From a virus (taxonomy: Duplodnaviria; Heunggongvirae; Uroviricota; Caudoviricetes): 64,000 nucleotides of DNA. Below, in pieces: positions 1-64,000 of the stretch; position 1 is the stretch's first letter, and each line of letters starts with the position of its first letter. The notes beneath the pieces were generated by a model. It did no database searches, had not been told where the DNA came from, and saw only the letters and a list, made by a program, of their open reading frames with translations. The position numbers were made by a program, and so were the translations under genes. The stretch lies in IMG/VR virus record IMGVR_UViG_3300032070_000730; one strand, written 5' to 3'.

Positions 1-27
1 TCATCGGTTGCAAATCCATATCACGAT

Positions 28-612
28 TCAAAACACTGCACCTTTGTCCGTCATCTCTACTATTTCAAACAAACCATATCCTTTTCTAAACGCCCCTGTC
101 CCTTCGCATGTTCCTGCAAGAGCGAACCATTTCTTGAAAACTCCGAGTTTTACTGCACTTTCTGGGATGTATATTGACCCGAAAAATTCTATTGGTGCTT
201 TTAGCATTTCAAAATTGCTTTTTCTTCCAACCGCCACCCCCCTCGTTTTCGGTTGTATCTTCATCTCAAGTTTCTCTGGTTTTGAACCATTTGTCTCAAC
301 TGCAAAGTTTGTATATTTCAACCACTTTGTTGCAACAATCGAACTAAATTTAACCATATTGCTTGTTTCTCTTAACATCGCTCTTATCCAGATGGCGGGA
401 AAAAAAATCTTTCCTTTTTCGTCTCTGTCAAACACATTTATTTGCTCACAGTCATATTCCAAACATTTTTCTGGATTTCCCGTCTTACCGCCAAGAATCG
501 GCATTGTCGTTCTTGCACGGACAAAAATTTCATGATAATCGTAGTATTTCATTTTTTCCTTTTTTGCGTCTTCTTCTTCAGTTATTGTTTCTATTATTTC
601 TTGTTTTTTCAT
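28..612 (-). CDS. hypothetical protein with C-terminal glycine-rich loop (RAMP/Cas6-like G-loop?)
   Basis: 194-aa ORF; C-terminal LAGTCEGTGAFRKGYGLFEI resembles the GhGxxxxGhG loop of RAMP proteins. No CRISPR nearby. The overlapping + strand ORF 8..535 is low-complexity. Confidence 0.3.
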   Translation of the reverse strand: MKKQEIIETITEEEDAKKEKMKYYDYHEIFVRARTTMPILGGKTGNPEKCLEYDCEQINVFDRDEKGKIFFPAIWIRAMLRETSNMVKFSSIVATKWLKYTNFAVETNGSKPEKLEMKIQPKTRGVAVGRKSNFEMLKAPIEFFGSIYIPESAVKLGVFKKWFALAGTCEGTGAFRKGYGLFEIVEMTDKGAVF

Positions 613-930
613 AGTTTCACCACTTGATAGTAAAGATTATAAGTATTTAAATTTGTTCTATCACTCATAACACAAGAAGACAATGTAACGCCTAATTGGG
701 AGTATATCCCTTTAAATCTTTAAGGTTTAAAGGAATTTTATGGCAATACCAAAATATTACTGTATGACCTGCGAAAAAGAACTTATCGAAGGGAAAACCG
801 TCAAAAAAAATGGCACATGCAAGTTTGCGATGATTGCAGGGGCGTTCTGATTAATTACGAAAGGAAAAGGAACGAAATCGATAAAATAACAAGAGAAAGA
901 ATAAAAACAATTGGTTGGTGAGGGAGAAAA

Positions 931-1344
931 ATGAGTGAAAGATATTATTTAACGGGGTGTCAAGTTGGAATCCTTAAAGCCATTAGAAACCACTGCGAAC
1001 CGTTTAAAGAGATAGATGAGATATTGAAAGAAGTCATGGACAAGCAGTTTATAGGGAACATGCCGATGCCTTATGAAGATTACGGGATAGTAATCGTGAA
1101 GAAAGAAAAGTTGCCAGAGTTTATCAAAGACGGTATATGCACAAACAAGGGGAAAATCATCTGCAATCTCGGTTATGCTTGCGATGCCTGTCCGTTCAAC
1201 TATGAAAGGGTCGTCTCAATCAGCCTTGCTGTGGATGAAGGCAATACTCATATAACAAAACTTGAAAGACATCTGATAGAAGAAGAAATCACAAAAACAA
1301 TTGAACAACTTGGAATGAAAGTCAAGAAATTTGAGATGCCATGA
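931..1344 (+). CDS. hypothetical Cys-rich protein
   Basis: 137 aa; CNLGYACDACP cysteine cluster. Confidence 0.35.
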   Translation: MSERYYLTGCQVGILKAIRNHCEPFKEIDEILKEVMDKQFIGNMPMPYEDYGIVIVKKEKLPEFIKDGICTNKGKIICNLGYACDACPFNYERVVSISLAVDEGNTHITKLERHLIEEEITKTIEQLGMKVKKFEMP

Positions 1345-1433
1345 AATTCAAAGCAACTACGATGGATGTTTTACCTGACGGAACTATTATTGAAATTGAT
1401 GAATATAATAATACTTACAGAGTGATTAAAACC

Positions 1434-1447
1434 CCATAAATTTATGG
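1434..1447. promoter_or_regulatory. perfect 14-bp palindrome CCATAAATTTATGG in a 340-bp intergenic region upstream of tandem RHH genes
   Basis: Seen directly; candidate operator for the downstream ribbon-helix-helix proteins. Confidence 0.3.
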
Positions 1448-1723
1448 AGTGTTCCATCGGAAATGAAGGATTTTTGTATAAAAATTTGATAGGTCAATTT
1501 GTTTAGTTCAGATTTCGGTGGTCTAATTTTTTATACAATTTTGGCATATTTTTGACCAAATTTTCTCATTTTTGGGAAAAAATCTCCCCGAAAACCAAAC
1601 TGAAAATGACTGAACTACCATAGTTCACTTAACTCACTCATTCTTAAAATCCGTTTTAAAATCCTTTTATATATATTAATAATTGTGCGTATGTATGTAT
1701 TATAAAACACAAGAAGTGGTATA

Positions 1724-1921
1724 ATGAAAGAAAAGCAAAGAATTAATTTAACGGTAAATAAGAGGGTTTGGAGCACATATCAAGAAATTTGCGATAGTGT
1801 AAAAATCTATACTAAAAATAAACATGCCTATATTCCAAGCCATCGGGTTGAAAAATTTATGCGAATGGATATAGAAGATTTGAGAAAAGAATTTAAAGGA
1901 AAAATATTTAAGATAGGGTGA
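1724..1921 (+). CDS. ribbon-helix-helix (CopG/Arc-like) DNA-binding protein
   Basis: 65 aa; INLTVNKRVWSTYQEIC matches an RHH strand-helix pattern; tandem paralog follows. Confidence 0.45.
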   Translation: MKEKQRINLTVNKRVWSTYQEICDSVKIYTKNKHAYIPSHRVEKFMRMDIEDLRKEFKGKIFKIG

Positions 1922-1925
1922 TGCA

Positions 1926-2159
1926 ATGGAAAAAAGAAAACAAGTTAAATTAACAATGGACGAAGAAATCTGGAAAAATTATAAACAACTTTGTGGAAAA
2001 GCACAACTTTCCGTTTCTGATGAACTTAAATGGTTTTTAAACCCAAGTAGAAGAATCGAGAGATTTATCAAGCGAGACATAGAAAAAATAAAAAGACAGT
2101 TCGGAAAAAAAATAAGAGAAGTGTGTGGTAATAAAGATGCATCCAATACCAAAAGATAA
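1926..2159 (+). CDS. ribbon-helix-helix DNA-binding protein (paralog of 1724..1921)
   Basis: VKLTMDEEIWKNYKQLC aligns with the upstream ORF. Confidence 0.45.
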   Translation: MEKRKQVKLTMDEEIWKNYKQLCGKAQLSVSDELKWFLNPSRRIERFIKRDIEKIKRQFGKKIREVCGNKDASNTKR

Positions 2160-2313
2160 AATTAATGAAATGAGAAAGGTCTTGAAGGAATACAAAGGCT
2201 GTATCAGAAGAACTTCCCTCATAACTGGTGTAAGCCCGTCTGCAATAAAAAAATACGCCAGAGACATAATTGAAGAAGAAAGAGAGAAGAATTCGATTTC
2301 AGTCAGAATTTAA
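2125..2313 (+). CDS. small HTH protein
   Basis: TSLITGVSPSAIKKYARD helix-turn-helix-like segment. Confidence 0.3.
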   Translation: MVIKMHPIPKDKINEMRKVLKEYKGCIRRTSLITGVSPSAIKKYARDIIEEEREKNSISVRI

Positions 2314-2644
2314 GTTCAAACCCATTAATATTTGCATTCTGAATGTTATTATATATCGTCGGAAAATTGACGAGTATGAACTGGCACTGGTTTTCTGTCA
2401 GGGTTTCGAGATGCCATTTCGGGCAGGAAACATAACATTTTTCAGTGAAATGACCATGACCATGATGAAAGACAAGAGTGAATCCAGTCTGGTTGTTAGA
2501 AGAACGAGTTATATATAGGACGACATCGCCGAAGCATATTTTCTTGATGATTTTTACTTCAACTCCATTGTCACGCTCAAATTCTGTCTTCCTATGCTCT
2601 ATAATCCTTTCCAATTCACTCAAATAAGTTCCAATGAGTGCCAT
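2303..2644 (-). CDS. hypothetical protein
   Basis: 113-aa ORF, first of a long minus-strand gene run; conflicting + ORF 2270..2518 judged less likely. Confidence 0.3.
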   Translation of the reverse strand: MALIGTYLSELERIIEHRKTEFERDNGVEVKIIKKICFGDVVLYITRSSNNQTGFTLVFHHGHGHFTEKCYVSCPKWHLETLTENQCQFILVNFPTIYNNIQNANINGFELKF

Positions 2645-2676
2645 AACAACCGATATTAATTTCGTTAAATGTTTAT

Positions 2677-3078
2677 TTATAATTCAGTTGTCTGTGAGCA
2701 ATGTTGCGTTGAAAAAACATATCCGCACATGTCTTTTATTATATTTTCCTCGCCTTTATGCTTTTCGGACAATTCAAACCCGATGAGCCTGTGCAGGCGT
2801 TCATGAGCATCAGTCACGATAAATCTAAATACAACATCAAAATCAAAATTTTCTCTGAAGTTAAATAAAAAGAATTCTATCCTGCTGTCAATAAACTTGT
2901 TTCGTATATGCTGTCCAGTCACACGCCTTCCATCATCAAAATTCCTAACCAGACTAAATATGGGAGTCAAAAGAATGTTCTCTTTATTGAACAACCGCTT
3001 TAGAAAAGTCTTCCATCTGTTGACATAATATACTTCAATGGTTGTTTTCATTCCAATCGTTCTTGTTGACTGTAGCAT
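2677..3078 (-). CDS. hypothetical protein
   Basis: 133-aa ORF. Confidence 0.3.
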   Translation of the reverse strand: MLQSTRTIGMKTTIEVYYVNRWKTFLKRLFNKENILLTPIFSLVRNFDDGRRVTGQHIRNKFIDSRIEFFLFNFRENFDFDVVFRFIVTDAHERLHRLIGFELSEKHKGEENIIKDMCGYVFSTQHCSQTTEL

Positions 3079-3484
3079 TTGGCATGTGCTTGAGTGCGTT
3101 TCTCATAAATCCCCTTTCAGCACTTGGACAAAAAAACATCTTGCAATACCATGTCCTTCTATCATAAATCCTGCAAGTCCCTTTTTCTTTGTCGTGCGAC
3201 ATGCACCTGAATTCTCCCTTCCCGTTGGGTTCAAAACTTAATCCCAGTTTCTCAAGATTTATTTTTACCATATTCGCAATATTTTCACAGCAAAATCCCT
3301 TACAAATTTCAACTACACAAATCGGTTCTTCCTTTACCTCTTCAATCGGCTCAAACTTTTCACAATGGCAATATCCATCTTCGTCATGATAAAAGCATTC
3401 AGTCCTTCCTTTAAAATTCCTATGGCTCATTTTAGGATGATTGCAAGTTCTGCATTTTGGCGGTCTATCTCTAAATATCGGCAT
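3035..3484 (-). CDS. Cys/His-rich zinc-binding protein
   Basis: CRTCNHPKMSH...CHCEKFEP...CKGFCCEN clusters. Confidence 0.35.
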   Translation of the reverse strand: MPIFRDRPPKCRTCNHPKMSHRNFKGRTECFYHDEDGYCHCEKFEPIEEVKEEPICVVEICKGFCCENIANMVKINLEKLGLSFEPNGKGEFRCMSHDKEKGTCRIYDRRTWYCKMFFCPSAERGFMRNALKHMPNATVNKNDWNENNH

Positions 3485-3790
3485 TTATTTCAGCCCCACC
3501 TTTTCATTAGATAGTTTCTCAAAGAGATAATCAATAATGTTGGATATGTCCGCACATTCTTCCTTCATCATCAAAATATCAAAGTTGTTGTATGCGTCTT
3601 TCAGTTCTTTCAATTCATCTTCAACACGGTTAATTAAAAAAATGAGAGATTGTTTATCATCATTATAGGGCTGTCGTGAATAGCCCTTCTCAATATGTGC
3701 AATAAAGTTCTTTTCCATTTTAAGCATTGCAAGGGATTTGATGTTTGGAAGTCGATGTTTCAACTGTTTGAATTTATCTTCTTCCACCAT
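3485..3790 (-). CDS. MazG-like nucleotide pyrophosphohydrolase (putative)
   Basis: 101 aa; KEECADISNIIDYLFEKL resembles the MazG/HisE EExxE/D helix. Confidence 0.35.
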   Translation of the reverse strand: MVEEDKFKQLKHRLPNIKSLAMLKMEKNFIAHIEKGYSRQPYNDDKQSLIFLINRVEDELKELKDAYNNFDILMMKEECADISNIIDYLFEKLSNEKVGLK

Positions 3791-3949
3791 TTTATCTACC
3801 TCTCTTTATCTTCTTTGAATTTTCTCTCTTCCAATTTGTATCACTCATTACCCCATATTTTTGACAAAATCCCTGATTTAATATTTGAATGAATAAACAA
3901 GTCCGATTAAATCTATGAGAGTTCATACAGTCTTCACATTCTTGTAATC

Positions 3950-4372
3950 TCATTTTTTATCATCCTTCTTCTTTGGAAACATTGATTTTGCTATGAGTTC
4001 TGGTGTAACCACTTCTACGCTATGGATTGTTATTATTGATTTATTATCCTTTGAATTTTCAGATGAGTATTTCTCCACCAGAACGGGGTCTTGCACCCCA
4101 TCTTTATTGCCTTTTGATACATCTATCGCAGACTCATTCTGTTCCTTTATCGGAATCTTGGATGTTTGTGGAATGCCATCCGATTCAACAAGAGATTTTA
4201 ATTCTGATATAATATCATCATAACCAAATAGATTTTTATCAAATCCTTTTTTATATGCTGGAAATGATTTTAATTCCTCAATCCTTTTCTCTATTTTAGT
4301 TATCCATTTATTTCTTTCATCTTTCACTCCATCCCCATACCACTTGTCAATATATTCAGCCATTCTTATCAC
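3950..4372 (-). CDS. hypothetical protein
   Basis: 140-aa charged ORF. Confidence 0.3.
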   Translation of the reverse strand: MIRMAEYIDKWYGDGVKDERNKWITKIEKRIEELKSFPAYKKGFDKNLFGYDDIISELKSLVESDGIPQTSKIPIKEQNESAIDVSKGNKDGVQDPVLVEKYSSENSKDNKSIITIHSVEVVTPELIAKSMFPKKKDDKK

Positions 4373-4883
4373 CTAAAAGAGATTTTAATCCTGCTCCTGT
4401 TATCCGTTTTAACTTTCCATTTTCCATTATTACTGCACTTACTATTGAATCAGTCTTCTTTCTCTGCAAATATAATTTCTTCTTGTTTTCATAAGCAATA
4501 AATTTTAAATCTTGGAGTTGCTCCGATAATCTTTTTATAGTATCCCTGAACTCTCCAATTTGTTCTTCGCTATACCATCTTTTAGAACCCTTTAATCTAT
4601 TGACTTCATTTCTTAATGTATTAACTTCTTCCATTCCACTATCTCGCCATTCGTCTCTATCTTTATTCAATCCTTCAATCTCTTTCTTGTATTCCTGCTC
4701 TTTCATGTTCTTTCCAAAATCTACTCCCAAATGCCAGATGCAAACAAAATTTGATAAGTGGCTTCTGATTATATTTTGGTCGTAACCATCAAATAAACTG
4801 CAACCATTATCCAATACAACAACTTTAAAACCATCTGATGCTTTCTTATTCTCGTCTTTGATTTTATTTTCTTCTTCCTTCAT
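4356..4883 (-). CDS. hypothetical coiled-coil protein
   Basis: 175 aa, K/E-rich heptad-like. Confidence 0.3.
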   Translation of the reverse strand: MKEEENKIKDENKKASDGFKVVVLDNGCSLFDGYDQNIIRSHLSNFVCIWHLGVDFGKNMKEQEYKKEIEGLNKDRDEWRDSGMEEVNTLRNEVNRLKGSKRWYSEEQIGEFRDTIKRLSEQLQDLKFIAYENKKKLYLQRKKTDSIVSAVIMENGKLKRITGAGLKSLLGDKNG

Positions 4884-5110
4884 TCTTTCAAACCCCCGTT
4901 ATTTTTCACAAACCACTCCCTCGTTGTTTTTCCCAAATTATATGGATATTTCTTTTCAATGAAATTTATCTCCTTGCGGTCTAATAATTTCTTCAGATTG
5001 ATAACTATCGTGTTGAGAGCCAATCTCCCATTCAGACTTTTATATATTTCATATTTAGTCAATGGTCTTTCAGACTCCTTTAACACTTTCAGTATATCAT
5101 CTTGGCTCAT
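4880..5110 (-). CDS. winged-helix DNA-binding protein
   Basis: 76 aa; PLTKYEIYKSLNGRLALNTIVINLKKLLDRKEI is wHTH-like. Confidence 0.4.
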   Translation of the reverse strand: MSQDDILKVLKESERPLTKYEIYKSLNGRLALNTIVINLKKLLDRKEINFIEKKYPYNLGKTTREWFVKNNGGLKE

Positions 5111-5249
5111 TTAGTTTATTCACCTTTTCGTTATACTCCGCAATAAACCAATCCTTGCCACAATCATTACACTGCATCACCCATCCATTTTCTTTAAATT
5201 CTATCGCACCTGTGTTTTTGCTTTTACAGTGCGGGCATTCTTCTTCCAT
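5100..5249 (-). CDS. small zinc-ribbon protein (not in ORF track)
   Basis: Read from reverse complement: MEEECPHCKSKNTGAIEFKENGWVMQCNDCGKDWF... has two CxxC pairs. Confidence 0.35.
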
Positions 5250-5254
5250 TCAAA

Positions 5255-5389
5255 TCACCAGTTATCAGACTTGTCCATAGCGAGTATCACAGCCGAGCAT
5301 TTGGCAATCTTGTGAAACTTTCTTTTGCAGGTTTTATTGTCACATCTGTCGCAAAACCTTTTCTTGAACTCTTCTATCGTTTCCTTCAT
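5255..5389 (-). CDS. small Cys-rich protein (not in ORF track)
   Basis: Reverse complement reads MKETIEEFKKRFCDRCDNKTCKRKFHKIAKCSAV... Confidence 0.3.
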   Translation of the reverse strand: MKETIEEFKKRFCDRCDNKTCKRKFHKIAKCSAVILAMDKSDNW

Positions 5390-5586
5390 CCATAACACCT
5401 ATGATAGATAATCTTCCTATGATAGACAATCTTGTTTTTAACTGCATGGCATTCCAGCAAGGAATGTTTTTTCAGATGCAACTTGTTTGCTATCTTCTTT
5501 GGAATCGTAATCCAGAATGTATTACCGTCGCTCCTTACTTTATACACTGGAACTTTTACAACAAATGTTACTTTATGTCTCGCCAT
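5386..5586 (-). CDS. AbrB/SpoVT-type swapped-hairpin DNA-binding protein
   Basis: 66 aa; TFWITIPKKIANKLHLKKHSLLE resembles the AbrB/MazE fold. Confidence 0.4.
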   Translation of the reverse strand: MARHKVTFVVKVPVYKVRSDGNTFWITIPKKIANKLHLKKHSLLECHAVKNKIVYHRKIIYHRCYG

Positions 5587-5795
5587 CTCAATTCCTCTAT
5601 AATCCTAAACCCGTCAAACAAATAACCAGAATCTGTGGTGTTGGTCATACTATGGGTAACAATAAAATAATTAATATATGGTGCTAATAACCAATTATAC
5701 AAGGGAAATGCTACGAAAAATGTTAGGAACAAAACTAAAAAAAGATAAAGATAAAATTTAACCAAACCAACACCCAAAAACTTCTCTTCTTTCAT
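5568..5795 (-). CDS. small membrane protein
   Basis: Hydrophobic LYLFLVLFLTFFVAFPLY segment. Confidence 0.3.
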   Translation of the reverse strand: MKEEKFLGVGLVKFYLYLFLVLFLTFFVAFPLYNWLLAPYINYFIVTHSMTNTTDSGYLFDGFRIIEELRWRDIK

Positions 5796-5830
5796 TTCAA
5801 ATCCACCCTTCTATGGAGTATAAACATGGA

Positions 5831-6070
5831 CTATACCTTTTGTTTTGATATTTCTTCTATGGTAAATTTTATAATGTTCTTTATCAATTTATCTATGTCA
5901 ATGCCTGATAAGGATGTTTTACTATCAAATTGGGAAAAATCTGTCGTTCTATCCCATTTTCTAAATATCTGTTCTACTTCCCCCTTTCCCTTCATGCATT
6001 CGTTTTTCTTGATGTTATAATCCTTACAATCCCTGCAATCGAAAATGCAATCTCTTCTGTTTTTAGTCAT
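5831..6070 (-). CDS. hypothetical Cys-containing protein
   Basis: 79 aa; CIFDCRDCKD...C. Confidence 0.3.
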   Translation of the reverse strand: MTKNRRDCIFDCRDCKDYNIKKNECMKGKGEVEQIFRKWDRTTDFSQFDSKTSLSGIDIDKLIKNIIKFTIEEISKQKV

Positions 6071-6291
6071 GTTCTAACCTTTTCTCCCTGAATCTTTTTG
6101 ATTAAATCTTCAACGTTACATTTTTTGCATAAATCAATTGTCTTTCTCCCGATTATCTTTGCAACATCATCAGACACTATACCATGAAACAAAGCATATC
6201 CACCACAGACCTTGCAGGTAGTAAAATCCTTCATTATCTCCTCGACTATTTCTTCATTTGATTTTTTTGTTTTCTTGTTCAATTTCATCAT
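6067..6291 (-). CDS. zinc-ribbon protein
   Basis: CKVCGGYALFHG ... CKKCN. Confidence 0.3.
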   Translation of the reverse strand: MMKLNKKTKKSNEEIVEEIMKDFTTCKVCGGYALFHGIVSDDVAKIIGRKTIDLCKKCNVEDLIKKIQGEKVRT

Positions 6292-6556
6292 CTTCTTTTT
6301 GCAGTTCCTTCGCTAAAATTTCTTTCTTGCATACGACCAAACAAAAAACTTTGGAATTTAACACATCCACGATTGAGTCTGGATGAAGGAATGAATATTG
6401 GTTGACTACCATAGAGACCTTTAAATTTCTTTTCTTGTTACCAGCAGTTAGGCTGTTTAAGATGTTAGATATTACAACAAACTCATCGTCTTTTATCAAT
6501 TCTTCTATGACTTTTAAGAAGACCTTTTTGCTATAAACCACTGTTGTCCCAACCAT
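6254..6556 (-). CDS. hypothetical protein
   Basis: 100-aa ORF. Confidence 0.3.
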   Translation of the reverse strand: MVGTTVVYSKKVFLKVIEELIKDDEFVVISNILNSLTAGNKKRNLKVSMVVNQYSFLHPDSIVDVLNSKVFCLVVCKKEILAKELQKEDDEIEQENKKIK

Positions 6557-6796
6557 TTAATCTTCCCCTCTCATTTTCCAATCCTTGCACCCCTTCCCGC
6601 TCATCCAACTCATCGTATATTTGTGCTTGTTGCAGAATATTGTCGCATCCACCGCATTAGCAAACTCACAGGTCTTACAATAATGTCTATGTTGTTTTAT
6701 CTTGTTCATAACTATACACCGTATTTTTTTCTTCTTTCCTCTATGATACCGATTGCAACGTTCAGTGAGCATTGCTGTTTTGTTGCTCGCTGGCAT
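6557..6796 (-). CDS. Cys/His-rich small protein
   Basis: CNRYHRGKKKKIRC...HRHYCKTCEF. Confidence 0.3.
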   Translation of the reverse strand: MPASNKTAMLTERCNRYHRGKKKKIRCIVMNKIKQHRHYCKTCEFANAVDATIFCNKHKYTMSWMSGKGCKDWKMRGED

Positions 6797-6884
6797 TCCC
6801 TTATTTTATCTTCTATGTCATCCAGAATCTTCCCGCAGACTATTTTCGTATCTGCACTTGATTTTCCTTCTGATTTCATACTAT

Positions 6885-7208
6885 TCAAACTCTTTCAAAT
6901 TTCAAACGATAATCAGTTATTGATGTAGAACCATATTTCTTGATGAAAAAATCTTTAATAGTTTCCCATTTTTTAAATCCTTCTAAATGTGCTTCTGTTT
7001 CTGTATTTGCTACTCCCTGACCAAAATACAGTTCTTTTCTACAATCTAATATTTTAATATGACCAATTGCTTTCGATGTTCTTTTTGGTTGTATTGCCCT
7101 TATCGAACCTATGGATTGTGGTTTTAATCTTCTTGTTACTGTCTTTTTTCCATCTAATACAAGTTTCCATAAAGGTTCTCCATCTTCATTGATTGCTGAA
7201 AATATCAT
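6885..7208 (-). CDS. ASCH (PUA-like) domain protein
   Basis: 107 aa; LVLDGKKTVTRRLKP matches the ASCH GKKT-E/R core. Confidence 0.45.
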   Translation of the reverse strand: MIFSAINEDGEPLWKLVLDGKKTVTRRLKPQSIGSIRAIQPKRTSKAIGHIKILDCRKELYFGQGVANTETEAHLEGFKKWETIKDFFIKKYGSTSITDYRLKFERV

Positions 7209-7759
7209 AATCTTTTCACTTCCTTTTTATTTCCTGTGGTCTCGTATATTTTTTTATCTGATATGGGAATCGTCTGGTCTTTTAACCATGATTTAACAAT
7301 TTCCCGTTCCTCTGGTTTAATATATTTCCCAAGCAATGTTTTCAATATCCCCTCTTCCGTGCAAGCAATCATTTTGTCTCCTTTATATAACCCACGACCA
7401 TCTGCATGAAGAATCATTCCCCTGTTTCTTGCTTCAGTGCAGAGCCTTTTATTATGTTCTGCCGAACCAGTCCTAATCAATCTCAAGACTTCAAAGTTAC
7501 CTTCATTTGCGTAATATATATCGATTTGAACATTTTTGTAGATTAACTGGGTCATTTTAACCCCGCTTCTCAAAATATTCGCTCCAGTCAACGAATGCAA
7601 TGAATTATAGAAAGATATTTTTGGTATCACTACAAAATCCAAGTCATTTACAATCGGTCTCTTCCTTCTTATAGAGCCAACAACCTCGACTTTGAACGCA
7701 TTCTTCAAAAAGAAAAATTTCAGTTCTTGAGCCATAACATTAGCCTCTTCAAACGGCAT
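7205..7759 (-). CDS. Pol-beta-superfamily nucleotidyltransferase
   Basis: GSIRRKRPIVNDLDFVV matches the minimal NTase GS-x9-13-DhD motif. Confidence 0.5.
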   Translation of the reverse strand: MPFEEANVMAQELKFFFLKNAFKVEVVGSIRRKRPIVNDLDFVVIPKISFYNSLHSLTGANILRSGVKMTQLIYKNVQIDIYYANEGNFEVLRLIRTGSAEHNKRLCTEARNRGMILHADGRGLYKGDKMIACTEEGILKTLLGKYIKPEEREIVKSWLKDQTIPISDKKIYETTGNKKEVKRL

Positions 7760-7995
7760 GCGATTTTTTAATGTTGTTATTTAAATCACCTCTATTTTTT
7801 ACCTTTACATTTTGGTCTGTGCAATTCTAACAGTCTTTTCTTTCTAAACCATCTTCCGCACCGCTCGCATATCATGGTTTTAACTCCTTGATTTTAACAT
7901 TATTTTAATAGCAGTTTGTAAACCTTTTGGTTTTTTCTTCTTTACTTTTATTTTTCTCCAAAAACCTTTAATCCAAATTCTTCTGTAATTTTTCA

Positions 7996-8517
7996 TTAAT
8001 TCCAGTCTCCAAACCCTATAAAAACATGTTTCATCTTTTCTTTATCAAATTTTTTGTCAGATAAAATTTTTTCAAGTTCTTCAAATGTTTTATATTCTTT
8101 AAACATCATTCTTATCATTGAAATGAGTTTTATTAAGTCAACGAATGATATATGTTTTGTAAGGATGAACCTTCCTTCCTGCAAGTTGACTTTTAACTTT
8201 TTTATTCCCTTGTCATTTGCTATTCTAATCCTGTGGAAACCGTTATTTAGCATATAAATTGTCCCTTCTTTCTTTAAATCAAGCGGTTCGCATTTGTTTA
8301 TGTTCCATTCATCAAATAATTTTTTCAGTCGTGCAGATTTTTCATAGGCATCTTTGTCATAGATAATGTCTTTCATGCATTCATTGTCTTCCTCGTTTCT
8401 ATAAGGAGCGTCTTCACGAGCCAATTCAAACAAAAAATCAACATCCATCTCTATTATCTTTTTGGATTCAGTCGTAAATCCGATAAACATTTCTGTTATA
8501 AATTTACGCAATGCCAT
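7996..8517 (-). CDS. ParB/sulfiredoxin-like nuclease domain protein
   Basis: YMLNNGFHRIRIANDKGIKKLKV resembles the ParB N-domain (G-HR...A). Confidence 0.4.
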   Translation of the reverse strand: MALRKFITEMFIGFTTESKKIIEMDVDFLFELAREDAPYRNEEDNECMKDIIYDKDAYEKSARLKKLFDEWNINKCEPLDLKKEGTIYMLNNGFHRIRIANDKGIKKLKVNLQEGRFILTKHISFVDLIKLISMIRMMFKEYKTFEELEKILSDKKFDKEKMKHVFIGFGDWN

Positions 8518-8694
8518 GTTTATCCGTGCCTCATTTTGGTTTTATCCATTTTTCAAGTTCTGCTATCAAGAATCTTGCTTTGGGATAACCTTTGCTGTTA
8601 TATTTCACATTTTTTAATTTCCTAATAATTTTTTTTATATCACTTACTTTTATGACCCATTCATCGGGAAACAAATCACCGACCTGATACAGTT

Positions 8695-8931
8695 TCATCT
8701 TAATCCTCTATATTCTGAACTTCTCCATCTTTCAAAACATTCTCCAACCAATGTGGTATTTAATTTATCAAAAGTTGTCATAGGTTCACATTCAGTATGG
8801 AATATCCAAGTTTTCCATGTAGTTCCTATACAGTGGCAGTAATTGATTATATTGTAATTAAGAACGTAGAAAATAGCAATAGATAAAAACAATAATGTTA
8901 TTGATGCGACCAGAAATTTGTGAATCTTCAT
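8695..8931 (-). CDS. small membrane protein
   Basis: N-terminal TM helix. Confidence 0.3.
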   Translation of the reverse strand: MKIHKFLVASITLLFLSIAIFYVLNYNIINYCHCIGTTWKTWIFHTECEPMTTFDKLNTTLVGECFERWRSSEYRGLR

Positions 8932-9329
8932 CTTTTCAGTCTCTCTGTCTTTATCTTGACTATGCTTTGGAAAAATCCAGTCAAAAATCCAAGAGTAGCA
9001 CCGATTTCAACAATTCTATTGCTTGCATCAATCTTGAAAAGTGTTTTCATCCCGATGACTACCATGTTTCCAAGAGGTGTCAGAGAAATTAAATATCCAG
9101 TCACAGCACCAAGAAAAGTATCAAGAATAATCAGAATAAAAATAAAGAAAGCAAAGACTACACTATATCCGAGTAATGTAAATATATCTTCAAATAAACC
9201 CATTCTTCTCGACCTTCTTCTTAAATTTACAATCATTTGGATGCCATGAGAGTTCTCCACGAGCACAATCCAGCAAAACCCATTTGTCGTTCTTCGCCTT
9301 GCAGAAATCAACAGACCAATAACCATCAA
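8928..9329 (-). CDS. membrane protein (true start probably the internal Met near 9203)
   Basis: 3 predicted TM segments; 5' part overlaps next ORF. Confidence 0.3.
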   Translation of the reverse strand: MMVIGLLISARRRTTNGFCWIVLVENSHGIQMIVNLRRRSRRMGLFEDIFTLLGYSVVFAFFIFILIILDTFLGAVTGYLISLTPLGNMVVIGMKTLFKIDASNRIVEIGATLGFLTGFFQSIVKIKTERLKR

Positions 9330-9906
9330 GAACTTTCGATACTTTTCTTGCGTCTGCTGTCAACCATAAGATTTCATTACCAAAAACACTTTTCTTTTCT
9401 TTTTCAAGTATCTCTTTCCAGTTGCTTACAGACGGTTGCTTTATCGCTTCCAATACCCAATACCAATGATGGCAGATAACTTCCCCGTTTTCTACAAAAA
9501 ATCTTATTTCTGGATTGACTGGCATCTCTCCGTAGAATGCTGTAAACAGATTCTTCATGGGTATATATTCTCTAAAAACCAGAGCCTCAAATGGAAGACC
9601 GACCACTCCTTCGCATTGATTGAAAGATATTACTTCAGAAATATGCGATTTTAAATCCTCTTCTTTTTCGACAAAACAACTCATTTTCCAGAAAAACTTT
9701 CCAGAAGCAAGGTCAGTCCTCAAAAAAAGCGGATAACCGATTTTCCTTGCGACTTCTTTAACTGCGTCCATGTCAAGGTTCTCCATGTTTTCTTCGCACA
9801 GATTCTCAAGGACGTTCTTCGGTATCTCATATATTTCCGTCTTTGGTTGTGGGATGTCAAGATTTTTTATTTTCGGATACCATAACATCATGGAGTCTTC
9901 AATCAT
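9190..9906 (-). CDS. ATP-grasp fold protein
   Basis: GYPLFLRTDLASG and WSVDF...WVLLDCARGELSWHP resemble ATP-grasp central and C-terminal motifs. Confidence 0.4.
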   Translation of the reverse strand: MIEDSMMLWYPKIKNLDIPQPKTEIYEIPKNVLENLCEENMENLDMDAVKEVARKIGYPLFLRTDLASGKFFWKMSCFVEKEEDLKSHISEVISFNQCEGVVGLPFEALVFREYIPMKNLFTAFYGEMPVNPEIRFFVENGEVICHHWYWVLEAIKQPSVSNWKEILEKEKKSVFGNEILWLTADARKVSKVLDGYWSVDFCKAKNDKWVLLDCARGELSWHPNDCKFKKKVEKNGFI

Positions 9907-10247
9907 AAAAACGACCTTCTAAATTTAGTAAAAGAATTAAAGAAATAATGAATGATGATTACTATCATAACGTATAAAATAACTGCTGGAACTTTCACAG
10001 GTTGAACCATACTTTTTACAAAATTATCCCAATTTTCCTGCCTTTGTTTTTCATCGTCAAGTTGTTTTTTCTTATATTGTTCATCAATTTGTTGGCGTTC
10101 TTTTGGTGTCAATCCGATGTATCTTAAAGCGTCTATGTAATTGTTGATTGTAGCGATTGTAATAATGCCGAATAAAAACAGGAGAACAGCAATGACATAT
10201 TTAAATGAATTGTCCTTCTCTTTATTTTCTTGTTGGGTTTGAGGCAT
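9903..10247 (-). CDS. membrane protein
   Basis: Two TM helices. Confidence 0.3.
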   Translation of the reverse strand: MPQTQQENKEKDNSFKYVIAVLLFLFGIITIATINNYIDALRYIGLTPKERQQIDEQYKKKQLDDEKQRQENWDNFVKSMVQPVKVPAVILYVMIVIIIHYFFNSFTKFRRSFL

Positions 10248-10256
10248 TTACATTAC

Positions 10257-10586
10257 CTATAATTCTTCTTTAACAAACCTATAACTACATTCTTTTGGCA
10301 ATTTATCTGCATCATCGACTTGTGGGAACTGCATGCAAAAAAGTGGCTGTCCTTTGCCATGAATCCTGCATAGTTTTGTTTGCGGGTCAAAGGCAGAACA
10401 AACCAAAGGAAACCTTAAAATCGTCTTCCCGTTTTTAACATCGACTTTGACATTATGAAGCCTGTAATATTTTAAATGGTCTCTACTAATGACTTTTTCC
10501 ATTGTCAGAGTGAACCACTGACAACACAAACCACAATGATTGCATTCTCCAGTTCTTTTCAAGGATTTCATAGTTTTACCTCGCAT
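10257..10586 (-). CDS. YkgJ-family (CxxCxxCC) putative Zn/Fe-chelating protein
   Basis: ECNHCGLCCQWF matches the CxxCxxCC signature. Confidence 0.45.
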   Translation of the reverse strand: MRGKTMKSLKRTGECNHCGLCCQWFTLTMEKVISRDHLKYYRLHNVKVDVKNGKTILRFPLVCSAFDPQTKLCRIHGKGQPLFCMQFPQVDDADKLPKECSYRFVKEEL

Positions 10587-10861
10587 TTATGTTTAGCATT
10601 CTCAATTGCACCTTCAAGTTTGTCTGTGATTCCTTTATCGAGTTGTCTGACACCAAAAATCTTTAGAAGTTTATTAGCCATTTTAATTTTTCCCTTCAGA
10701 ATTTTCAACGAAGCAATATCATTTTGTTCTTGCATAAAATCAAACAGAACGGATTCGGTTATACAAATCATTATCAATGACATTTCTTTTGAAGATAATT
10801 TTACCTTCCAATATCTCATAGGAATCCTTTTTCCGTCTATCATTTCATACGCTTTGCTCAT
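10568..10861 (-). CDS. hypothetical protein
   Basis: 97-aa ORF; start context identical to that of gene 12570..12866. Confidence 0.3.
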   Translation of the reverse strand: MSKAYEMIDGKRIPMRYWKVKLSSKEMSLIMICITESVLFDFMQEQNDIASLKILKGKIKMANKLLKIFGVRQLDKGITDKLEGAIENAKHKCEVKL

Positions 10862-11003
10862 AGAATTCCTTTAAATGTTAAACATTTAAAAGTTATTTTT
10901 CAACTTAATGGTCAAGGAGTCTCCTTCCGAAAGGTGGGAGAGGAATTGACCTATAATTATTTGTATAGAAAAGTATTTATATAAGTATAACCTATAAACA
11001 AAT

Positions 11004-11300
11004 ATGATAAAATGTATGTGTTGTGAAAAAGAAGCAGAAAAAAAACTAAAAATTGGAAATAAAAACCTTTATTTTTGTGATGATTGTGCTTCTACACTTT
11101 TAGTAGATATATCAAAACAATTTGAACAAAAAGGTATGGCAACTATTATAAAGTTTGAAGGAACTGATAGAGGAGTAATAATAGGTAAAAATACTTGTAA
11201 TAGGTGTAATCATACTTGGACACAGAGAACTCTTGAAATTCCAATAATCTGTCCTAAATGTAAATCACCTTATTGGAATAAAGAAAAAAAATATAAATAA
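11004..11300 (+). CDS. zinc-ribbon protein (not a Y1 transposase)
   Basis: 98 aa; CxxC pairs at both ends; no HuH motif. Confidence 0.4.
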   Translation: MIKCMCCEKEAEKKLKIGNKNLYFCDDCASTLLVDISKQFEQKGMATIIKFEGTDRGVIIGKNTCNRCNHTWTQRTLEIPIICPKCKSPYWNKEKKYK

Positions 11301-11310
11301 AGTGTAAATT

Positions 11311-12534
11311 ATGAGAAAAGTCATAAAATTACAAAGTTTAGAATTGACAAACAAAAAGAAGGAAGAATTAGAATCAGCAAGAATTGAAGCCAAAAGAATC
11401 ATTGAAAAATATATTTTGCAGATTCTTGATAAATGTGAAAATAATTCAGAATTGCAACAAAAAATATATCATAAGATAAGGAAAGATTCTTTTCTTCCAA
11501 GCCAAGTCTTGTTGAATTTAATTAGGTCTTCATTCCACTTAAAACAAAAACCAAAAGATAAAAGGACAATAGAAAGGATAACACTCGATTACAACATCCC
11601 AAGAGCATCCAAACTTTTCACTTTACCTAATGGAACTTTATGTTTTGCAATTACTATAAAACCAAGACATAGGATAGTTGTTCCAATAGAAATGAATGGG
11701 TCTATTGAAAGATTTAGAAAACACATCAAAAATGGTTGGATTCTAAAACAAGTTTCACTTACAAATGATAATCAAGTTCTATTGAATCTCGAAAAGAAAA
11801 AAGACCCAAAAAATTATAAAAACCATTTGGGAATAGATGTGAACTCAAATAACATATCATTGACAATCCTCGCACCAAAAGGAAAAATACTAAAACAATT
11901 ATATCTTGGTAAAAACCTCTACAAAAAGAAAGCAAAAATATTAAAGAGGTGGTCAAAATTACAGAGTTATGCAGACAAAGGAGACCCAAAGGCAAGAGAA
12001 AAGTTGAGAAAATTAAATCATAAAGTTAGTAACATGACTAAAAATGCAGTTGGTGAATTGTCTAAAGAAATACACAATATCGCAGAAGAATATGAATCGA
12101 TGATTGTCATGGAGAGATTGACAAAATTCCCTACCAACAAAGGCAAGAAGGCAAATAGAAAAATCAGTCTAATACCTTTTATGTTATTGCGACAGAGGGT
12201 CATAGTTAGAAGTGTTGATACAGGAGTTCCTCTTGGTTATGTTCATCCTTATCATACGAGTAAATGGTGTCCGAGATGTGGTTCGGTGAACCCACCTCAT
12301 GATAAAAAGAATTATGCCATTTACCGATGTAGTGAATGTGGATTGGAATGCAATAGCGATAGAAAAGCAAGTCTCACTATTGCTCTTAAAAAGTTTGTAG
12401 GGCGAGACCAGAAATGGTTTCAGTATCCTACAAAAAGAGTGTCAGTAAATGCTCTCTTTTGGGGAAATGATGATAAATATAGTAAAGGAACAGAAAATCC
12501 TATATATTTATCAGACCCAAAGGTTGTTCTGTGA
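11311..12534 (+). CDS. tnpB: TnpB (OrfB) RuvC-like RNA-guided endonuclease
   Basis: 407 aa; RuvC-I GIDVNSNN, RuvC-II VMERLT, zinc finger CPRCG...CSECG, RuvC-III ECNSDRKASLTIALK. Confidence 0.75.
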   Translation: MRKVIKLQSLELTNKKKEELESARIEAKRIIEKYILQILDKCENNSELQQKIYHKIRKDSFLPSQVLLNLIRSSFHLKQKPKDKRTIERITLDYNIPRASKLFTLPNGTLCFAITIKPRHRIVVPIEMNGSIERFRKHIKNGWILKQVSLTNDNQVLLNLEKKKDPKNYKNHLGIDVNSNNISLTILAPKGKILKQLYLGKNLYKKKAKILKRWSKLQSYADKGDPKAREKLRKLNHKVSNMTKNAVGELSKEIHNIAEEYESMIVMERLTKFPTNKGKKANRKISLIPFMLLRQRVIVRSVDTGVPLGYVHPYHTSKWCPRCGSVNPPHDKKNYAIYRCSECGLECNSDRKASLTIALKKFVGRDQKWFQYPTKRVSVNALFWGNDDKYSKGTENPIYLSDPKVVL

Positions 12535-12600
12535 ACAACTAAAAGCACCCTTCGAGAGATGGGTGTTGTTTACTGTCTGTTGAATAAGGAAACTATCATC
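12380..12600 (+). ncRNA. candidate TnpB reRNA/omega-RNA scaffold overlapping the tnpB 3' end
   Basis: By analogy to IS605 TnpB systems; only the terminal hairpin is seen. Not verified. Confidence 0.2.
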
Positions 12601-12866
12601 GACCCAAAAAATATACCAAAAACACCGAAAAGCAAAATAGAAATGATATTAAATCCCCCAAGAATTCCCTCTATTCCTGTGTTTAAAATATCAAGGGGTG
12701 TCTGTTCTTCTGTTCTTGTTGGTCTTTTTTGCGTGTTATTTGCTGGTAACTTTGATTTTATTATAAACAGGCAGACTAACACAATAATAAATATTACTAC
12801 AAGGAATTTCCATATCGAAGTTTTTTTCACTGGTGGAGATATTTTTAAATTCTTCCTTTTAATCAT
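12570..12866 (-). CDS. membrane protein
   Basis: 98 aa with two TM helices; upstream 17-mer identical to that of 10568..10861. Confidence 0.3.
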   Translation of the reverse strand: MIKRKNLKISPPVKKTSIWKFLVVIFIIVLVCLFIIKSKLPANNTQKRPTRTEEQTPLDILNTGIEGILGGFNIISILLFGVFGIFFGSMIVSLFNRQ

Positions 12867-12890
12867 AGAATTCCTTTAAACTTTAAAAAT

Positions 12891-13184
12891 TTAAAGAAAT
12901 CTCTCTGGTGGAATTGGTCTATTAACAATCATTCTACCTTCAGTAATAGATTCTATTTTTGGGTTGTCTTTGTATAATCCTATGAATCGAATATTATCTA
13001 ATGGTATTATTCTAAATCCTTCCTTTGTTTTTAAAGTAATCTTACTCCATTCTACTTCATCAAGAATCCCGACTTCATCTATAATGTCCGAATCCTCTTT
13101 ATATCCACATCCAATCGATTCTTGATAACAAAATTCCACAAAAACAAGTTGGTTTTTAAATTTATTTAAATTACCTAATTTCAT
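12891..13184 (-). CDS. hypothetical protein
   Basis: 97-aa ORF. Confidence 0.3.
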   Translation of the reverse strand: MKLGNLNKFKNQLVFVEFCYQESIGCGYKEDSDIIDEVGILDEVEWSKITLKTKEGFRIIPLDNIRFIGLYKDNPKIESITEGRMIVNRPIPPERFL

Positions 13185-13365
13185 ACAAATTCACCTTCCT
13201 TCTTTTTCCTTTGCCATTTTGGCTTTGGTTTAAGTATAACAAATAATTATGAATGAAAATATTTAAAATAGCACATTAGAGTCGTGATGAATTTAATGTA
13301 AAACAAAATCCTATTGAAAGTTTTATACAAAAATATAAATAATCGGAATTTAAATTATATTTCCT
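13185..13365. promoter_or_regulatory. AT-rich intergenic region immediately upstream of the orc1/cdc6-like gene; candidate replication origin or promoter
   Basis: Archaeal origins typically sit next to orc1/cdc6. No ORB repeats verified. Confidence 0.25.
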
Positions 13366-14475
13366 ATGGCAAACTTCTTTAACCATCAATTTTTTGCGAA
13401 CCCCTTCTATAAGACTTACGCTACCGATAGAGAGGATTTAGAAACAATGGTTCTTCTTGACAATCATAGGAAAATAAAAACTCAAGTTTTAATGAATATC
13501 AAACAACCGATACGAATCCTATTATGCGGAGAAAGGGGAATCGGCAAGAGTCTTGCCATGCTTTACATAAAAAAGGAAATCGAGGAACAGCACGACCCGA
13601 AAATAATCATATTTGAAAGCACTGGTCTTGACGCTTCTTTTTCTTCATTGCGGGTGTTCATCCAAAAATTAAATTACAAGGTCTATCAAAAGATAGACAT
13701 AGAAGAGATGGAAAAAACAATAATCCATTCTGATTCTGTTTACGAGAAAGCAAAGAAACTTGATGAATATATCGCTGATATTCGAGTGGTTTTGTTTATC
13801 GATGTTCCAGATGCAGAGAGCAGATACAAACATTTTGATACATTGGCAGAGATTTTAGATGTGCTGTTATGCACCAAACAGGTCACGATAATATTTTCAC
13901 TCAACACCGAGCAGATGAAAAAGTTCGGGAAATCTTCATCAATCCTTAACAAATTCAGCGAGATACCTTTGAGGAAACTTGACTTTGAAGAGGCAAAGTC
14001 GATGATAGAAAAAAGACTGCAAAAGTTCAGGGAGAATGGCTCTACTGGGACGCACCCCTTCACCGACGACACGATAATGTTAGTCCAAGACATGACCATC
14101 GGTCTTCCAAGAGCGATTTTAAAATCATGCGAGCGTCTTTTCATTGAATCAGACGAGACGAACAAAACAGAGATAAACAAAGAATTTGCAATGCCGATTC
14201 TTAACAAACATTACGCCGAAGATTTGATAATCATGAACGAATCAGACCTGACCCTTCGCTCCCAGTTTTTCAAGATTTGCTCTGTCCTAAAGAACAAATA
14301 TGGGGGAAAATGCGAGAAAAAAATGACGCTCATAAGAGATATTATGGGTGCAATCAATGTTTCCGAACCATGTGCGATTGACAAATTAAGAAAACTTGAA
14401 GGATGGGGCGTTCTTTCTGTTGCCCGTGATGAAGGAAACATGAAAGCAAAAACAGTTTTTTTAAGGGCGAGGTAA
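13366..14475 (+). CDS. AAA+ ATPase, Orc1/Cdc6-like (putative initiator)
   Basis: Walker A LCGERGIGKS, Walker B LFIDVPD, C-terminal wHTH-like region; adjacent to MCM. Confidence 0.5.
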   Translation: MANFFNHQFFANPFYKTYATDREDLETMVLLDNHRKIKTQVLMNIKQPIRILLCGERGIGKSLAMLYIKKEIEEQHDPKIIIFESTGLDASFSSLRVFIQKLNYKVYQKIDIEEMEKTIIHSDSVYEKAKKLDEYIADIRVVLFIDVPDAESRYKHFDTLAEILDVLLCTKQVTIIFSLNTEQMKKFGKSSSILNKFSEIPLRKLDFEEAKSMIEKRLQKFRENGSTGTHPFTDDTIMLVQDMTIGLPRAILKSCERLFIESDETNKTEINKEFAMPILNKHYAEDLIIMNESDLTLRSQFFKICSVLKNKYGGKCEKKMTLIRDIMGAINVSEPCAIDKLRKLEGWGVLSVARDEGNMKAKTVFLRAR

Positions 14476-17400
14476 ATGCCAGCAGAACTTCTTCCAGTCG
14501 ATGAGTTTGGGACTTTTCTTCGTGATTACTACAGCCTGAACAAGCCGAGACAAAATTTTTGTTGGGACATGAATGAAGAAATACAGACAGCATTTTTACG
14601 GGGAACAAAAAGAATCACTGTCGATTTCAGAGCGATGGAACAATTTGATGAGAAAAATGATACTAACCTTGTCAAGAGTATATTGTCATTGAGTGGTAAT
14701 GAATTAGAGGCATTTATAAAAAAATTAGAGGAAGAACTGAATAATATAGACAGAGTTATGATATTAAGGGAAGGAGAAGAAAAAGAAAATTTAAAAATTG
14801 GTCTAAAAAACCTTCCGATGACCTTGAGAATCAGCGACATACTTGCAGAGAAGCATCAGGGAAAATTGATACAGGTTGAAGGAATAATCCAGAATATAGG
14901 GATACCATTCAGATTCGCAAGAAAAAAAGTCTTTATATGCGACAGATGCACTTACGAATTAAGAAAAATATTTGACATCAATGAGAGAAAGATTCCAGAA
15001 AAGATGTGGTGTCCTTCATGCAGTGCTGAAAGAACTTTTACAGAAAACAAAAGTCAGGAAATCGTTCTCATCACGCAGTTGTTAACACTCGCTGAAGGTG
15101 TTGCCATGTCGAGTTCTATCCCGATTTCTTTAATGGTAGTTCTGTTCGAGGATTTGATTGATAACCCAGACCCAGACAGACGAAAGTTCATCGCTGGAGC
15201 AAAATTAAGAGTCGCAGGGATGTTAAAAGAGATGAAGACCAATTCTCCCGTAAAAAAATTATATCTTGAAGTCCTTCACTGGGATGTAGAAGCAGAAGAC
15301 ATAAAATTCGCTGATTCCGATATTGAGGAATTCAAAAAAATGTCTACAGACAGTGGGTTGATTGATAAATTAATCGCAAGTTTCTCACCCAGCGTGTATG
15401 GATACGAGGATGTAAAACTCGGTATGATACTACAGATAGTTGGCGGAATCACTAAATATTCCGTGAAAGACAAGAAAATGAATCGTGGGACTATCCATAT
15501 ACTGTTAATTGGAGAACCCTCGACCTCGAAATCGACATTATCCTTATTCAATTATAATTATGTCCCGAAGACAAAACTCGCTGTGTGCAGTGAGTTGAGT
15601 TTAGAATATAACGAACCGATTATATTTTCAGAAGATGGTTTAATAAAAATAATGAAAATAGGTGAATTTGTAGAAAACTATTCCAAAAAAAATATAAAAA
15701 TTCCATCTATAAATCCGCACACTTTTAAGAGTGAATGGAAATCTCTAAAAGGGGTTTTTAAACATAAAGATAACAGAGATTTAGTAAAAATACTTCTTGA
15801 AACTGGAAGAAATATAACAATAACACAAGACCATAGCATTTATGTTGCAGATGGGGATGGAATACATACAAAAAAAGGAAATGAAATAGAAAAAGGAGAT
15901 TTTGTAATTATACCAAAAAAAATAGTCGTGCCCCATAAAAAACATAAAAAAGAAATAAATTTGGTCGAGGAACTATTAAAATTGCCGACAGAAAAAATAA
16001 AAGACATCTATCTTCATGGGATTCCAAGAAAAATTCTTAAAAAAATTGGCAGAACATATCAAACTCATCTTGAAAGAGGTTATTTGCCTTTGCTTGAGGC
16101 AAGAAAACTACCAAAAAACATTTTAAGAAAAGCAACAATTTCAACAAAACACATTCCAACATTTATTCCAATTGATGAAAGATTAACGACACTTCTCGGT
16201 TATTATGTTGCCGAAGGATACAATCGTGAAGAAAAAAATCATTATTATAAAATAGAATTTTGTTTTGGAAACAAGGATTCAGAATTGATAAAAAAAACCC
16301 AACAAATTGTAAAGAATCTTTTTAATTTAGAATGCAGAAAACAAAGGGTCTATCAATTGTCAGTCAATGATAAAATCATTACCTATTTTTTCAAGTATAT
16401 CCTTAAAGTAAAACAATATGCAAAAAACAAAGAAATACCAGAAATTATTTTCAATTCACCACTAAAATCACAACTTGCCTTTCTTCAGGCATATATGCAG
16501 GGGGATTATGGTATTTCTGCAAGCAAAAAATTGATTTCAGACATACAATATCTCGCTCTTTTAATGGGAAAAGTCATAACTTCGTATGATACAAAAACAA
16601 AACCTGCTTTAATAAGGGGAAGAAAAATAAATTCGCAAAAAATACATTTTCATATATCACGAGTTCCTTGTCAGGATTTGTTTCAGAAAAAATTAAACGG
16701 ATTGAAAAAAATCAAAAAAATCCCAGATAAACTTTTGCCATTTATATTCGGGAAAACATTTGGATATGAGAATAGAAATATGAGGACTAATTCTAAAAGT
16801 TTGAAAAACAGGGCATTACAAAATGGATTTAATATGACCAAAAAAGAAATGAATTTCTTCAAAAAACTGGAACAATCTGATATTGGCTTTGTTAAAGTTA
16901 GAAAAACAGAAAAAATATTTCATAAAGATAAGTTTGTTTATGATATTTCTGTTGATGATAATGAAAATTTCATTGGGGGGTATGGTGGAATCCTATGTCA
17001 TAACACTGGGGCTGGGCTCGGCGTTGCTATGCTGAAAGACAAAGAAACAGAAAGTTGGTATCTATCTGCTGGAATTCTTCCTTTGAGTCACAAAGGATTG
17101 TGCATTCTTGATGAAATCGATAAAGCAAATCCAGAGGATATAAAATCTTTGGATATTGTCATGAGTTTACAGAAACTTCCTGTCTCAAAGGCAGGAATAA
17201 ACATCACACTTCCTGCTGAAGCGTCTGTCCTCGCTATAGCAAACCCCAAAGGTGCAAGATGGGACGCTTACCGAGACCTAAAAGACCAAGTAAATCTCTC
17301 CGAAGTGACGCTTTCCAGATTTGACTTGAAATTCTGCTTCAAAGACATTCCAAACGAAGAGAAAGACAAAATGATTGCAGAAAGAATCATAGATTCTGAT

Positions 17401-17958
17401 AATGTCGAGACACCTTTCACTTCCGAGTTTCTTGTAAAATATTTAATGTATGCCAAGACCATGAAACCAAAATTAACCGAAGCGACCACGAAAAAACTGA
17501 CAGATTTTTATATGGAGATGAGACAAAAAACCAAAGAGCAATCAGGAATCATGGTCATAACACCGAGACAGTTCGAGGGTATGATTAGAACATCGGAAGC
17601 ATTTGCAAAGTTAAGACTGGCTGAAGAGACAAATGAGTTGGATGCAGATAATTCTATAAAATGTTTCAAGGGGTTTTTGCGTTCATTTGGTTTTGATTAT
17701 GATACAGGTCAACTCGATATTGACAAAGCAGAAGGAAGGACATCTGGTCAGACAAGAAAAGACACGAGAGAAATGACAGAAATATTCGAAGATTTAAGGA
17801 GCATGTTCGGTGAAAGAGTCCCATTGTCAGATTTTACAGAGGCGTGCGAAAAAGAGGGAATACAAAGGGCAGGCGAAAAAATAAAACAAGCCATAAGAGA
17901 AGGATTGTTTTATCAAAAAGTCGGAGAAGAAGAAGATAAATTTATTAGAAAAGTATAA
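14476..17958 (+). CDS. mcm: MCM replicative helicase with inserted intein
   Basis: N-terminal C4 Zn finger CDRC...CPSC; Walker A GEPSTSKS; Walker B CILDEIDK; sensor-1 AIANP; Arg finger SRFDL. Length 1160 aa is explained by an intein in the P-loop region. Confidence 0.85.
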   Translation: MPAELLPVDEFGTFLRDYYSLNKPRQNFCWDMNEEIQTAFLRGTKRITVDFRAMEQFDEKNDTNLVKSILSLSGNELEAFIKKLEEELNNIDRVMILREGEEKENLKIGLKNLPMTLRISDILAEKHQGKLIQVEGIIQNIGIPFRFARKKVFICDRCTYELRKIFDINERKIPEKMWCPSCSAERTFTENKSQEIVLITQLLTLAEGVAMSSSIPISLMVVLFEDLIDNPDPDRRKFIAGAKLRVAGMLKEMKTNSPVKKLYLEVLHWDVEAEDIKFADSDIEEFKKMSTDSGLIDKLIASFSPSVYGYEDVKLGMILQIVGGITKYSVKDKKMNRGTIHILLIGEPSTSKSTLSLFNYNYVPKTKLAVCSELSLEYNEPIIFSEDGLIKIMKIGEFVENYSKKNIKIPSINPHTFKSEWKSLKGVFKHKDNRDLVKILLETGRNITITQDHSIYVADGDGIHTKKGNEIEKGDFVIIPKKIVVPHKKHKKEINLVEELLKLPTEKIKDIYLHGIPRKILKKIGRTYQTHLERGYLPLLEARKLPKNILRKATISTKHIPTFIPIDERLTTLLGYYVAEGYNREEKNHYYKIEFCFGNKDSELIKKTQQIVKNLFNLECRKQRVYQLSVNDKIITYFFKYILKVKQYAKNKEIPEIIFNSPLKSQLAFLQAYMQGDYGISASKKLISDIQYLALLMGKVITSYDTKTKPALIRGRKINSQKIHFHISRVPCQDLFQKKLNGLKKIKKIPDKLLPFIFGKTFGYENRNMRTNSKSLKNRALQNGFNMTKKEMNFFKKLEQSDIGFVKVRKTEKIFHKDKFVYDISVDDNENFIGGYGGILCHNTGAGLGVAMLKDKETESWYLSAGILPLSHKGLCILDEIDKANPEDIKSLDIVMSLQKLPVSKAGINITLPAEASVLAIANPKGARWDAYRDLKDQVNLSEVTLSRFDLKFCFKDIPNEEKDKMIAERIIDSDNVETPFTSEFLVKYLMYAKTMKPKLTEATTKKLTDFYMEMRQKTKEQSGIMVITPRQFEGMIRTSEAFAKLRLAEETNELDADNSIKCFKGFLRSFGFDYDTGQLDIDKAEGRTSGQTRKDTREMTEIFEDLRSMFGERVPLSDFTEACEKEGIQRAGEKIKQAIREGLFYQKVGEEEDKFIRKV
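15586..17004 (+). other. intein (473 aa) with LAGLIDADG homing endonuclease domain inside MCM
   Basis: Begins at the Cys after KTKLAV. LAGLIDADG blocks LLGYYVAEGY and FLQAYMQGDYGIS. Ends ILCHN followed by Thr (+1), then the extein resumes GAGLGVAM. Confidence 0.7.
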
Positions 17959-17990
17959 GTATTTATTTTTTATTTTTATATTTATTTATT

Positions 17991-18320
17991 ATGCCTGTGA
18001 ACGCAAAAATAAAATTAGATAAAATAATTAAAGAATTGGAAGAAATCAATCCTCTTGATTTAAACAAACAACATTTAGATAAGATAATAATCGAAAAAGC
18101 AGGCGTTATGAGCATACTTGGGAAGAAAGATTATATTGATGCTTTGATTGCTTTAAATGTTTTAGAAAAAAGAGGCAAATTTTTTCATTATCTCAAACAT
18201 AGAAAAGAACTGACTTTAGAAGAGAAAATAAACAAAAAAAAGGATTTTGTAAAAGATTTTGAAAACAGAATAAAAAAAATTAAGAATGAGATAGAAGAGT
18301 TAGAAAGAGAAAAGAAATAA
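17991..18320 (+). CDS. coiled-coil protein
   Basis: 109 aa, K/E-rich. Confidence 0.3.
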   Translation: MPVNAKIKLDKIIKELEEINPLDLNKQHLDKIIIEKAGVMSILGKKDYIDALIALNVLEKRGKFFHYLKHRKELTLEEKINKKKDFVKDFENRIKKIKNEIEELEREKK

Positions 18321-18460
18321 TATTATATAAGGCATTTTATAATTTATATATATTAATTTATATTTATTTAATTTAAAATTGTATAACTTAATTTTATTTT
18401 TTTAATTTGTTTTAAATTCAGGGAATATATATATAAAAATAAAAAAATTGTGAGAAGATT
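18321..18460. promoter_or_regulatory. extremely AT-rich 140-bp block (candidate DNA-unwinding element or promoter)
   Basis: TA-repeat runs; lies between the MCM module and the next gene. Confidence 0.2.
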
Positions 18461-18811
18461 ATGAAAGTCGCAGTCGTTGGTAATAGAGTCGGATGGGATT
18501 ATGATAAAGTAAAAGAAGAATTATTGAGAAGATTTGATTTAAGCAAAGTTGATGCCATCGTATCAGGTGGTGCTATTGGCGTTGATTCATTTGCACAGCA
18601 ATTCGCACAAAAATATGGTTTGAAAATGATAATTTTTTATCCAGATTTATCACAAATTTCTCCAAAATGTTTCTATGATAGAAATGAAAAAATAGCTAAA
18701 GAATGTGATGTGATGATAGTTTTTATCAAGAATAATGTTCCCTGTGGTTCTCTCAATGCTATGAATGAAGCAAAAAGATTAGGTAAAAATGTTATTTTAA
18801 TAACAAAATGA
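18461..18811 (+). CDS. SLOG/DUF2493-like Rossmann-fold protein
   Basis: VDAIVSGGAIGVDSFAQQFA matches the GGAxGxD SLOG signature. Confidence 0.45.
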   Translation: MKVAVVGNRVGWDYDKVKEELLRRFDLSKVDAIVSGGAIGVDSFAQQFAQKYGLKMIIFYPDLSQISPKCFYDRNEKIAKECDVMIVFIKNNVPCGSLNAMNEAKRLGKNVILITK

Positions 18812-19032
18812 TGATAATCATGAGTCAGGACGAAGTTTTAAGGATAATCGAGAAATCGAAGAAGCCAGTTACAGCAAAGGAGATTCATAAAAAAATGAAT
18901 GGGAAACTATCCATCGCCTCTATATTTCATTCATTACACGGTCTTCGGAGCGGTAATTTTGTTGAAACTGGCTATAGAAAATTACGGGGAAGAAATGTAA
19001 GAGAATATTCCCCATTTCTTAAAAATTTATAA
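18808..19032 (+). CDS. winged-helix protein
   Basis: 74 aa; PVTAKEIHKKMNGKLSIASIFHSLHGL. Confidence 0.35.
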   Translation: MMIIMSQDEVLRIIEKSKKPVTAKEIHKKMNGKLSIASIFHSLHGLRSGNFVETGYRKLRGRNVREYSPFLKNL

Positions 19033-19033
19033 A

Positions 19034-19300
19034 TTAAGATTTCCACTCTTTATCATACGGTTGAGGATATGTTTGTTTTTTCCAACCCCATTGTTTAACA
19101 TGATTTTTTGTCGTTACTTTAATCTCTCTATATTCTTTTTGTGGAATCTTCTCTAATGATTCTACTTTTTCTCGAAGTTCATGTGCCCTTTTTTGTAATT
19201 TCTCTCTTTTAATCCCATGCTTTTTCATCAAATATTGCATATATTTGTATGCTTCTGGGAATTGTTTTGATAATTCAGCCTCTTTGTATGTTTTATGCAT
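19034..19300 (-). CDS. hypothetical protein
   Basis: 88-aa basic ORF. Confidence 0.3.
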   Translation of the reverse strand: MHKTYKEAELSKQFPEAYKYMQYLMKKHGIKREKLQKRAHELREKVESLEKIPQKEYREIKVTTKNHVKQWGWKKQTYPQPYDKEWKS

Positions 19301-19827
19301 TATTCCTCACCAACAACCCAACGTGTCGCCATTCTTGGGAATGTTTCTCTCGCCATTAATTTTGATGGTTCAAGTTCTCCTAACATTTTCAGCCCCTTTC
19401 TTTTAGAAAGTTCTCCTTTTTTGATTCTTCCTTCTATTTCTGACATCTGGGGAGACCAACTTTTTTTTGCATACCATTTTAATACGTCTGGTATTTTCTT
19501 CACTTTACCCATTTTTTCTATGAATCTCTGCCTTTCCTTTTCTGATAATCTGTTGTAAACTTTGTGCGACATTTCATGAACCACATCCCTTGCTGTTTCA
19601 CTGTAATATTCTTTTTTGGGTATTCGCACAAAAGTCTCTTTAGGAATGTTACCTGTCACAAACCCCATTACGGGGTCTTCAGTATATCCTCTTGGGTATA
19701 CCGTGAATTTTCTTGGAAGTCTTATAGCATGAACCATATATAATTTATGTGTGCATAAATATTTAAAAATTTTAGAAATATTTAAATATTTACTCGTCGT
19801 ATTATTAGATAGGTATAAACTATGCAC
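19300..19827 (-). CDS. HExxH zinc metallopeptidase-like protein
   Basis: VVHEMSHKV HExxH motif; divergent from the MVHK array. Confidence 0.4.
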   Translation of the reverse strand: MHSLYLSNNTTSKYLNISKIFKYLCTHKLYMVHAIRLPRKFTVYPRGYTEDPVMGFVTGNIPKETFVRIPKKEYYSETARDVVHEMSHKVYNRLSEKERQRFIEKMGKVKKIPDVLKWYAKKSWSPQMSEIEGRIKKGELSKRKGLKMLGELEPSKLMARETFPRMATRWVVGEE

Positions 19828-20070
19828 AAAATGAAGAAAAATTGTGAAGCCTGTAAGAGATTCGAGGTTCAGTGGGAATTGGTGGATAAAGTTGGAAACG
19901 ATAAACCATACAAAGTATGCTCTAATTGTTTATTGGAATTAGTTGGGCACGCTTTGAACAAAAATCAGTTCAAGAATCTTTTGAAAAGTAGCCACAAGGA
20001 AGGCGAGTTTTTATTACACAGCGACTTTTATGACGAGAAGGGGAACGCTTTACAGTCAGTATTTAAGTGA
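19822..20070 (+). CDS. zinc-ribbon protein (starts MHKMKK)
   Basis: CEACK...CSNC. Confidence 0.35.
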   Translation: MHKMKKNCEACKRFEVQWELVDKVGNDKPYKVCSNCLLELVGHALNKNQFKNLLKSSHKEGEFLLHSDFYDEKGNALQSVFK

Positions 20071-20090
20071 AAGTAAATGGATGTGATTGA

Positions 20091-20396
20091 ATGGTTCATA
20101 AATATACTAAAGCCGAAGGAAAGAAAGAAAAATGGATGAAAGGTTGGGCTGAAGAATTAAACAAAATACAGAATTATCCTTATATCTATGATATGAAGAC
20201 CAAGAAATTTTTCAAAAGATTAAGATGGGGGGATAATGAAACAGTTGAAAAGGGAGAAAGATGCCACGATTGCGGGGTATTGAAGGGTTCTTATCACGGT
20301 GATGGATGCGATATGGAAACAGACCCAAGAACAGGGAGTCAATTACTTGGTTCAGAAGATTTTCATATATCCCAAAGAATAAGGCAAAGGATTTAA
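20091..20396 (+). CDS. MVHK-array protein 1
   Basis: MVHKYTKAEGKK...; 101 aa. Confidence 0.5.
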   Translation: MVHKYTKAEGKKEKWMKGWAEELNKIQNYPYIYDMKTKKFFKRLRWGDNETVEKGERCHDCGVLKGSYHGDGCDMETDPRTGSQLLGSEDFHISQRIRQRI

Positions 20397-20435
20397 ATCT
20401 AACTATAGGATTTAAAATATAGGTAAGGTGAGAAA

Positions 20436-20627
20436 TTGGTTCATAAAAGAATTAAAGACCAGTCGAATAAAATAATAGATGCTATTTTGACAGAAAGAAA
20501 TTTAGTCAGAGATGGTTACTTAATAGTCAACCAAATAGGGGGGACAATTTATGTTTCTTATGATGATTTGTCATCAAAAGAATTGAAAGCACTCTCGGAA
20601 CAAAAAAAATTAAGTGAGGAATCATAA
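20436..20627 (+). CDS. MVHK-array protein 2 (TTG start)
   Basis: TTGGTTCATAAAAGA reads (M)VHKRIKDQ. Confidence 0.45.
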   Translation: MVHKRIKDQSNKIIDAILTERNLVRDGYLIVNQIGGTIYVSYDDLSSKELKALSEQKKLSEES

Positions 20628-20881
20628 TGGTTCACTTAATGAAATTAAAAAAGAATGAAATTCCTGAAGGGTGGAAATTATACAGACATTTTAAAGACGG
20701 TGCAGAATATAGGGGATTAAGAGGTTTCGTTGCAGTTCGCAAGGACGGAAAGGAATATTGGTTCGATTGGGGAATCAAAAAAGGAGATATGTTGGCATCT
20801 TCATTCGTCAAAGATAAGAAAAAAATAAAACCCGAATTGAAGAGAATAATGACAAGAGAATTTCCTATAGAGGCTGATTAA
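20627..20881 (+). CDS. MVHK-array protein 3 (MVHL variant)
   Basis: ATG overlaps the preceding TAA. Confidence 0.5.
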   Translation: MVHLMKLKKNEIPEGWKLYRHFKDGAEYRGLRGFVAVRKDGKEYWFDWGIKKGDMLASSFVKDKKKIKPELKRIMTREFPIEAD

Positions 20882-20883
20882 AT

Positions 20884-21048
20884 ATGGTTCATAAAACAAA
20901 GAGATTCAAAGTGGATTTTAGTGACATGAAAAGCATCACGAAAGCAGAGAAGATGAAAGCGATGCTGGAGAACAAAGGATACAACCTCAAATCGACAAAG
21001 CAGATAGGTTTCGACAAATGGGTTGGCACATACGAGAGGGATGAATGA
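20884..21048 (+). CDS. MVHK-array protein 4 (54 aa, not in ORF track)
   Basis: ATGGTTCATAAAACAAAG reads MVHKTKRFKVDF... Confidence 0.45.
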   Translation: MVHKTKRFKVDFSDMKSITKAEKMKAMLENKGYNLKSTKQIGFDKWVGTYERDE

Positions 21049-21311
21049 TGGTTCATATATTAAAGAAAAAACCAAAGATTGACTTGGATTTTATTGATTA
21101 CATAGCAAAGTGGGGAAGGTGGAACATAGAAAGAGAGGGCGTTGGGAGAACATATACAAGAGGCGACCAGAAGATAAAAATAATGAAAGTTTCGGACGGG
21201 TTTAAAATCGTGTTGTTCAAAAAAGGTTATCCAGTCGATACTGATGTGTCTAAATATAAAAACATGATTTATACACTGGCTGGAGAGGCACTTGCATTTA
21301 GGGTGTGGTAA
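21045..21311 (+). CDS. MVHK-array protein 5 (MMVHILKK)
   Basis: Start ATGATG overlaps the upstream TGA. Confidence 0.5.
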   Translation: MMVHILKKKPKIDLDFIDYIAKWGRWNIEREGVGRTYTRGDQKIKIMKVSDGFKIVLFKKGYPVDTDVSKYKNMIYTLAGEALAFRVW

Positions 21312-21312
21312 A

Positions 21313-21507
21313 ATGGTTCATAAAATTACTCCAAAAACAATACGTTTATATGGAATAAGGATAAACAATAAAAAAATTCTCAAAGATTATCTAAATGCTT
21401 TACTTGGAAATACAAGTAGAAAAATTGAAGATGAAGAAATAGTTAGAATAACCGAGAATGTTTTAAAAGAATTTAAAGAAAGGAGAAAGATTCCAATAAA
21501 GGGATAA
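21313..21507 (+). CDS. MVHK-array protein 6
   Basis: ATG immediately after the upstream TAA; MVHKITPKT. Confidence 0.45.
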   Translation: MVHKITPKTIRLYGIRINNKKILKDYLNALLGNTSRKIEDEEIVRITENVLKEFKERRKIPIKG

Positions 21508-21509
21508 TT

Positions 21510-21833
21510 ATGGTTCATAAATTAAGACCGTATGCGATTTTGACCACTGAAAGTAATAGAGTTGAAGTCAAAGCAAGAACTCTTGCGGAAGCATACAGAA
21601 AAGCAAAAAAAGAATTGATAAAATTCAATAAAGACCCCAATCTGAAAAAAGTCGGTTTTGAAAACCAAGACTTGACTTCAGCATACGAGACTTATGGAAG
21701 AAGTGGAATATCAACGAAGGGGTTCGTAATAACTTCAAAATCAATAGAACTTCATAAAAAACATAATCTTGGAATTTCAAAAAAGCATCCTTTGCAGGTG
21801 CTTTATGGAGATGTGAGAGTGCGTGGTTCATAA
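21510..21833 (+). CDS. MVHK-array protein 7
   Basis: MVHKLRPYA; 107 aa. Confidence 0.5.
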   Translation: MVHKLRPYAILTTESNRVEVKARTLAEAYRKAKKELIKFNKDPNLKKVGFENQDLTSAYETYGRSGISTKGFVITSKSIELHKKHNLGISKKHPLQVLYGDVRVRGS

Positions 21834-22029
21834 AAATGGTCAAATAAAAGAAGAATGGGCAAAATTCATAATTAGCCAAGCCCTATTGGAGATAAGAACA
21901 GAAAAAGATATTCCTAAAGTCATAGAAAAAGTCGAAGGAACTGCACTTGGGAGCAGACCAGACCTGATGAAAAAATTCTTGCGTTTAGTTGAATCAAAAA
22001 GAAATTTGTTAAAACACAAAGGGAGATAA
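21823..22029 (+). CDS. MVHK-array protein 8 (GTG start)
   Basis: GTGGTTCATAAAAAT reads (M)VHKNGQ. Confidence 0.45.
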   Translation: MVHKNGQIKEEWAKFIISQALLEIRTEKDIPKVIEKVEGTALGSRPDLMKKFLRLVESKRNLLKHKGR

Positions 22030-22030
22030 A

Positions 22031-22294
22031 ATGGTTCATAAGATTAAAAAAAATCCAAGCATAAAGAAAGTATTACATTCAAAAGACAAAGATTTAGACA
22101 ACGCATTTGTGAATGATATGTATGTTAAGCAGGGATATAGTGCTTTACAGGTTAACATTGAAGCCAAAAATCAACAGATTACATCTGCTCTTGATAGAAA
22201 AATAAGAAGGGTTGTAAATAAAAACGAAAAGAAATTATTGGATAAATTCGGTGGAAATTATATTGAAATTAACACTTTTGGAATAGTTGATTAA
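22031..22294 (+). CDS. MVHK-array protein 9
   Basis: MVHKIKKNPS. Confidence 0.5.
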   Translation: MVHKIKKNPSIKKVLHSKDKDLDNAFVNDMYVKQGYSALQVNIEAKNQQITSALDRKIRRVVNKNEKKLLDKFGGNYIEINTFGIVD

Positions 22295-22296
22295 TC

Positions 22297-22401
22297 ATGG
22301 TTCATCACAAAAAAAAATATAAAAGATGTGAATATTGCGGTAAAAAATGTTTAACTTCTCCGTGTTTGGAATGCGGGTATAGGAGAGGGGTGTATTCATA
22401 G
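22297..22401 (+). CDS. MVHK-array protein 10 (MVHH; 34-aa zinc ribbon)
   Basis: CEYCGKKC...CLECG. Confidence 0.4.
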   Translation: MVHHKKKYKRCEYCGKKCLTSPCLECGYRRGVYS

Positions 22402-22577
22402 TGGTGCATAAAATCAGGAAGGGGGGGAAAGATTGGAATAAATTGTCTATTGAAGAACAAGATATAATAGCCGATAGATTTTTTAAAGATAGAGATACTT
22501 ATGCATGGACAGAAGATGGTTATCCAACATTACCTTTTAAAAAATATTTAAAACAGGAAGGTTATTATGGTTCATAA
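22401..22577 (+). CDS. MVHK-array protein 11 (GTG start; VVHK)
   Basis: GTGGTGCATAAA overlaps the upstream TAG by 1 nt. Its last codons plus stop (..GGT TCA TAA) overlap the next gene's ATGGTTCATAA start. Confidence 0.4.
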   Translation: MVHKIRKGGKDWNKLSIEEQDIIADRFFKDRDTYAWTEDGYPTLPFKKYLKQEGYYGS

Positions 22578-22695
22578 AAAATTAACTTCAAAAGAAAAGA
22601 TGCAAAGAATAGCAATGGCTACTTTTGCATGGGATAAAGACCAAATGTCAACTAATAATGCTTTGAAGAATGTAAAAAGAGCGTTGAGTGATTAA
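22567..22695 (+). CDS. MVHK-array protein 12 (42 aa)
   Basis: MVHKKLTSKEK. Confidence 0.4.
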   Translation: MVHKKLTSKEKMQRIAMATFAWDKDQMSTNNALKNVKRALSD

Positions 22696-22696
22696 G

Positions 22697-22996
22697 ATGG
22701 TTCATAAAATAAAAAAGAAAACCCCGAAAGACATCGATGTTTTTTGGTATTTTGAAGAAGTTTTAATCAAAAAAGATTTGGATACAGATGATTGGTATAA
22801 AGGAAGAACAAATCAATTGATTTTAAACCTTTTAAATAGTGTAGAAAATGATGTTATTGGGAGTATTGAGGGGGGTGAAGGTATTCCAAGAGCAACTGCA
22901 AAAAAGGCGGTTGATATATTCAGAAAGGGAATAGAAAAAGAATTAAAAGAACACCCAGATTATCCTTATGATGTTACACAAGGAGAGTATGATTAG
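22697..22996 (+). CDS. MVHK-array protein 13
   Basis: MVHKIKKKTPKD; the ORF track's upstream extension is likely spurious. Confidence 0.5.
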   Translation: MVHKIKKKTPKDIDVFWYFEEVLIKKDLDTDDWYKGRTNQLILNLLNSVENDVIGSIEGGEGIPRATAKKAVDIFRKGIEKELKEHPDYPYDVTQGEYD

Positions 22997-22997
22997 T

Positions 22998-23168
22998 ATG
23001 GTTCATAAAAATGAAATAAAGGTAAGAGCAAAAGATTTACTCAAAGCAATAAAAGATAATCTTGAGAGTTGTAAAAAAGCAGGAATAGATACTACAGGTG
23101 GTTATGTCAAACAACAATACATAGCAGACGAGATGGATGAATTGGAACAGGCTATTAAGAGGAAATAA
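22998..23168 (+). CDS. MVHK-array protein 14
   Basis: ATG 2 nt after the upstream TAG; MVHKNEIKV. Confidence 0.45.
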   Translation: MVHKNEIKVRAKDLLKAIKDNLESCKKAGIDTTGGYVKQQYIADEMDELEQAIKRK

Positions 23169-23170
23169 TT

Positions 23171-23359
23171 ATGGTTCATATATTAAAGAAAGGATTTTAT
23201 TGTCCTCACTGCGGAGATTATCTTGGTAAAATCAGTGGAGAACATGATGAATATGATTTGTTGAAAAGACATCTGGAAAACAGAAATTGCAGTTCTAAAG
23301 GAGCGATGAAGATTTATGAAGCAGAGGACAGAGAAAAAATGGGTTTTCATGATGATTGA
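23171..23359 (+). CDS. MVHK-array protein 15 (MVHILKK; zinc ribbon)
   Basis: CPHCGDY...C. Confidence 0.45.
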   Translation: MVHILKKGFYCPHCGDYLGKISGEHDEYDLLKRHLENRNCSSKGAMKIYEAEDREKMGFHDD

Positions 23360-23361
23360 TT

Positions 23362-23553
23362 ATGGTTCATAAAATTGGTATCAAAAAATTGGGAGATTTG
23401 TGGACATTAACTTTGAATGGAAAAGAAGTTACTTGGAGTGATTTTGACCCATTCGGAGATGTTCCAGCAGTATATCAAACAAAAAAAGAAGCAGAAAAGG
23501 ATTTGGAAAGATTGAAGAGTATATTAAAAACAAAAAGTGCTTATAGTGATTGA
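23362..23553 (+). CDS. MVHK-array protein 16
   Basis: Junction TGATTGATTATGGTTCATAAAATTGG. Confidence 0.45.
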   Translation: MVHKIGIKKLGDLWTLTLNGKEVTWSDFDPFGDVPAVYQTKKEAEKDLERLKSILKTKSAYSD

Positions 23554-23555
23554 TT

Positions 23556-23879
23556 ATGGTTCACAGAGTCAAAATAAAACTGGAGAAAAAATACAAGGCT
23601 TGGTTCATAATCAGAGGTGGTGGTTTCTCTGCACAAGAAGGATTGCAAGACATTCTCAAAAACTTTGCGGTTGACAATTACAAAACAGAACCTTCATTCT
23701 TAATGGTTGAAAAGGGGTTCAACAATAAACAGGATGCTTGGAAATGGACAAATATGATAAGTGAAAGACTTTGGAAATTTAGTTGGTATAAGCAGGCAGA
23801 TTGTTCTGTATCAGGCGTTCAGATGAAAGATATTGTTTCTGGTAAAGAAGATTGGTATGATGTAGAAGAGGGAGAATGA
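23556..23879 (+). CDS. MVHK-array protein 17 (MVHR)
   Basis: Junction TGATTGATTATGGTTCACAGA. Confidence 0.45.
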   Translation: MVHRVKIKLEKKYKAWFIIRGGGFSAQEGLQDILKNFAVDNYKTEPSFLMVEKGFNNKQDAWKWTNMISERLWKFSWYKQADCSVSGVQMKDIVSGKEDWYDVEEGE

Positions 23880-24037
23880 TGGTTCACAAAAGAAGTTCAG
23901 AATGCGAATATTGCGGGAAGGAATTGAAAAGAACACAAAAAAGATTTTGCAGTAGTTATTGTGAAATACGAACATCAGAAAAAGCAAGAGAATTGATTAA
24001 AAAAGAGAGCAAAGAATTGGAAGAAGAGGGATGGTAA
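23879..24037 (+). CDS. MVHK-array protein 18 (52-aa zinc ribbon)
   Basis: MVHKRSSECEYCGK...CSSYC. Confidence 0.4.
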   Translation: MVHKRSSECEYCGKELKRTQKRFCSSYCEIRTSEKARELIKKESKELEEEGW

Positions 24038-24238
24038 ATGGTTCATAAAATTGATAGAAGCAAATTAAATATGCTTGAAAGAGATTTGATAGAAGGATTG
24101 ACAGATGAACAGGCTCAAAAAATTATAAATACAGTAAATGCAATCACAAAACATATAAACGATGAAGAGATAATATTTAGAGACGTGTCAGGAACTCCAA
24201 CTATATTAAGGCTTAAAAAATTTGGAGAGCATAGTTGA
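24038..24238 (+). CDS. MVHK-array protein 19
   Basis: MVHKIDRSK. Confidence 0.5.
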   Translation: MVHKIDRSKLNMLERDLIEGLTDEQAQKIINTVNAITKHINDEEIIFRDVSGTPTILRLKKFGEHS

Positions 24239-24244
24239 TTGATT

Positions 24245-24385
24245 ATGGCTCATAAAATTACAAAATGGAAAACTCATAAAAGAATGACCAAATGGGAAAA
24301 GGAATATGGAAGATGTTGCAGACAATGTTATGACCCAGAAAATCCTCATCCCGAATATTGCAGTTGTCTTTGCCACGAGAGGTAA
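24245..24385 (+). CDS. MVHK-array protein 20 (MAHK variant, Cys-rich 46 aa)
   Basis: ATGGCTCATAAAATT; CCRQCYD...CSCLCH. Confidence 0.4.
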   Translation: MAHKITKWKTHKRMTKWEKEYGRCCRQCYDPENPHPEYCSCLCHER

Positions 24386-24390
24386 TGTTT

Positions 24391-24621
24391 ATGGTTCACA
24401 AAATAAAAGGAGTTGTCAAGTATTGGGATTTAGGTAGAGGAAAAGCATCTGGTTTACTAAAAATAGATGCGAAAAATGAGGAAGATTTCAATAACAAACT
24501 TGAAAATGAATTTAAAAAATACCTTATGAGTAGAGATATAAGTTTTGATAATGGAAAAGTATTTGTTGGCGGTTTTAGGCATGTGGGTAATTTTCAATTC
24601 ATAGCAAAAGAGGAAGATTAA
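24391..24621 (+). CDS. MVHK-array protein 21
   Basis: MVHKIKGVVKYW. Confidence 0.45.
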   Translation: MVHKIKGVVKYWDLGRGKASGLLKIDAKNEEDFNNKLENEFKKYLMSRDISFDNGKVFVGGFRHVGNFQFIAKEED

Positions 24622-25026
24622 ATGGTTCATCGGGTCAAGAAATCAAAAGAAAGGTTTGATTTTCCTTTAGACCCAAGTTTAAAAACAAGAATCGCAATTT
24701 ATGTTCCTTCAACTTATGATGGTGTTCATCCTATCGGCAAACAAAAATTTGCAAGAAGAGTCGGCGAGACTCAAAAGTTCCTTAACAATCTATTTGGCGG
24801 TTCGACAAGGATTCGTGGAGAAGGTTCTTATGTCATGAAAGGCGGAAAACTAATAAAAGAAGATGTCGCAGTAGTAGAAGCATTCACAGAACCCAGAAAA
24901 TGGTTTGAAAAAGATTTGGCTGTCAAGAGATGGATTGAGAACAAGAAAAGGAATTGGAAGCAGGAATCTATGTCTTTCGAGTATGAAGCACCACAACATC
25001 CCGCTTCAAGTCTAACATTTGTTTAA
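24622..25026 (+). CDS. MVHK-array protein 22 (MVHR; 134 aa, last of array)
   Basis: MVHRVKKSKERF. Confidence 0.5.
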   Translation: MVHRVKKSKERFDFPLDPSLKTRIAIYVPSTYDGVHPIGKQKFARRVGETQKFLNNLFGGSTRIRGEGSYVMKGGKLIKEDVAVVEAFTEPRKWFEKDLAVKRWIENKKRNWKQESMSFEYEAPQHPASSLTFV

Positions 25027-25036
25027 CAATAATCCT

Positions 25037-25324
25037 TCACCTTAAAACTTTCTTTGATGGTCTAATTAAAAATCCACCTTTTACAACATTGACTACCCAA
25101 AATTCATCTTCGGGGAGTTTTCCAGAGATAATTTTTGTGTTTATCTTGAATACCAGATACTTTCCTCTACGTTCCGCTCTGACAAGAAGTTCATTGGAAA
25201 TCATCCATTTGTATTTGAATCCTTCCATATCACCACTTCCAGTCGAGCCTTCTTTTGCATCTTGGGCAAGACTTGGGTTCTTTCTTATCAGACTCCCAAT
25301 CATACCCGCATTTCTTACATACAT
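25037..25324 (-). CDS. hypothetical protein
   Basis: 95-aa ORF, distal gene of the MoxR-vWA run. Confidence 0.3.
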   Translation of the reverse strand: MYVRNAGMIGSLIRKNPSLAQDAKEGSTGSGDMEGFKYKWMISNELLVRAERRGKYLVFKINTKIISGKLPEDEFWVVNVVKGGFLIRPSKKVLR

Positions 25325-25355
25325 GCTGGTATTTGTATTCTTTCACCATCAACTA

Positions 25356-26051
25356 TCACCTGTTCACAATTCTGGAACTCATTCCTTCCCACAATATTTT
25401 CTCTATCAGTCCGACAAGTTTCATGAAATTTCTAACTTCGTTTGACCTTCTCCTGCTTACTCTCTCATACAAAAGTTTGTATATGTCGAAGTAAGTCTTT
25501 GCGTTATCGAATAATTCCTGCTCATTTTTGTTGAACTCAAGTTTTTCCAGTTTCTTTTTCATCTCTTCTTTTGATTCTTGAGAGACATCTGTATATAATC
25601 CCTGAAGAAAGGTGCTGAACGTTCCCTGAACTTTCTTGAAGTCAGCCAGTATGTTTCTGATAACTTCATTGACGTTTCCTCTGTGCATCTGCCTCACTGC
25701 TTTGACACCGTATATTCTCATCCCATCTTTGTCCATGTATGGGACTATCCAGACACCAGAACTTTTGTCAACAGAGTTAAAGAGAACAAGTTTCATCTCA
25801 TCGTTCTCCATGTCTGCCTTGACGAATCCCCTGAAGACAACTATCCTTTTTATTTCCGTCTTTGTCGCTTCAAGGAAGTTCTTGACAAATTCTCTCGGTT
25901 GGACTAACACATATTTGTCGCTGATTATCCCGACGTGCTCTTCTGTCTCGATGTTCCTGACAACAAAATTATGCACAACTTTCTTTCCTGTGTCATCAAA
26001 AAGTTCTCTCTTGTCGAACAATGGAATCTCTTCCACATTACCAATTATCAT
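25356..26051 (-). CDS. hypothetical protein
   Basis: 231-aa ORF co-directional with MoxR/vWA. Confidence 0.3.
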   Translation of the reverse strand: MIIGNVEEIPLFDKRELFDDTGKKVVHNFVVRNIETEEHVGIISDKYVLVQPREFVKNFLEATKTEIKRIVVFRGFVKADMENDEMKLVLFNSVDKSSGVWIVPYMDKDGMRIYGVKAVRQMHRGNVNEVIRNILADFKKVQGTFSTFLQGLYTDVSQESKEEMKKKLEKLEFNKNEQELFDNAKTYFDIYKLLYERVSRRRSNEVRNFMKLVGLIEKILWEGMSSRIVNR

Positions 26052-26938
26052 TGGTTATCACCTTTGTTTATTTTTATCAAGGCGATTGTCGCCTTTATGG
26101 TCTGCCAATCATCATTGTCAGACTCAACTAATTCGAGTAAATCCTCAAAAATATCAAACCTGTCAGAATCAAAGTGCTCCTTCAATTTTTTCATGTGTGT
26201 TTTTAATTTTTTGGCGAGGTTGGCTACGATTATCGATGATATTTCTTTCCTGTCATTTTCAGTTAGTAAATAATTCCAAACTCTGAAAGAAGTCTTTAGA
26301 TGATGAAGTTCATTGTCAAATCCACTGTAAGCAAATCTTTCCTCGCTCAATCGAAAGGCATTGCTTTTGATTCCAGAAAGCACACCGCCTTTCAAATTAT
26401 TTTCCATTTCTTGTTTCTGGTCGATTTTTATAAGTTTTTTTAGATTATTGATTCTTTCTTCTGCCCATAATTCTTTTGTCATCATATTTATCAAAATATC
26501 GATTGGAAGTTTTATTCTGCTTGCTCTAAATTTTTTATGTTCCATCAAGTCGATAAACTCGCTTTGATTTTCTTTAGCCAGCACTACAAGGACGCTATCG
26601 AATTCATCGTCGCTTAAAAAATCCAACAATGTCTCCCATTTACGAGAACCATATTGTGTTTTTATCAAACTTTTGGCTATCTCTTCCGCAGTAAAGAAAC
26701 CTTTAGCCCTTAATTTCTTCGTATAATCGATAAAGAATTTTTTCAAATCGCCTTCAAGATAATCGATAATACCGACATACTTTTCCTGAAATTCATCTCT
26801 TTTGACCTTTTTCATATTATCCAAATCAATGCTCACTTTTATTTCTCCGTCTTCAAATTTCAGACCTTCCCTGAAGAATTTTTCTGCAAATTCCATTATT
26901 TCGTTATCACTCATATTTTTCACCCTCTTTGAAATCAA
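26048..26938 (-). CDS. hypothetical alpha-helical protein
   Basis: 296 aa; overlaps neighbours by 4 nt (operon). Confidence 0.3.
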   Translation of the reverse strand: MISKRVKNMSDNEIMEFAEKFFREGLKFEDGEIKVSIDLDNMKKVKRDEFQEKYVGIIDYLEGDLKKFFIDYTKKLRAKGFFTAEEIAKSLIKTQYGSRKWETLLDFLSDDEFDSVLVVLAKENQSEFIDLMEHKKFRASRIKLPIDILINMMTKELWAEERINNLKKLIKIDQKQEMENNLKGGVLSGIKSNAFRLSEERFAYSGFDNELHHLKTSFRVWNYLLTENDRKEISSIIVANLAKKLKTHMKKLKEHFDSDRFDIFEDLLELVESDNDDWQTIKATIALIKINKGDNQ

Positions 26939-28310
26939 GAACTACAACAGCACCAAATTTATTGGCGGTCTTATTGTAGTCTTTATCATAAGTAAGGAAC
27001 AAAGTCTTGAAGTTCCATCTGATTCTTTCTGGGTAGTGTGCTTCCGTATCAGTGAAGATTAACAAGACTTTTGCACGAATCTTTTCTGCAAACACAAAAA
27101 CATCACTCAAGTCAGTCCCGCCATCAGTCCTGTTCTTGAAAATTGTTTTTACCTGATTCCTGTTGAGCCTGTTCAATGGATATTTTCTGCTTATGCCATC
27201 ATCGAAGAACACCATCCATCCATCCATCTTGAAATTCTTTACAAGACCGAGCAAATCACTGCCGAACTTTCTATATTTGTTGTCATCGATACTACCAGAA
27301 CTATCGATTGCTACAACAACTTTGTCCAGATTCGTCTTCAATCTCGCAGGGATTATAAAACCATTTTTTTCAAAACTTGGAGTCGTATAGAATCTTCTAT
27401 GTGGTCTTGAATAAGTAATATCATGACCATTATCTGCTACCTTTTCCGACATGACATTTTTCAGAACACCGTGCCAGTTTCTTTTCTTCTCGATTAATTC
27501 TTCGAGCATCTCAATCAAATCGCCACGACCTTTTCCAGCGATTTTACTTATCATGATTCCTTGAGCGAGCAGACTTTTTACATAATCTTTTAGTTCGCTG
27601 AACCCTTCCTTCTTTGCATTCTGTGAGAATTCTTCGTCTTTGTCGGTTTCAGTATCAGTCAAATCAGGACTATAAGATTTTAATTTCTCTTCAATTTCTT
27701 CATCGCCTTTTCCTTCTCCCTCACCGTTTTCATCTTCTTCTTCGTTCTCATCTGAACCTTTACCTTCGCTTCCTTCATCAGATTCTTCGTCTTTTTCTTC
27801 TTCATCAGGTTCACCAGATTCGCCAGAACCACCACCACTACCGCCGATTTTTTCAGCAGATTTTGTCAGTGCATTGTAGACCTTTTCAGTCTCCAAATCT
27901 TCGACGGAGAATTCAACAAGAAGATTTTTTCTTTGCAGGTTGGTCAAATTTGTCTCTATCTCTATGATGTCCTGTTCCTTCAACATCAGAGAATTGATTA
28001 CGACATCGCCTGAAATATTCCAGTATAACTTGTTTTTGCCTTCAAGTTTGTTAAATCTTTCTTCATGCTTGAGTATGATATGAAGAACCTCGTGTTCAAG
28101 AAGCCTTGTCCTGAATCTTTTAGGATTAAGATTTTCATTTTTCTCGATTTCTTGAATACAAGAATCATTAACAAGAATCACCTTGCCGTTAGTCAATGCT
28201 GGAAACGGCAAGTCCGTTTTCACGATAGGTATGTGTAAAAGAACAAAACCTATCACAGGGTTCTGATTTAGAATCTTCAGTTTGATTCCTTCAGTCCACT
28301 CTACAACCAT
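26907..28310 (-). CDS. vWA-domain protein with N-terminal DUF2201-type putative metallopeptidase domain
   Basis: HEVLHIILKHEERF (HExxH), MIDAS VVAIDSSGSID, long acidic Gly/Glu linker. Confidence 0.6.
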   Translation of the reverse strand: MVVEWTEGIKLKILNQNPVIGFVLLHIPIVKTDLPFPALTNGKVILVNDSCIQEIEKNENLNPKRFRTRLLEHEVLHIILKHEERFNKLEGKNKLYWNISGDVVINSLMLKEQDIIEIETNLTNLQRKNLLVEFSVEDLETEKVYNALTKSAEKIGGSGGGSGESGEPDEEEKDEESDEGSEGKGSDENEEEDENGEGEGKGDEEIEEKLKSYSPDLTDTETDKDEEFSQNAKKEGFSELKDYVKSLLAQGIMISKIAGKGRGDLIEMLEELIEKKRNWHGVLKNVMSEKVADNGHDITYSRPHRRFYTTPSFEKNGFIIPARLKTNLDKVVVAIDSSGSIDDNKYRKFGSDLLGLVKNFKMDGWMVFFDDGISRKYPLNRLNRNQVKTIFKNRTDGGTDLSDVFVFAEKIRAKVLLIFTDTEAHYPERIRWNFKTLFLTYDKDYNKTANKFGAVVVLDFKEGEKYE

Positions 28311-29332
28311 TCGCTCACCTCTGCGACAATCTTGGTCAATTCTTTGTCTTTCAAAAGTTTCTTGAAGACCTTTTCCTTCAAGTCAGCGTCTAACACGATT
28401 CTCTGCAATAACAAATACAAATATTCAAGACCAAGTTCGTTTTTAATAAAATCTACGACCGCAGTTATGTTGTCTTTTTGTTTGACGTATCTGAAAGACT
28501 TTTCAACGAAGACCAGTTTATGAGTCGTGTTGTCCTGCAATTTCTTTTTCTTGCTCAACACTTCATCAACTTCTGGGACTTCTGCGAAAGTTGTCAGATA
28601 GACTGCAAACTTTTCTGCGACCTTGCTTCCCAAAAACCCTTTCAACATGTCGAACAAAAGAACGTTTCCAAAATCTTCCATCTTTATCTGTGCCATCGCC
28701 TTGCTCAAGAGTTCCCAAGTTCTCGGACAAGAGAATTGCTCGTTGACACCTTCTTCCTGATTCATGCAAAGATATTGTGGGTTGTCCATGAGGAAGTTCA
28801 AAATCTTCCCATCTATCTTATTATCTGTTGCCCATTTGCACCAGTCCTTGAAATACCAGTGGTCTTTTGTCAAGTCATTGACATCAATGTTCAATAACCA
28901 GACTCTTGTAATCTCTGCACTGTCCAGCGAAGTTGTGTATGTCCCATGTTCTGCGTTACCTGCAAGAACAATCCAAACAGTGTCTGGAAGAATTATGTCC
29001 TCGAATTTTCTCTCATTAATCAAAGACAGGACTGCATTTCTTGTCTGACCATCTGCACGGTCATACTCATCGAAGAAGATGATTGCATTTCCTTCCTTCA
29101 CTATGTTTTTGAATTGCTTGCTTGTCAAATACTCAATACCATCTTCAGTCAATCTTGGAATAAGAAAGTCCGAAGAACTTCTTCTCGCCAAGTGAATGAA
29201 GAAGCACTGCTTTTTTTCTTCCTTTGCAATTTGCAAGATAACCTGCGTCTTACCAATACCTGACGCACCAAAAATACCGATAGCAGTTCCAGATTTTAGA
29301 ATCTGCTTAATGATTGGTATGTATCTCAACAT
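28301..29332 (-). CDS. MoxR-like AAA+ ATPase
   Basis: Walker A GASGIGKTQ; Walker B/sensor IIFFDEYDRADGQTRNAVLSLI; partner of the vWA protein. Confidence 0.55.
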   Translation of the reverse strand: MLRYIPIIKQILKSGTAIGIFGASGIGKTQVILQIAKEEKKQCFFIHLARRSSSDFLIPRLTEDGIEYLTSKQFKNIVKEGNAIIFFDEYDRADGQTRNAVLSLINERKFEDIILPDTVWIVLAGNAEHGTYTTSLDSAEITRVWLLNIDVNDLTKDHWYFKDWCKWATDNKIDGKILNFLMDNPQYLCMNQEEGVNEQFSCPRTWELLSKAMAQIKMEDFGNVLLFDMLKGFLGSKVAEKFAVYLTTFAEVPEVDEVLSKKKKLQDNTTHKLVFVEKSFRYVKQKDNITAVVDFIKNELGLEYLYLLLQRIVLDADLKEKVFKKLLKDKELTKIVAEVSEWL

Positions 29333-29502
29333 GCGTTCCCACCTGCTCTGAAAACACGATAGACAACAAGTTCGGCTATGGGAATTTTAGGTAGTTGTTT
29401 ACCTTCATTTTCCATATTTTCACCTCTAAACAGTAATACCATACTACTACTACTCATACTATTACTATATAAGCATTTCGGTTCTTGAGAATATGGTTAT
29501 TT

Positions 29503-29724
29503 TTATGCCAGTTTTCGGTAGAAATTGCACCGTTTACAAGCCCAATACCCAGATTCCTCGCTAAACTTCATCTTCCTTCCGCAGAGCCCGCATTTAATCT
29601 TTTTTGTAAAATTCTCGGTATACACTTGGGTCAATAATCTGACCAGTCGTTGCTTCAATCTGTATAGTAAGTTCGACCCATGTATGTCTTCCGCCATTAT
29701 ACCACCCCATAATAGTTTCTGCAT
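29503..29724 (-). CDS. zinc-ribbon protein (overlaps the 3' end of the next gene; uncertain)
   Basis: CGLCG...CKRC. Confidence 0.25.
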   Translation of the reverse strand: MQKLLWGGIMAEDIHGSNLLYRLKQRLVRLLTQVYTENFTKKIKCGLCGRKMKFSEESGYWACKRCNFYRKLA

Positions 29725-30142
29725 CCCACCCTCTGTTGTTTAATTTATGAGCGAGCATATCAGACATCTGGACGCAACACCAATCTGGATAATGATACGG
29801 TTTGTAATTTGCAACATCTGTTGCGATGTCCAAAAATTCTGGTATCTTGAAATTGCACATGTTAATTTCTGTCTTGCATTCAGATAATTTCGCCGAATAA
29901 CTTTCAAGACAATTCATTGTAGCATTTTGGCATACATTCCAAGCATCCTCGCAGACAGAAATCTCATCTATATAACCATCAATAACACTATCACAAGTCA
30001 TTCTCATTTCCTGCCAACCATTGGAATATCCGTCGTCAGTGCCATGTTGGTATCCCAAATAATAAAAATAAATCAGGCTCGAAAAAATCCACAGAAAAAC
30101 ATTGCACAACAACAAAACAATCCAGATTTTTAGTTCGTCCAT
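29594..30142 (-). CDS. membrane-anchored transglutaminase-like cysteine protease domain protein
   Basis: N-terminal TM; CVQMSDMLAHKL...GRHTWVEL fits the transglutaminase Cys...His core. Confidence 0.45.
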   Translation of the reverse strand: MDELKIWIVLLLCNVFLWIFSSLIYFYYLGYQHGTDDGYSNGWQEMRMTCDSVIDGYIDEISVCEDAWNVCQNATMNCLESYSAKLSECKTEINMCNFKIPEFLDIATDVANYKPYHYPDWCCVQMSDMLAHKLNNRGWDAETIMGWYNGGRHTWVELTIQIEATTGQIIDPSVYREFYKKD

Positions 30143-30144
30143 TA

Positions 30145-30354
30145 TTATCCTTTATCCAGTTCTTTTAATTTATCAATCACTTGTTGCAAACATTCAGAAC
30201 TCATCATAACATCTTTTTCTTGCCACCAAATCCAACATCTCCAATCTTTAAAAAATTCGATAGAACCCAATCTTTCTAACTTCTTGTTCCAAACTATGAA
30301 ATAAATATTGTTAAAATCACCGATTTTCTCAAATGTCAGTTTCATTTTTTCCAT
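30145..30354 (-). CDS. hypothetical protein
   Basis: 69-aa ORF. Confidence 0.3.
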   Translation of the reverse strand: MEKMKLTFEKIGDFNNIYFIVWNKKLERLGSIEFFKDWRCWIWWQEKDVMMSSECLQQVIDKLKELDKG

Positions 30355-30635
30355 CTGCCATGTGTGACTTTTATTTTTATAAGCAAATCTAAAAACTTTT
30401 TCAATTCTCGCAAGTCTTTCACTTCAAACATCTGATTCATTTTTAAGAAAAATCCCTGAACATTATTATCTACTTCTGTCCATCCTCTCTGCGTATATCC
30501 TTCAAATCTCATTATCGATGCGTATTCTTTCAAATCGTTCAATACATTTGCCATCCCAACAAGCGTATCAAATTCCCACACTTCGTTCTGGATTTCAACT
30601 TCCCATTCTTTTCCTTTATCTTTTATCACTATCAT
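30342..30635 (-). CDS. hypothetical protein
   Basis: 97-aa ORF. Confidence 0.3.
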   Translation of the reverse strand: MIVIKDKGKEWEVEIQNEVWEFDTLVGMANVLNDLKEYASIMRFEGYTQRGWTEVDNNVQGFFLKMNQMFEVKDLRELKKFLDLLIKIKVTHGRWKK

Positions 30636-30649
30636 ATCATCACCTTTCC

Positions 30650-30870
30650 ACAGGACTTACAGCAACGATTATGGCTTTCAATTTCCATAAGAGGTTTGAA
30701 AATACTCCGAGCAAGAGCGTCTGACGAGCAAGACGTGAAAAATGGGCGGTAACACACCCGCTCTGTGGAAGATTTTTCAGGATACATAATAAGCATGGTG
30801 GCTTTTGTATCCTGCCCGTCCTTAATTTAGTCGCCTTCAGCCTCATGTGGGGTTCAACACGTCTCATCTT
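30650..30870. ncRNA. candidate structured ncRNA (unidentified)
   Basis: About 220 nt with markedly higher GC (~48%) than surroundings. 9-bp stem CAGGATACA/TGTATCCTG and long-range CCACAG/CTGTGG pairing. The ORF called here (30640..30879) is basic low-complexity and likely spurious. Confidence 0.3.
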
Positions 30871-31075
30871 TAATCCCATCCCATTTTTTTATATTGACTA
30901 TGACCACATTTCTATTGGAAGCAAATTTTTCAAGTTCTTCCATCACTTTCTGAAACCAACTTTTAAACTGCGGTTTTAGAAGTTCAATTTTTATTCTGTC
31001 GCCTTCTTCTTTGACGGACATGATTCTCGTTTCAATACTTATTTCAGTGTTTATTTTAACCATTTTATACACCAA
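30854..31075 (-). CDS. hypothetical protein
   Basis: 73-aa ORF. Confidence 0.3.
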   Translation of the reverse strand: MVYKMVKINTEISIETRIMSVKEEGDRIKIELLKPQFKSWFQKVMEELEKFASNRNVVIVNIKKWDGIKDETC

Positions 31076-31427
31076 TCCATTGCAAGATGTTGATAAAAAG
31101 AAGAACAGTGATGCTTAATACAAGAAGTTGTTTTCCAGTAAGATTTTTTTTAACGTTTTTTTCACACTGCTTGCAGACGTATCCACTGCATTTCAAATTG
31201 TTCCAATTAAAATCCTTAATAAAAACAAAATCACTTTGAGGATAAAGTTTTTGGCAGATGTTACACAACCAGTCGTCATTTTTCATAAAAAAAATTAAAC
31301 ATTTAAAATTTAAATCATTTTCGCTTTTCTGGAAATATCTGCTTATAGATGTCAGGTTTGAATTTTTGCAGATAAAGAAGGCAGTCCGTATAATTTGCGG
31401 GGCATAAAGGCAATGAATGAGTGTCAT
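31065..31427 (-). CDS. Cys-rich membrane-anchored protein (start uncertain; competing ORF 31315..31500)
   Basis: CNICQK...CKQCEK plus C-terminal TM. Confidence 0.25.
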   Translation of the reverse strand: MTLIHCLYAPQIIRTAFFICKNSNLTSISRYFQKSENDLNFKCLIFFMKNDDWLCNICQKLYPQSDFVFIKDFNWNNLKCSGYVCKQCEKNVKKNLTGKQLLVLSITVLLFINILQWIGV

Positions 31428-31535
31428 GACCCGTGCATTCTGGTCTGTTTGGACAAGAATTCATTTCATATAAAAATATTTCTTCACCCATAATCATCAC
31501 TTGATTTTTGAAAAATAAAAAATAAATAAAAAAAT

Positions 31536-32429
31536 CTATTTAGTTGCTGGTATGCTAACAAGCGGTGTCGTTCCAGTTCCGAGCATATACACTGGCATTT
31601 TTCCGTCCCACTTTTCAACCCATCTCAATTGAACTACATCTGGATTTTCTCTCAATGCCTGTCCCTGAATCCTAATTGATTCTGCTTCTGCTGTCGCAAC
31701 TTTTAATTTTGCGTCTGCTTCACCAACTGCCTGTGCAATTTTTCTTTCAGCCTCTAATTTTTCTTTCTTAACTTCAGTCTCTTTCTGCAACATCTCTTGT
31801 TCTGTTTTTTGCTTGGCTTCCACTGCATTCTTTATCTGTTCTGGTATGGCTACATCCCTTATTAAAACTTCTTCAAGGATAAATCCATCTTTGTCGAATT
31901 TCTCAAAAAGATTATCATATATCCCTTCTTCAAGTTTCTCCCTTCCTGCACCATAAAGTTCTGTGACAGCCATCCCACCCGCAACATCCCTTGTCGCTGA
32001 ACGGACTGAAGGTATCACTGTTCCCCAGACATATTCGGTAGTCAAACCTTTTACTACATCGATTGCCTTCTCTGGTTTCACTTTGTAGAACACTGAAACA
32101 TCTACTATAATTTCAAGACCCTCTTTGCTTGGAACTTGCACTGCTATGTCATCGCAATCATCTACTTCTCGCTTGCATTCTTCATAAGTTCCATACAAGT
32201 TAATTGTGTCTCTTGCAGTTTTTATATGATAGACAGTCTGCAAAACAGGTGTTTTAATATGCCAACCGATTCCCATCGTATCTGGAAGGATTCCCTTGCT
32301 TGCATCATATACAACGCCAACTTCTCCAGCATTTATTATTTCTATAGAATCAAATATCAATATCACTGCAACTATCACTGCGACTATGCTAACACACCAT
32401 ATTAAAATGGTTCTTATAGGTTCTTCCAT
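31536..32429 (-). CDS. SPFH/band-7 (stomatin/prohibitin-like) membrane protein
   Basis: N-terminal TM; SPFH core (VVYDASKG...IIVDVSVFYKV); C-terminal Ala/Glu/Lys coiled coil. Confidence 0.65.
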   Translation of the reverse strand: MEEPIRTILIWCVSIVAVIVAVILIFDSIEIINAGEVGVVYDASKGILPDTMGIGWHIKTPVLQTVYHIKTARDTINLYGTYEECKREVDDCDDIAVQVPSKEGLEIIVDVSVFYKVKPEKAIDVVKGLTTEYVWGTVIPSVRSATRDVAGGMAVTELYGAGREKLEEGIYDNLFEKFDKDGFILEEVLIRDVAIPEQIKNAVEAKQKTEQEMLQKETEVKKEKLEAERKIAQAVGEADAKLKVATAEAESIRIQGQALRENPDVVQLRWVEKWDGKMPVYMLGTGTTPLVSIPATK

Positions 32430-33469
32430 AATATCCCCTCTGTCGCAAAGAGACCACCTATTTCAATAGGTGGATGAATTGCAACCTTGAATTTGTGCGA
32501 TAACCATGAAATTTTAGTTGAAACTTTTCCAATCCTTTTGTTTTCCAAATTTCTTATCCAAACATTATTTTTAGTCCCACCAACTATTTGACCAAATTCA
32601 CATATTGTTCCTTTTCTTATTCCTTTAAAATTTCCTGTTGAATATCTTTCCCTTATCCCATCCTTTGAAAATTGTGTATCATGCAACCTTCTTCTTTTGG
32701 GTCTATAAGTATCGTCAACAACCAAAATATTGTCAGTATGAGTTGGGTTATTAACTATTTCTGAAGCGATTACAAAACTGTCAATACAATGTGAATAAAA
32801 GTGCTCTGCTGATTTGTTTGTTGATTTTTTCAATCCTTTCTTTTCTCTCAAATCTTTTGTTTCAAATCCATTAAATATCAGGTAATTTTCCCTTCCAACT
32901 TCATTTACAAGAAAATCCTTGATTGTTTTTTTCCCTATTTCAACTGTGCTGAAATTCTTTCCCCATCTGTTATCCCTATGGTTGAATTTGACATCTTCAA
33001 TTGCAACTTTGTTGATTGGATAATATTTGAATATTTCCCCCATACATTTCAATCTGCTGTTTACAATGACAAATTGCGAAGGTGCGATAAATCCATCTCT
33101 TTTCCTATTGTCAAATCTGCATTCCCTTCTTCTACAATCCCTAAATCGTCTTGCCCTTCTTAATTGTCTTCTTTCTTTTAATTTCCTGACAATGGTTTTC
33201 TTGTCAGGAAGTTTCCACATGACATTCAGGTTATTCTCCTTTTCAGATACAATCGAGTATCCTTCAAATTTTGTTCCAAAATCACAACCCAAAATAAATT
33301 TAGGCACTTCTTTTCTTGTTTCTATTAACATTTGTATTCCAAACAATCCGAACTTGTTCCAGACTGGCTTTGCTACTTTACCTTTTAGGAGTTTTCTCGC
33401 TTTACTTGGTTTGCATGGTGTCAAAGGGTTTCCACTCTCACTTAACACAAATATTCTATTCGGAGACAT
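32414..33469 (-). CDS. isrB: IsrB-like (IscB lacking HNH) RuvC-type OMEGA nuclease
   Basis: Likely real start MSPNRIFVLSESGNPLTPCKPSKARKLLKGKVAKPV (PLMP domain). RuvC-I ILGCDFGTKFEGYSIV; Arg-rich bridge helix RRQLRRARRFRDCRRRECRFDNRKR; RuvC-II VAIEDVKF; RuvC-III HCIDSFVIAS; no HNH. ORF track extends to 33640 (TTG) through low-complexity sequence that is more likely RNA. Confidence 0.7.
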   Translation of the reverse strand: MSPNRIFVLSESGNPLTPCKPSKARKLLKGKVAKPVWNKFGLFGIQMLIETRKEVPKFILGCDFGTKFEGYSIVSEKENNLNVMWKLPDKKTIVRKLKERRQLRRARRFRDCRRRECRFDNRKRDGFIAPSQFVIVNSRLKCMGEIFKYYPINKVAIEDVKFNHRDNRWGKNFSTVEIGKKTIKDFLVNEVGRENYLIFNGFETKDLREKKGLKKSTNKSAEHFYSHCIDSFVIASEIVNNPTHTDNILVVDDTYRPKRRRLHDTQFSKDGIRERYSTGNFKGIRKGTICEFGQIVGGTKNNVWIRNLENKRIGKVSTKISWLSHKFKVAIHPPIEIGGLFATEGILWKNL

Positions 33470-33760
33470 ACTCCCAACATATTTGTTGTCATACCCACAT
33501 CCAAAATGATTGAAAGGTATAGAGTTATCACTACTGTTTGTAGCGTTTTCTAAACTCATGGAATTCAATGGTTCTTCCGAATAATTCAGGACTTGTGGAG
33601 TATCCTGAAGTTCTTGTAACCCTTCAGTCGTAGTTGCCAATTTTTTTACCTCAACTTTTTGTAGTCAACCCTTGCGTTGTCACCATCATCACAAGCCACC
33701 GTTTTTAAACGGTGGTGGTTGACTAAAATCTCACCGAATAAGAAAGATTAAGGTTTAAAG
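33470..33760 (-). ncRNA. candidate omega-RNA scaffold upstream of isrB
   Basis: Relatively GC-rich. Hairpins CCACCG-UUUAAAAA-CGGUGG and UUCAGGA/UCCUGAA. 7-bp long-range pairing GUCAACC/GGUUGAC. Position 5' of the nuclease gene as in IscB/IsrB loci. Confidence 0.4.
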
Positions 33761-33957
33761 ATTTAAAGATATTTAATTTTTCAGTTCTGCGATTTTACCT
33801 TCATAGAACCTTATTCTGTTTTGAAATTTCCGTAATTTTCTCATATCGTGGGAAGCAAAGAGCGATTTTTTGCTTTTTTCAATCTCTCCGTAATAGAATT
33901 CAAGCAGTTTCCTGACTTCCGCTTTCGTCATAATTTAATCCTGTGTCTTAATGATAT

Positions 33958-34242
33958 TTAAACGTTTTCTATTATCTTAATCCAACAATTTCTGATAACA
34001 TTGCGTCTGAAATCACCTATGAAAGATTCCCTGCCGAACTCATCATATATTCTTCTACTGCCCCTTTCATCCCAGAATCGGAAAAGAGTCCTTTCATTTA
34101 TAACAAACATGAATTTTTTTGTCTTCTTTTCAAGTTCATCATTGCTTATTGTAAACCTGTTTTCCCAGTATTCCCCGTCTTTTGTTTCATTCCATGAGCC
34201 GAGTAATTCCTTTTTTTCTCTATCCCAATAATAATTGGTCAT
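33958..34242 (-). CDS. hypothetical protein
   Basis: 94-aa ORF, W/E/R-rich. Confidence 0.3.
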   Translation of the reverse strand: MTNYYWDREKKELLGSWNETKDGEYWENRFTISNDELEKKTKKFMFVINERTLFRFWDERGSRRIYDEFGRESFIGDFRRNVIRNCWIKIIENV

Positions 34243-34403
34243 AAGAAATATTTTATTCTTTCAAAATTTATAGTTTATAATATTTAACTTTAATTTTCAA
34301 ATATTGTTGCAACACACTAAAGAAAAAGGTTTATGTCGATGCATCTGGAAAAGGTTATTTTTCAGTTTTATGTAGAGATAAGTCTGTAGTTTTCAGGTCA
34401 AAA

Positions 34404-34790
34404 ATGTCTGGTTCTGGAAAGGTTAATGACATTGAGTTTGAAGCGATTCAAACAGCAGTGAGAATGTTCAGCAAGAATATAATATTGTATTCTGACAATC
34501 TTCCTGCTATTCATAGAGCAAAGGGAATTTTTAATGGCATGGAAATCCGACATATAATGGGGAAGGACAATCCTGCACATAAGTCGCTATGCGGGTGCGG
34601 GATGCCTAAAAAAATAAAAGAGATAAGGCACGAAGAGATAAAAAAAAGAATCAGAGAAATAAATGAAATCTCATACAAAAAACCAAATTACATGACGGTA
34701 ATGACACCAGAAGGAGAAAGAATCATGAGCCAGTCGAAATTCAAAAAATATGTGAGGTTCATGCAGAATAAATTTTATCACAACAAATAA
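34404..34790 (+). CDS. hypothetical protein
   Basis: 128-aa basic ORF. Confidence 0.3.
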   Translation: MSGSGKVNDIEFEAIQTAVRMFSKNIILYSDNLPAIHRAKGIFNGMEIRHIMGKDNPAHKSLCGCGMPKKIKEIRHEEIKKRIREINEISYKKPNYMTVMTPEGERIMSQSKFKKYVRFMQNKFYHNK

Positions 34791-34934
34791 TTAAAAAAAA
34801 AGAAAAAAATAGGCTATTTACTTCGCAGTGACGCTTCCGCCAACAACTTTAGCAGACAAATAATTAAAAAAAAAAGAAAAAAATAGGCTATTTACTTCGC
34901 AGTGACGCTTCCGCCAACAACTTTAGCAGACAAA
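34788..34934. repeat. tandem direct duplication (2 x ~73 bp)
   Basis: Unit TAATTAAAAAAAAAGAAAAAAATAGGCTATTTACTTCGCAGTGACGCTTCCGCCAACAACTTTAGCAGACAAA occurs twice head-to-tail (one extra A in copy 2). Copy 2 carries the last 14 codons plus terminator T-run of gene 34892..37099. Confidence 0.8.
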
Positions 34935-37099
34935 GAGTTAATTCCTGAAAGTGCTTGAACATAATTGTTCAAAGTCAAACAGGCATATCTCGTGTCTGTT
35001 GCGGAATAACCAGCGACAACGACTACAGTTCTTCCTGCTACGAAAGCATTTGGAATAACAAAGATGTATGCTTCATTTTCTTTCCATCCGCTTCCAGTTC
35101 CGCCTGCACATGTGTATTCCTGACCCAACTTTCCGTTGTCAACAAGTTTCTGAACCATGCTGTTAGCACAAGAGCCACCGATTAAAATCAGATTTGTGTC
35201 GGTGTCTTGATTAACTTCTGTGTCAAGTTTTGAAACAGAGGTCGTTATTGGTTTTGTCTTGTAGTAATATTGCGTTTCATTGCCGATTATTATAGTTCCA
35301 GTCCCTTCAACAATGACTTTTGCTTTAACTTGGTCTGCTGGAATCTTCAACTGAACTTTGTCTGAACTGCCTTCATTATCGGGGTTGGATATGATGACAC
35401 CAAAAGCGGTTCTCAAATCATTATCCTTTGTTCCGATTGTCTTGTTGTTCCATAAAAGTTCATTTGCTTCAGATTGACCATCAAGAGCACCAAGCGAATC
35501 GAATTCGTTGCCACTCTGATGAATCCAAGCAGATGTGTTGTCATTGCTTATCACACCGTCTTGAACTTCAAGATATAGTGTGTTGTTGCTGAAGTTTCCT
35601 GTCAATGACAGAGGAACTTTATTTCCTTTTGTGCTTTTGTAGTTGACATATCCGAACACATTATTGTCGGATGGGTCGTTGTTGATTATAGTTCCTGCGA
35701 ACTTCCACGCACCGTCTTTATTGTAGTAGAAGACGCTTACATTTCCTTGAGTCGCATTCTGCGAGAACAAATAAATCTTTCTTGTCTTCATGTCATCAGT
35801 GAAATTGTTTCCTTTTAAAGACCAAGCAGGAGAATCGTGCCATAGCAAGATTCCATCATCTGCGGGTGCTAAAAATTGGAATACACTTTCTGATGTTCCC
35901 CATGAGAAAGATTGTTCATTCGCTCTGGAAAGGTCAACTGAATTTCTCAATGACAATTCGTATGACGCATAATCTGCATCATCGACGGTCAATTTATCGA
36001 AACAGACAGAAATATATTTCTCTCCTTTCGGAACAGAATAACAATCACCTTCAGTTACTGGATTGTCATCTATGCTGTTCTTGACCATATCGTTCTTGAC
36101 ACCAATCACTGGAATCAAGGTATTCAAATCGTCAATTTCCCAAATCCAATCTGGGTCAGTCTTGCTTTCACCTATGAATGCATCTCCGTCTTTGTAAGTC
36201 TTTTCGATGTCAGAACCAACTAATAGTTGTGCAGAGCCACTTCCATTCTCTTCAGCGAATGAAACCAAGATTTTTATCTTGAGCCCATTGACAGTTTTTG
36301 CTGTCGTTCCAACTATAACCTGTTCTCCATCGACTGAAACTATCGCCCTATCATTGTTTGATACTGCGATAAGTTTCAATATTTTGCCTTCTACCGTCTT
36401 TGTTTCTCCAGTGGAGAGAACAATTTCCTGACCAAGTTGTGCAGTAAAAGATGTCTGGCTGTTGACTTTGGTTATCGTCAATTTGTTTCCAAGTATGAAA
36501 ACTTCTAACGGTTCATCTTGGCTCGCTGTAGTTATGTTTATGTCATCATCGAACACATGGTAATAGGCTATATCGCCTCTATTAATTTCCATGTAGACAT
36601 TTTCTTTGTAGTCATCTTTGTTTCCTGTCAAACTTGTCTGCATGACTGGCGTGTTATTTCCCAGTCTTATCTCTTCATGCATATCATAGGAATCTCCCTG
36701 AAAGTCAATCGATGCATCTTGAAGACCTTTGATTTCATTGTTCGTCAATGTTCTATCAATCAATCCAACACCAGTTATAGGTGAACCCAAAGGAATATCT
36801 TCCGATTGTGCTCCGCTAATCTGTCCTGATATTGGGATGGTAACTTTTTCAGTGTTGTCACCAGCAAGTCTTATCATAACATCGATTGCACCAACAACAT
36901 CTTCTGTCGATGCTCTCTGTCCAACTATGACAAAAGCCTTTAGATTGTTATTTGAATCAAATAGGAATTGTGGATAATTGGATAGATAGTATAGTTGTTG
37001 GTTTGACGGTGTAGTAGTCGCTGTAGTATTCTGCGAAGTTGCAAAGCCTATGAGACATACTATAGATAGTAATGCCATAGCAACTGCAACTAATTTCAT
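34892..37099 (-). CDS. large secreted surface (S-layer-like) protein
   Basis: Signal peptide MKLVAVAMALLSIVCLIGFATS; 735 aa, Thr/Ser/Asn-rich with many N-x-S/T sequons; adjacent glycosylation island. Confidence 0.5.
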   Translation of the reverse strand: MKLVAVAMALLSIVCLIGFATSQNTTATTTPSNQQLYYLSNYPQFLFDSNNNLKAFVIVGQRASTEDVVGAIDVMIRLAGDNTEKVTIPISGQISGAQSEDIPLGSPITGVGLIDRTLTNNEIKGLQDASIDFQGDSYDMHEEIRLGNNTPVMQTSLTGNKDDYKENVYMEINRGDIAYYHVFDDDINITTASQDEPLEVFILGNKLTITKVNSQTSFTAQLGQEIVLSTGETKTVEGKILKLIAVSNNDRAIVSVDGEQVIVGTTAKTVNGLKIKILVSFAEENGSGSAQLLVGSDIEKTYKDGDAFIGESKTDPDWIWEIDDLNTLIPVIGVKNDMVKNSIDDNPVTEGDCYSVPKGEKYISVCFDKLTVDDADYASYELSLRNSVDLSRANEQSFSWGTSESVFQFLAPADDGILLWHDSPAWSLKGNNFTDDMKTRKIYLFSQNATQGNVSVFYYNKDGAWKFAGTIINNDPSDNNVFGYVNYKSTKGNKVPLSLTGNFSNNTLYLEVQDGVISNDNTSAWIHQSGNEFDSLGALDGQSEANELLWNNKTIGTKDNDLRTAFGVIISNPDNEGSSDKVQLKIPADQVKAKVIVEGTGTIIIGNETQYYYKTKPITTSVSKLDTEVNQDTDTNLILIGGSCANSMVQKLVDNGKLGQEYTCAGGTGSGWKENEAYIFVIPNAFVAGRTVVVVAGYSATDTRYACLTLNNYVQALSGINSLSAKVVGGSVTAK

Positions 37100-37317
37100 T
37101 TTCTCATCTCCATTTTATATTAGCCTCATATAGTTTGGCTTATCGGCTTGATTTATGAGCATAATTTACCACTGGACGGTATATATAGTTGACTTGAGAT
37201 GGTTGCACATTCACTATTTTGAATTTTTCTTTTTTGTTTTGTTTTGTCGAGAAAAGTCAGGAAAATTCCTTTAATGGTTACAATGAACTTTTTAATCTCG
37301 CTTAATCAAAATAAAAA

Positions 37318-37521
37318 CTATTCCACGAAAGTGCATTTTGGGCAGAAATAAGTCACTGGTGATGGTTTGATTTTCCTGTAGTATGTCTCACCGACTTCTA
37401 TTTTCTTCCCACATTTTCTACAATGAGGTCTTCTTAATACAACAAACCTCTCATTTGCAACGCATTCTTTTACCATCGAACTCACACCAAGACAATATAG
37501 AAGAAATCCAAAAACACACAT
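37318..37521 (-). CDS. zinc-ribbon protein
   Basis: CRKCGKK...CPKC. Confidence 0.35.
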   Translation of the reverse strand: MCVFGFLLYCLGVSSMVKECVANERFVVLRRPHCRKCGKKIEVGETYYRKIKPSPVTYFCPKCTFVE

Positions 37522-37706
37522 TCAAAAATATGAAAAAAACATTGTATATCGTAAATTCCAAACTAAAAATGTGAAAACTATCAGAATCCATAAGTTCTAT
37601 AGCCAGCCATTGCATATCTAAAGTCAGTCTCTCTAAAAACATTACATAAATCATGCTTATTAAAAGAACAACCGATAATATTCTCATCCCATTCTGAAAT
37701 CTCATT

Positions 37707-37961
37707 TTACTCACATATTGTTGTATTCTCGAAATGTGGCATATCGACGCAAGAAGATTTCCATTCCCCAAAACTCATATAACTACCAGTAAAGCACATT
37801 TTTTCTTTAGTATAAATTAAACAGCAAGGTCTTTCAATGGTTTTGTTAACGCATTTATATGGATGTATCTGTTCAGTCATATACAAATAAGCAACAGTAA
37901 TCAGTCCAATCGTTATAACTACCATGATGATTGTTGCGAATATCGTTGAAACCCCTTTCAT
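37707..37961 (-). CDS. small membrane protein
   Basis: N-terminal TM helix. Confidence 0.3.
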   Translation of the reverse strand: MKGVSTIFATIIMVVITIGLITVAYLYMTEQIHPYKCVNKTIERPCCLIYTKEKMCFTGSYMSFGEWKSSCVDMPHFENTTICE

Positions 37962-38158
37962 AATATCACGATAAAATACCTATTACACCTTCTATAGTAT
38001 CATTGAGTGCTGGCTGATAATAATAATATACACCTTCCAAAAATATCGCAATTATCAAAATGATAATAAATATTGCTATCAGATAGCGTTTTTTCATAGA
38101 TAAAATTAAACTTTTAATGTTTAAATAATTATTTATATGTTAAAAAGGATAGGAAAAT

Positions 38159-38452
38159 ATGAGAAACTTCCCGTTTAGTTTTTTCAGGTCATGTATAGTC
38201 TTTGGAATACTGCGTTCATTGCTTGTAAACAAGAGAGAAATGACAATCAGTTATCTTGCACGATATTTGGATGTCACATATTCGCAATTATGGAAAAAAA
38301 TCATAGAACTTGAAAAACAGGGATTTCTGGAAAAGAGATATATCGGTAGAGTTGTAATTTTGAATTTAACTGGTGATGGAAAGAGAATTGCTGAACATGT
38401 TGATAAGATTGTAAAGATATTGGAAGGGAAAAAAGCATGGAGTGGAAGATAA
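38159..38452 (+). CDS. winged-helix transcriptional regulator (MarR/ArsR-like)
   Basis: MTISYLARYLDVTYSQLWKKIIELEKQGFLEKR. Confidence 0.45.
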   Translation: MRNFPFSFFRSCIVFGILRSLLVNKREMTISYLARYLDVTYSQLWKKIIELEKQGFLEKRYIGRVVILNLTGDGKRIAEHVDKIVKILEGKKAWSGR

Positions 38453-39975
38453 AAGAGATAACAATCGACGAAGAATTCTTGCAGGCATTATTCCTATTTT
38501 CATGCTTGTTTTTATTCTGTGCCTATGTTTATTTCGCAACGAAGACGCAACCTTTGGGAGAAGATGAAATTACTTATATGAGGATTTCAAAAGAAATCTA
38601 TCAAGGAAGATTTACTGGGTTTACTTCTGATGGTCATCCAGTTTCCGCTCCATTGATGCTATCAATCATATCTTCTGGTCTGTTCTCAATATTTGGAGTA
38701 AAACTTGCTGTGTTGAAAGCAATATCTACAATCTTTGGATTTTTTTCCCTGATTTTTATTTATTTCGCAGTAAAGAAAACAAAAGGAATAATGCCAGCGA
38801 TAGTTGCATCATCGTTGATGCTATCAATATTTTTATTTTCGCATTTGCTGATGCTGGCTTATGTTGAAACTCTGATAATGTTTTTCTCATCGCTGATAAT
38901 TTTTCTTTTGACGAGGGGTAGAAGCATTAGTTATGGAATCCTTCTCGGAATAACAATCGCACTTTCTCTTTTTGCAAAACATTCTGCGATGATGTTCATA
39001 CCGATACTTCTAATATATTTTTTCTGGTCTGGAGAACACAAGTTATACAAGAAATATATCATAATCGCCATGTTGATACCAATTCTTGTATGGGGGTTGT
39101 TCGCAATTCATAACATATTGACATACAAGATACCAGCAATCTTTGGTCTTGATACTATATGGATTTACTTCTATGGAGACCCATACCCCCCAACTTCTTT
39201 GCCAGAGTTCAGCAACACTGGGGTATATTTTATAATTCCAATGGTTCAGGATTTTGGAATCTTGCCGATGCTATTCATGTGCGTGGGATTTTTTTATGTT
39301 TTCAGTGAAACGGAAACAAAGATAACTAAAATATCCCACATAGCAATCTTGGTCTTCCTTCTTTTCTCTGCTTACTATGGATTCAGACATGAGACACGTT
39401 ATCTTATGATAATTGTTCCATTTATGGTCTTCGGGACTATTGGCTATTGGAAAGAATTGCAGAATTTTTTTGAAGAACAAGGAAAGACTTGGGCATTTTA
39501 TATTATAATACTTGGGTTGACTGTTTTTTCCATAAAAACAAGCGTTGACACGGTTTTGCTAACTTCAAGGTCGCAGAGATGGAATCCATCTTATGTTCAA
39601 GGTCTTTATTGGTTGAGAGACAATACGACAATCAATTCGACTGTGTTCACTGCATACGGTGGAAGTGTTTATTATTATGCAGAGCGTGACTATACTTGGG
39701 TCACATCAAAATTCCCAGAAATAATGACTACAACCAATTCAACAATAATATACAATGATTTGCTCGAACAGAAAGCAGATTATATCTATCTCTGGCAGGG
39801 AATTGTAGCAGACAATTATGTAGTTCCGCAGAGCAATCTTTTCGGAGTTTTCACGACAAACTTTCTCAATGTTGTAAGTGCAGACAAGACCCATTTCCAA
39901 CAAGTATTTTCAAATGATATTGGTGTAATTTTCAAGGTTGTAAAAAATGAAAGTCAGTCTGGTATTAGTCAGTAA
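38437..39975 (+). CDS. GT-C family membrane glycosyltransferase (ArnT/PMT-like)
   Basis: 512 aa, ~11 TM helices; conserved LGEDE in the first loop typical of GT-C (GT39/GT83). Confidence 0.5.
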   Translation: MEWKIKEITIDEEFLQALFLFSCLFLFCAYVYFATKTQPLGEDEITYMRISKEIYQGRFTGFTSDGHPVSAPLMLSIISSGLFSIFGVKLAVLKAISTIFGFFSLIFIYFAVKKTKGIMPAIVASSLMLSIFLFSHLLMLAYVETLIMFFSSLIIFLLTRGRSISYGILLGITIALSLFAKHSAMMFIPILLIYFFWSGEHKLYKKYIIIAMLIPILVWGLFAIHNILTYKIPAIFGLDTIWIYFYGDPYPPTSLPEFSNTGVYFIIPMVQDFGILPMLFMCVGFFYVFSETETKITKISHIAILVFLLFSAYYGFRHETRYLMIIVPFMVFGTIGYWKELQNFFEEQGKTWAFYIIILGLTVFSIKTSVDTVLLTSRSQRWNPSYVQGLYWLRDNTTINSTVFTAYGGSVYYYAERDYTWVTSKFPEIMTTTNSTIIYNDLLEQKADYIYLWQGIVADNYVVPQSNLFGVFTTNFLNVVSADKTHFQQVFSNDIGVIFKVVKNESQSGISQ

Positions 39976-40669
39976 GGATGAAAGAGAATATGTGAGACCA
40001 TTTTTTCATACACTAAAACTTCAAACAAGAAAACCAGAACAGATAATCCTTGTAGATTCGTCAACTGATGGAACTTTTCAAATCGCAGAACAATTTGTCG
40101 ATAAATCATTTTGGACACCACCAGCACCTGTTGGATATTGCCGACAAGTCGGTTTCGAGAATTCTACAGGAGATATAATCATTTTCACCGATTTAGATGC
40201 ACTTCTTAATCCATTTTGGATTGAGAACTTGGTCAAAATGTTTGAAAATCCAGAAGTCAATGTTGTAAGGGGGACGGTCAGATATAGGGAAATAAAAGAT
40301 AAAATCCCGAAGAAATTCACGACAATCCATCACTGCAATACAGCATACAGAAGAAAAGTGCTGGAAGAATTTCCTTTTGATGAAGAATGTAATCATGATG
40401 ACATAGACATGAATGAAAGAGTCGGGAGAAAATATAAAATATACGGATGTCCAGAAGCGATAGTCCTTCACATAGGCTCTTTTGCGAAGACTTCTGCGAA
40501 GGAGAAAGCAAGGAGATACGCCGAAGCAGACATATATCTTTTAAAGAAATATAAAACATTGTTTATGTTCTTCAGACCATTCGCCAACGCATTATATTCT
40601 ATGATAATTGAACGAAGGATAAAATACAATTTCTATTATATTTGGTTCTATACGAGGGGGTTGATATAA
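39947..40669 (+). CDS. GT2-family glycosyltransferase
   Basis: VSLVLVSKDE...ILVDSSTDGT and DxD TDLDA. Confidence 0.6.
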   Translation: MKVSLVLVSKDEREYVRPFFHTLKLQTRKPEQIILVDSSTDGTFQIAEQFVDKSFWTPPAPVGYCRQVGFENSTGDIIIFTDLDALLNPFWIENLVKMFENPEVNVVRGTVRYREIKDKIPKKFTTIHHCNTAYRRKVLEEFPFDEECNHDDIDMNERVGRKYKIYGCPEAIVLHIGSFAKTSAKEKARRYAEADIYLLKKYKTLFMFFRPFANALYSMIIERRIKYNFYYIWFYTRGLI

Positions 40670-41281
40670 ATGGAAAATTTTTATGAAAGATATTGGAAGG
40701 AAAGGAAAGACACACCAAAATGGACAGAAGAAGTATTAGATAAAAAATATTCTTTCATAAAAAAATATTTGAACGGAAAAATACTTGATGTTGGATGTGG
40801 TGAAGGTGCTGTTACTTCTTTTCTTCATGATAAAGGTTTAGATATTATGGGATGCGATATATCTAAAAGAGCAATAAAAATAGCGAGGCAAAAACATCCA
40901 CAAATAACATTTTTAATCAAAGATTTCAACACAGAAACAAATTTCATGAATGAATCATTCGATGGAATAATATTATTCGAGGTGATTGAACATATTTATG
41001 ATACTAATAATCTTTTCAAAGAACTAAATAGGATAACAAAAATTGGTGGTAGATTATTCATAACTACTCCTCAAATGTATCTTATTAAAAATCTTTTGAT
41101 TTCATTCCTATGGGATTGGTATTTCAAACCAGACAGTCCTCATATCAGGTTCTATACTTTGAATTCTTTAAAAACAATTCTCTATAAATTCGGGTTCATT
41201 CTCGAAAAATATAAATCAGATGGGACTTGGTTGAAAATATTTCCCAAAGGAATGTTTGTGGTGGCGAGGAAACATGAATAG
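40670..41281 (+). CDS. class I SAM-dependent methyltransferase
   Basis: Motif I ILDVGCGEGAV; ...RLFITTP. Confidence 0.6.
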   Translation: MENFYERYWKERKDTPKWTEEVLDKKYSFIKKYLNGKILDVGCGEGAVTSFLHDKGLDIMGCDISKRAIKIARQKHPQITFLIKDFNTETNFMNESFDGIILFEVIEHIYDTNNLFKELNRITKIGGRLFITTPQMYLIKNLLISFLWDWYFKPDSPHIRFYTLNSLKTILYKFGFILEKYKSDGTWLKIFPKGMFVVARKHE

Positions 41282-42755
41282 AATCTCTTTTGTCGTTCCT
41301 GCTCACAACGAGGAAGACAACATAAGCAGATGCATATACAATCTGCTTGAATACAAAAGAAAAGAGGATGAAATAATAGTCGGTCTTGGATACATAGCAT
41401 CGTTGCTTGAGAAGAACGGTTATGAAGTAAAAATAGAAGAAATGAGTTTGGTGACTTCGGAGAAAGAAATTGAAAACAAGATTAAGATGCACCATCCAGA
41501 TGTCGTTGGAGTTTCCTGTTTTACTAATTTCAGATACGGGGCTTTCAGGACATTGGAAATAGCGAAAGAAGTTGACCCAGACATAATAACTCTTGCTGGC
41601 GGTTCACACGCAACCCTGATGTCAGACCAAGTGATGAAAACTCAAGACAAAATAAATTTCATAGTTCTTGGTGAAGGGGAATGCACGACAGTAGAATTAT
41701 TGCAAACTTTAGAAAAGAACGGGGATGTCAAAAAAGTAAAGGGAATTTGTTTTAAGAAAAACAAGGAAATAATCTACACTGAACCAAGACCGCTTATAGA
41801 GGATTTAGACATACTACCATTTCCAGCAAGGCATTTGATGGATTTGAGTCTGTATTCTGACATAGGAAGAGACAATTATTTCAAGACGATAAGGGGCAGT
41901 GAGTTTCACGGAGAAAAAATATCAAAGTTCAAGAAGTCCTTCATAATGGGGAATCGAGGCTGTCCATTTTCCTGCCAGTTTTGTTCAATATCAAAATTTT
42001 GGTGTCATCGATGGAGAGGAAGAAGTCCAGAGAACGTAGTTGATGAAATGGAATATCTATCGGAAAGATTTAACATAAAAGTGATTGGTTTTAATGATGA
42101 CACATTCTCTGTGAGCATCGACAGAGTGATTGGAATATGCAAAGAGATAATTAAAAGAGGACTTGATATAAAATGGTTTTCTACTACAAGAGCAGACCGT
42201 GTTTCTATTGAGATGTTAGAATGGATGAAAAAATCAGGATGTTTTATGATTGCATATTCGCCAGAATCAGGCTCTCAAAAAATCCTTGATAATATAAACA
42301 AACGCATCACGGTAAAAGATATTATCAAGTTTCACGAACTGTGTCATAAAGTTGAACTTCCTGTCGGTATCGGGTTGATGGTCGGTAATGTTGGAGAGAC
42401 AAATGAGACAATGGAGGAAACGATAAAACTTTTGGATGTAATCAGACCAGAAGGAGTTGGTGTCAATCTAACAACAGTCTATCCAGCCACAGGATTGTAT
42501 GAATTAGCAAAAAAACAAGGGTTCATAAATGATGATGACTGGTTAAACCCGAATTTTTTAGCACCAATATATACCGTAGAAAATTCTATGGAACAGTTGA
42601 TGAAATGGAAACAGAAAATAATGATGCATTACTATCTAAAGATTTTTGGGTTCAAAAGAGTAATGAATTACTGTATTGAAAATATGGAAGATGTTCCAAA
42701 GGTTTTGAATTACTGGCTGAAAAGAACTTTTGGTAAAAGGCATCAAATAATGTGA
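41256..42755 (+). CDS. B12-binding radical SAM protein with chimeric GT2-derived N-terminus
   Basis: B12-binding GYIASLLEKNGYEV...GGSHAT; radical SAM CPFSCQFC. First ~40 codons duplicate the N-terminus of GT2 gene 43403 (28-nt identical stretch). Confidence 0.6.
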   Translation: MWWRGNMNRISFVVPAHNEEDNISRCIYNLLEYKRKEDEIIVGLGYIASLLEKNGYEVKIEEMSLVTSEKEIENKIKMHHPDVVGVSCFTNFRYGAFRTLEIAKEVDPDIITLAGGSHATLMSDQVMKTQDKINFIVLGEGECTTVELLQTLEKNGDVKKVKGICFKKNKEIIYTEPRPLIEDLDILPFPARHLMDLSLYSDIGRDNYFKTIRGSEFHGEKISKFKKSFIMGNRGCPFSCQFCSISKFWCHRWRGRSPENVVDEMEYLSERFNIKVIGFNDDTFSVSIDRVIGICKEIIKRGLDIKWFSTTRADRVSIEMLEWMKKSGCFMIAYSPESGSQKILDNINKRITVKDIIKFHELCHKVELPVGIGLMVGNVGETNETMEETIKLLDVIRPEGVGVNLTTVYPATGLYELAKKQGFINDDDWLNPNFLAPIYTVENSMEQLMKWKQKIMMHYYLKIFGFKRVMNYCIENMEDVPKVLNYWLKRTFGKRHQIM

Positions 42756-43399
42756 TGAAAATGAATAGAAGATTAAAATTTATAATACAAAATTCTTTGA
42801 ATGGGAAAAGTTTGGATTGTGGTTGCACTCAAAACCAAAATTTTCATGATAATCTTGTAAAGTTATCTAATTTTAAATGGTTTAGTGTTGATAAAAATCC
42901 ATTCTATAGAGGTAAAAAATTTAGAAATTCAGGATTTTTTATATGTAATGTAGTTCACTTATCATGCAGAAATGAGGTTTTTAGTAATATTTTCGCTGGT
43001 GAATTAATAGAACACATAACTGAAAAGAATGGCATAAAATTTATAGATGAAATTCATAGAGTATTAAAAACAGGGGGGAAACTTTTTATTACTACACCTA
43101 ATAAAAAAAGTTTAATGAATAGAGTTATCCATAATAATGAGCATATCGAACATTTACATTTATATGATTTCAATGAGTTAATAACAAAATTAACAGAACA
43201 TAGATTCAAATGTTTAGAAATTTCTGGTGATTTTTATGATGAAAAAGAACTTTTAGGCAATCCTAAAATTAGCGGAATTTATATTGGTAGTGATACAATA
43301 AAAATTGGTGAAATTTTAAAACCAATTAGATTTCTGTTAAATAAATTATTACCGTTAGAATTAAGGGAACAAATAAGAATAATAGCAAAGAAGGTTTGA
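42752..43399 (+). CDS. SAM-dependent methyltransferase (paralog of 40670..41281)
   Basis: LDCGC..., KTGGKLFITTPNK. Confidence 0.45.
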   Translation: MMKMNRRLKFIIQNSLNGKSLDCGCTQNQNFHDNLVKLSNFKWFSVDKNPFYRGKKFRNSGFFICNVVHLSCRNEVFSNIFAGELIEHITEKNGIKFIDEIHRVLKTGGKLFITTPNKKSLMNRVIHNNEHIEHLHLYDFNELITKLTEHRFKCLEISGDFYDEKELLGNPKISGIYIGSDTIKIGEILKPIRFLLNKLLPLELREQIRIIAKKV

Positions 43400-43402
43400 A
43401 TA

Positions 43403-44329
43403 ATGAAAGTATCATTTATTATTCCATGTCATAACGAAGAAGAAAACATACGAAAATGTCTGGATAATCTTGAAAATTATAAAAAAAAAGAGGATGAAAT
43501 AATAGTCGGTCTTGATGCATGCACCGATAAGACAGAAGAGTATGTTCGATTATTCGGAATGAATTTCATAAAATCGGAACAGAATATAGGAAAGCATGGA
43601 ATATTGAAAAAACTAATAAAAAAATCTCATGGAGAAATAATCATAATTCATGACGCTGATTGGTTTCTTTCTGGGCAGAAACCATTGTCCGCATTGATAA
43701 AATATTTTGATGATAAAAAGGTCGGGGGAATAGCAAATTCATTTTCAATGACATTCGCCAACAGAAAAATCTGCAAAGGAATTGCATATCTTGGGGATGT
43801 TTGGTGCGATTATTTTCTGAACGAATTCAAGAAAACCTATTATACCAAGAGAGAAAATGGGATTCTTTATGTGGATGAGAAAAAAATGTTTTTTCCTTTC
43901 TTCCTGAATGTAATCAGAAGAGAAATTATAACAGAAGCGATAACAGGTGCTGATGATTTGGAAAGAGTTCTTGACATAATTAGGAAGGGGTATAAGATTG
44001 TAGTCCTTGAAGATGAAGAGATTCCGCATCAGGTTGTTCAATACAATTATATATCACTTCCAAATTTATACAAACAGAAACTGCGTGGTCATCTGGCAAG
44101 AAAACAAATCAAAAGGCATTACAATTATAGCACGAGCGTAAGAAAATTCTATCTCCCGATGACAATTTTCCTTCTCCGTAAAATGTTAAAAATACATTCA
44201 ATAAAGATGGTTGCTTCCATGTCTGTGTGGATTGGTATAACTGCTATTTCTTATATTCACGCACTCATATTAAATTCGATGGGGCATGTTACGACTGAAA
44301 GGTTGTGGAAGGAGATGAGAATAAGATGA
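43403..44329 (+). CDS. GT2-family glycosyltransferase
   Basis: VSFIIPCHNEEENI...IVGLDACTD...IIIHDADWF. Confidence 0.6.
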   Translation: MKVSFIIPCHNEEENIRKCLDNLENYKKKEDEIIVGLDACTDKTEEYVRLFGMNFIKSEQNIGKHGILKKLIKKSHGEIIIIHDADWFLSGQKPLSALIKYFDDKKVGGIANSFSMTFANRKICKGIAYLGDVWCDYFLNEFKKTYYTKRENGILYVDEKKMFFPFFLNVIRREIITEAITGADDLERVLDIIRKGYKIVVLEDEEIPHQVVQYNYISLPNLYKQKLRGHLARKQIKRHYNYSTSVRKFYLPMTIFLLRKMLKIHSIKMVASMSVWIGITAISYIHALILNSMGHVTTERLWKEMRIR

Positions 44330-45216
44330 TAAAACTGATAAAATACAAACATTTTTCAAAAGAAAATAAAAAAAGAATAATTAATTTTATTAAAAATCAT
44401 CCTAAATTAAATTATTCAAAAATAGGTAAACATTTTAATTTAGAAGGAAGTAGAATTAATTACATTGCATTAAAATATACTAATATTAGAAGACCCAAAC
44501 CCAAATTAAAAACATCTGTTTGTTTATATTGTAAGAATCCTTTTTCATATCCAAATTGGAAAATTTATAAAGATAGAAAATATTGCTCACACGAATGTTT
44601 TTTAAAATCTGGAAATGCACATAAAGTTAAAAAAATAACTAAAAAATGTGAGGGGTGCAAAAACAAATATGTGATTTTACCTTGTTATTCATCTCGAAAA
44701 TATTGCTCACACGAATGTTTTTTAAAACATCTTAAAATTTGGAATAAGGGGTTAACTAAATATAATGATATACGATTAGAAAATAGTGGAATAAAGGTAA
44801 GGAAATGGGCTTTAATGCATAAGAATCCAACTTTATTTAAAAAAAACGACCCAAATCATCCTATGAAAAATTTAAAAATAAAAAGAAAAGCATTAAAAAG
44901 TCTTTTTAAAAGACCAACAAAACTCGAACAAAAATTTATCCTTTTTTTCAATAAATACTCTCTCCCATTCAATTATTGTGGAGATGGTTCATTTTTTATC
45001 GGTGGATTATGCCCAGATTTTGTAAATAAAAAAAAGAAATTTTGTATGGAAGTGGGAAATATGCGATTTAAAACACGAATTGCAAAAATTAATCCTAAAA
45101 ATTATGAACAACAAAGAATTTTACATTTTGCTAAATATGGGTGGAAATGTTTTGTTATATGGGAAGAAGATTTTAATGAAGGTGAACTTGTTGAAAAAAT
45201 TAGAGGAAATATCTAA
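44305..45216 (+). CDS. HTH + duplicated Zn-finger + C-terminal PD-(D/E)xK-like nuclease domain protein (paralog of 56603..57376)
   Basis: Two CxxC...CSHEC modules encoded by an exact 31-nt internal repeat (44577-44607, 44697-44727). C-terminus GGLCPDF...CMEVG..K...AKYGWKC aligns with 56603..57376. Confidence 0.45.
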   Translation: MEGDENKMIKLIKYKHFSKENKKRIINFIKNHPKLNYSKIGKHFNLEGSRINYIALKYTNIRRPKPKLKTSVCLYCKNPFSYPNWKIYKDRKYCSHECFLKSGNAHKVKKITKKCEGCKNKYVILPCYSSRKYCSHECFLKHLKIWNKGLTKYNDIRLENSGIKVRKWALMHKNPTLFKKNDPNHPMKNLKIKRKALKSLFKRPTKLEQKFILFFNKYSLPFNYCGDGSFFIGGLCPDFVNKKKKFCMEVGNMRFKTRIAKINPKNYEQQRILHFAKYGWKCFVIWEEDFNEGELVEKIRGNI

Positions 45217-45499
45217 AAAAATAGCAAAATTAAAAGTCTATTTACAGCGAGCCATGATATATGGTAGTGTCATTAATTTTATTCTTATCATTGGAACTTT
45301 TATTAAAGTATGGGGAATCAGTTTATCATTTTGGTTGTTGATACCATTGACAATTATACCTTCAATCATAGTCGGTTATATCGATGTCGAAGTTCTAAAA
45401 CTTTTCAAGTATGAAAACGACATTATGAATCTTCATAATCGAATAGAAGAGATTAAAAAGGATTTGGAAAAAATAAAAGAAAAGTTGAGGATTGAATGA
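45176..45499 (+). CDS. small membrane/coiled-coil protein (start uncertain)
   Basis: TM pair plus a KKDLEKIKEKL coiled coil. Confidence 0.3.
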   Translation: MKVNLLKKLEEISKKIAKLKVYLQRAMIYGSVINFILIIGTFIKVWGISLSFWLLIPLTIIPSIIVGYIDVEVLKLFKYENDIMNLHNRIEEIKKDLEKIKEKLRIE

Positions 45500-46176
45500 G
45501 AACATTCTGTATAATCCCTGCCCGTAATGAAGGAAAGACAATAGAGAAAGTCGTGAAAGGCGTGAGAAAACATTGTGATTTTGTCTATGTAGTGGATGAT
45601 GGAAGCATAGATTCTACAAAATCTGTTCGAGGTGTCGATGGTGTGATTGCAAATCCGTGCAATCTTGGAAAAGGCAGTAGTTTGAGAAATGGGATTTTAT
45701 GGTTGTTCTGGGGAAAAGTGTTGAAGGAAGATGATGTTGTGATATTCATGGACGCTGATGGGCAATTGCCGACAGAATCTATACCAGACTTTCTTGAATT
45801 TATAAAAGACAATGATATGGTTGTCGGAAAAAGAGATTTAAAAGAATATCCTTTACATAAACGATTTGGAAATTTGTTCTTATCAAAATGGTGTTCTCTT
45901 CTTGCTGGAACTAAAATCGATGACAGTGAATGCGGGATGCGAGCCATAAAAGTTCCTTTATTACGGGATATTTTGAGATATTCCTCTTCGAGAAAATATG
46001 CAGTTGAGATGGAAATTGATATTATTGCGGGTCGTTTGGGATATAAAATAAAATTCGTTCCAATAACATCCTCTTATATCAAAGGAAAAGGCGTTACTAT
46101 AAAAGATGGAATACTTAATGCGATAGGTGGTCTTGTCTGCTATTTTAAAATAATGCTCAATGGTGTGAAAAAATGA
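45496..46176 (+). CDS. GT2 glycosyltransferase (dolichol-phosphate sugar synthase-like)
   Basis: FCIIPARNEGKTIE...YVVDDGSIDST...FMDADGQ. Confidence 0.6.
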   Translation: MRTFCIIPARNEGKTIEKVVKGVRKHCDFVYVVDDGSIDSTKSVRGVDGVIANPCNLGKGSSLRNGILWLFWGKVLKEDDVVIFMDADGQLPTESIPDFLEFIKDNDMVVGKRDLKEYPLHKRFGNLFLSKWCSLLAGTKIDDSECGMRAIKVPLLRDILRYSSSRKYAVEMEIDIIAGRLGYKIKFVPITSSYIKGKGVTIKDGILNAIGGLVCYFKIMLNGVKK

Positions 46177-46544
46177 CACATCATGCCCCTCTTATTATAG
46201 ATGAAAAAAGTAGTATTATAATTCCTATTGTTTCAATTCTTATCATATTAATAATACTTTCTGGTATTCACAGGAATGATTGTTATTATTTTCATGTTGC
46301 AGAATGCGAAGATTGTCACAAACAAGGCGGAGATTTTATGGTATGTTCTGGGTTTTGCATAAAACCAAAATCAGACCCGATTATACAAAAAGATAATAAC
46401 ACTTTAATGGTTGACCCATCCCCCTGTAGAGTAAATTTGAATGAAAGTTGCAAGGATAATATCGCTCATGGATGTAACCTTCCAGAAAATGAATATGTAG
46501 ATGGTTGGTGTTTTCCTTTCACCGAATTATGTTGGTGGTTTTAA
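46173..46544 (+). CDS. membrane-anchored Cys-rich protein
   Basis: TM helix then 10 Cys. Confidence 0.3.
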   Translation: MTHHAPLIIDEKSSIIIPIVSILIILIILSGIHRNDCYYFHVAECEDCHKQGGDFMVCSGFCIKPKSDPIIQKDNNTLMVDPSPCRVNLNESCKDNIAHGCNLPENEYVDGWCFPFTELCWWF

Positions 46545-46750
46545 TGGGGATGAATATAGTGAAAGTTTCAGAAAAAGACAAAGAAAAATATTGCAAAGTT
46601 GTGGATGAGATGGGAGAGATATTCAAAAAATTCAAATTAAGTCCTATGGAAATCGCTTATGTGATTCATGTCGCAGAACTAACAGTAAAAGAAAGGGGAT
46701 TAAATATTTTGAGCGAGGATGAGATTTGTGGTGAAAAAGAAGACAATTGA
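46505..46750 (+). CDS. hypothetical protein
   Basis: 81-aa ORF. Confidence 0.25.
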   Translation: MVFSFHRIMLVVLMGMNIVKVSEKDKEKYCKVVDEMGEIFKKFKLSPMEIAYVIHVAELTVKERGLNILSEDEICGEKEDN

Positions 46751-46878
46751 ATTCAAGACTTTGGAGCAGGACATAATGGAAATATTCACGAAAAGAAACA
46801 TAGAAGTGTTGAGCGAAGAAGTTTCTTACGATAAAAAAGAGAAATGTTTTGTCTGGAAAATAAAAGGAAGGAATAAAG

Positions 46879-47169
46879 ATGATAGATAAAGAAGGCAAAA
46901 AGAAAATACGACGAATACTTTTTGCAAAAATACCAGTAGACACAATACTTGCGATAGAAGGCGAACCAAAATTCATAAGAGAACTGTATAAAGCAATGCC
47001 AGACTTTGCCCAGTCATACATACACAACATGGTCAAAAAGTTCAAAGACAATGGTATGATAAAAACAAAAAAAAGCGGAAGAAAGGTTTTTGTAAGTCTT
47101 ACAAAAGATGGTCAGAGATTTGTTAATGTTTTAAGACCAGTAATGAAAAAATGGTGTGATTATGAGTAG
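46879..47169 (+). CDS. winged-helix protein
   Basis: 96 aa; FIRELYKAMPDFAQSYIHNMVKKFKDNGMIKTKKSGRKVFVSLT. Confidence 0.35.
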   Translation: MIDKEGKKKIRRILFAKIPVDTILAIEGEPKFIRELYKAMPDFAQSYIHNMVKKFKDNGMIKTKKSGRKVFVSLTKDGQRFVNVLRPVMKKWCDYE

Positions 47170-47290
47170 AGTATTTTTCGTAAATCCAATGTATTCACGA
47201 GATTTTAGTAAATCAGCAAACGATTGAAGAGTCGACTTTACCTTGACTTTTTCTATCGGCTGAAGATGGCATGCTAAATCTCGTGGACGT

Positions 47291-48637
47291 GTGCAAAGAC
47301 ATTGTGATTTTTTAGCGATGGCTACTGCTGTCACTCGTGAAGCGGGTCATCAGGTATATCTGTTAGATGCACAAGCGAAGAATCTGCCATATCAAAAAAC
47401 AATGGAAATGCTTGAATTTTTCCAACCAGAAATAGTGGTAATCTGGTGCACAACTCCAACGATTTACAATGACATAGCATTTGCAAACATGGTAAAAATA
47501 AAAGATAAAGGATGCATGACGGTTCTTGTCGGTGCACATCCTTCATCGCTTCCAGAAGAGACGCTGAAGATTTCTGATAAGATTGATGCTGTTGCGGTCA
47601 ATGAATTTGATTATACAATCAGAGATTTGGCTAACGGAACTCCTATGGAGAATTGTATTGGTCTTGTTTATAGAAAAGGGAATAAAATAATCAGGAATAA
47701 ACCGAGACCGTTCATTGAAGATTTGAATTCACTTCCATTTCCTGCATGGGAATTTTTAGATGTTTTTGATTATTCTGATGCAGGAAAATTATATCCATTC
47801 ATAACACAGATTGGAAGTAGAGGTTGTCCAAACATCTGCACGTTCTGTCATAATCGTTATACAATCTCTGGCGGAACATTCAGAAAACAATCACCGCAGA
47901 GAAGACTTGACGAGATACAGCATGATTTTGAATTGTTTCCAATGCTAAAAGAAATAATGATTGAGGATGATACTTTAGTTTCAAAAGAAAACGAGCGGGA
48001 TGCATTAGATTTTTGTTGGGAAATAATAAACAGGGGAATGGATTTTACTTGGAGTGCTAATGCAAGACCGAACATCACAAACTCACTTTTGTTAAGAACC
48101 ATGAAAAAATGCGGGGCAAGAATGTTTTGTGTCGGTTATGAAAGTGGTTCTCAAGAAGCATTGAATGTTGTGAACAAGAGAATAACTCTTGATGAGATGA
48201 GAATGTTTTCAAAACTGACAAGGATGAATGATATAGAAGTAAACGGCTGTTTCATGATTGGTTTTCCAAACGAGACGAGGGAATCTGCCTTGCAGACGAT
48301 AGAATTTGCAAAAGAATTGAATCCAAATACGGCACAATTCTCTGTTTTAGTTCCATATCCAGCGACACATTTCTATAATTGGGCAAAACAAAATGGTTTT
48401 ATAGTAGCAAAAGATTGGACTGAATGGGTCGATAATAATTTTGAGCAGGCTACTGTGATTTCATATCCGCAACTTTCAAGGGAAGAAATGACAGAATTTG
48501 CTGACAGGGGTTTAAAGGAATTCTATTTGCGAAAAGATAAAATCATAGAATTGTTATTCAACATAAAATCTATGGCAGATATTCACAGATTCTATCATGG
48601 GATAAGAAGTTATATCAACTATTTTCTGAAAATTTAA
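47291..48637 (+). CDS. B12-binding radical SAM protein
   Basis: B12 domain AMATAVTREAGHQVYLLD...VGAHPS; radical SAM CPNICTFC; GTG start. Confidence 0.6.
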   Translation: MQRHCDFLAMATAVTREAGHQVYLLDAQAKNLPYQKTMEMLEFFQPEIVVIWCTTPTIYNDIAFANMVKIKDKGCMTVLVGAHPSSLPEETLKISDKIDAVAVNEFDYTIRDLANGTPMENCIGLVYRKGNKIIRNKPRPFIEDLNSLPFPAWEFLDVFDYSDAGKLYPFITQIGSRGCPNICTFCHNRYTISGGTFRKQSPQRRLDEIQHDFELFPMLKEIMIEDDTLVSKENERDALDFCWEIINRGMDFTWSANARPNITNSLLLRTMKKCGARMFCVGYESGSQEALNVVNKRITLDEMRMFSKLTRMNDIEVNGCFMIGFPNETRESALQTIEFAKELNPNTAQFSVLVPYPATHFYNWAKQNGFIVAKDWTEWVDNNFEQATVISYPQLSREEMTEFADRGLKEFYLRKDKIIELLFNIKSMADIHRFYHGIRSYINYFLKI

Positions 48638-48677
48638 AGGTTTAAAGATTTAAATTATTAGAAAGCCAGATTCTTTT

Positions 48678-50174
48678 ATGATTCAAGAGGATATTTCAGA
48701 GATTAAAAAGGCTGTAGATAGTAGTTTAGAAAAAATGGACAATTTAATCGAAAGCATAAAACAGGAAAGAGAAAATATTAAGGTTGAATTGGAAAGTAAG
48801 ATAGAACAAATTTCTATAGGAAAATTCAACAAGGAAGAAATCGACGATTTTCTAAAAGAACCCTATGTGATAATCCCAAAACGAGAGAATGAGTTTTATG
48901 TCATCGCTCCAAAATGGATAGATTTTCAGATTGGTTGGCTGGAGAGAATGACAAAAACGTATAATATTTTTGTGGTCAATCGTTATATGCAATGGATTGC
49001 ACCCGTTCCAGAAGTTTTAAAACAAAAATTAAAATTCCCAACGCCATTGCCATTGAAAGTAATAGACGGAGTGTTGTTGACAGGAAAAGAACACCAAGAA
49101 GAAGCATGGAGATTGTATGGAAATTTTTTAAAACAGCGAGAAGGAGAAGATAGAATAAAAATAAGAAGAGGAAGTGAATTTCAACTCATAGCAAAAATGA
49201 TAGAAGATGGAATATTGCCATTCATGCCAAATAAAGTTCAGGAAGAAGACTTAACGGATTGGGCTGGCATAGAATTAAGGCAATATCAGACAGATGCTTG
49301 GAACGAGTTTTTAGACAAGGGTGCTTGCGGGATATTTTGGAGTTTTAGTGCAGGAAAATCTTTGTTTGGTATTTATGCTTTAGCAAGATTAAAAGGAAGA
49401 CATCTTGTAGTTGTCCCGACTTTAACACTCAAAGAACAATGGGAAGAAAGAATAGAAAAATTTATTCCAGAAAAAAGAAATGATATTGAATTAGTTACTT
49501 ATCATGCTTATGACAAAGTTAGGAACAATGAATATGTTTTAATAATTTTCGATGAATGCTCCCATTTGCCCGCAAATACATTTATCAGATTGTCAACAGT
49601 CAGAACAAAATATAGGCTTGGATTTTCTGGCTCTCCATTTAGAGAAGACAAAAGGGAAAATTATATCTTTGCTTTGACTGGTTTTCCAGTGGGTATGTCA
49701 TGGGATGAATTAATAAAAATGAAAGTCATAAAACTACCGATTTTCAGGCTTTTCTTACTTTCAAACAACTTTGAAAAATTGAGAAAATTGGATGAATTAT
49801 TGAAACTTCCAGTGAAAACTTTGATTTTTTGTGACAGTATAGATTTTGGGCAAAAAATAGCAAACAAATTCGATATACCTTTTGTATATGGTGAAACAAA
49901 GGGAAGAATGGATATAATAAGAGAATCTAATACTACTGTGATTTCAAGAGTCGGTGATGAAGGAATATCACTTCCAGAAATAGAAAGAACAATAGAAGTG
50001 TCATTCTTATTTGGTTCAAGAAGTCAAGAAAGTCAGAGATTCGGTAGAGTAATGCATTCGCAGAAGGAAGAACCCGAACACAACATCCTAATGACAGAAG
50101 AAGAATTTGAAAAATATGGCAAAAGATTGAATTCCATTTATGAGCGTGGTGGGAGAATAGAAATTATTCGGTAA
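48678..50174 (+). CDS. XPB/Rad25-like SF2 DNA helicase
   Basis: RQYQTDAW (motif Ia region), P-loop SFSAGKS, DExH FDECSH, XPB motif III GFSGSPFRED, ~190-aa N-terminal extra domain. Confidence 0.6.
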   Translation: MIQEDISEIKKAVDSSLEKMDNLIESIKQERENIKVELESKIEQISIGKFNKEEIDDFLKEPYVIIPKRENEFYVIAPKWIDFQIGWLERMTKTYNIFVVNRYMQWIAPVPEVLKQKLKFPTPLPLKVIDGVLLTGKEHQEEAWRLYGNFLKQREGEDRIKIRRGSEFQLIAKMIEDGILPFMPNKVQEEDLTDWAGIELRQYQTDAWNEFLDKGACGIFWSFSAGKSLFGIYALARLKGRHLVVVPTLTLKEQWEERIEKFIPEKRNDIELVTYHAYDKVRNNEYVLIIFDECSHLPANTFIRLSTVRTKYRLGFSGSPFREDKRENYIFALTGFPVGMSWDELIKMKVIKLPIFRLFLLSNNFEKLRKLDELLKLPVKTLIFCDSIDFGQKIANKFDIPFVYGETKGRMDIIRESNTTVISRVGDEGISLPEIERTIEVSFLFGSRSQESQRFGRVMHSQKEEPEHNILMTEEEFEKYGKRLNSIYERGGRIEIIR

Positions 50175-50211
50175 AACTTAAATTTCTTTAAATCAAATAT
50201 CAACTGTGAAC

Positions 50212-50334
50212 AACAAACCATACTGCGAAAAATGTGATATGAGAATGGATTTTAAGGCTTATGACACGCCAAAAAAGCAACGGGTTTTCAAATGCAGGCA
50301 TTGTGGAAAAATCAAAAAAGTCGATGATTGATGA
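50212..50334 (+). CDS. small zinc-ribbon protein (not in ORF track; start uncertain)
   Basis: ...PYCEKCDMRMDFKAYDTPKKQRVFKCRHCGKIKKVDD. Confidence 0.25.
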
Positions 50335-50523
50335 CGAGTTTTTGGGAAATGGTGATTAATGCAATAGCATCTGGAATAGGGGTATCAATAGGGACATATT
50401 TTGCGAACAAACATCTGATAAAAAACCTTGAGAAGGTTGTTAATAAAATAAATAGAAGAGTAAAAAATGGAAAGAAACTTTAAATTTAAAAAGTTTAAAT
50501 AATTAACGCACAATCTATAGTAT

Positions 50524-50913
50524 ATGGAAAAGAATTCAAAAAAGTATCTTCTCACTGCATTGCCAGACAAAGGATGGAGTTGGGAACGTTATTCTGTAGT
50601 GAATTTGGCTGAAGGAAGTAGTGAAGATGTTTTTTTCTTTGTTTCTGCGTTGGGTCAAGGGCTTGCACAAATAGAGCAACATTGGAAAATCAAAAAAGAC
50701 AGAAAACAAATCCTTGAATGGATGGATTCATGCTTGATACATTGCTTCGGTGCTATGGTAAAAACAACAAATGAATTAAGAAGAGATATGTTTAGTGGCT
50801 GGGTAAGTTTTTTAATGAATTTTATAGAAAGTTTCAGAATATATCACAAAATGCCATCGTCTGATGTCGTGGTGAGAATATGGGCAGAATCTCTGAAAAA
50901 AATGAAAGAGTAA
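50524..50913 (+). CDS. hypothetical protein
   Basis: 129-aa ORF. Confidence 0.3.
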   Translation: MEKNSKKYLLTALPDKGWSWERYSVVNLAEGSSEDVFFFVSALGQGLAQIEQHWKIKKDRKQILEWMDSCLIHCFGAMVKTTNELRRDMFSGWVSFLMNFIESFRIYHKMPSSDVVVRIWAESLKKMKE

Positions 50914-51155
50914 AATTGATAAAAAGAATATTTGGAAACATAGGGAGCAGGGCAGACTATTTTGTAGAAAGGGTCTGCATGAAATGCGATAATTATTTCG
51001 CATGTTTTCCCTGCGGTATTGAATTTGAACCAAAACAGATAGAAGAATGCTTCAGGATACCAGATATTGTCAAGACATGGTTTCAGGCGAAGGCAATTGG
51101 TGTTGTAGAATGCGAACAGCCATTGAAAATAAGTTTCAGAAAATTGAGAGTATGA
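50880..51155 (+). CDS. Cys-rich small protein
   Basis: CMKCDNYFACFPC. Confidence 0.3.
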   Translation: MGRISEKNERVKLIKRIFGNIGSRADYFVERVCMKCDNYFACFPCGIEFEPKQIEECFRIPDIVKTWFQAKAIGVVECEQPLKISFRKLRV

Positions 51156-51307
51156 ATCAAATGACAGTAAAAATTAATTGTGGTTGCAAAGTAGAATGTT
51201 TAATAGACCATCACAATCGTCCTATTTTTGATGATTCATTTTATCTAAAATTTTGCAAGAAACATATCAATTCAGAATTGAAAGTAGTAAAAGAAAAGGC
51301 GGGATAA
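51047..51307 (+). CDS. hypothetical Cys-containing protein (overlaps previous ORF; uncertain)
   Basis: 86-aa ORF. Confidence 0.2.
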   Translation: MLQDTRYCQDMVSGEGNWCCRMRTAIENKFQKIESMNQMTVKINCGCKVECLIDHHNRPIFDDSFYLKFCKKHINSELKVVKEKAG

Positions 51308-51308
51308 T

Positions 51309-51599
51309 ATGATTAACAAAGAACTTGAAAATTGGAGAGGAAGAATAGAAGACAGCAGAAAGAAAAAGGAAAGGGAATTAAGTTCTTATCTGAAGATAAT
51401 GTATTTTATCGGATTCTTTTCCGTAATTTTAAGTTTGTCTATGATAATATTCGATAATGTTTTTCTGTTTTTGTCAGGTGAATTCGGTGTGATTATAGAC
51501 ATGCTTTATGTGCTTATCTTTATTTTTGGTATATCTGGAATGGCTTATGCCCTTTCGACACAAATTATATTTAAAAGAAAAATACCAGAGAGAGTGTGA
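51309..51599 (+). CDS. membrane protein
   Basis: Two TM helices. Confidence 0.3.
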   Translation: MINKELENWRGRIEDSRKKKERELSSYLKIMYFIGFFSVILSLSMIIFDNVFLFLSGEFGVIIDMLYVLIFIFGISGMAYALSTQIIFKRKIPERV

Positions 51600-51871
51600 A
51601 TAATATGGAAGTCAAAATAAATCCAAACGCTTTGAAAGAAGAAATCTATGAACTTCTATTTCATGCAAGAGAAAGCAGGCATTCGTTCCCAATGCTTGAC
51701 AGAATATTATCTACGGCTGAAAAGGAATCGCAGTTGTTTGATAAAGACCAGATGAAAGTAACGGATTTTTTTAAGGTCGGAAAAAAAGGACAGCATATTG
51801 CCATGACAGTCATATTGATAATCTTATTATTCCTTGTCATAATAATAGCATTGCTTGGGGGTTTTAGATAA
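51596..51871 (+). CDS. small membrane-anchored protein
   Basis: C-terminal TM. Confidence 0.3.
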   Translation: MNNMEVKINPNALKEEIYELLFHARESRHSFPMLDRILSTAEKESQLFDKDQMKVTDFFKVGKKGQHIAMTVILIILLFLVIIIALLGGFR

Positions 51872-52731
51872 TGTTCAAAGCAGTAATAAACGATGCTTCA
51901 CATCTTCTCGATATTTTTGCGGTTTCAAATGAAGTTTTCGATGAGATTGTATTAAACCTTGATTCAGAAGGCATAAAAATGATAGCCAATGACAGGGCTG
52001 GAGTCGTCATTTTAAGTTTAAAAATAGAAAAGGGATTGTTCAAAGAATATGCCTGCGATAAAGAAACAAAAATCGCCTTCAACATGCAGGAATTTTATAA
52101 ACTTCTCAAACTGTTCGGCGGAGAAACTACTTTATCACTCGAAGGTGATTATAATCTTGTCCTATCGCAAAAATCACCGTTCAATAAAATATTAAAGTTA
52201 AGGTTGTTCGAGCCAGACGTTAAAAAAGAAGAGAAACTGGAGACATTCCAACTTTATAATTTTAAATTTCCAATAAGAGTAGAACTGAAGACTTCTGCAT
52301 TTGAATCGATAATAAAGGATTGCGGGGAATGCGATAATGTTCTGTTTGATGTTGACACAGAAAGAATAAGATTCTATGGAAAAAGTGGTTTGATGATGAC
52401 TGAATATGATTTCAGGCTTGAGAAAGATAACGACCTTTTACTTCTTATTGAAGCAGAAAAACCTTGCAAGACAATGTTAAATAATGATTATCTTCAACGA
52501 ATCCTCAAAGCCTGTCGTGTATCAGAAAACATGAGAATCGAGATGGAGACAGATTATCCGATAAGATTCAGTTTTGCTGGCGATAATATTCTTATGGTAT
52601 TTTTTGTAGCACCAACAGTTTCTGAAGGTGCTGAAGAACTGGAAGGCAAATTCAATAGCGAACAAAAAGAACAAAAAGAAGAAGCGAGGAAAATCACAAA
52701 GAAGGGAAAGATGACTATAATAGAGGAGTAA
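51871..52731 (+). CDS. pcna: PCNA sliding clamp with ~35-aa K/E-rich C-terminal extension
   Basis: MFKAVINDASHLLDIFAVSNEVFDEIVLNLDSEGIKMIANDRAGVVILSL... has the typical PCNA N-terminal pattern and two-domain length. Confidence 0.8.
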   Translation: MFKAVINDASHLLDIFAVSNEVFDEIVLNLDSEGIKMIANDRAGVVILSLKIEKGLFKEYACDKETKIAFNMQEFYKLLKLFGGETTLSLEGDYNLVLSQKSPFNKILKLRLFEPDVKKEEKLETFQLYNFKFPIRVELKTSAFESIIKDCGECDNVLFDVDTERIRFYGKSGLMMTEYDFRLEKDNDLLLLIEAEKPCKTMLNNDYLQRILKACRVSENMRIEMETDYPIRFSFAGDNILMVFFVAPTVSEGAEELEGKFNSEQKEQKEEARKITKKGKMTIIEE

Positions 52732-52734
52732 ACA

Positions 52735-53010
52735 ATGATGCCCTGTCCTCACTGCAAAGGGAAGACTAAAGTTTTCGATACCCGATTGAATCCTGATAAT
52801 AATGTTCGTCGAAGAAGAAGATGCATGAAATGTGGTTATAGGTTTTCGACGATTGAAGCAGAAAAATCAAAACAAGATAAAAAAACAGGGGAATGGACTG
52901 GTTCAATAAACAATGTAATGAAAGAAGGTTATCAGAGGTCTGCCAAAGAAAATTCAAAAGTAGCAGAAGAGATGGGAAAGTTGGAAGTGAAGGATGAAGA
53001 ATATGGTTGA
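52735..53010 (+). CDS. NrdR-like zinc-ribbon protein lacking the ATP-cone
   Basis: MPCPHCKGKTKVFDTRLNPDNNVRRRRRCMKCGYRFSTIE closely matches the NrdR N-terminal Zn-ribbon consensus (CP-C...V-DSR...RRRR-C--CG-RFTT-E); the rest is unrelated. Confidence 0.45.
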   Translation: MMPCPHCKGKTKVFDTRLNPDNNVRRRRRCMKCGYRFSTIEAEKSKQDKKTGEWTGSINNVMKEGYQRSAKENSKVAEEMGKLEVKDEEYG

Positions 53011-53749
53011 TTACGAACAGGAAGTCATGGAAGAAGGAAGCAAGAAACAAAAAAAGAAGAATGAAGAAATGATGCACACAGAGTCAGTAGAAGAGATAAA
53101 ACTTGAAAAAACAGACCTTCCTTGCCCGATATGCGGTAAATCATTGTATCTTACCAAAACTAAAAGAAACTTTGCTTGGAAATGTCTTGATGGTTGTAAA
53201 AATTTTGATAGTAATAAACCACAAGATATATTTTCGCATAGAAAGCGGGAACTTGAAGTTTTACCAATACTGAAAAAATTATTCAGTCAATTAATTTTCA
53301 AAGAGAACATCCCGATTGATACTGACATTCTTTCTGGTGAAATGGGTAAAGCAAAAGTCAGATATGACTGTGGTGTTTATTGGTTTGGAAGGAAGATTGC
53401 AAAATTGAAAATTTCTGTTTTACAAAATACGACAAGAGAAAATTATCTCAATGCCGAAGAGCAGTATATTCAGGGTAACAGAGAAGTTTTTAAATATCTG
53501 GCTAAAATTGGAACAATTATGGTTTTTTATTTTGTAGATGAGCCAGATGAAATGAAAAAAATTGCTATGGCTGACTGTAGAGAAATGTTGAAATTTTCAA
53601 CAATAGTCAAAGACAGATTTTTGAATGAACAATATCATTTACCGAAAGAGATAAGAAGGTTAATAATCAAAACAGATTTTCAGGATTTTAAAAATTTGCT
53701 CTTCCGAAGATTTTTTGATATAATCACGGAAGGGACATACATTGTTTGA
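52994..53749 (+). CDS. hypothetical protein with zinc ribbon
   Basis: CPICGK...CLDGC; 251 aa. Confidence 0.3.
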   Translation: MKNMVDYEQEVMEEGSKKQKKKNEEMMHTESVEEIKLEKTDLPCPICGKSLYLTKTKRNFAWKCLDGCKNFDSNKPQDIFSHRKRELEVLPILKKLFSQLIFKENIPIDTDILSGEMGKAKVRYDCGVYWFGRKIAKLKISVLQNTTRENYLNAEEQYIQGNREVFKYLAKIGTIMVFYFVDEPDEMKKIAMADCREMLKFSTIVKDRFLNEQYHLPKEIRRLIIKTDFQDFKNLLFRRFFDIITEGTYIV

Positions 53750-53856
53750 GGTGTTTGAATGAGTTATGACGATTTGGAATTCGAGAATGAAGAAGGAGAC
53801 GAAAGTTCGGGAGATGACGACGAAGAAGAAGATTCTGAAACACATGATGCAGAAGA

Positions 53857-54867
53857 GTGAAAATAATGTTAGAAGGGAAAATAGTGAATATTAGAAAAAT
53901 GGAACAAATATTAAAGGAATATTTTGAAAATGGAACAGGAACGCCAACCATAGGAATAAAACATGGTATTAATCCAACGACTATACAAAAATGGTTAGGG
54001 GGAAAACACAGAAAAAACGAAGTTAATTTTTTGATGAAAAAAAATAATTGGAGATTAAATAAAAAATTAAGAAAAAAAGTATTTTCTAATGGACATAAAA
54101 TAAGAGGTTTAAATAGACGAAAAGAGATTTTATCAGGTTTTAATAAAGAAATGGCTTATATGTTTGGTGCTATTATTGGAGATGGCTCGGTATCTGAAGA
54201 TGGTATTTCTTTTAATTTATGGGATAATAATTTTGTAAAGGAATGTTTAAAAAATGGAGAAAGGGCTTTCCATATTAAAGGTATGTTTAAAATTTCTTAT
54301 TGGAAGGGGTATAAGACAAAATATTATACATTAAATTTTTATTCGAGAAATTTGAGAGATTTTTTTAGAAAATTTAAAAAATCAACAAAATTTTGGTTAA
54401 TTCCACAACAAATTAAAAATAACACTCAACTAAAGATTAATTTTTTAAAAGGATTTTTTGATGCAGAAGGATGTGTTGTCTTTAGTTTACTAAAATATAA
54501 AAATAAAACATATAAACGATGTTATATTTCTTGTAGTTCCACAAGTTTAGGGGGTCTAAAACAAATTTCCGCTCTTCTCAATAATTTGAAAATATATCAT
54601 GGTTTTTATTCCTATAAAAATAATTATGAATACAGAATAACAATATATAGAGAATCATTAGAAAGATTTAATATTCTGATAGGATTTAGAGTTGAAAAAT
54701 TCAATTTGCGTTTAAATTCTTATTTAAAAGAGGTGATGAATAATGGGAGAACAAAAATATTTAATCCTCGACATCGAAAGGTTAATGAATTAAATTTTAA
54801 TCCGATAAACGACAGGATTAGATGCGAACACATCCCAATTAATATCAATCGGAACAATGAATCTTGA
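53857..54867 (+). CDS. free-standing double-motif LAGLIDADG homing endonuclease with N-terminal HTH
   Basis: MFGAIIGDGSVS and LKGFFDAEGCVVFS LAGLIDADG blocks. Confidence 0.7.
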   Translation: MKIMLEGKIVNIRKMEQILKEYFENGTGTPTIGIKHGINPTTIQKWLGGKHRKNEVNFLMKKNNWRLNKKLRKKVFSNGHKIRGLNRRKEILSGFNKEMAYMFGAIIGDGSVSEDGISFNLWDNNFVKECLKNGERAFHIKGMFKISYWKGYKTKYYTLNFYSRNLRDFFRKFKKSTKFWLIPQQIKNNTQLKINFLKGFFDAEGCVVFSLLKYKNKTYKRCYISCSSTSLGGLKQISALLNNLKIYHGFYSYKNNYEYRITIYRESLERFNILIGFRVEKFNLRLNSYLKEVMNNGRTKIFNPRHRKVNELNFNPINDRIRCEHIPININRNNES

Positions 54868-55333
54868 TGATGGACAAGAAACGATTTATTTTGTGAACAA
54901 CCCAAAAGAAGAAAAGGATATTATAGAGAAGTTCTTTAATCTACTGATAATAGCAGATTACAGGATTATTAGTTATTATGGGAGTTATTTTGATGTTCCA
55001 TTTATTGTTTCAAGGGCACTGACTCTTGGGGTAGATGTAAAGAAATATAGGAAGATTTTTCCATTCAGACAGATAGATGTTTATGATGTAGTGAAAAGAA
55101 ACTTGAAATTATCAAAGAATTCTCTCGGAGATGTATGCAAATTTCTTGGAATAGAAAAACGGTTCGACATACAGGGAATGGATATGCCAAATTTCTATTT
55201 GAAGGCTATCAGTGGAGATACAGAAATACGGAAAAAAATTGATGAGCATTTGAGAGAAGACCTTGCGACTTTGCGGGATGTGTGGTTGAAAATCATGCCA
55301 GTCATCGATTTAAGCAGGTGGGAAAAGGAATGA
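54743..55333 (+). pseudogene. DEDDy (PolB-type) 3'-5' exonuclease domain gene, apparently interrupted
   Basis: Exo I-like YLILDIE at 54758-54778 is in frame with, but separated by two TAA stops from, ORF 54857..55333. That ORF carries Exo II YYGSYFDVPFI and an Exo III-like Y...D helix. The 5' part lies under the 3' end of the LAGLIDADG gene. Confidence 0.4.
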
Positions 55334-55464
55334 CGTTTAAAGTCATCTGTCCAAATTGCAAAATAAAACTCGATTCCGCAATAATAGATGAAGACACAAT
55401 AGAATTTTCCTGTTCAATATGCGGTTATCATAAAATTGTAGAGAGTGAAGATAATGCCATGTAG
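55282..55464 (+). CDS. zinc-ribbon protein
   Basis: CPNCK...CSICG. Confidence 0.3.
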   Translation: MVENHASHRFKQVGKGMTFKVICPNCKIKLDSAIIDEDTIEFSCSICGYHKIVESEDNAM

Positions 55465-55687
55465 TGCTGGAAAAATAAATCTCTGCTGTCTGTGTAAACT
55501 TGGAATAAAAAAGTTCAGGGGAAGATATATCGAAAAGAAAATACTTGAGCGTCTTGGCGTGAAATTTTCAGAGAGGCATAGATATAAACAAGTCATAGTG
55601 CATAAAAATTGCTATAGGAAATTCCATCATGTCACTGTCACGGGAGTTGGTCTTTCAACATGGTTAAAAAGGATAAATTCAAACTAA
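55445..55687 (+). CDS. Cys-rich small protein
   Basis: CSAGKINLCCLCK. Confidence 0.25.
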   Translation: MKIMPCSAGKINLCCLCKLGIKKFRGRYIEKKILERLGVKFSERHRYKQVIVHKNCYRKFHHVTVTGVGLSTWLKRINSN

Positions 55688-56124
55688 TGAAGCCATCAAA
55701 CAAAAATGATGGTCTGGTGCAGATAAATCCAGAATTCTTAATGGCGATAAAAGATGTCCTTACGCCAGAACAGAAAAAAGAACTCGTTGATGGGATTATA
55801 AACTCTTCTAAAAAAATGGAGAAATCCAGAATCAACCATGCGATAAAAATAGGCGTTCTGACAAAAGAAGATTATGAAAAGAATTACAAAAGGAAATATG
55901 TCGATGACTGGGGGCTTGACAGTTTTCCAGAATACATGCAGGCAGTCTCTAATATGAAGAAATTCAAGGATGACAATCTAACTTTTGTTACTTCAAACAG
56001 AAAAATGCTGAAAGACAAGGACAAATTGGAAGAGAAGTTCGGTCTTGAAATAAAATCTCCGAAAGAATGCATAGATATGATTGAAGCAGAAGAAATGAGA
56101 GGGACGTATTTGCAAGCGATGTAA
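55660..56124 (+). CDS. hypothetical protein
   Basis: 154-aa ORF. Confidence 0.3.
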   Translation: MVKKDKFKLMKPSNKNDGLVQINPEFLMAIKDVLTPEQKKELVDGIINSSKKMEKSRINHAIKIGVLTKEDYEKNYKRKYVDDWGLDSFPEYMQAVSNMKKFKDDNLTFVTSNRKMLKDKDKLEEKFGLEIKSPKECIDMIEAEEMRGTYLQAM

Positions 56125-56163
56125 AATGAAAATACTTAAATCTTTAAAATTAAAATATAATGT

Positions 56164-56400
56164 ATGAGAACGAGACAATCCAACAGGATAGAACTGAAGA
56201 ATAAGGTGTTAAGTTTCCTTAAATCTGCTCCTGATGGTGTTTTTAATATTTCCGAGATTAGCAGGGGAGTAGATAAAGCCCCACCGACAATCACAAAAGT
56301 TGTCGAAGAACTCGAAAAAGAAAAGAAGATTACAATACTCAATAAAAAATCCATGAGATTAATAAAAATAAATAATGAGGGAGATAATGATGGTTGTTAA
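56164..56400 (+). CDS. winged-helix protein
   Basis: VLSFLKSAPDGVFNISEISRGVDKAPPTITKVVEELEKEKKI. Confidence 0.4.
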   Translation: MRTRQSNRIELKNKVLSFLKSAPDGVFNISEISRGVDKAPPTITKVVEELEKEKKITILNKKSMRLIKINNEGDNDGC

Positions 56401-56596
56401 AATAGCAAGAGGGACACTCAAGAGAATGTTCAATGAATTCCATCCAGATTGGAGAATAGCATCAGATGCTTTGGCACGCTTGGAAACTGTAGTTAGTGAT
56501 TTCGCAAGATTGACGTTGGATGATGCGTGCAAGATTGCAGAGAATGGCAAGAGAAAGACAGTATTGGAGAAAGATATTATCCTTTCTACAAGTTGA
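56375..56596 (+). CDS. archaeal histone-fold protein (real start probably the Met at 56387/56390)
   Basis: VVKIARGTLKRMF...IASDALARLETVVSDFARLTLDDACKIAENGKRKTVLEKDI parallels HMf-type histones (IAPVGRIIK...AkHAGRKTV). Confidence 0.65.
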   Translation: MREIMMVVKIARGTLKRMFNEFHPDWRIASDALARLETVVSDFARLTLDDACKIAENGKRKTVLEKDIILSTS

Positions 56597-56602
56597 TTAA
56601 AA

Positions 56603-57376
56603 GTGAGTTTTTTAGGTCATAAACATACAGAAGAGTCTAAAATCAAAACAAAAGAATCGATGAAAAAATGGTGGAAAGAAAACATAGATTCTGATATTGT
56701 TAAAAACAGAAATCTAAAAATAACCAATTATTTAAAGGGAAAGAAAAAACAAGAAGGAGTAATAGAAGCATTAATGAGAGGGCATAATGAATATGTGAAA
56801 AAATATGGTTATCCTATGAGCAATAAAATAAGTTGGGCAAGAGGATTAACAAAAGAAACTGATGAAAGAGTAAAACATGTAAGTGAAGGAAGAAAAAAAT
56901 GGTGGGATAAAAATAAAAATTCTGAAGTTGCAAAAGAAAGAAATAAAAAATTAAGTCAAAATTGGAAAGACCCAAATTCGTATGTTAATTCTAAAAAATT
57001 TAGAGAAAATAGGTTAAAATTAACTCTTAAATCTCTATTTAAAAGACCAACTGGAACTGAATTTAAATTTATCAATTTTTTTTCAAATTATAATTTACCT
57101 TATAAATATGTTGGGAATGGGATTTGTATTATTGGTGGATGGTGTCCTGATTTTATTGAAAATAATGGAAGAAAAATATGTATAGAAGTTAGCACAAAAA
57201 GATTTAGAAATCATTTTTATAAAGAAGGTATAGAATGTTATGAAGAAAGGAGAATTTCCCATTTTGCTAAATATGGTTGGAAATGTTTAGTTTTATGGGA
57301 AGAGAATTTAAAAAATAACGAGGTAGATATGTTAGAAAAAATATCCAATTTAGAAAAGTCGAAAAAATCACTATAA
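56603..57376 (+). CDS. NUMOD3-repeat + C-terminal PD-(D/E)xK-like nuclease domain protein (paralog of 44305..45216)
   Basis: LGHKHTEESKIKTKESMKK is a NUMOD3-like motif. C-terminal 100 aa align with the 44305 product (GGWCPDF...CIEVS.K...AKYGWKC). Confidence 0.45.
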   Translation: MSFLGHKHTEESKIKTKESMKKWWKENIDSDIVKNRNLKITNYLKGKKKQEGVIEALMRGHNEYVKKYGYPMSNKISWARGLTKETDERVKHVSEGRKKWWDKNKNSEVAKERNKKLSQNWKDPNSYVNSKKFRENRLKLTLKSLFKRPTGTEFKFINFFSNYNLPYKYVGNGICIIGGWCPDFIENNGRKICIEVSTKRFRNHFYKEGIECYEERRISHFAKYGWKCLVLWEENLKNNEVDMLEKISNLEKSKKSL

Positions 57377-57422
57377 AAAGTGAGGGAAGAAAAAAATTCT
57401 TGCCCGACCCTAAAAAAGGTGA

Positions 57423-57617
57423 ATGATAATGGAGTTTGAAGTCGTCGGCATATTGAATACAGGACAGAACTATATATATACATTGAAGGCAATTAATGAT
57501 GGAAGGTTCGTCGTAGCAAAATTCAAGTCAAAAATGAAACGCTGGAAATTCGGGGAGAAAGTTTCTTTGACAGACGAGCAGTTAGACAAAGAAGCCTATC
57601 AAATAGAGAAAATCTAA
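57423..57617 (+). CDS. hypothetical protein
   Basis: 64-aa ORF. Confidence 0.3.
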   Translation: MIMEFEVVGILNTGQNYIYTLKAINDGRFVVAKFKSKMKRWKFGEKVSLTDEQLDKEAYQIEKI

Positions 57618-57679
57618 AATATCTGATATGTTTAATATATAACATCTGTAGTTGGTTAGGTTACGAGTAAATCGACCAC

Positions 57680-58324
57680 TTGTTAGAGTTACCCTTTCAA
57701 CGCTACAAAAGGGAGAGGAAAAAAATGCAATGGAGAGTTTTTAATAGAGTATTTACTTTAAACTTTCGTTGGACTTTTCTCGAAGCACCAGTGCTGGGAA
57801 TACGCTCTAATCTCGATGAAAAATCCGTAGAGAACAACGGTTTGCATGCTCTTTTGTTGGATTATGATGATATTCTTTCTGATAAAGAACTGATAAAGGA
57901 ATTGTATAAGTTCCAAAAAAGATTCAGGCTCGGAGATTGCGAGGTTTTCAAATCTTCTTGGAAAAAAATATATCGTTTTATTTTGAATAAAAACTTTCCA
58001 TTCCTTCATATCAAAATCAGCACGATAAAAAAAAGACATGTTTATTTTTTTGAGGATATGATGACCTATTGGCAAGCAATCAAAATAATTTTCTTGAGTT
58101 CATGCGACCCTGCATTTAAAAGATGGCGGATGATTCGTAACAATATTGTTCTTCGGATTTCTCCAAAATCCGATGGTTGCATACCAGAGCCAGAATTTAT
58201 AGTCAAGTCTCCATATTCTAAACCAGAAATAAGATGGTTCAAGGATTATGTTTATGGAATGTTGAGGGGAGAAGAGGTGATAAAGAATCGTTCATTTTCC
58301 GCCGAGCGTATTTGGAATGGATGA
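57680..58324 (+). CDS. hypothetical protein (weak AEP primase-like DxD motif)
   Basis: HALLLDYDD; other AEP motifs not evident. Confidence 0.25.
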   Translation: MLELPFQRYKRERKKMQWRVFNRVFTLNFRWTFLEAPVLGIRSNLDEKSVENNGLHALLLDYDDILSDKELIKELYKFQKRFRLGDCEVFKSSWKKIYRFILNKNFPFLHIKISTIKKRHVYFFEDMMTYWQAIKIIFLSSCDPAFKRWRMIRNNIVLRISPKSDGCIPEPEFIVKSPYSKPEIRWFKDYVYGMLRGEEVIKNRSFSAERIWNG

Positions 58325-58847
58325 GGATTTCGCAGAAGAAGGAAAAAGACTTCCATGTGTAATTTATTGTCCCAAGTATGACCAAAAATTAAGAGAAGAA
58401 TACGAGGTTGTTGCAGAGGATGGTTTCTTTATTGTTTATACTACGAAGATTGGACAACGTGAGGCGAGAGAAGAAGTTGGAAGGTTCGGTTCTTATTCTG
58501 ATGCAAGAGATGCCATGTTCGCAAAATTCTTCAAGGATTTTGACAGACCATCAAAGAGTGCGATAGAAGCGGGATGGTCTCCAAACCAAAGTGTTTGGGA
58601 CAGGACAAGGAAAGGAATGGAAGTCAAGCATTCAATAAGCATAATCGAAGGGACGAAAGAAGTCAAGGTCACTGAAATCACTCCAAAGAAAATGAAGATT
58701 GAAATAACAAAACCGACTGCTCCGACAATCATATCAGTTCATAATATTTATCCTTCTTATTTGAAGAATGTCAGACAAAAACATGAGAAGGCAGTAAGAA
58801 GAATGGCAAGAATGAAAAGAATCGGGTTCAGAAGAAGAAAAAGATAA
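58317..58847 (+). CDS. hypothetical protein with basic C-terminal tail
   Basis: 176-aa ORF. Confidence 0.3.
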   Translation: MDEDFAEEGKRLPCVIYCPKYDQKLREEYEVVAEDGFFIVYTTKIGQREAREEVGRFGSYSDARDAMFAKFFKDFDRPSKSAIEAGWSPNQSVWDRTRKGMEVKHSISIIEGTKEVKVTEITPKKMKIEITKPTAPTIISVHNIYPSYLKNVRQKHEKAVRRMARMKRIGFRRRKR

Positions 58848-59009
58848 TCCAACCACTATACGAGTGGCTTCGCAGTGCGAGCAGTAATATCTCGACTACT
58901 GACTAAAAAAATATAGCCATTCCACTGTTACCGATTTAATTGGGATTATGTTCACGGCATAGGTATATTTTCCCAGTCAATATCCACTTTTCGTGTGGCT
59001 GGATAAATA

Positions 59010-59228
59010 TTATCTCCACAATCTTTGCCAGAAACTCATCTTTTTCTTGCAGAGTTGTTTCGGGCATTCATATTTTGAGATTATTCCTCGCCTTTTGCAA
59101 AATCCCATCACAGATGTCGTGCTGACTTTGAATTTTCTTGCCACTGATGTATAAGAATCTCCCTTGCCAATCATTTGTGATATTTCGGTTTCATGTTTAC
59201 CTAAAGTTCTTTTACCATATTTATTCAT
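59010..59228 (-). CDS. small HTH protein
   Basis: YTSVARKFKVSTTSVMGFCKRRG. Confidence 0.35.
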   Translation of the reverse strand: MNKYGKRTLGKHETEISQMIGKGDSYTSVARKFKVSTTSVMGFCKRRGIISKYECPKQLCKKKMSFWQRLWR

Positions 59229-59240
59229 TAATTCTCACCT

Positions 59241-59897
59241 TCATTCAGCAGGGGTTATTCCTATTATCACATCTTCGCCAGTCACTGGGTCTATTTTATG
59301 ATTCGAGTATGTCGTGTTCCAGCATCTAACGCTCGTCAGATTATAATCCAACATAACTTCGAGTTTTGCTTTGCAGTATTGATGCGATGAATCGTTTCCT
59401 TTTTCCAATGCTCTTTCAAGAGCATCGACTCTCATTGAAAGCACCGCATTCTGTTTCAGTAATTCGTTGAATTCGTCTCTTGTCGGGAACAATCGTATTA
59501 ATTGGTATATGAATTCTTTGTTATAGTCACTCACAAGTTTGTTCAATCCCAAGAAATAATCAACGCCATCTTTTACGATGTCCATCAATTCATTTCTTGT
59601 CAATCCTTTTGTATCAGTCGTCCATGTATTCTGATTTTCCTGTATGTAATTCTGCATTGCGACAACTTCTTCATGCCCGTCTTCATACTGCAATCTTATG
59701 AACCCAATGCCATCGCTGACAAATATTTTTCTGCTGACTATGTTTGAGTCATTGTAAAGTATATCAAGGCTTGCAGTCCCATTGTATTGCATTTGTGCGT
59801 CCACTGACGTTGCTCTCGCTTTTCCTATAAAAAACAGTGATAAAATCCCTGCTAACGCTATTATCATTATCAATATTATTTCTTTTGTTTGTCTCAT
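59241..59897 (-). CDS. membrane-anchored/secreted protein
   Basis: N-terminal TM/signal MRQTKEIILIMIIALAGILSLFFIGKA. Confidence 0.35.
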   Translation of the reverse strand: MRQTKEIILIMIIALAGILSLFFIGKARATSVDAQMQYNGTASLDILYNDSNIVSRKIFVSDGIGFIRLQYEDGHEEVVAMQNYIQENQNTWTTDTKGLTRNELMDIVKDGVDYFLGLNKLVSDYNKEFIYQLIRLFPTRDEFNELLKQNAVLSMRVDALERALEKGNDSSHQYCKAKLEVMLDYNLTSVRCWNTTYSNHKIDPVTGEDVIIGITPAE

Positions 59898-59955
59898 ATT
59901 TTACCATCTTTTTTTTTGGAAAAATAAAAAAAAAGAAAAAATTGCTATAGTTGTT

Positions 59956-60543
59956 TTAAACTTGGCAATTGAATATACAACTTGGCATCCTTATTGGTCT
60001 TGGTAACTCTAAATCGCATCTCAAGTCTTTGTTTATTCCAACACTTTCTGTGAATTGGAATGCTTCGTTTGTAGTCCACCCTCTTGAGAAGACATTTTCA
60101 GTCTCTGCTGGTGGTTGATTTGCTATTGAATGAATCTCTGTAGCATCTGTGAATGTCTCTGTCTGGAATAGAGTATAGATATTTGCCTTTGTTGGATAGA
60201 TTAATTCTCCATTGTTTTCAGTTGGGTCTTCAGTCCACCAAACAACATCTTTCCTGATGTTAGTGAAACCATCACCCTGAATCTGCTTGTCTTCCTGTAA
60301 TTCCCATGCACCAGTTGTCCTTATTTCAGAACCGAGTGTTATATCGCCATTATTTATAACAACTTCGTGAACGAATGCTGTGTCTTTGATTGATTGTTCT
60401 GAATAATCATATCCAGCGATACTCGTGTATTCATTCAAATATGAAAATCCAGATGCACTGTAATAAGTCCTTATGTTACTCCAAGCCAAAACTGGAGTTG
60501 CAATTAAACAAATTGCCATCAATGCTGATAATATTGCTTTCAT
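59956..60543 (-). CDS. secreted protein
   Basis: Signal peptide MKAILSALMAICLIATPVLAWS. Confidence 0.35.
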   Translation of the reverse strand: MKAILSALMAICLIATPVLAWSNIRTYYSASGFSYLNEYTSIAGYDYSEQSIKDTAFVHEVVINNGDITLGSEIRTTGAWELQEDKQIQGDGFTNIRKDVVWWTEDPTENNGELIYPTKANIYTLFQTETFTDATEIHSIANQPPAETENVFSRGWTTNEAFQFTESVGINKDLRCDLELPRPIRMPSCIFNCQV

Positions 60544-60582
60544 GTTTATCCTTTTTCCATTTGGGTATCTTAACAGCCGATA

Positions 60583-60927
60583 TTATTCGGTTTTAACTGC
60601 CCCTCGCTCGGCAGTGCCATTTATATTATGACCATGAATATCGTAATCTTCCATTTTTTTCTTGAAACCAGTGACGAATTCCTTTCTAAAAATCATCTTG
60701 TCTATTATATTATTGATTATGATTTTGACGGTCTCTTTTTTTGTGATTATAAAAGCAATACCAGTCACGCTACCGCCAAACATCTCCTTCAATTTAGCAA
60801 GAGTATTCGGATTACTGTCAGAAACTTTTATTATAAACTGTTGATAGGTCTTGCTTCCACGCCTTGTCGTATGAATCGAAAAACACCCCCTTCCATCCAA
60901 ATAACCAGCGAGCCAATCCCAGTTCAA
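60583..60927 (-). CDS. single-motif LAGLIDADG homing endonuclease (I-CreI-like size)
   Basis: NWDWLAGYLDGRGCFSI. Confidence 0.55.
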   Translation of the reverse strand: MNWDWLAGYLDGRGCFSIHTTRRGSKTYQQFIIKVSDSNPNTLAKLKEMFGGSVTGIAFIITKKETVKIIINNIIDKMIFRKEFVTGFKKKMEDYDIHGHNINGTAERGAVKTE

Positions 60928-61164
60928 TCAATCACCTGAAACTTTTATAAAAGAGCAGACAGACGGTTTGCAACTGACAGAAAAAATATAAGTCTTATTG
61001 TTTATTTCAGTCATGTATGCACTTTTTATCGGTATATTCACATATTCATAAGCCTTGTAACCAAGCAATAATCCAAGAATCAGAATGATGAGAGTCGTAA
61101 AATAGACCTGCACACGATATGAAATCGGTCTTTTCTTAATCAAATACCTTTTTTTCACCATCAC
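60928..61164 (-). CDS. small membrane protein
   Basis: TM helix. Confidence 0.3.
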   Translation of the reverse strand: MMVKKRYLIKKRPISYRVQVYFTTLIILILGLLLGYKAYEYVNIPIKSAYMTEINNKTYIFSVSCKPSVCSFIKVSGD

Positions 61165-61292
61165 ACCCCAATTTAGCGGGAAATCGGCGGTTATAAAATG
61201 CCTAAACCATCTTTACCTATTTTATATCTTTCCAATTTCCTTTCGCTTATGAAATTTAAACATTTTAGACTTAAATAACTGTTGAGCAGTTA

Positions 61293-61673
61293 TTATTTTA
61301 TCATTTTCTTCATCAAATCCCTGATTTTAATATGGATTGATGAATTGCTTGGCGTATTCGATACAATATCTATCATTTCCTCGAAACTCAAATTGCTGAT
61401 TATCCTGATAGTCTCTCTCATTTGAAACTGACCAGTCGATATTACCTGACCAGAATCTGCTGTAACCATTTGTGGCTGTTCAATCATTGCCCTTTCTGCT
61501 ATGCAAAATCGTGTTGATGTTTCTGGCATAGCCTGAACCTGTTGGACTGGTTGATATGATGGCTGTGGTGCTACTTGTGGCTGAACTCTTGCTTCAATCC
61601 TATCTCTAACACTCTGCACATCTTGAGATTGGGGTGGGATTTCTAAAATTGGGGGTTTTTTCTTTCCGAACAT
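61293..61673 (-). CDS. hypothetical Gln/Pro-rich protein
   Basis: 126-aa ORF. Confidence 0.3.
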   Translation of the reverse strand: MFGKKKPPILEIPPQSQDVQSVRDRIEARVQPQVAPQPSYQPVQQVQAMPETSTRFCIAERAMIEQPQMVTADSGQVISTGQFQMRETIRIISNLSFEEMIDIVSNTPSNSSIHIKIRDLMKKMIK

Positions 61674-61708
61674 ATTATCACCAGATTATTTTATTAATCT
61701 TTTAAAAT

Positions 61709-62038
61709 TTAAATATAAGTATCTAAAAAATATTTCAATCCAGTTCCTTCAAGCATTTCCACCTTTTTCTGCGGTTTCAAAATCCTTATGTCGCCGTATC
61801 CAAAATCTATGACCAGAAAAAAAGGAAACCCTTCAAACTCGCTGTTCATGTAACCATAATAATAGAATGATTTTTTTCTTGTGGATTTTATTTGCAACAG
61901 AAGACATTTTCCTTTTTTTAAACAAATCAAGTCTGCTTCTCCAAGACTTGACCCAGCCCGCATGACCACCCAGCCCCTTTTCTCGAACATCAATCTGACA
62001 TTTCTTTCTACTCTGTATCCTTTTCTTTTATTAAGCAT
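61709..62038 (-). CDS. hjc: Holliday junction resolvase Hjc-like (PD-(D/E)xK)
   Basis: KGYRVERNVRLMFEKRGWVVMRAGSSLGEADLICLKKGKCLLLQIKS parallels the Hjc core (G..ER...L...G..V.R.AGS...DL.A......L.IEVK). Confidence 0.6.
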   Translation of the reverse strand: MLNKRKGYRVERNVRLMFEKRGWVVMRAGSSLGEADLICLKKGKCLLLQIKSTRKKSFYYYGYMNSEFEGFPFFLVIDFGYGDIRILKPQKKVEMLEGTGLKYFLDTYI

Positions 62039-62061
62039 GAATCATATTTTAGTTCTAAAAA

Positions 62062-62439
62062 TTAAAATAGAAGCCCCAACAAAAAAGAATCTTGACCTGT
62101 AAAAAGCAGATAAAGATTTGATATGGCTGGGAGAGGAAGTGCTATCAACATTGGGAGTAAAATCAACGGCATATATTTTTTTATCGGTAAATGATTTTTA
62201 TCAATCCAATCGAATAATATAAAAACTAATTTGAATATTACAACCACCAAAGAAATAGTTTTAAAATATTCTCCAATCAAATCAGACCAAATTTTATTAT
62301 TTATCAAAAATGCTGTGACCGAATTCATTTCTGTAGCATGCACCCCAGAAAAAAATACAAGATATAATGTTGTGATGTAATCTAATGAAACGCAAAGAAT
62401 AATGAAAATATAGCAGGCTCTTTCAAATTCCAAATTCAA
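62062..62439 (-). CDS. membrane protein
   Basis: 4 TM helices. Confidence 0.3.
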   Translation of the reverse strand: MNLEFERACYIFIILCVSLDYITTLYLVFFSGVHATEMNSVTAFLINNKIWSDLIGEYFKTISLVVVIFKLVFILFDWIDKNHLPIKKYMPLILLPMLIALPLPAISNLYLLFTGQDSFLLGLLF

Positions 62440-62586
62440 TCACATCCCAAGTTGGAATCACTATCAAGTAGTTCATGGAAATTATTTAAATATTAAAAGC
62501 ATAAATAAAACATAGATAGAGTTAAATTTTTGAAAAAATTAAAAAATTTTATATATTTAACTCACTAAATAGTTTAATGTGGTATA

Positions 62587-64000
62587 GTGCTTAAAAAAAG
62601 ATACAATCTAATTTTTGCATTGATATTTTCGATAATTTTGCTCACGGTCTCTTCCGCATCTGCACAGATTGTCTGGAAGAATGAGCCAAAAAAACTGATA
62701 GATACGGGATGGGGGTTGCAATATCAAAATGTTTATATATCTAATCATTATCCACCACTTGAAAATTTCATTCTCGGCGAGGATTATTGGTGGCTTGCCC
62801 AGACAAATGCGACGACTGATGGTTCAAGTATGTATTGTGGCTATCAATTCCCGACATTAAGAACTTATAAGGCAGATTATACATTATTGACGATGAATAG
62901 TTTTGCAAATCTTTGCCCGACTTGGGGTGGGACAAATCAATGGCATGGTTTGAAATTTTGTTCTATTAGACCAAATACGACCAATACAACTGATAAGATA
63001 TGGTTTGAATGTTCTGCTATAGATTCATATTATAATGCTTTTACATATATTTGGGAATGTTATACGCAGACAGATGTTGGATGGATTAATGGGACGACAA
63101 AAACGAGCATGGGGTGCAGTAACGGAACATCGTTCCAGACTCCACAGTTATATCCAGCCATCAATAATAAATGGTGGCATTACAATCAATCATCATATCA
63201 ATTGAGCAATTTCGGTTGGGCAAGTTCAAATGGGGCACAGTATGAACCATACGGTATTTTATTTTGGAATCAATCAAGAAGAGATTTTGTGTTGTGGGCT
63301 GGTGACACGACAAATAATTTGTTATCAAGAAAATATGCTAACACAACAGCAGACACGAATTTAATTTATGAAGCAGTTCCTTATCAAGATACAGGTAGCA
63401 CATCCAATTGGGATATTTTTGGTCATCAGACTGGCGGTGCTTGGAATTACATACTTTATATCGGAAATGTTACTGGTTATCCAAAATCACTCTGGGTGAA
63501 TAAATACACATTCGGATTCAGAAAGCAGGGTGTGTTTGGAACAGAAAGCAACATAAAAGACAGAGTTCAACTTTACAGCGTCACTACGAGTGATATTGAT
63601 ATGAGCGATGTAACATTGGCGAAGAAAAATGATGGTTTGACTGGTTGGATTTTAATGAAAGAAACAATGACTGGAACACATCCCATGTATGATACCAGAA
63701 ACCGTTTAAGACTTATATATACAGATGATGCTTGGCGTGCAATAGATTCTTATATCATTCATCCAGACCTTTATTATTCATATAATTTTTCTTATGGCTA
63801 TAATAATAAACTTAATTTTACACAAACAGGTCTTGTTATACCGACTTCAACTATCAGGATACATCCATTCGCTGTGGTAACTGGCAGTCCAAGCACACCA
63901 CAATATATGCCTTTCAATATTTCAATATCAAATGGGACAAGTTATACAGAATGGACTGTATCTGCACCGTGTGTTTATGGTTGCATAAGTGGTAATATAA
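62587..64000 (+). CDS. secreted glycoprotein-like protein, 5' GTG start, truncated at window end
   Basis: Open frame from GTG 62587 to the window end (>470 aa). Signal peptide LIFALIFSIILLTVSSASAQ, many N-x-S/T sequons, TTTATATA box ~30 bp upstream. Not in ORF track (no ATG). Confidence 0.45.
   Translation, partial: MLKKRYNLIFALIFSIILLTVSSASAQIVWKNEPKKLIDTGWGLQYQNVYISNHYPPLENFILGEDYWWLAQTNATTDGSSMYCGYQFPTLRTYKADYTLLTMNSFANLCPTWGGTNQWHGLKFCSIRPNTTNTTDKIWFECSAIDSYYNAFTYIWECYTQTDVGWINGTTKTSMGCSNGTSFQTPQLYPAINNKWWHYNQSSYQLSNFGWASSNGAQYEPYGILFWNQSRRDFVLWAGDTTNNLLSRKYANTTADTNLIYEAVPYQDTGSTSNWDIFGHQTGGAWNYILYIGNVTGYPKSLWVNKYTFGFRKQGVFGTESNIKDRVQLYSVTTSDIDMSDVTLAKKNDGLTGWILMKETMTGTHPMYDTRNRLRLIYTDDAWRAIDSYIIHPDLYYSYNFSYGYNNKLNFTQTGLVIPTSTIRIHPFAVVTGSPSTPQYMPFNISISNGTSYTEWTVSAPCVYGCISGNI

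Follow-up and report, generated by a model that had tools for sequence, protein, structure and literature searches.

A GT2 glycosyltransferase-cobalamin radical SAM fusion gene at a recombination joint in a strain-variable gene cluster

Gene content and architecture of the chimeric gene

The window, i.e., the whole stretch of 64,000 nucleotides that was analysed, carries a cluster in which genes for GT2 glycosyltransferases and class I SAM methyltransferases (MT203 and MT215) surround a chimeric gene. In this gene, the 5' end of a GT2 gene runs in frame into a cobalamin radical SAM (rSAM) gene. Three gene arrangements of the cluster are distinguished here as haplotypes A, B, and C, and the two alleles of the GT2 5' end as N' and N. 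The features are as follows:

39947..40669, + strand: GT2 (240 aa; GT2-240), Pfam PF00535, left anchor of the variable region, kept in haplotypes A, B, and C
40670..41281, + strand: MT203, class I SAM methyltransferase (Pfam Methyltransf_23/11/25), A-type cassette gene
41274..42755, + strand: chimeric gene of 493 aa that joins GT2 residues 1-38 to residues 28-end of the cobalamin rSAM
41274..41388, + strand: 5' segment of GT2 origin (N' allele, GC 0.37); the intact A-type GT2 (309 aa) has an identical 5' end
41360..41388, no strand: 29-nt exact direct repeat, copy 1 (AAAAGAGGATGAAATAATAGTCGGTCTTG)
41380..41388, no strand: illegitimate left joint, microhomology between TCGGTCTTG (GT2) and TCGGTTTAG (L001 rSAM) or TTGGTCTCG (L009 rSAM)
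41389..43514, no strand: B-type segment of 2,126 bp, comprising rSAM codon 28-end, MT215, and the first 37 codons of the B-type GT2
41389..41579, + strand: diverged rSAM 5' patch, 16 codons different from L001 (13 synonymous, 3 non-synonymous)
42752..43399, + strand: MT215, second class I methyltransferase (Pfam), B-type cassette, GC 0.245
43403..44329, + strand: resident full-length GT2 (308 aa; GT2-308), mosaic by allele comparison (Pfam)
43486..43514, no strand: copy 2 of the 29-nt exact direct repeat, where the inserted segment is joined on its right by homology

A mechanical ORF call gives 41256..42755 for the chimera, but translation probably starts with the ATG at 41274, which has GAGGA just upstream, overlaps the MT203 stop codon (ATGAATAG), and yields 493 aa. 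A preliminary description of the locus had reported a GT2-like N-terminus on the rSAM ORF, and this proved real: 38 GT2-type codons (residues 1-38, MNRISFVVPAHNEEDNISRCIYNLLEYKRKEDEIIVGL) are followed by a switch at Gly-Leu, a motif found in both parents at that point. The B12-binding domain and radical SAM core reported after the GT2 part were both detected by Pfam. In the numbering of the 499-aa TTG-start ORF, to which the Pfam residue numbers refer, Glycos_transf_2 covers residues 11-42 (profile positions 1-32/168; 25.4 bits, cut-off 23.3), B12-binding (PF02310, 68 bits) covers residues 37-148 (profile positions 10-120/121, the first 9 being absent), and Radical_SAM (PF04055, E = 7.7e-23) covers residues 234-393. 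The CxxxCxxC cysteines are supplied by CPFSCQFC, and all three (C230, C234, and C237) are conserved without exception across 48 sequences. Judged by its sequence, the chimera is not a glycosyltransferase: beyond the 32 profile positions of PF00535, no full GT-A catalytic domain was found in it, the acidic residue after beta2 (IIVGL-D) and the downstream DxD-type motifs are absent, all downstream sequence is that of the rSAM, and the GLD of GT2-308 and of a full-length A-type GT2 (P0248) reads GLG.

Parental haplotypes and breakpoints

In haplotype A, GT2-240 is followed by MT203 and an intact 309-aa GT2 that has the N' 5' end and starts with exactly the chimera's 38 residues. N' together with the GT2 body is carried by the A-type contigs L011, L012, and L014 and by P0248 (309 aa), and the same MT203 protein precedes the intact GT2 in these three contigs. 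In haplotype B (parent contigs L001-L004), the order is GT2-240, a full-length cobalamin rSAM, MT215, and GT2-308 with the N allele; MT203, which is only 29% identical to MT215, is not present in L001/L002. Both arrangements recur in diverged lineages, namely the methyltransferase-then-GT2 order without an rSAM in L022-24 (A-like, MT203 82% identical) and the B-like order in L005-9.

The window is nearly identical to one parent outside the inserted segment and to the other inside it. L014 aligns with positions 39893-41388 and resumes at 43515-43883; it differs from the window at 2 of the 1,496 nt of the left flank and at 2 of about 370 nt in the right one. Over 41580-43485, the window differs from L001-L004 at 3 positions, whereas its flanks are 3-5% different from those of L001, whose homology to the window ends at 40663, within GT2-240. 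The first window position homologous to B-type contigs is 41380. The 2,126-bp segment is present in the window and in L010 and is missing from A-type contigs. The window appears to carry a glycan-modification cluster, variable between strains of an uncultured archaeal replicon, in a recombinant form, haplotype C, which consists of an A backbone with 2,126 bp of B; A and B would be the older haplotypes and co-circulate. Haplotype C is known as one clone only.

The 29-mer occurs exactly twice in the window (0 occurrences expected from 100 shuffles). The preliminary description was right about an exact shared stretch, which measures 29 nt (41360-41388 = 43486-43514) and not 28 (41361-41388 = 43487-43514), and which forms the end of a 103-nt direct repeat with 75% identity (41286-41388 and 43412-43514). 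Beyond the repeat, the two copies are wholly unlike (GATACATAGCA in the rSAM versus ATGCATGCACC in the GT2). At the left joint, the microhomology amounts to 7/9 to 9/9 nt and the flanks on either side are without similarity. Relatives carry a free-standing LAGLIDADG gene about 100 nt upstream of the 29-mer.

The resident GT2 at 43403 was considered as the donor of the N-terminus and rejected. Of its first 37 residues, 24 match residues 1-38 of the chimera, and it is only 75% identical, whereas an alternative allele of the same GT2, the donor, stands intact behind MT203 in sibling haplotypes. The resident gene is of B type in codons 1-28 (43403-43485; N allele, GC 0.24) and carries SNPs of A type (L014) from 43522 onwards. 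The GC content of N' (0.37) is close to that of the GT2 body (0.34) and the GC content of N (0.24) to that of MT215 (0.245); N' is therefore the native GT2 5' end. The patch at 41389-41579 is a diverged allele and shows the donor to have been mosaic itself. About 9% divergence separates it from all of the B contigs available, and the true donor would thus lie outside the sampled B contigs.

The closest rSAM orthologues (L001-L004, 98% identity; L005-L007, 73%; L008/L009, 72%) begin with M[RK]VLLINPPDLL.V.MEHL.SSEPLGLGYIAS, including the canonical EPLGLGYIAS, and their TTG start overlaps the GT2-240 stop in L001 and L009. More distant aligned homologues also begin with a canonical beta1 (M-K-x-L-L-x-x-P-P). 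It had been proposed that orthologues sharing the GT2-like N-terminus would mark it as ancestral; none of them does, and because the orthologues at all three levels of identity start canonically, the N-terminus is not ancestral.

Origin and fate of the fusion gene, and competing explanations

The comparisons show how the gene is built, which two parents it has, where the breakpoints lie, and that the event is recent; the direction (A and B giving C) and the enzymology of the joint are inferred. An A-type genome would have acquired a 2,126-bp B-type stretch. The right-hand exchange would have been homologous, at the first stretch that is identical in both GT2 alleles (the 29-mer), and the left end would have been joined illegitimately at the 9-nt microhomology between GT2 codons 36-38 (V-G-L) and rSAM codons 25-27 (L-G-L). 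As a result, the GT2 5' end would have been duplicated in frame ahead of rSAM codon 28, so that the first 38 GT2 codons replaced the first 27 of the rSAM. The rSAM would thereby have lost its own start, beta1 strand, and following loop, and gained the GT2 ribosome-binding site, an MT203-coupled start codon, and the GT2 beta1 strand. The absence of a GT2 N-terminus from orthologues, together with the Gly-Leu and the microhomology at the joint, argues for a recent microhomology-mediated fusion. The earlier proposal of recombination between paralogous cluster genes thus holds for the microhomology (a 9-nt joint) but not for the partners, which were two haplotypes and not paralogues in one genome. 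The explanation as a whole, a recent recombination of A and B to C, is given a probability of roughly 0.78.

The pattern appears to be that of homology-facilitated illegitimate recombination (HFIR; de Vries and Wackernagel 2002, summarised in PMC6382021), which integrates foreign DNA by one homologous anchor and an illegitimate joint at 3-10 bp of microhomology and is defined in naturally transformable bacteria. The window has the corresponding features: the joint falls in the range of 3-10 bp between unrelated sequences (TCGGTCTTG), the other end lies in true homology (the 29-mer plus the GT2 body as anchor), both parents exist, and the insert measures 2,126 bp. Unlike HFIR as outlined there, the event concerns an archaeal replicon, probably a virus or plasmid, with co-circulating haplotypes as partners, and the illegitimate joint lies inside the anchor, with 29 nt duplicated and no loss of recipient DNA. 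The fusion is a well-documented example of a known process rather than a system of a new kind. Public metagenomes contain, at 99-100% identity, the two parents, the product, and a decayed derivative of it, so that the breakpoints can be read to the base. The case is thus a clean example from nature of a new N-terminus created when illegitimate recombination takes place at a 'GL' microhomology at the protein level.

O-antigen and capsule loci combine conserved flanking genes with interchangeable cassettes of modifying enzymes, and their breakpoints fall inside the flanking genes. The present locus resembles this mosaicism of surface-polysaccharide loci in its conserved flanking genes and interchangeable cassettes, in its breakpoints, and in an abrupt GC shift (0.24 versus 0.35), but it lies on an archaeal element that encodes MCM, PCNA, and Orc, and one breakpoint gave an in-frame inter-family fusion instead of a clean cassette swap. 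The finding also marks the locus out as a hypervariable region for glycan modification on an archaeal replicon that is so far uncharacterised.

The AlphaFold model of the chimera (pLDDT 87.2, pTM 0.89) has a strand at residues 3-8 (pLDDT about 85), disorder at 13-32, a helix at 28-47, and a strand at 51-56, which mirrors the layout of the canonical P0002 model (strand 2-7, low-confidence loop 8-24, helix 25-36, strand 40-45). The GT2 strand is modelled at the usual rSAM beta1 position, a placement that may be driven by its MAFFT alignment to the beta1 column. The best Foldseek matches are TsrM (6wte), MgmA (9ccb), CysS (9n1b), AprD4 (6fd2), TokK (7kdx), and OxsB (5ul4), with probability 1.00, TM 0.63-0.70 normalised to the query, and E-values of 5e-22 to 5e-19. 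Like these class B radical SAM enzymes, the chimera joins a predicted cobalamin-binding Rossmann domain at its N-terminus to a radical SAM barrel with a CxxxCxxC motif. Its sequence is only 16-19% identical to theirs, and its first Rossmann strand and loop (27 residues) are replaced by a GT-A-fold N-terminus. The chances that the chimera folds and binds cobalamin with ISFVVP in place of VLLINPP are put at about even, and a function is plausible. The PMT_2, GT2, and methyltransferase genes nearby suggest that its substrate is presumably a sugar or a lipid-linked glycan. An active enzyme would represent a natural experiment on the dispensability or replaceability of the first strand and loop of the cobalamin-binding Rossmann domain. 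The sequence across the junction of the chimeric protein is IIVGLGYIASLLEK.

The strongest competing explanation accepts the same origin but holds that the product was inactive from the outset, with beta1 and the loop beneath the cobalamin lost, and is now disappearing; this is a serious possibility, though somewhat short of even odds. A-type genomes do without this rSAM, positions 1-9 of the B12-binding profile are missing, the GT2-derived residues 13-32 are modelled at pLDDT < 50, and L013 carries a decayed version, in which an out-of-frame joint connects N' codons 1-33 with the final 166 nt of an rSAM. On the other side, the joint is in frame with an ORF intact across 493 codons, the start signals were inherited intact, the whole fold is retained by AlphaFold (pTM 0.89) with the strand at the beta1 position, and the canonical loop is of low confidence too (pLDDT about 57 at residues 11-20). 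These counterarguments are not strong, since the fusion is too young for decay, and an intact ORF is uninformative on selection because the chimera exists only as identical copies.

A recent origin of C from A and B has difficulties of its own. L014 is also the exact product of a deletion between the 29-mers of C, the right crossover is confined to the narrow interval 43486-43521, the patch at 41389-41579 is diverged from all B contigs, and L013 has a second, independent-looking illegitimate joint (GATGAAAT) at the same 29-mer, which a simple one-off accident does not predict. Two cassette boundaries (MT203 with N', MT215 with N) meet at the 29-mer, as do two independent-looking illegitimate joints, TCGGTCTTG of the window and GATGAAAT of L013, and the LAGLIDADG gene of relatives is close upstream; it was considered that the GT2-308 5' end, and specifically the 29-mer, is a recurrent recombination hotspot, possibly nuclease-triggered, that shuffles methyltransferase and rSAM cassettes and has yielded a functional chimera. 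This is deemed unlikely; if it were true, the beta1 of a GT-A fold could replace the beta1 of a cobalamin-binding Rossmann domain.

Still less probable is the reverse order of events, in which the chimera arose first, e.g., by a microhomology-mediated tandem duplication of the stretch from rSAM codon 28 to GT2 codon 38 in a B-like genome, with cassette swaps following and A-type contigs representing later deletions between the 29-nt (103-nt) repeats. Taking precisely the 2,126 bp that separate the repeats out of C does give A, a deletion of this kind between direct repeats needs no difficult mechanism, and L013 resembles a further deletion inside a C-like gene. However, MT203-then-GT2 without an rSAM also exists in the lineage with 82%-identical MT203 (L022-24), the composition of N' is that of the GT2 body while N has the low GC of MT215, C is known from a single clone only, the duplication requires at least two extra cassette replacements, and MT203 and MT215 are only 29% identical.

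A misjoin of co-assembled A- and B-type strains at the repeat is very improbable, even though at least one sample contains both types (3300035688, the source of L001 and L014) and the region holds a 29-nt exact repeat. A misjoin at the 29-mer would yield N'-GT2 or N-GT2, never N'-rSAM. At the real joint, the parents share at most 9 nt, far under the k of any assembler, and the 493-aa protein is found in three data sources (JGI/IMG, Logan, and ENA), so the chimera is not regarded as an assembly artefact; the Logan contig, a k=31 assembly, is 100% identical to the window over 7,605 nt. Lastly, an rSAM subfamily that naturally carries a GT2-like N-terminal extension is practically untenable: the window itself is its sole support, about 47 homologues inspected or aligned among the 120 listed of 1,882 significant matches all have a canonical beta1, and no precomputed GT2 (PF00535) annotation was found among the 120 listed.

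Bulge-helix-bulge-type inserts in protein-coding genes

A more consequential by-product of the analysis is the presence of 19-45-nt inserts of bulge-helix-bulge (BHB) type in at least two of the window's protein-coding genes, as well as in orthologues elsewhere. One of the two splits a DEDD exonuclease gene, and the other is found in a second cobalamin rSAM gene:

47162..48637, + strand: second cobalamin rSAM, with exon 1 at 47162-47219, insert at 47220-47264, and exon 2 at 47265-48637

The preliminary description had this gene (from 47291) without a canonical N-terminus, which was mistaken: an in-frame stretch further upstream (47162-47219) encodes the N-terminus, and the 45-nt intron-like insert, which contains two in-frame TGA codons, separates it from the rest. 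The predicted spliced ORF has 476 aa and a canonical N-terminus.

The insert at 47220-47264 has a 4-bp central helix (CAGC/GCTG), 3-nt bulges (AAA and AAG), and an inner helix (CGAT/ATCG). The same layout is seen in L021 (twice), L006, and the exonuclease gene, and minimum free energy folds reproduce helix, bulge, and hairpin in L021 and L006. The motif is considered a relaxed form of the archaeal BHB that EndA processes because the outer helix is weak or absent in these inserts. BHB motifs are cleaved between bulge nucleotides 2 and 3 (PMC2738675), and a predicted cut at this position restores the ORF in 5/5 inserts; across the junction, every residue of the rejoined, uninterrupted ORFs agrees with intact orthologues (P0123, L022, L005). 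In the literature searched, no BHB-type pre-mRNA introns are documented beyond crenarchaeal cbf5 (PMC2738675). Like the cbf5 pre-mRNA intron of Crenarchaeota, the inserts are short, lie in coding genes, have a (relaxed) BHB, and would restore the ORF exactly upon cleavage (PMC2738675). Unlike the cbf5 intron, these putative introns reside in cobalamin rSAM and DEDD exonuclease genes on a mobile-element-like replicon, measure 19-45 nt with up to two within 45 nt, and are polymorphic between strains.

Layout and predicted product of the chimeric gene

The chimeric gene is real and recent, and the way it formed can be retraced with single-base precision. The mechanical ORF covers 41256-42755, and its likeliest start is ATG 41274, which has GAGGA in front of it and shares bases with the stop codon (ATGAATAG) of the methyltransferase gene located upstream. 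The resulting product of 493 aa begins with MNRISFVVPAHNEEDNISRCIYNLLEYKRKEDEIIVGL and continues as GYIASLLEKNGYEV....

Pfam domains of the chimera (residues numbered on the 499-aa TTG-start ORF)
Glycos_transf_2: residues 11-42; profile 1-32 of 168; 25.4 bits (cut-off 23.3)
B12-binding: residues 37-148; profile 10-120 of 121; 68 bits
Radical_SAM: residues 234-393; E = 7.7e-23

The preliminary description had reported a fused glycosyltransferase (GT2)/cobalamin radical SAM (rSAM) ORF sharing an exact repeat of 28 nt with the resident GT2 gene at 43403 (GT2-308, named, like the other GT2 and methyltransferase (MT) genes here, by length). Both the fusion and the repeat are borne out, and sequence comparison corrects the repeat length to 29 nt. 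This 29-mer (41360-41388 = 43486-43514) forms the end of a direct repeat of 103 nt whose copies are 75% identical (41286-41388 vs 43412-43514), and exists in exactly two copies in the window vs none in 100 shuffles.

Among 5.8 billion proteins searched, 1,882 were significant homologues of the chimera. The three closest, P0001 (98%), P0002 (73%), and P0003 (72%), all have the canonical start MKVLLINPPDLLDVEMEHL.SSEPLGLGYIAS, which upholds the view that the GT2-like N-terminus is not ancestral and indicates that, in the chimera, GT2 codons 1-38 have taken the place of rSAM codons 1-27. A Gly-Leu at the switch point is common to the GT2 and rSAM parents. The P0001 protein was called from an internal Met; its contig DNA holds an in-frame TTG start that overlaps the upstream GT2 stop and yields MRVLLINPPDLLNVNMEHLISSEPLGLGYIAS. 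The same TTG arrangement is present for the rSAM gene of the related locus L009, and that of L006 starts with an ATG overlapping the stop of a methyltransferase gene (MT174).

AlphaFold, supplied with a 48-sequence alignment, modelled the chimera with a pLDDT of 87.2 and a pTM of 0.89, and the Foldseek matches were class B cobalamin rSAM enzymes (TsrM, MgmA, CysS, AprD4, TokK, and OxsB).

Predicted N-terminal elements in canonical P0002 and in the chimera
beta1: P0002 residues 2-7, pLDDT 94; chimera residues 3-8 (ISFVVP), pLDDT ~85
loop: P0002 residues 8-24, pLDDT ~57; chimera residues 13-32, pLDDT <50
alpha1: P0002 residues 25-36; chimera residues 28-47
beta2: P0002 residues 40-45; chimera residues 51-56

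The earlier proposal that the IIVGL segment replaces the lost rSAM beta1 is not followed by the model, in which the GT2 beta1 strand takes that place and the loop is ~10 residues longer, a placement that is possibly biased by the alignment. With a GT2 strand predicted at the rSAM beta1 position, a functional enzyme is plausible. The neighbouring genes, i.e., PMT_2, three GT2s, two methyltransferases, and a second cobalamin rSAM, suggest a glycan-modifying role.

Parental haplotypes, joint, and direction of the event

Four haplotypes emerged from exact-protein look-ups combined with a BLAST comparison between the window and the related loci.

Haplotypes of the cluster among related contigs
A (L011, L012, L014; full-length protein P0248, 309 aa): GT2-240, MT203, intact GT2
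B (L001-L004): GT2-240, full rSAM, MT214/215, GT2-308
C (window and L010): chimera arrangement
D (L013): MT203, N' (the A-type GT2 5' allele at the chimera start) codons 1-33 joined to the rSAM tail, third methyltransferase type

The first 38 residues (115 nt) of the haplotype A GT2 are identical to those of the chimera, and its remainder is the body of the window GT2-308. Haplotype C thus equals A plus 41389-43514, a 2,126-bp segment delimited by the two copies of the 29-mer. L014 (A) shows 2 differences in 1,496 positions from the window on the left and 2 on the right (43515-43883), and L001-L004 (B) show only 3 differences in 41580-43485 with 3-5% in both flanks. The window bases directly past copy 2 of the 29-mer are A-type (43522, 43524, 43540, and others). 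This SNP pattern indicates that the resident GT2-308 is itself a mosaic, with the B-type 5' allele (N) up to 43485 followed by an A-type body. Between 41389 and 41579, 16 codons differ between window and L001 (13 synonymous, 3 non-synonymous); judged from these codons, the rSAM 5' region of the actual donor was a different allele, evolving as normal coding sequence. Elsewhere in the cluster, the 5' part of GT2-240 contains a 300-nt patch (39946-40245) that is ~30% diverged (90 differences) from L011, L012, and L013, and the following 1,100 nt are identical to L011-L013, marking another sharp recombination boundary.

The bases around the switch point are as follows (slash, joint).

Sequences at the joint
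GT2: ...ATAGTCGGTCTTG / ATGCA
L001 rSAM: ...CCACTCGGTTTAG / GATACATAGCA
L009 rSAM: ...CACTTGGTCTCG / GATACATAGCA
window: ...ATAGTCGGTCTTG / GATACATAGCA

The microhomology amounts to 7-9 nt. The event behind the chimera is of an already known kind: homology-facilitated illegitimate recombination has joints of 3-10 bp (PMC6382021), and the window event shows its pattern, with a microhomology joint at one end of the segment and exchange by homology at the other end.

Parsimony favours a history in which A and B gave rise to C. An A-like order (GT2-243, MT203, LAGLIDADG gene, GT2-328) without rSAM is found in L022-24, in which MT203 is only 82% identical, and a B-like order is present in the 72-73% lineages. 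Haplotype C is known only as one clone, its protein cluster having two members (P0001 and the chimera), and JGI/IMG, Logan, and ENA all contain the exact chimera sequence. The GC content of N' (0.37) matches that of the GT2 body (0.34), and that of N (0.24) matches MT215 (0.245), so that N' is taken as the native 5' end and MT215 plus N as an imported low-GC block. Individual A contigs, e.g., L014, may nevertheless have arisen from C via deletion between the 29-mers. It is very unlikely that the chimera is an assembly artefact, since a mis-join at the 29-mer could not yield the N'-rSAM junction, the parents have at most 9 nt in common at the joint, and a Logan contig of 7,605 nt is 100% identical to the window. 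Inversion or translocation was excluded, as a search of the window found no remnant of rSAM codons 1-27, and a recent internal tandem duplication was ruled out because identity is only 29% between MT203 and MT215 and 75% between N and N'.

In L013 (1621-1871; = L015), N' breaks off after codon 33 and continues, out of frame, into the final 166 nt of an rSAM gene with 7% divergence from that of the window; the third-type methyltransferase gene, related to MT174 of L006, comes next. This shows that GT2-rSAM fusions can also simply decay. The L013 joint is an 8-nt microhomology (GATGAAAT) and constitutes a second illegitimate joint within the same 29-mer. Four features lie at or near one 29-mer, namely, the boundaries MT203 + N' and MT215 + N, the window joint TCGGTCTTG, and the L013 joint, and the 29-mer may be a recombination hotspot. 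The motif GATGAAAT(A/T)AT is conserved across all lineages, making the 29-mer the first usable homology, which explains part of the coincidence. In L022 (6283-7100; also in L023 and L024), MT203 and GT2 are separated by a free-standing gene for a LAGLIDADG endonuclease of 257 aa, which lies behind a duplicated GT2 start (MRISFI). Insertion of this gene at the 29-mer was rejected as a direct cause, as it sits after GT2 codon 6 in L022, and it lends no more than indirect support. Further LAGLIDADG genes are present in the window (53857-54867) and in L009, and it is possible that such genes drive local mosaicism.

Bulge-helix-bulge-type inserts in protein-coding genes

Inserts of bulge-helix-bulge (BHB) type in the window
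47162-48637, second cobalamin rSAM gene: 45-nt insert 47220-47264 with two in-frame TGA codons
54743-55333, DEDD (DnaQ-like) exonuclease gene: DIETTGL motif split by a 30-nt insert, 54779-54808
61173-61241, minus strand, small ORF: 69-nt candidate third insert, AGCG-AAA-GGAAAT...ATTTCC-CGCT-AAA

The second rSAM had been described as lacking a canonical N-terminus, a reading overturned by the in-frame sequence upstream of 47291, MSRVFFVNPMYSRDFSKSAND-stop-RVDFTLTFSIG-stop-RWHAKSRGRVQRHCDFLAMATAV. The 45-nt insert has the layout CAGC-AAA-CGAT...ATCG-GCTG-AAG, i.e., a 4-bp helix, 3-nt bulges, and an inner helix. Archaeal BHB introns are cut between bulge nucleotides 2 and 3 (PMC2738675). Cutting 47220-47264 by this rule gives TCA GCA AGA TGG (SARW) and an uninterrupted ORF of 476 aa that begins with the canonical N-terminus MSRVFFVNPMYSRDFSKSARWHAKSRGRVQRH...; the uninterrupted relative P0123 reads MKIFFVNPMYSLGFSKSARWSAKSRGRTQRHPDYLAMATAV, and L022 is similar.

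The L021 orthologue carries a 19-nt insert (854-872) at the same site and a 20-nt insert (897-916) 24 nt downstream, and that of L006 a 21-nt insert (7471-7491) 3 codons further on. These all fall within the same 45-nt stretch and follow the same cleavage rule, restoring the canonical sequence; L019 and L022 have no insert. At least three independent, strain-polymorphic insertions have therefore occurred in one short region. As readings of the in-frame stops, pseudogenisation and gene-60-type translational bypassing both gave way to BHB splicing: take-off and landing codons are mismatched, and the 24-nt exon between the L021 inserts encodes RWSAKSRG only after excision. The exonuclease insert (ATCG-AAA-GGTTAA...TTAATC-CGAT-AAA) has the same design, and after its excision the gene aligns with the uninterrupted L005 orthologue (11693-12235). 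A naive BHB scan of the whole window gave 324 matches, almost all noise, and the only ones accepted combined an AAA bulge and Watson-Crick pairing in the helices with orthologue support. The inserts in the rSAM and exonuclease genes look like EndA-processed micro-introns, and that at 47220-47264 is probably EndA-spliced.

The archaeal replicon and wider sampling

The replicon in the window is archaeal and is probably either a virus or a plasmid. PHROGs and Pfam searches of neighbouring ORFs identified an archaeal replication set (intein-containing MCM, Orc/Cdc6-like AAA, PCNA, XPB, and TnpB), and an S-layer-like protein and LAGLIDADG genes are also encoded; no capsid was found among these ORFs, and the window holds no tRNAs.

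Replicon genes
11311-12534: TnpB/Cas12f-like (OrfB_IS605)
13366-14475: Orc/Cdc6-like AAA, preceding the MCM gene
14476-17958: MCM helicase, split by a LAGLIDADG-containing intein
34892-37099, minus strand: S-layer-like protein

A sigma-70 promoter scan was set aside since the replicon is archaeal. No close relative was found in GTDB or IMG/VR; a GTDB scan with PCNA gave a single match (26%), three viral-contig scans returned nothing useful, and a metagenome scan with GT2-240 found only two loci. None of these scans added a C-type contig. Two further repeats were observed in the window. A 74-nt tandem repeat (34783-34941; 2.2 copies, 96% matches) overlaps the S-layer-like gene at its 3' end, and a 43-nt direct repeat with copies 120 nt apart (44565-44727) duplicates the cysteine motif KYCSHECFLK in ORF 44305-45216.

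Follow-up and report, generated by a model that had tools for sequence, protein, structure and literature searches.

A putative bulge-helix-bulge mini-intron accompanying a LAGLIDADG homing endonuclease in an exonuclease gene of a probable archaeal mobile element

A homing-endonuclease cassette has inserted into the 5' end of a predicted 3'-5' exonuclease gene in IMG/VR virus record IMGVR_UViG_3300032070_000730, and the short block by which the exonuclease reading frame is interrupted is probably a bulge-helix-bulge (BHB) mini-intron that would be spliced by the host's tRNA-splicing machinery, an arrangement that comparative sequence analysis suggests is an archaeal analogue of collaborative homing. 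The whole 64,000-nucleotide stretch of DNA that was analysed is referred to here as the window. Its gene content is of archaeal character, comprising an intein-bearing MCM, PCNA, a histone, Hjc and an S-layer protein. The closest relatives of this MCM are without exception from archaeal viruses or plasmids, with identities that do not exceed 37%. Scans of genome contigs with the exonuclease protein and with the MCM returned no host genome, a PHROGs search detected no viral hallmark gene among 10 neighbouring ORFs, and a phage DNA similarity search returned nothing.

The exonuclease gene and its two parts

The initial annotation of this locus described a 158-aa ORF (54857..55333, + strand) that lacks an Exo I motif, and this description holds. 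In Pfam, the ORF matches RNase_H_2 (PF13482; 58.9 bits), DNA_pol_B_exo2 and DNA_pol_B_exo1, and since the PF13482 match is restricted to profile positions 28-160, the N-terminal Exo I part is missing from it. A YLILDIE stretch had likewise been located correctly in the sequence, upstream and in the same frame, beyond TAA codons at 54791 and 54806. Specifically, an ATG at 54743 opens MGEQKYLILDIE in the frame of the exonuclease ORF, preceded at a distance of 6 nt by a Shine-Dalgarno-like GAGGTGA (54730..54736, + strand) that is kept in the three other lineages with an interrupted gene, L008, L011 and L012. The resulting exon 1 (54743..54778, + strand; 12 codons) carries the Exo I residues D10 and E12, and its N-terminal residues vary among lineages, reading MGIKHLILDIE in L008, MGEHLILDIE in L011 and MQLEDNTIIFLDIE in L012.

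The two parts had been thought to lie 114 nt apart; the two TAA codons that separate them are real, but the distance was overestimated. Directly 3' of the second TAA lies TTGLDANTSQLISIG, overlooked in the initial annotation and containing TTGLD, so the interruption is an exact 30-nt block (54779..54808) between DIE and TTGLD. Exon 2 (54809..55333, + strand) begins with TTGLDANTSQLISIG, continues through Exo II (YYGSYFDVPF) and Exo III (H159-x3-D163), and ends at a TGA stop codon (55331-33). Deletion of 54779..54808 converts DIE, RLMN-stop-ILIR-stop, TTGLD into DIETTGLD and yields a full-length exonuclease of 186 aa. A contiguous DIE(S/T)TGLD is present in all uninterrupted homologues.

When the two parts are joined, the PF13482 score climbs from 58.9 to 82.6 bits, with the match now covering profile positions 1-160, and the junction region of the joined protein matches DEDDh/DnaQ structures. 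An AlphaFold model of the joined protein (pLDDT 90.2, pTM 0.87) places the junction within strand beta-1, and a Foldseek search with this model retrieved family-B polymerase exonuclease domains at TM 0.73-0.80, as well as PolC/DnaQ. The set of D10, E12, D74, H159 and D163 (i.e., the Exo I D-x-E, the Exo II D and the Exo III H-x(n)-D) is complete only in the joined product, which the model indicates is a DEDDh (PolB/DnaQ-like, YprB-type) 3'-5' exonuclease with an RNase H-like fold. The joined coding sequence is intact (179-186 aa) in 4/4 interrupted lineages, with dN/dS values of 0.13-0.26. The sequence at the predicted spliced junction is GACATCGAA followed by ACGACAGG, also written GACATCGAA followed by ACGACAGGATT; the predicted junction-spanning peptide is LILDIETTGLDANTSQ, the gap-removed product peptide is LILDIETTGLDANTSQLISIGTMNLDDGQETIYFVNNPK, and the insert, if circularised, would have the junction …CCGATAA/AGGTTAA….

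Two-metal catalysis by DEDD nucleases requires the acidic residues of Exo I, here D10 and E12, and this bears on the very improbable alternative that translation restarts at Met 54857 to give a 158-aa protein that lacks Exo I and whose role is altered or non-catalytic, with no part played by the 16-codon ORF upstream. An ATG does exist at 54857, and gene finders report the ORF. However, no Met occurs at the equivalent position in L008, L011 or L012, the called starts differ, and no downstream alternative start is conserved across the interrupted lineages; such a product would lack both Exo I metal ligands and would leave the conserved exon 1 and its ribosome-binding site without a reason. Nor is 54857 a natural start with a non-conserved LILDIE upstream, which would have counted against the initial annotation, for the orthologues start elsewhere and LILDIE is conserved.

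Cassette insertion, presence/absence polymorphism and co-conversion

The endonuclease is encoded immediately upstream by a LAGLIDADG ORF of 333 aa (53866..54867, + strand), for which the ATG at 53866, as in public gene calls, is the likely start rather than the alternative GTG at 53857. The ORF from 53857 to 54867 (+ strand) matches LAGLIDADG_3 (PF14528; E 1.6e-12) in Pfam and contains two LAGLIDADG motifs, MAYMFGAIIGDG and NFLKGFFDAEG, as well as a weak HTH-like N-terminal region; the L008 and L012 homologues also match the LAGLIDADG profile, and a comparison with LAGLIDADG structures already solved gave no significant sequence match to the endonuclease. Homologues of this protein are rare, forming just 4 clusters among 5.8 billion proteins, each of them upstream of an interrupted exonuclease gene, and the endonucleases of the four lineages share 51-74% amino-acid identity. 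Scans of viral contigs with the endonuclease and with the insert returned nothing.

The insertion of a homing endonuclease at the 5' end of a PolB/DnaQ-type exonuclease gene, one of the readings first offered for this locus, is borne out by syntenic relatives in which that gene is uninterrupted. The uninterrupted version that was to be sought in related genomes was found in L004, L005 and L006, near-isogenic sequences that are 94-100% identical to the window outside the locus, in which the gene (188 aa) is intact and both endonuclease and insert are missing. The uninterrupted sequence of the L004 type is GATATAGAATCGACAGGATTAGAT, and it reads …GATATAGAATCGACAGGATTAGATGCC… around the presumed endonuclease target. 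Against these three sequences, blastn delimits an inserted cassette of about 917 nt (53890..54806, + strand) that replaces 16 nt (L004 10025..10040) and contains the endonuclease gene, a new ribosome-binding site with the ATG at 54743, the 12-codon exon 1, and the insert. Homology at the 5' side stops at window position 53889, equivalent to L004 10024, whereas the 3' boundary can slide by 1-3 nt owing to a shared AA. The same 3' boundary is seen in a second lineage, where L008 1421 corresponds to L009 2455.

Upstream of the cassette, the first 8 codons of the recipient's exonuclease survive as a remnant (53866..53889, + strand; MLEGKIVN, compared with MLEGKTMD at L004 10001..10024) that is fused in frame to the endonuclease ORF. 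A description of the endonuclease as simply free-standing beside the exonuclease gene is not borne out: its gene does lie outside and upstream of the insert, but the ORF starts with codons taken from the recipient (MLEGK...), and the cassette supplies a replacement start and exon 1 of its own. At its other end, as had been recognised, the endonuclease gene overlies the YLILDIE stretch with its last 41 codons; these extend across exon 1 and the insert and 59 nt into exon 2. The L012 homologue terminates 5' of the insert, and the read-through tail is therefore dispensable.

Endonuclease and insert occur together. The insert is found in 4/4 endonuclease lineages, at the same codon boundary, and in 0/6 endonuclease-free lineages with readable upstream DNA, and it is missing from every endonuclease-free allele. 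Its length is 30 nt in the window, 33 nt in L008, 21 nt in L011 and 32 nt in L012. Between lineages, the cassettes are 78-85% identical, as against about 68-70% for the flanks; the flanks of the proposed splice sites are identical in three lineages, and the loop between them varies in both sequence and length.

Transfer of the cassette has also left tracts of co-converted sequence. In the window, such a tract spans 54807..55306 (+ strand), with the whole of exon 2 being 57-82% identical to L004 and the sequence from 55307 onward 93-100% identical. Similarly, a 1.65-kb tract (about 53650-55300) shows 100% identity between the window and L002, whose flanks are 55-98% identical. A recent invasion, as opposed to ongoing selection, might account in part for exon 2 being intact in every lineage, a point against the splicing reading.

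A wider search of metagenomes with the pattern GACATCGAAA-N(8-38)-CGAKAAACRAC returned 102 matches, only one of which is real (L071, on the same contig as L013). The matches in L061 and L076, which belong to the same sample series, were rejected as chance occurrences in unrelated DNA of 54% GC. Distant relatives of the exonuclease in IMG/VR viral contigs share 22-34% identity, and in L124, the one of ten such relatives that was inspected, the gene is uninterrupted, with no evident endonuclease ORF nearby.

The 30-nt insert and its predicted RNA fold

The insert, AGGTTAATGAATTAAATTTTAATCCGATAA (54779..54808, + strand), contains both in-frame TAA codons and is proposed to be a BHB mini-intron. 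Both the minimum free energy (MFE) fold and the centroid fold place a BHB core at 54773..54809 (+ strand), in which a central 4-bp helix (AUCG 54773-76 paired with CGAU 54803-06) is bounded by two bulges, AAA 54777-79 on the 5' side and AAA 54807-09 on the 3' side. The intron itself folds into a hairpin (helix B; 54780-85 with 54797-802) closed by an 11-nt loop, and the two exons pair in an outer helix (helix A; 54758-70 with 54810-24, spanning 54758..54824 on the + strand) that has a CA bulge. Pair probabilities in the window BHB are 0.85-0.98, and the bulges are unpaired at 0.98-1.0. Because two unpaired nucleotides, A54771 and C54772, face the 3' bulge, this BHB is relaxed rather than strict.

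In a canonical BHB, a 4-bp helix separates 3-nt bulges and cleavage follows the second bulge nucleotide (PMC4090602). Applied to the window fold, this rule predicts excision of exactly 54779..54808, and with this geometry the excised lengths are 33 nt for L008, 21 nt for L011 and 32 nt for L012. The hairpin stem cells are 100% paired over the 4 variants, with 2/5 scored pairs changed on both sides and one G-U pair changed to G-C, and the L012 stem is wholly different in sequence; beyond the five scored stem pairs, the loops (4-16 nt) are free to vary. Helix A is paired in 84.6% of cells across the 4 variants. As a control for register, 89.8% of cells are paired in the proposed alignment, relative to 24-46% when the partners are slid. 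The covariation statistics are weak, given only four independent variants, and the observed value was reached by 13/500 shuffles.

The fold is not equally good in all lineages. L008 and L011 have their 3' site within a larger internal loop, the probability of the BHB conformer reaches only 0.1-0.5 for L008, and the central helix of L012 contains an A.G mismatch, with an MFE register that would remove 30 nt instead of the required 32 nt. Moreover, the 21-, 30- and 33-nt inserts are multiples of 3, which splicing would not need and which counts against it; in the three lineages concerned, the endonuclease ORF continues across the insert, a possible explanation for these lengths. The two halves of the insert resemble the ends of the flanking exons, a likeness that hints at an origin of introns of this kind in the tandem duplication of an exon junction able to form a hairpin.

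The same three lengths would also suit readthrough or reassignment of the stop codons, with the 30 nt translated as a 10-residue loop, a reading whose probability is close to nil. The 32-nt insert of L012 places exon 1 and exon 2 in different frames, such that its protein could be restored only by physical removal of the insert; no homologue has an insertion inside the DIE-TTG active-site strand; and TAA is the main ordinary stop codon of the window (among 100 non-overlapping ORFs, 51 end in TAA, 41 in TGA and 8 in TAG), so reassignment offers no explanation. Together, L012 and stop-codon usage effectively refute this alternative. An intein was rejected as well, as the endonuclease and exon 2 lie in different frames and no Hint domain match was found. 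The same applies to a single large intron containing the endonuclease, since the DNA 5' of the endonuclease encodes no D-x-E and Exo I is encoded only at 54743..54778, and to a group I or group II intron or other known RNA, since no Rfam family matches in the window and no tRNA was found.

Of the options raised in the initial annotation, a recoding event comes closest to what is proposed here, although the evidence favours BHB splicing of the RNA over a ribosomal event. The ribosomal event in question would be a programmed translational bypass, with ribosomal take-off at GAA 54776-78, no decoding of the insert, and translation continuing from ACG 54809. A short gap (21-33 nt) that starts at a hairpin and holds stop codons is in keeping with bypass, and a 32-nt gap would be tolerated too; in L012, moreover, the GAA at 983-985, as take-off codon, has a matching landing codon in the GAA at 1015-1017, which immediately precedes ACG and would give the right frame. 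In the window, L008 and L011, however, the codon before the resume point is UAA rather than GAA, leaving take-off and landing unmatched, the codon after take-off is AGG or AAA and never a stop in all four variants, and the conserved 3-nt bulges, 4-bp helix spacing and exon-exon helix would serve no role in bypass. Translational bypassing is not known from archaea, and we consider it distinctly improbable here.

The main rival to BHB splicing is that the gene is dead: on this view, invasion destroyed the exonuclease gene, leaving 30 nt of junk or of repair scar that is never removed, no active exonuclease is produced, and the BHB is there by chance. Relaxed BHB-like folds are indeed frequent by chance in this AT-rich window (178 per strand, relative to about 125 in shuffles), and the folds of L012 and L008 are imperfect. 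For the interrupted alleles, the products predicted by gene callers are all truncated (129-163 aa), and no joined protein is present in public collections, all four being absent on exact look-up in a collection of 15 billion proteins. In addition, the complete identity of the window and L002 across the cassette and the exonuclease gene may indicate a recent transfer of cassette and exon 2, in which case the intactness of the gene need not reflect selection. Against this, a ribosome-binding site, an ATG, (I/L)(I/F)LDIE and an insert with the same bounding nucleotides are retained in 4/4 lineages despite the divergence of their endonucleases to 51-74% identity, and a simple pseudogene, as first suggested, would hardly keep its start codon, its D-x-E and its whole downstream ORF in four diverged lineages. 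Likewise, the splice-site flanks remain identical in three lineages, where the cassettes as a whole are 78-85% identical and the loop is free to vary, and stem pairing survives double changes. Finally, a relaxed BHB would be expected by chance at one specified position and length with a probability of about 6e-5 to 2e-4, and a scar falling exactly between DIE and TTGLD and fitting the cleavage rule has a chance of about 1e-4. A dead gene is accordingly regarded as unlikely.

BHB splicing in the context of homing would proceed as follows. The endonuclease would cut endonuclease-free alleles near the conserved sequence that encodes the active site, and repair from a cassette-bearing genome would copy the cassette, often together with the adjacent exon 2. 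In the carrier genome, the insert would split the endonuclease target; in the transcript, it would form the relaxed BHB, to be cut after 54778 and 54808 by the host tRNA-splicing endonuclease, after which an RtcB-type ligase would join the exons and thereby provide for an active, 186-aa exonuclease. From the relaxed motif, the splicing endonuclease of the host would be predicted to be of the (alpha-beta)2 or epsilon-2 type. We infer that the insert interrupts the endonuclease recognition site and so blocks self-cleavage from the coincidence, in two lineages, of the 3' boundary of the cassette with the 3' end of the intron. Immunity through synonymous recoding of exon 1 was considered separately, and it is weakened by the uninterrupted allele L130, which naturally has CTCGACATCGAA.

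Related systems and biological significance

BHB introns in archaeal mRNA have been described in essentially one gene, cbf5, plus one 5' UTR (PMC7714728). The cbf5 introns measure 16-44 nt, and BHB motifs direct their splicing (PMC2738675); those of crenarchaeal cbf5 pre-mRNA (Watanabe 2002; Yokobori 2009, PMC2738675) resemble the window insert in being very short, in interrupting a protein-coding gene, in having a BHB or relaxed motif with presumed removal by the tRNA-splicing endonuclease and ligase, and in that some of them are multiples of 3. However, cbf5 is a chromosomal housekeeping gene whose intron is vertically inherited, has no associated nuclease and is too short to encode one (PMC2738675), whereas the putative intron of the window resides in an exonuclease gene of a mobile element and is tied to, and moves with, a LAGLIDADG gene. 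Splicing has been experimentally shown for cbf5; for the window insert, it is predicted. In the other mRNA example, the 5' UTR intron of Haloferax volcanii HVO_1309 (Schwarz 2020, PMC7714728), the substrate is likewise an mRNA and the size is comparable (46 nt), but the intron lies in a UTR rather than a coding region, is chromosomal and has no nuclease partner.

Archaeal rRNA introns of the I-DmoI, I-PorI and I-ApeI type also combine a BHB intron and a two-motif LAGLIDADG endonuclease in one mobile unit. There, the endonuclease ORF is located inside a large intron, in contrast to the window, where it is upstream of a putative 30-nt mRNA intron and where the cassette, unlike the rRNA introns, brings a replacement start and exon 1. 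Another parallel in organisation is the collaborative homing of F-CphI and a group I intron in cyanophage psbA (Zeng, Bonocora & Shub 2009), in which the intron interrupts the endonuclease target and prevents self-cleavage, and the endonuclease mobilises the intron (PMC6083498). Common to both systems are a free-standing endonuclease gene adjoining an intron-bearing gene and the co-occurrence of the two (here, of endonuclease and insert, 4/4 versus 0/6). The F-CphI system belongs to a bacteriophage, its nuclease is of the Endo VII type and its intron is a self-splicing group I ribozyme, whereas the window would pair a protein-spliced BHB mini-intron with a LAGLIDADG nuclease in an archaeal element. 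Finally, the bypass systems of phage T4 gene 60 and yeast mitochondrial byps share with the window a short gap with stop codons and a hairpin, and a contiguous product; they differ in that matched take-off and landing codons are absent in 3/4 of the present variants and a stop after take-off in 4/4.

The pairing of a homing endonuclease with a BHB mini-intron has not been described before. The stronger claim, that no BHB intron was known until now from any protein-coding gene of archaeal viruses or mobile elements, and that this one forms with a free-standing LAGLIDADG endonuclease a two-part selfish unit in which the mini-intron protects the carrier from its own nuclease and, by way of the host tRNA-splicing machinery, keeps the gene functional, seems to us evenly balanced. 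If the proposed reading is true, the locus presents a BHB intron on a mobile element that moves with a homing endonuclease encoded outside the intron, thereby linking the fields of BHB introns and homing endonucleases in a coding gene and paralleling a proposed pathway for the formation of mobile group I introns. Should the tandem-duplication origin also be true, it would give archaeal mRNA introns a concrete way of arising and spreading. Because gene callers truncate 4/4 of the interrupted alleles, short BHB introns in the coding genes of archaea and their viruses may be systematically missed. Likewise, an element of 21-33 nt that gives immunity to a nuclease and yet is removed by host enzymes could, if confirmed as such, be useful as a tool.

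The interrupted exonuclease gene

A LAGLIDADG endonuclease ORF (53857..54867, + strand; Pfam LAGLIDADG_3, E 1.6e-12) overlaps the start of an exonuclease ORF (54857..55333, + strand) that matches RNase_H_2 (PF13482), DNA_pol_B_exo2 and DNA_pol_B_exo1. Since the PF13482 match of the latter is confined to profile positions 28-160, Exo I is missing from it. Upstream, GAGGTGA (54730-36, + strand) precedes ATG 54743, which starts MGEQKYLILDIE in the exonuclease frame; there follow, in that one frame, RLMN, TAA (54791), ILIR, TAA (54806) and, at once, TTGLDANTSQLISIGTM (54857). The initial annotation had recognized all of these sequence features, namely the endonuclease ORF, the ORF lacking Exo I, the in-frame upstream Exo I and the two TAA codons, and each was confirmed. 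It overlooked that TTGLD, which completes the canonical Exo I motif DIETTGLD, lies immediately 3' of the second TAA; what interrupts the gene is in fact a well-delimited stretch of 30 nt, 54779..54808. Joining the flanking parts without this stretch yields a 186-aa protein, raises the PF13482 score from 58.9 to 82.6 bits and extends coverage to profile positions 1-160, and the N-terminus of the joined protein matches DEDDh/DnaQ structures, junction included. The corresponding structural model (pLDDT 90.2, pTM 0.87) places the junction within strand beta-1 and superposes on family-B polymerase exonuclease domains with TM 0.73-0.80. Finally, a search among 5.8 billion proteins returned nine relatives of the joined protein, and every full-length one carries a gap-free DIE(S/T)TGLD.

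Removal of the insert likewise gives complete ORFs of 179-186 aa in all four interrupted alleles, each with D-x-E, Exo II and H-x3-D, and dN/dS between lineages is 0.13-0.26, with dS saturated. The first residues of exon 1 (54743..54778) are variable; (I/L)(I/F)LDIE is kept, in L012 (a locus with its own insert variant) by different codons. Of the earlier interpretation, which is supported in part, the entry of a homing endonuclease into the exonuclease gene stands; its companion proposal, a protein restarting at Met 54857, is very unlikely, as that Met is not conserved in the other interrupted lineages.

The endonuclease cassette and its relatives

Uninterrupted versions of the gene exist in related genomes. 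Specifically, three near-isogenic loci (L004, L005 and L006) are syntenic with the window and 94-100% identical to it outside the exonuclease locus, and they carry an intact 188-aa exonuclease gene (MLEGKTMDLILDIESTGLDANTSQLISIG) from which the endonuclease gene and the 30-nt block are both absent. Blastn homology blocks run to 53889 in the window and 10024 in L004, and resume at 54807 and 10041, respectively, indicating that about 917 nt (53890..54806) stand where the L004 gene has 16 nt. The endonuclease ORF opens with the start of the recipient's exonuclease (ATG 53866, MLEGKIVN versus MLEGKTMD in L004), and the cassette brought with it a fresh ribosome-binding site together with ATG 54743, exon 1 and the 30-nt block.

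The endonuclease family comprises only four clusters, and the gene immediately 3' of each is an interrupted exonuclease gene; among endonuclease-free lineages, the six whose upstream DNA could be read all lack an insert. Every insert is bounded by ...GACATCGAA on its 5' side and AC(G/A)AC... on its 3' side, and measures 30 nt in the window, L001, L002 and L003, 33 nt in L008, L013 and L014, 21 nt in L011, and 32 nt in L012. The cassettes are 78-85% identical between lineages with flanks of about 68-70%, and in two lineages the inserted DNA and the insert share the same 3' end. Between the window and L002, identity is 100% across about 53650-55300 and 55-98% outside that tract. Relative to L004, exon 2 (54807-55306) is 57-82% identical, rising to 93-100% from 55307 on, and this diverged stretch is a co-conversion tract. 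Such identity patterns and boundaries are the signatures expected of gene conversion driven by a homing endonuclease; insertion and mobility of the cassette are well supported and, in our judgment, highly probable.

Several further observations concern this locus and its homologues. The inserts of 30, 33 and 21 nt, all multiples of three, belong to the three lineages whose endonuclease ORF reads through the insert; in L012, with its 32-nt insert, that ORF ends upstream, at 960. It may be that the endonuclease frame is constrained to be equal in spliced and unspliced RNA, which with four variants is only suggestive. An uninterrupted allele (P0003; L130, 26..70) has a natural CTCGACATCGAA at its Exo I codons, identical to exon 1 of the cassette, which was probably derived from a P0003-like lineage and not from selected recoding. 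Another homologue (P0006; L007, 4920..4960) has an uninterrupted Exo I (VDIIVDCESSGLD) with no ATG, GTG or TTG ahead of it; its reading starts directly after the stop of an acidic mini-ORF, and gene callers report a truncated 129-aa product, possibly because the gene uses an unusual start, has a frameshift or is decaying. Left of the cassette, 53090..53590 within ORF 52994..53749 is hypervariable (46-80% identical to L004 and 55-82% to L002, with 90-100% on both sides), and may represent either a protein segment undergoing diversification or a conversion tract of greater age.

Predicted fold and proposed excision of the insert

In the RNA of 54740..54860 the minimum free energy structure equals the centroid (-21.8 kcal/mol, z = -2.2). 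It comprises an exon-exon helix (54758-70 with 54810-24), a 4-bp helix (AUCG 54773-76 with CGAU 54803-06), a 3-nt bulge (AAA 54777-79), an intron hairpin (54780-85 with 54797-802) and a second 3-nt stretch (AAA 54807-09), with pair probabilities of 0.85-0.98 and bulges unpaired at 0.98-1.0. The modeled structure has the layout of the archaeal bulge-helix-bulge (BHB) splice motif, a 4-bp helix between two 3-nt bulges, in a relaxed form: two unpaired nucleotides lie opposite the 3' bulge in the window, and a larger internal loop does so in L008 and L011. In pre-tRNA the intron pairs with the first two anticodon bases, so that each bulge of a BHB is cut 3' of its second nucleotide (PMC4090602). 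Applied here, this rule gives cuts after 54778 and 54808, and the 30 nt that would be released are precisely those that have to be lost for the protein to be restored. Relaxed BHB patterns are common by chance in this AT-rich DNA (178 matches per strand versus about 125 in shuffles); the chance of one at a specified position and length is about 6e-5 to 2e-4.

The same overall fold occurs in all four variants, with deviations at the 3' site (L008, L011) and in the central helix (L012). The BHB conformer of L008 has a probability of only 0.1-0.5, and L012 has an A.G mismatch and a minimum free energy register that would excise 30 nt, not 32. In a register-matched alignment of these four variants only, with loops swapped for GAAA, hairpin cells were 100% paired, two of five pairs were changed on both sides and one G-U became G-C; sliding the partner strand lowered pairing from 89.8% to 24-46%. 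The L012 stem, UAUAACC:GGUUAUA, has no sequence in common with the others, and the loops, which measure 4-16 nt outside the five scored stem pairs, differ freely among variants. Three lineages share identical splice-site flanks despite cassette identity of only 78-85%.

An exonuclease gene that is simply dead, as the initial annotation also considered, is a doubtful explanation, since it does not account for conservation of the start, exon 1 and the splice-site flanks, or for the compensating changes in the stem, among endonuclease lineages only 51-74% identical. Stop-codon readthrough is hardly conceivable: the 32-nt insert of L012 puts its exons in different frames, so readthrough is impossible there and the insert must be physically skipped, and TAA serves as an ordinary stop more often than any other codon in the window (51 of 100 ORFs). 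Translational bypass over the insert would fit the L012 codons (GAA...GAA) and is nevertheless improbable, as the landing codon would be UAA in the other three variants and a stop follows the take-off codon in none of the four. We infer splicing, DNA cleavage and immunity, and consider the mechanism as a whole, BHB splicing included, somewhat favored.

The region also contains an imperfect direct repeat with a 36-nt period (54760..54781, TTTAATCC..CGAAAGG; 54796..54816, TTTAATCC..CGACAGG), which permits an alternative fold that was observed with short flanks. Within the insert, the 5' half is similar to the beginning of exon 2 and the 3' half to the final part of exon 1, as would be expected had tandem duplication of the exon junction given rise to the mini-intron.

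Genomic setting and known systems

The window (about 33% GC, from a public contig of about 105 kb) yielded no tRNA and no Rfam match. An MCM helicase gene (14476..17958, + strand) holds an intein (Intein_splicing, 82 bits; weak LAGLIDADG_3 match), a second endonuclease-type mobile element in the window. Upstream of the Orc1-like and MCM genes lies a TnpB/IS605 OrfB-like gene (11311..12534, + strand; Cas12f1-like TNB, OrfB_IS605), and other genes encode an Orc1-like AAA protein, PCNA, an XPB-type helicase, an archaeal histone, Hjc, an S-layer-type protein, glycosyltransferases and radical-SAM enzymes. In annotated collections the closest MCM sequences all belong to archaeal viruses or plasmids, none with identity above 37%, and together with the gene content this marks the DNA as probably an archaeal mobile element or virus; reference genome scans with the exonuclease protein and with MCM gave no match.

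A B12-binding radical-SAM gene (47291..48637, + strand; 448 aa) is intein-free, and its orthologue in L004 (2211..4790) and L005 has 859 aa with intein and LAGLIDADG matches, a 1271-nt insertion by blastn; each side of this comparison thus has one mobile element missing from the other. A single-motif LAGLIDADG_1 ORF (60583..60927, - strand; 114 aa) lies between unannotated genes and is also present in L004 and L005. Finally, a small protein with a DNA polymerase beta (family X) thumb domain is encoded at 7205..7759 (- strand), and a similar gene in L127 (2420..2881) lies two genes downstream of an exonuclease homologue, an arrangement suggesting that the stand-alone exonuclease and a PolX-like enzyme may be functionally connected.

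In archaeal rRNA genes, large BHB introns are known to house LAGLIDADG genes. As of 2020, cbf5 had the only BHB intron reported in archaeal coding sequence, and one further mRNA BHB intron sits in a 5' UTR (PMC7714728); the cbf5 introns, of 16-44 nt, are held to be too short to encode a nuclease (PMC2738675). In collaborative homing at cyanophage psbA, a free-standing endonuclease has a target interrupted by an adjacent group I intron (PMC6083498). Our literature search found no report of a coding gene in which a BHB intron is paired with a free-standing endonuclease. The locus described here would work like psbA homing without being a member of that system, which uses a group I intron, and, through its predicted splicing, like cbf5, again outside the system as described.
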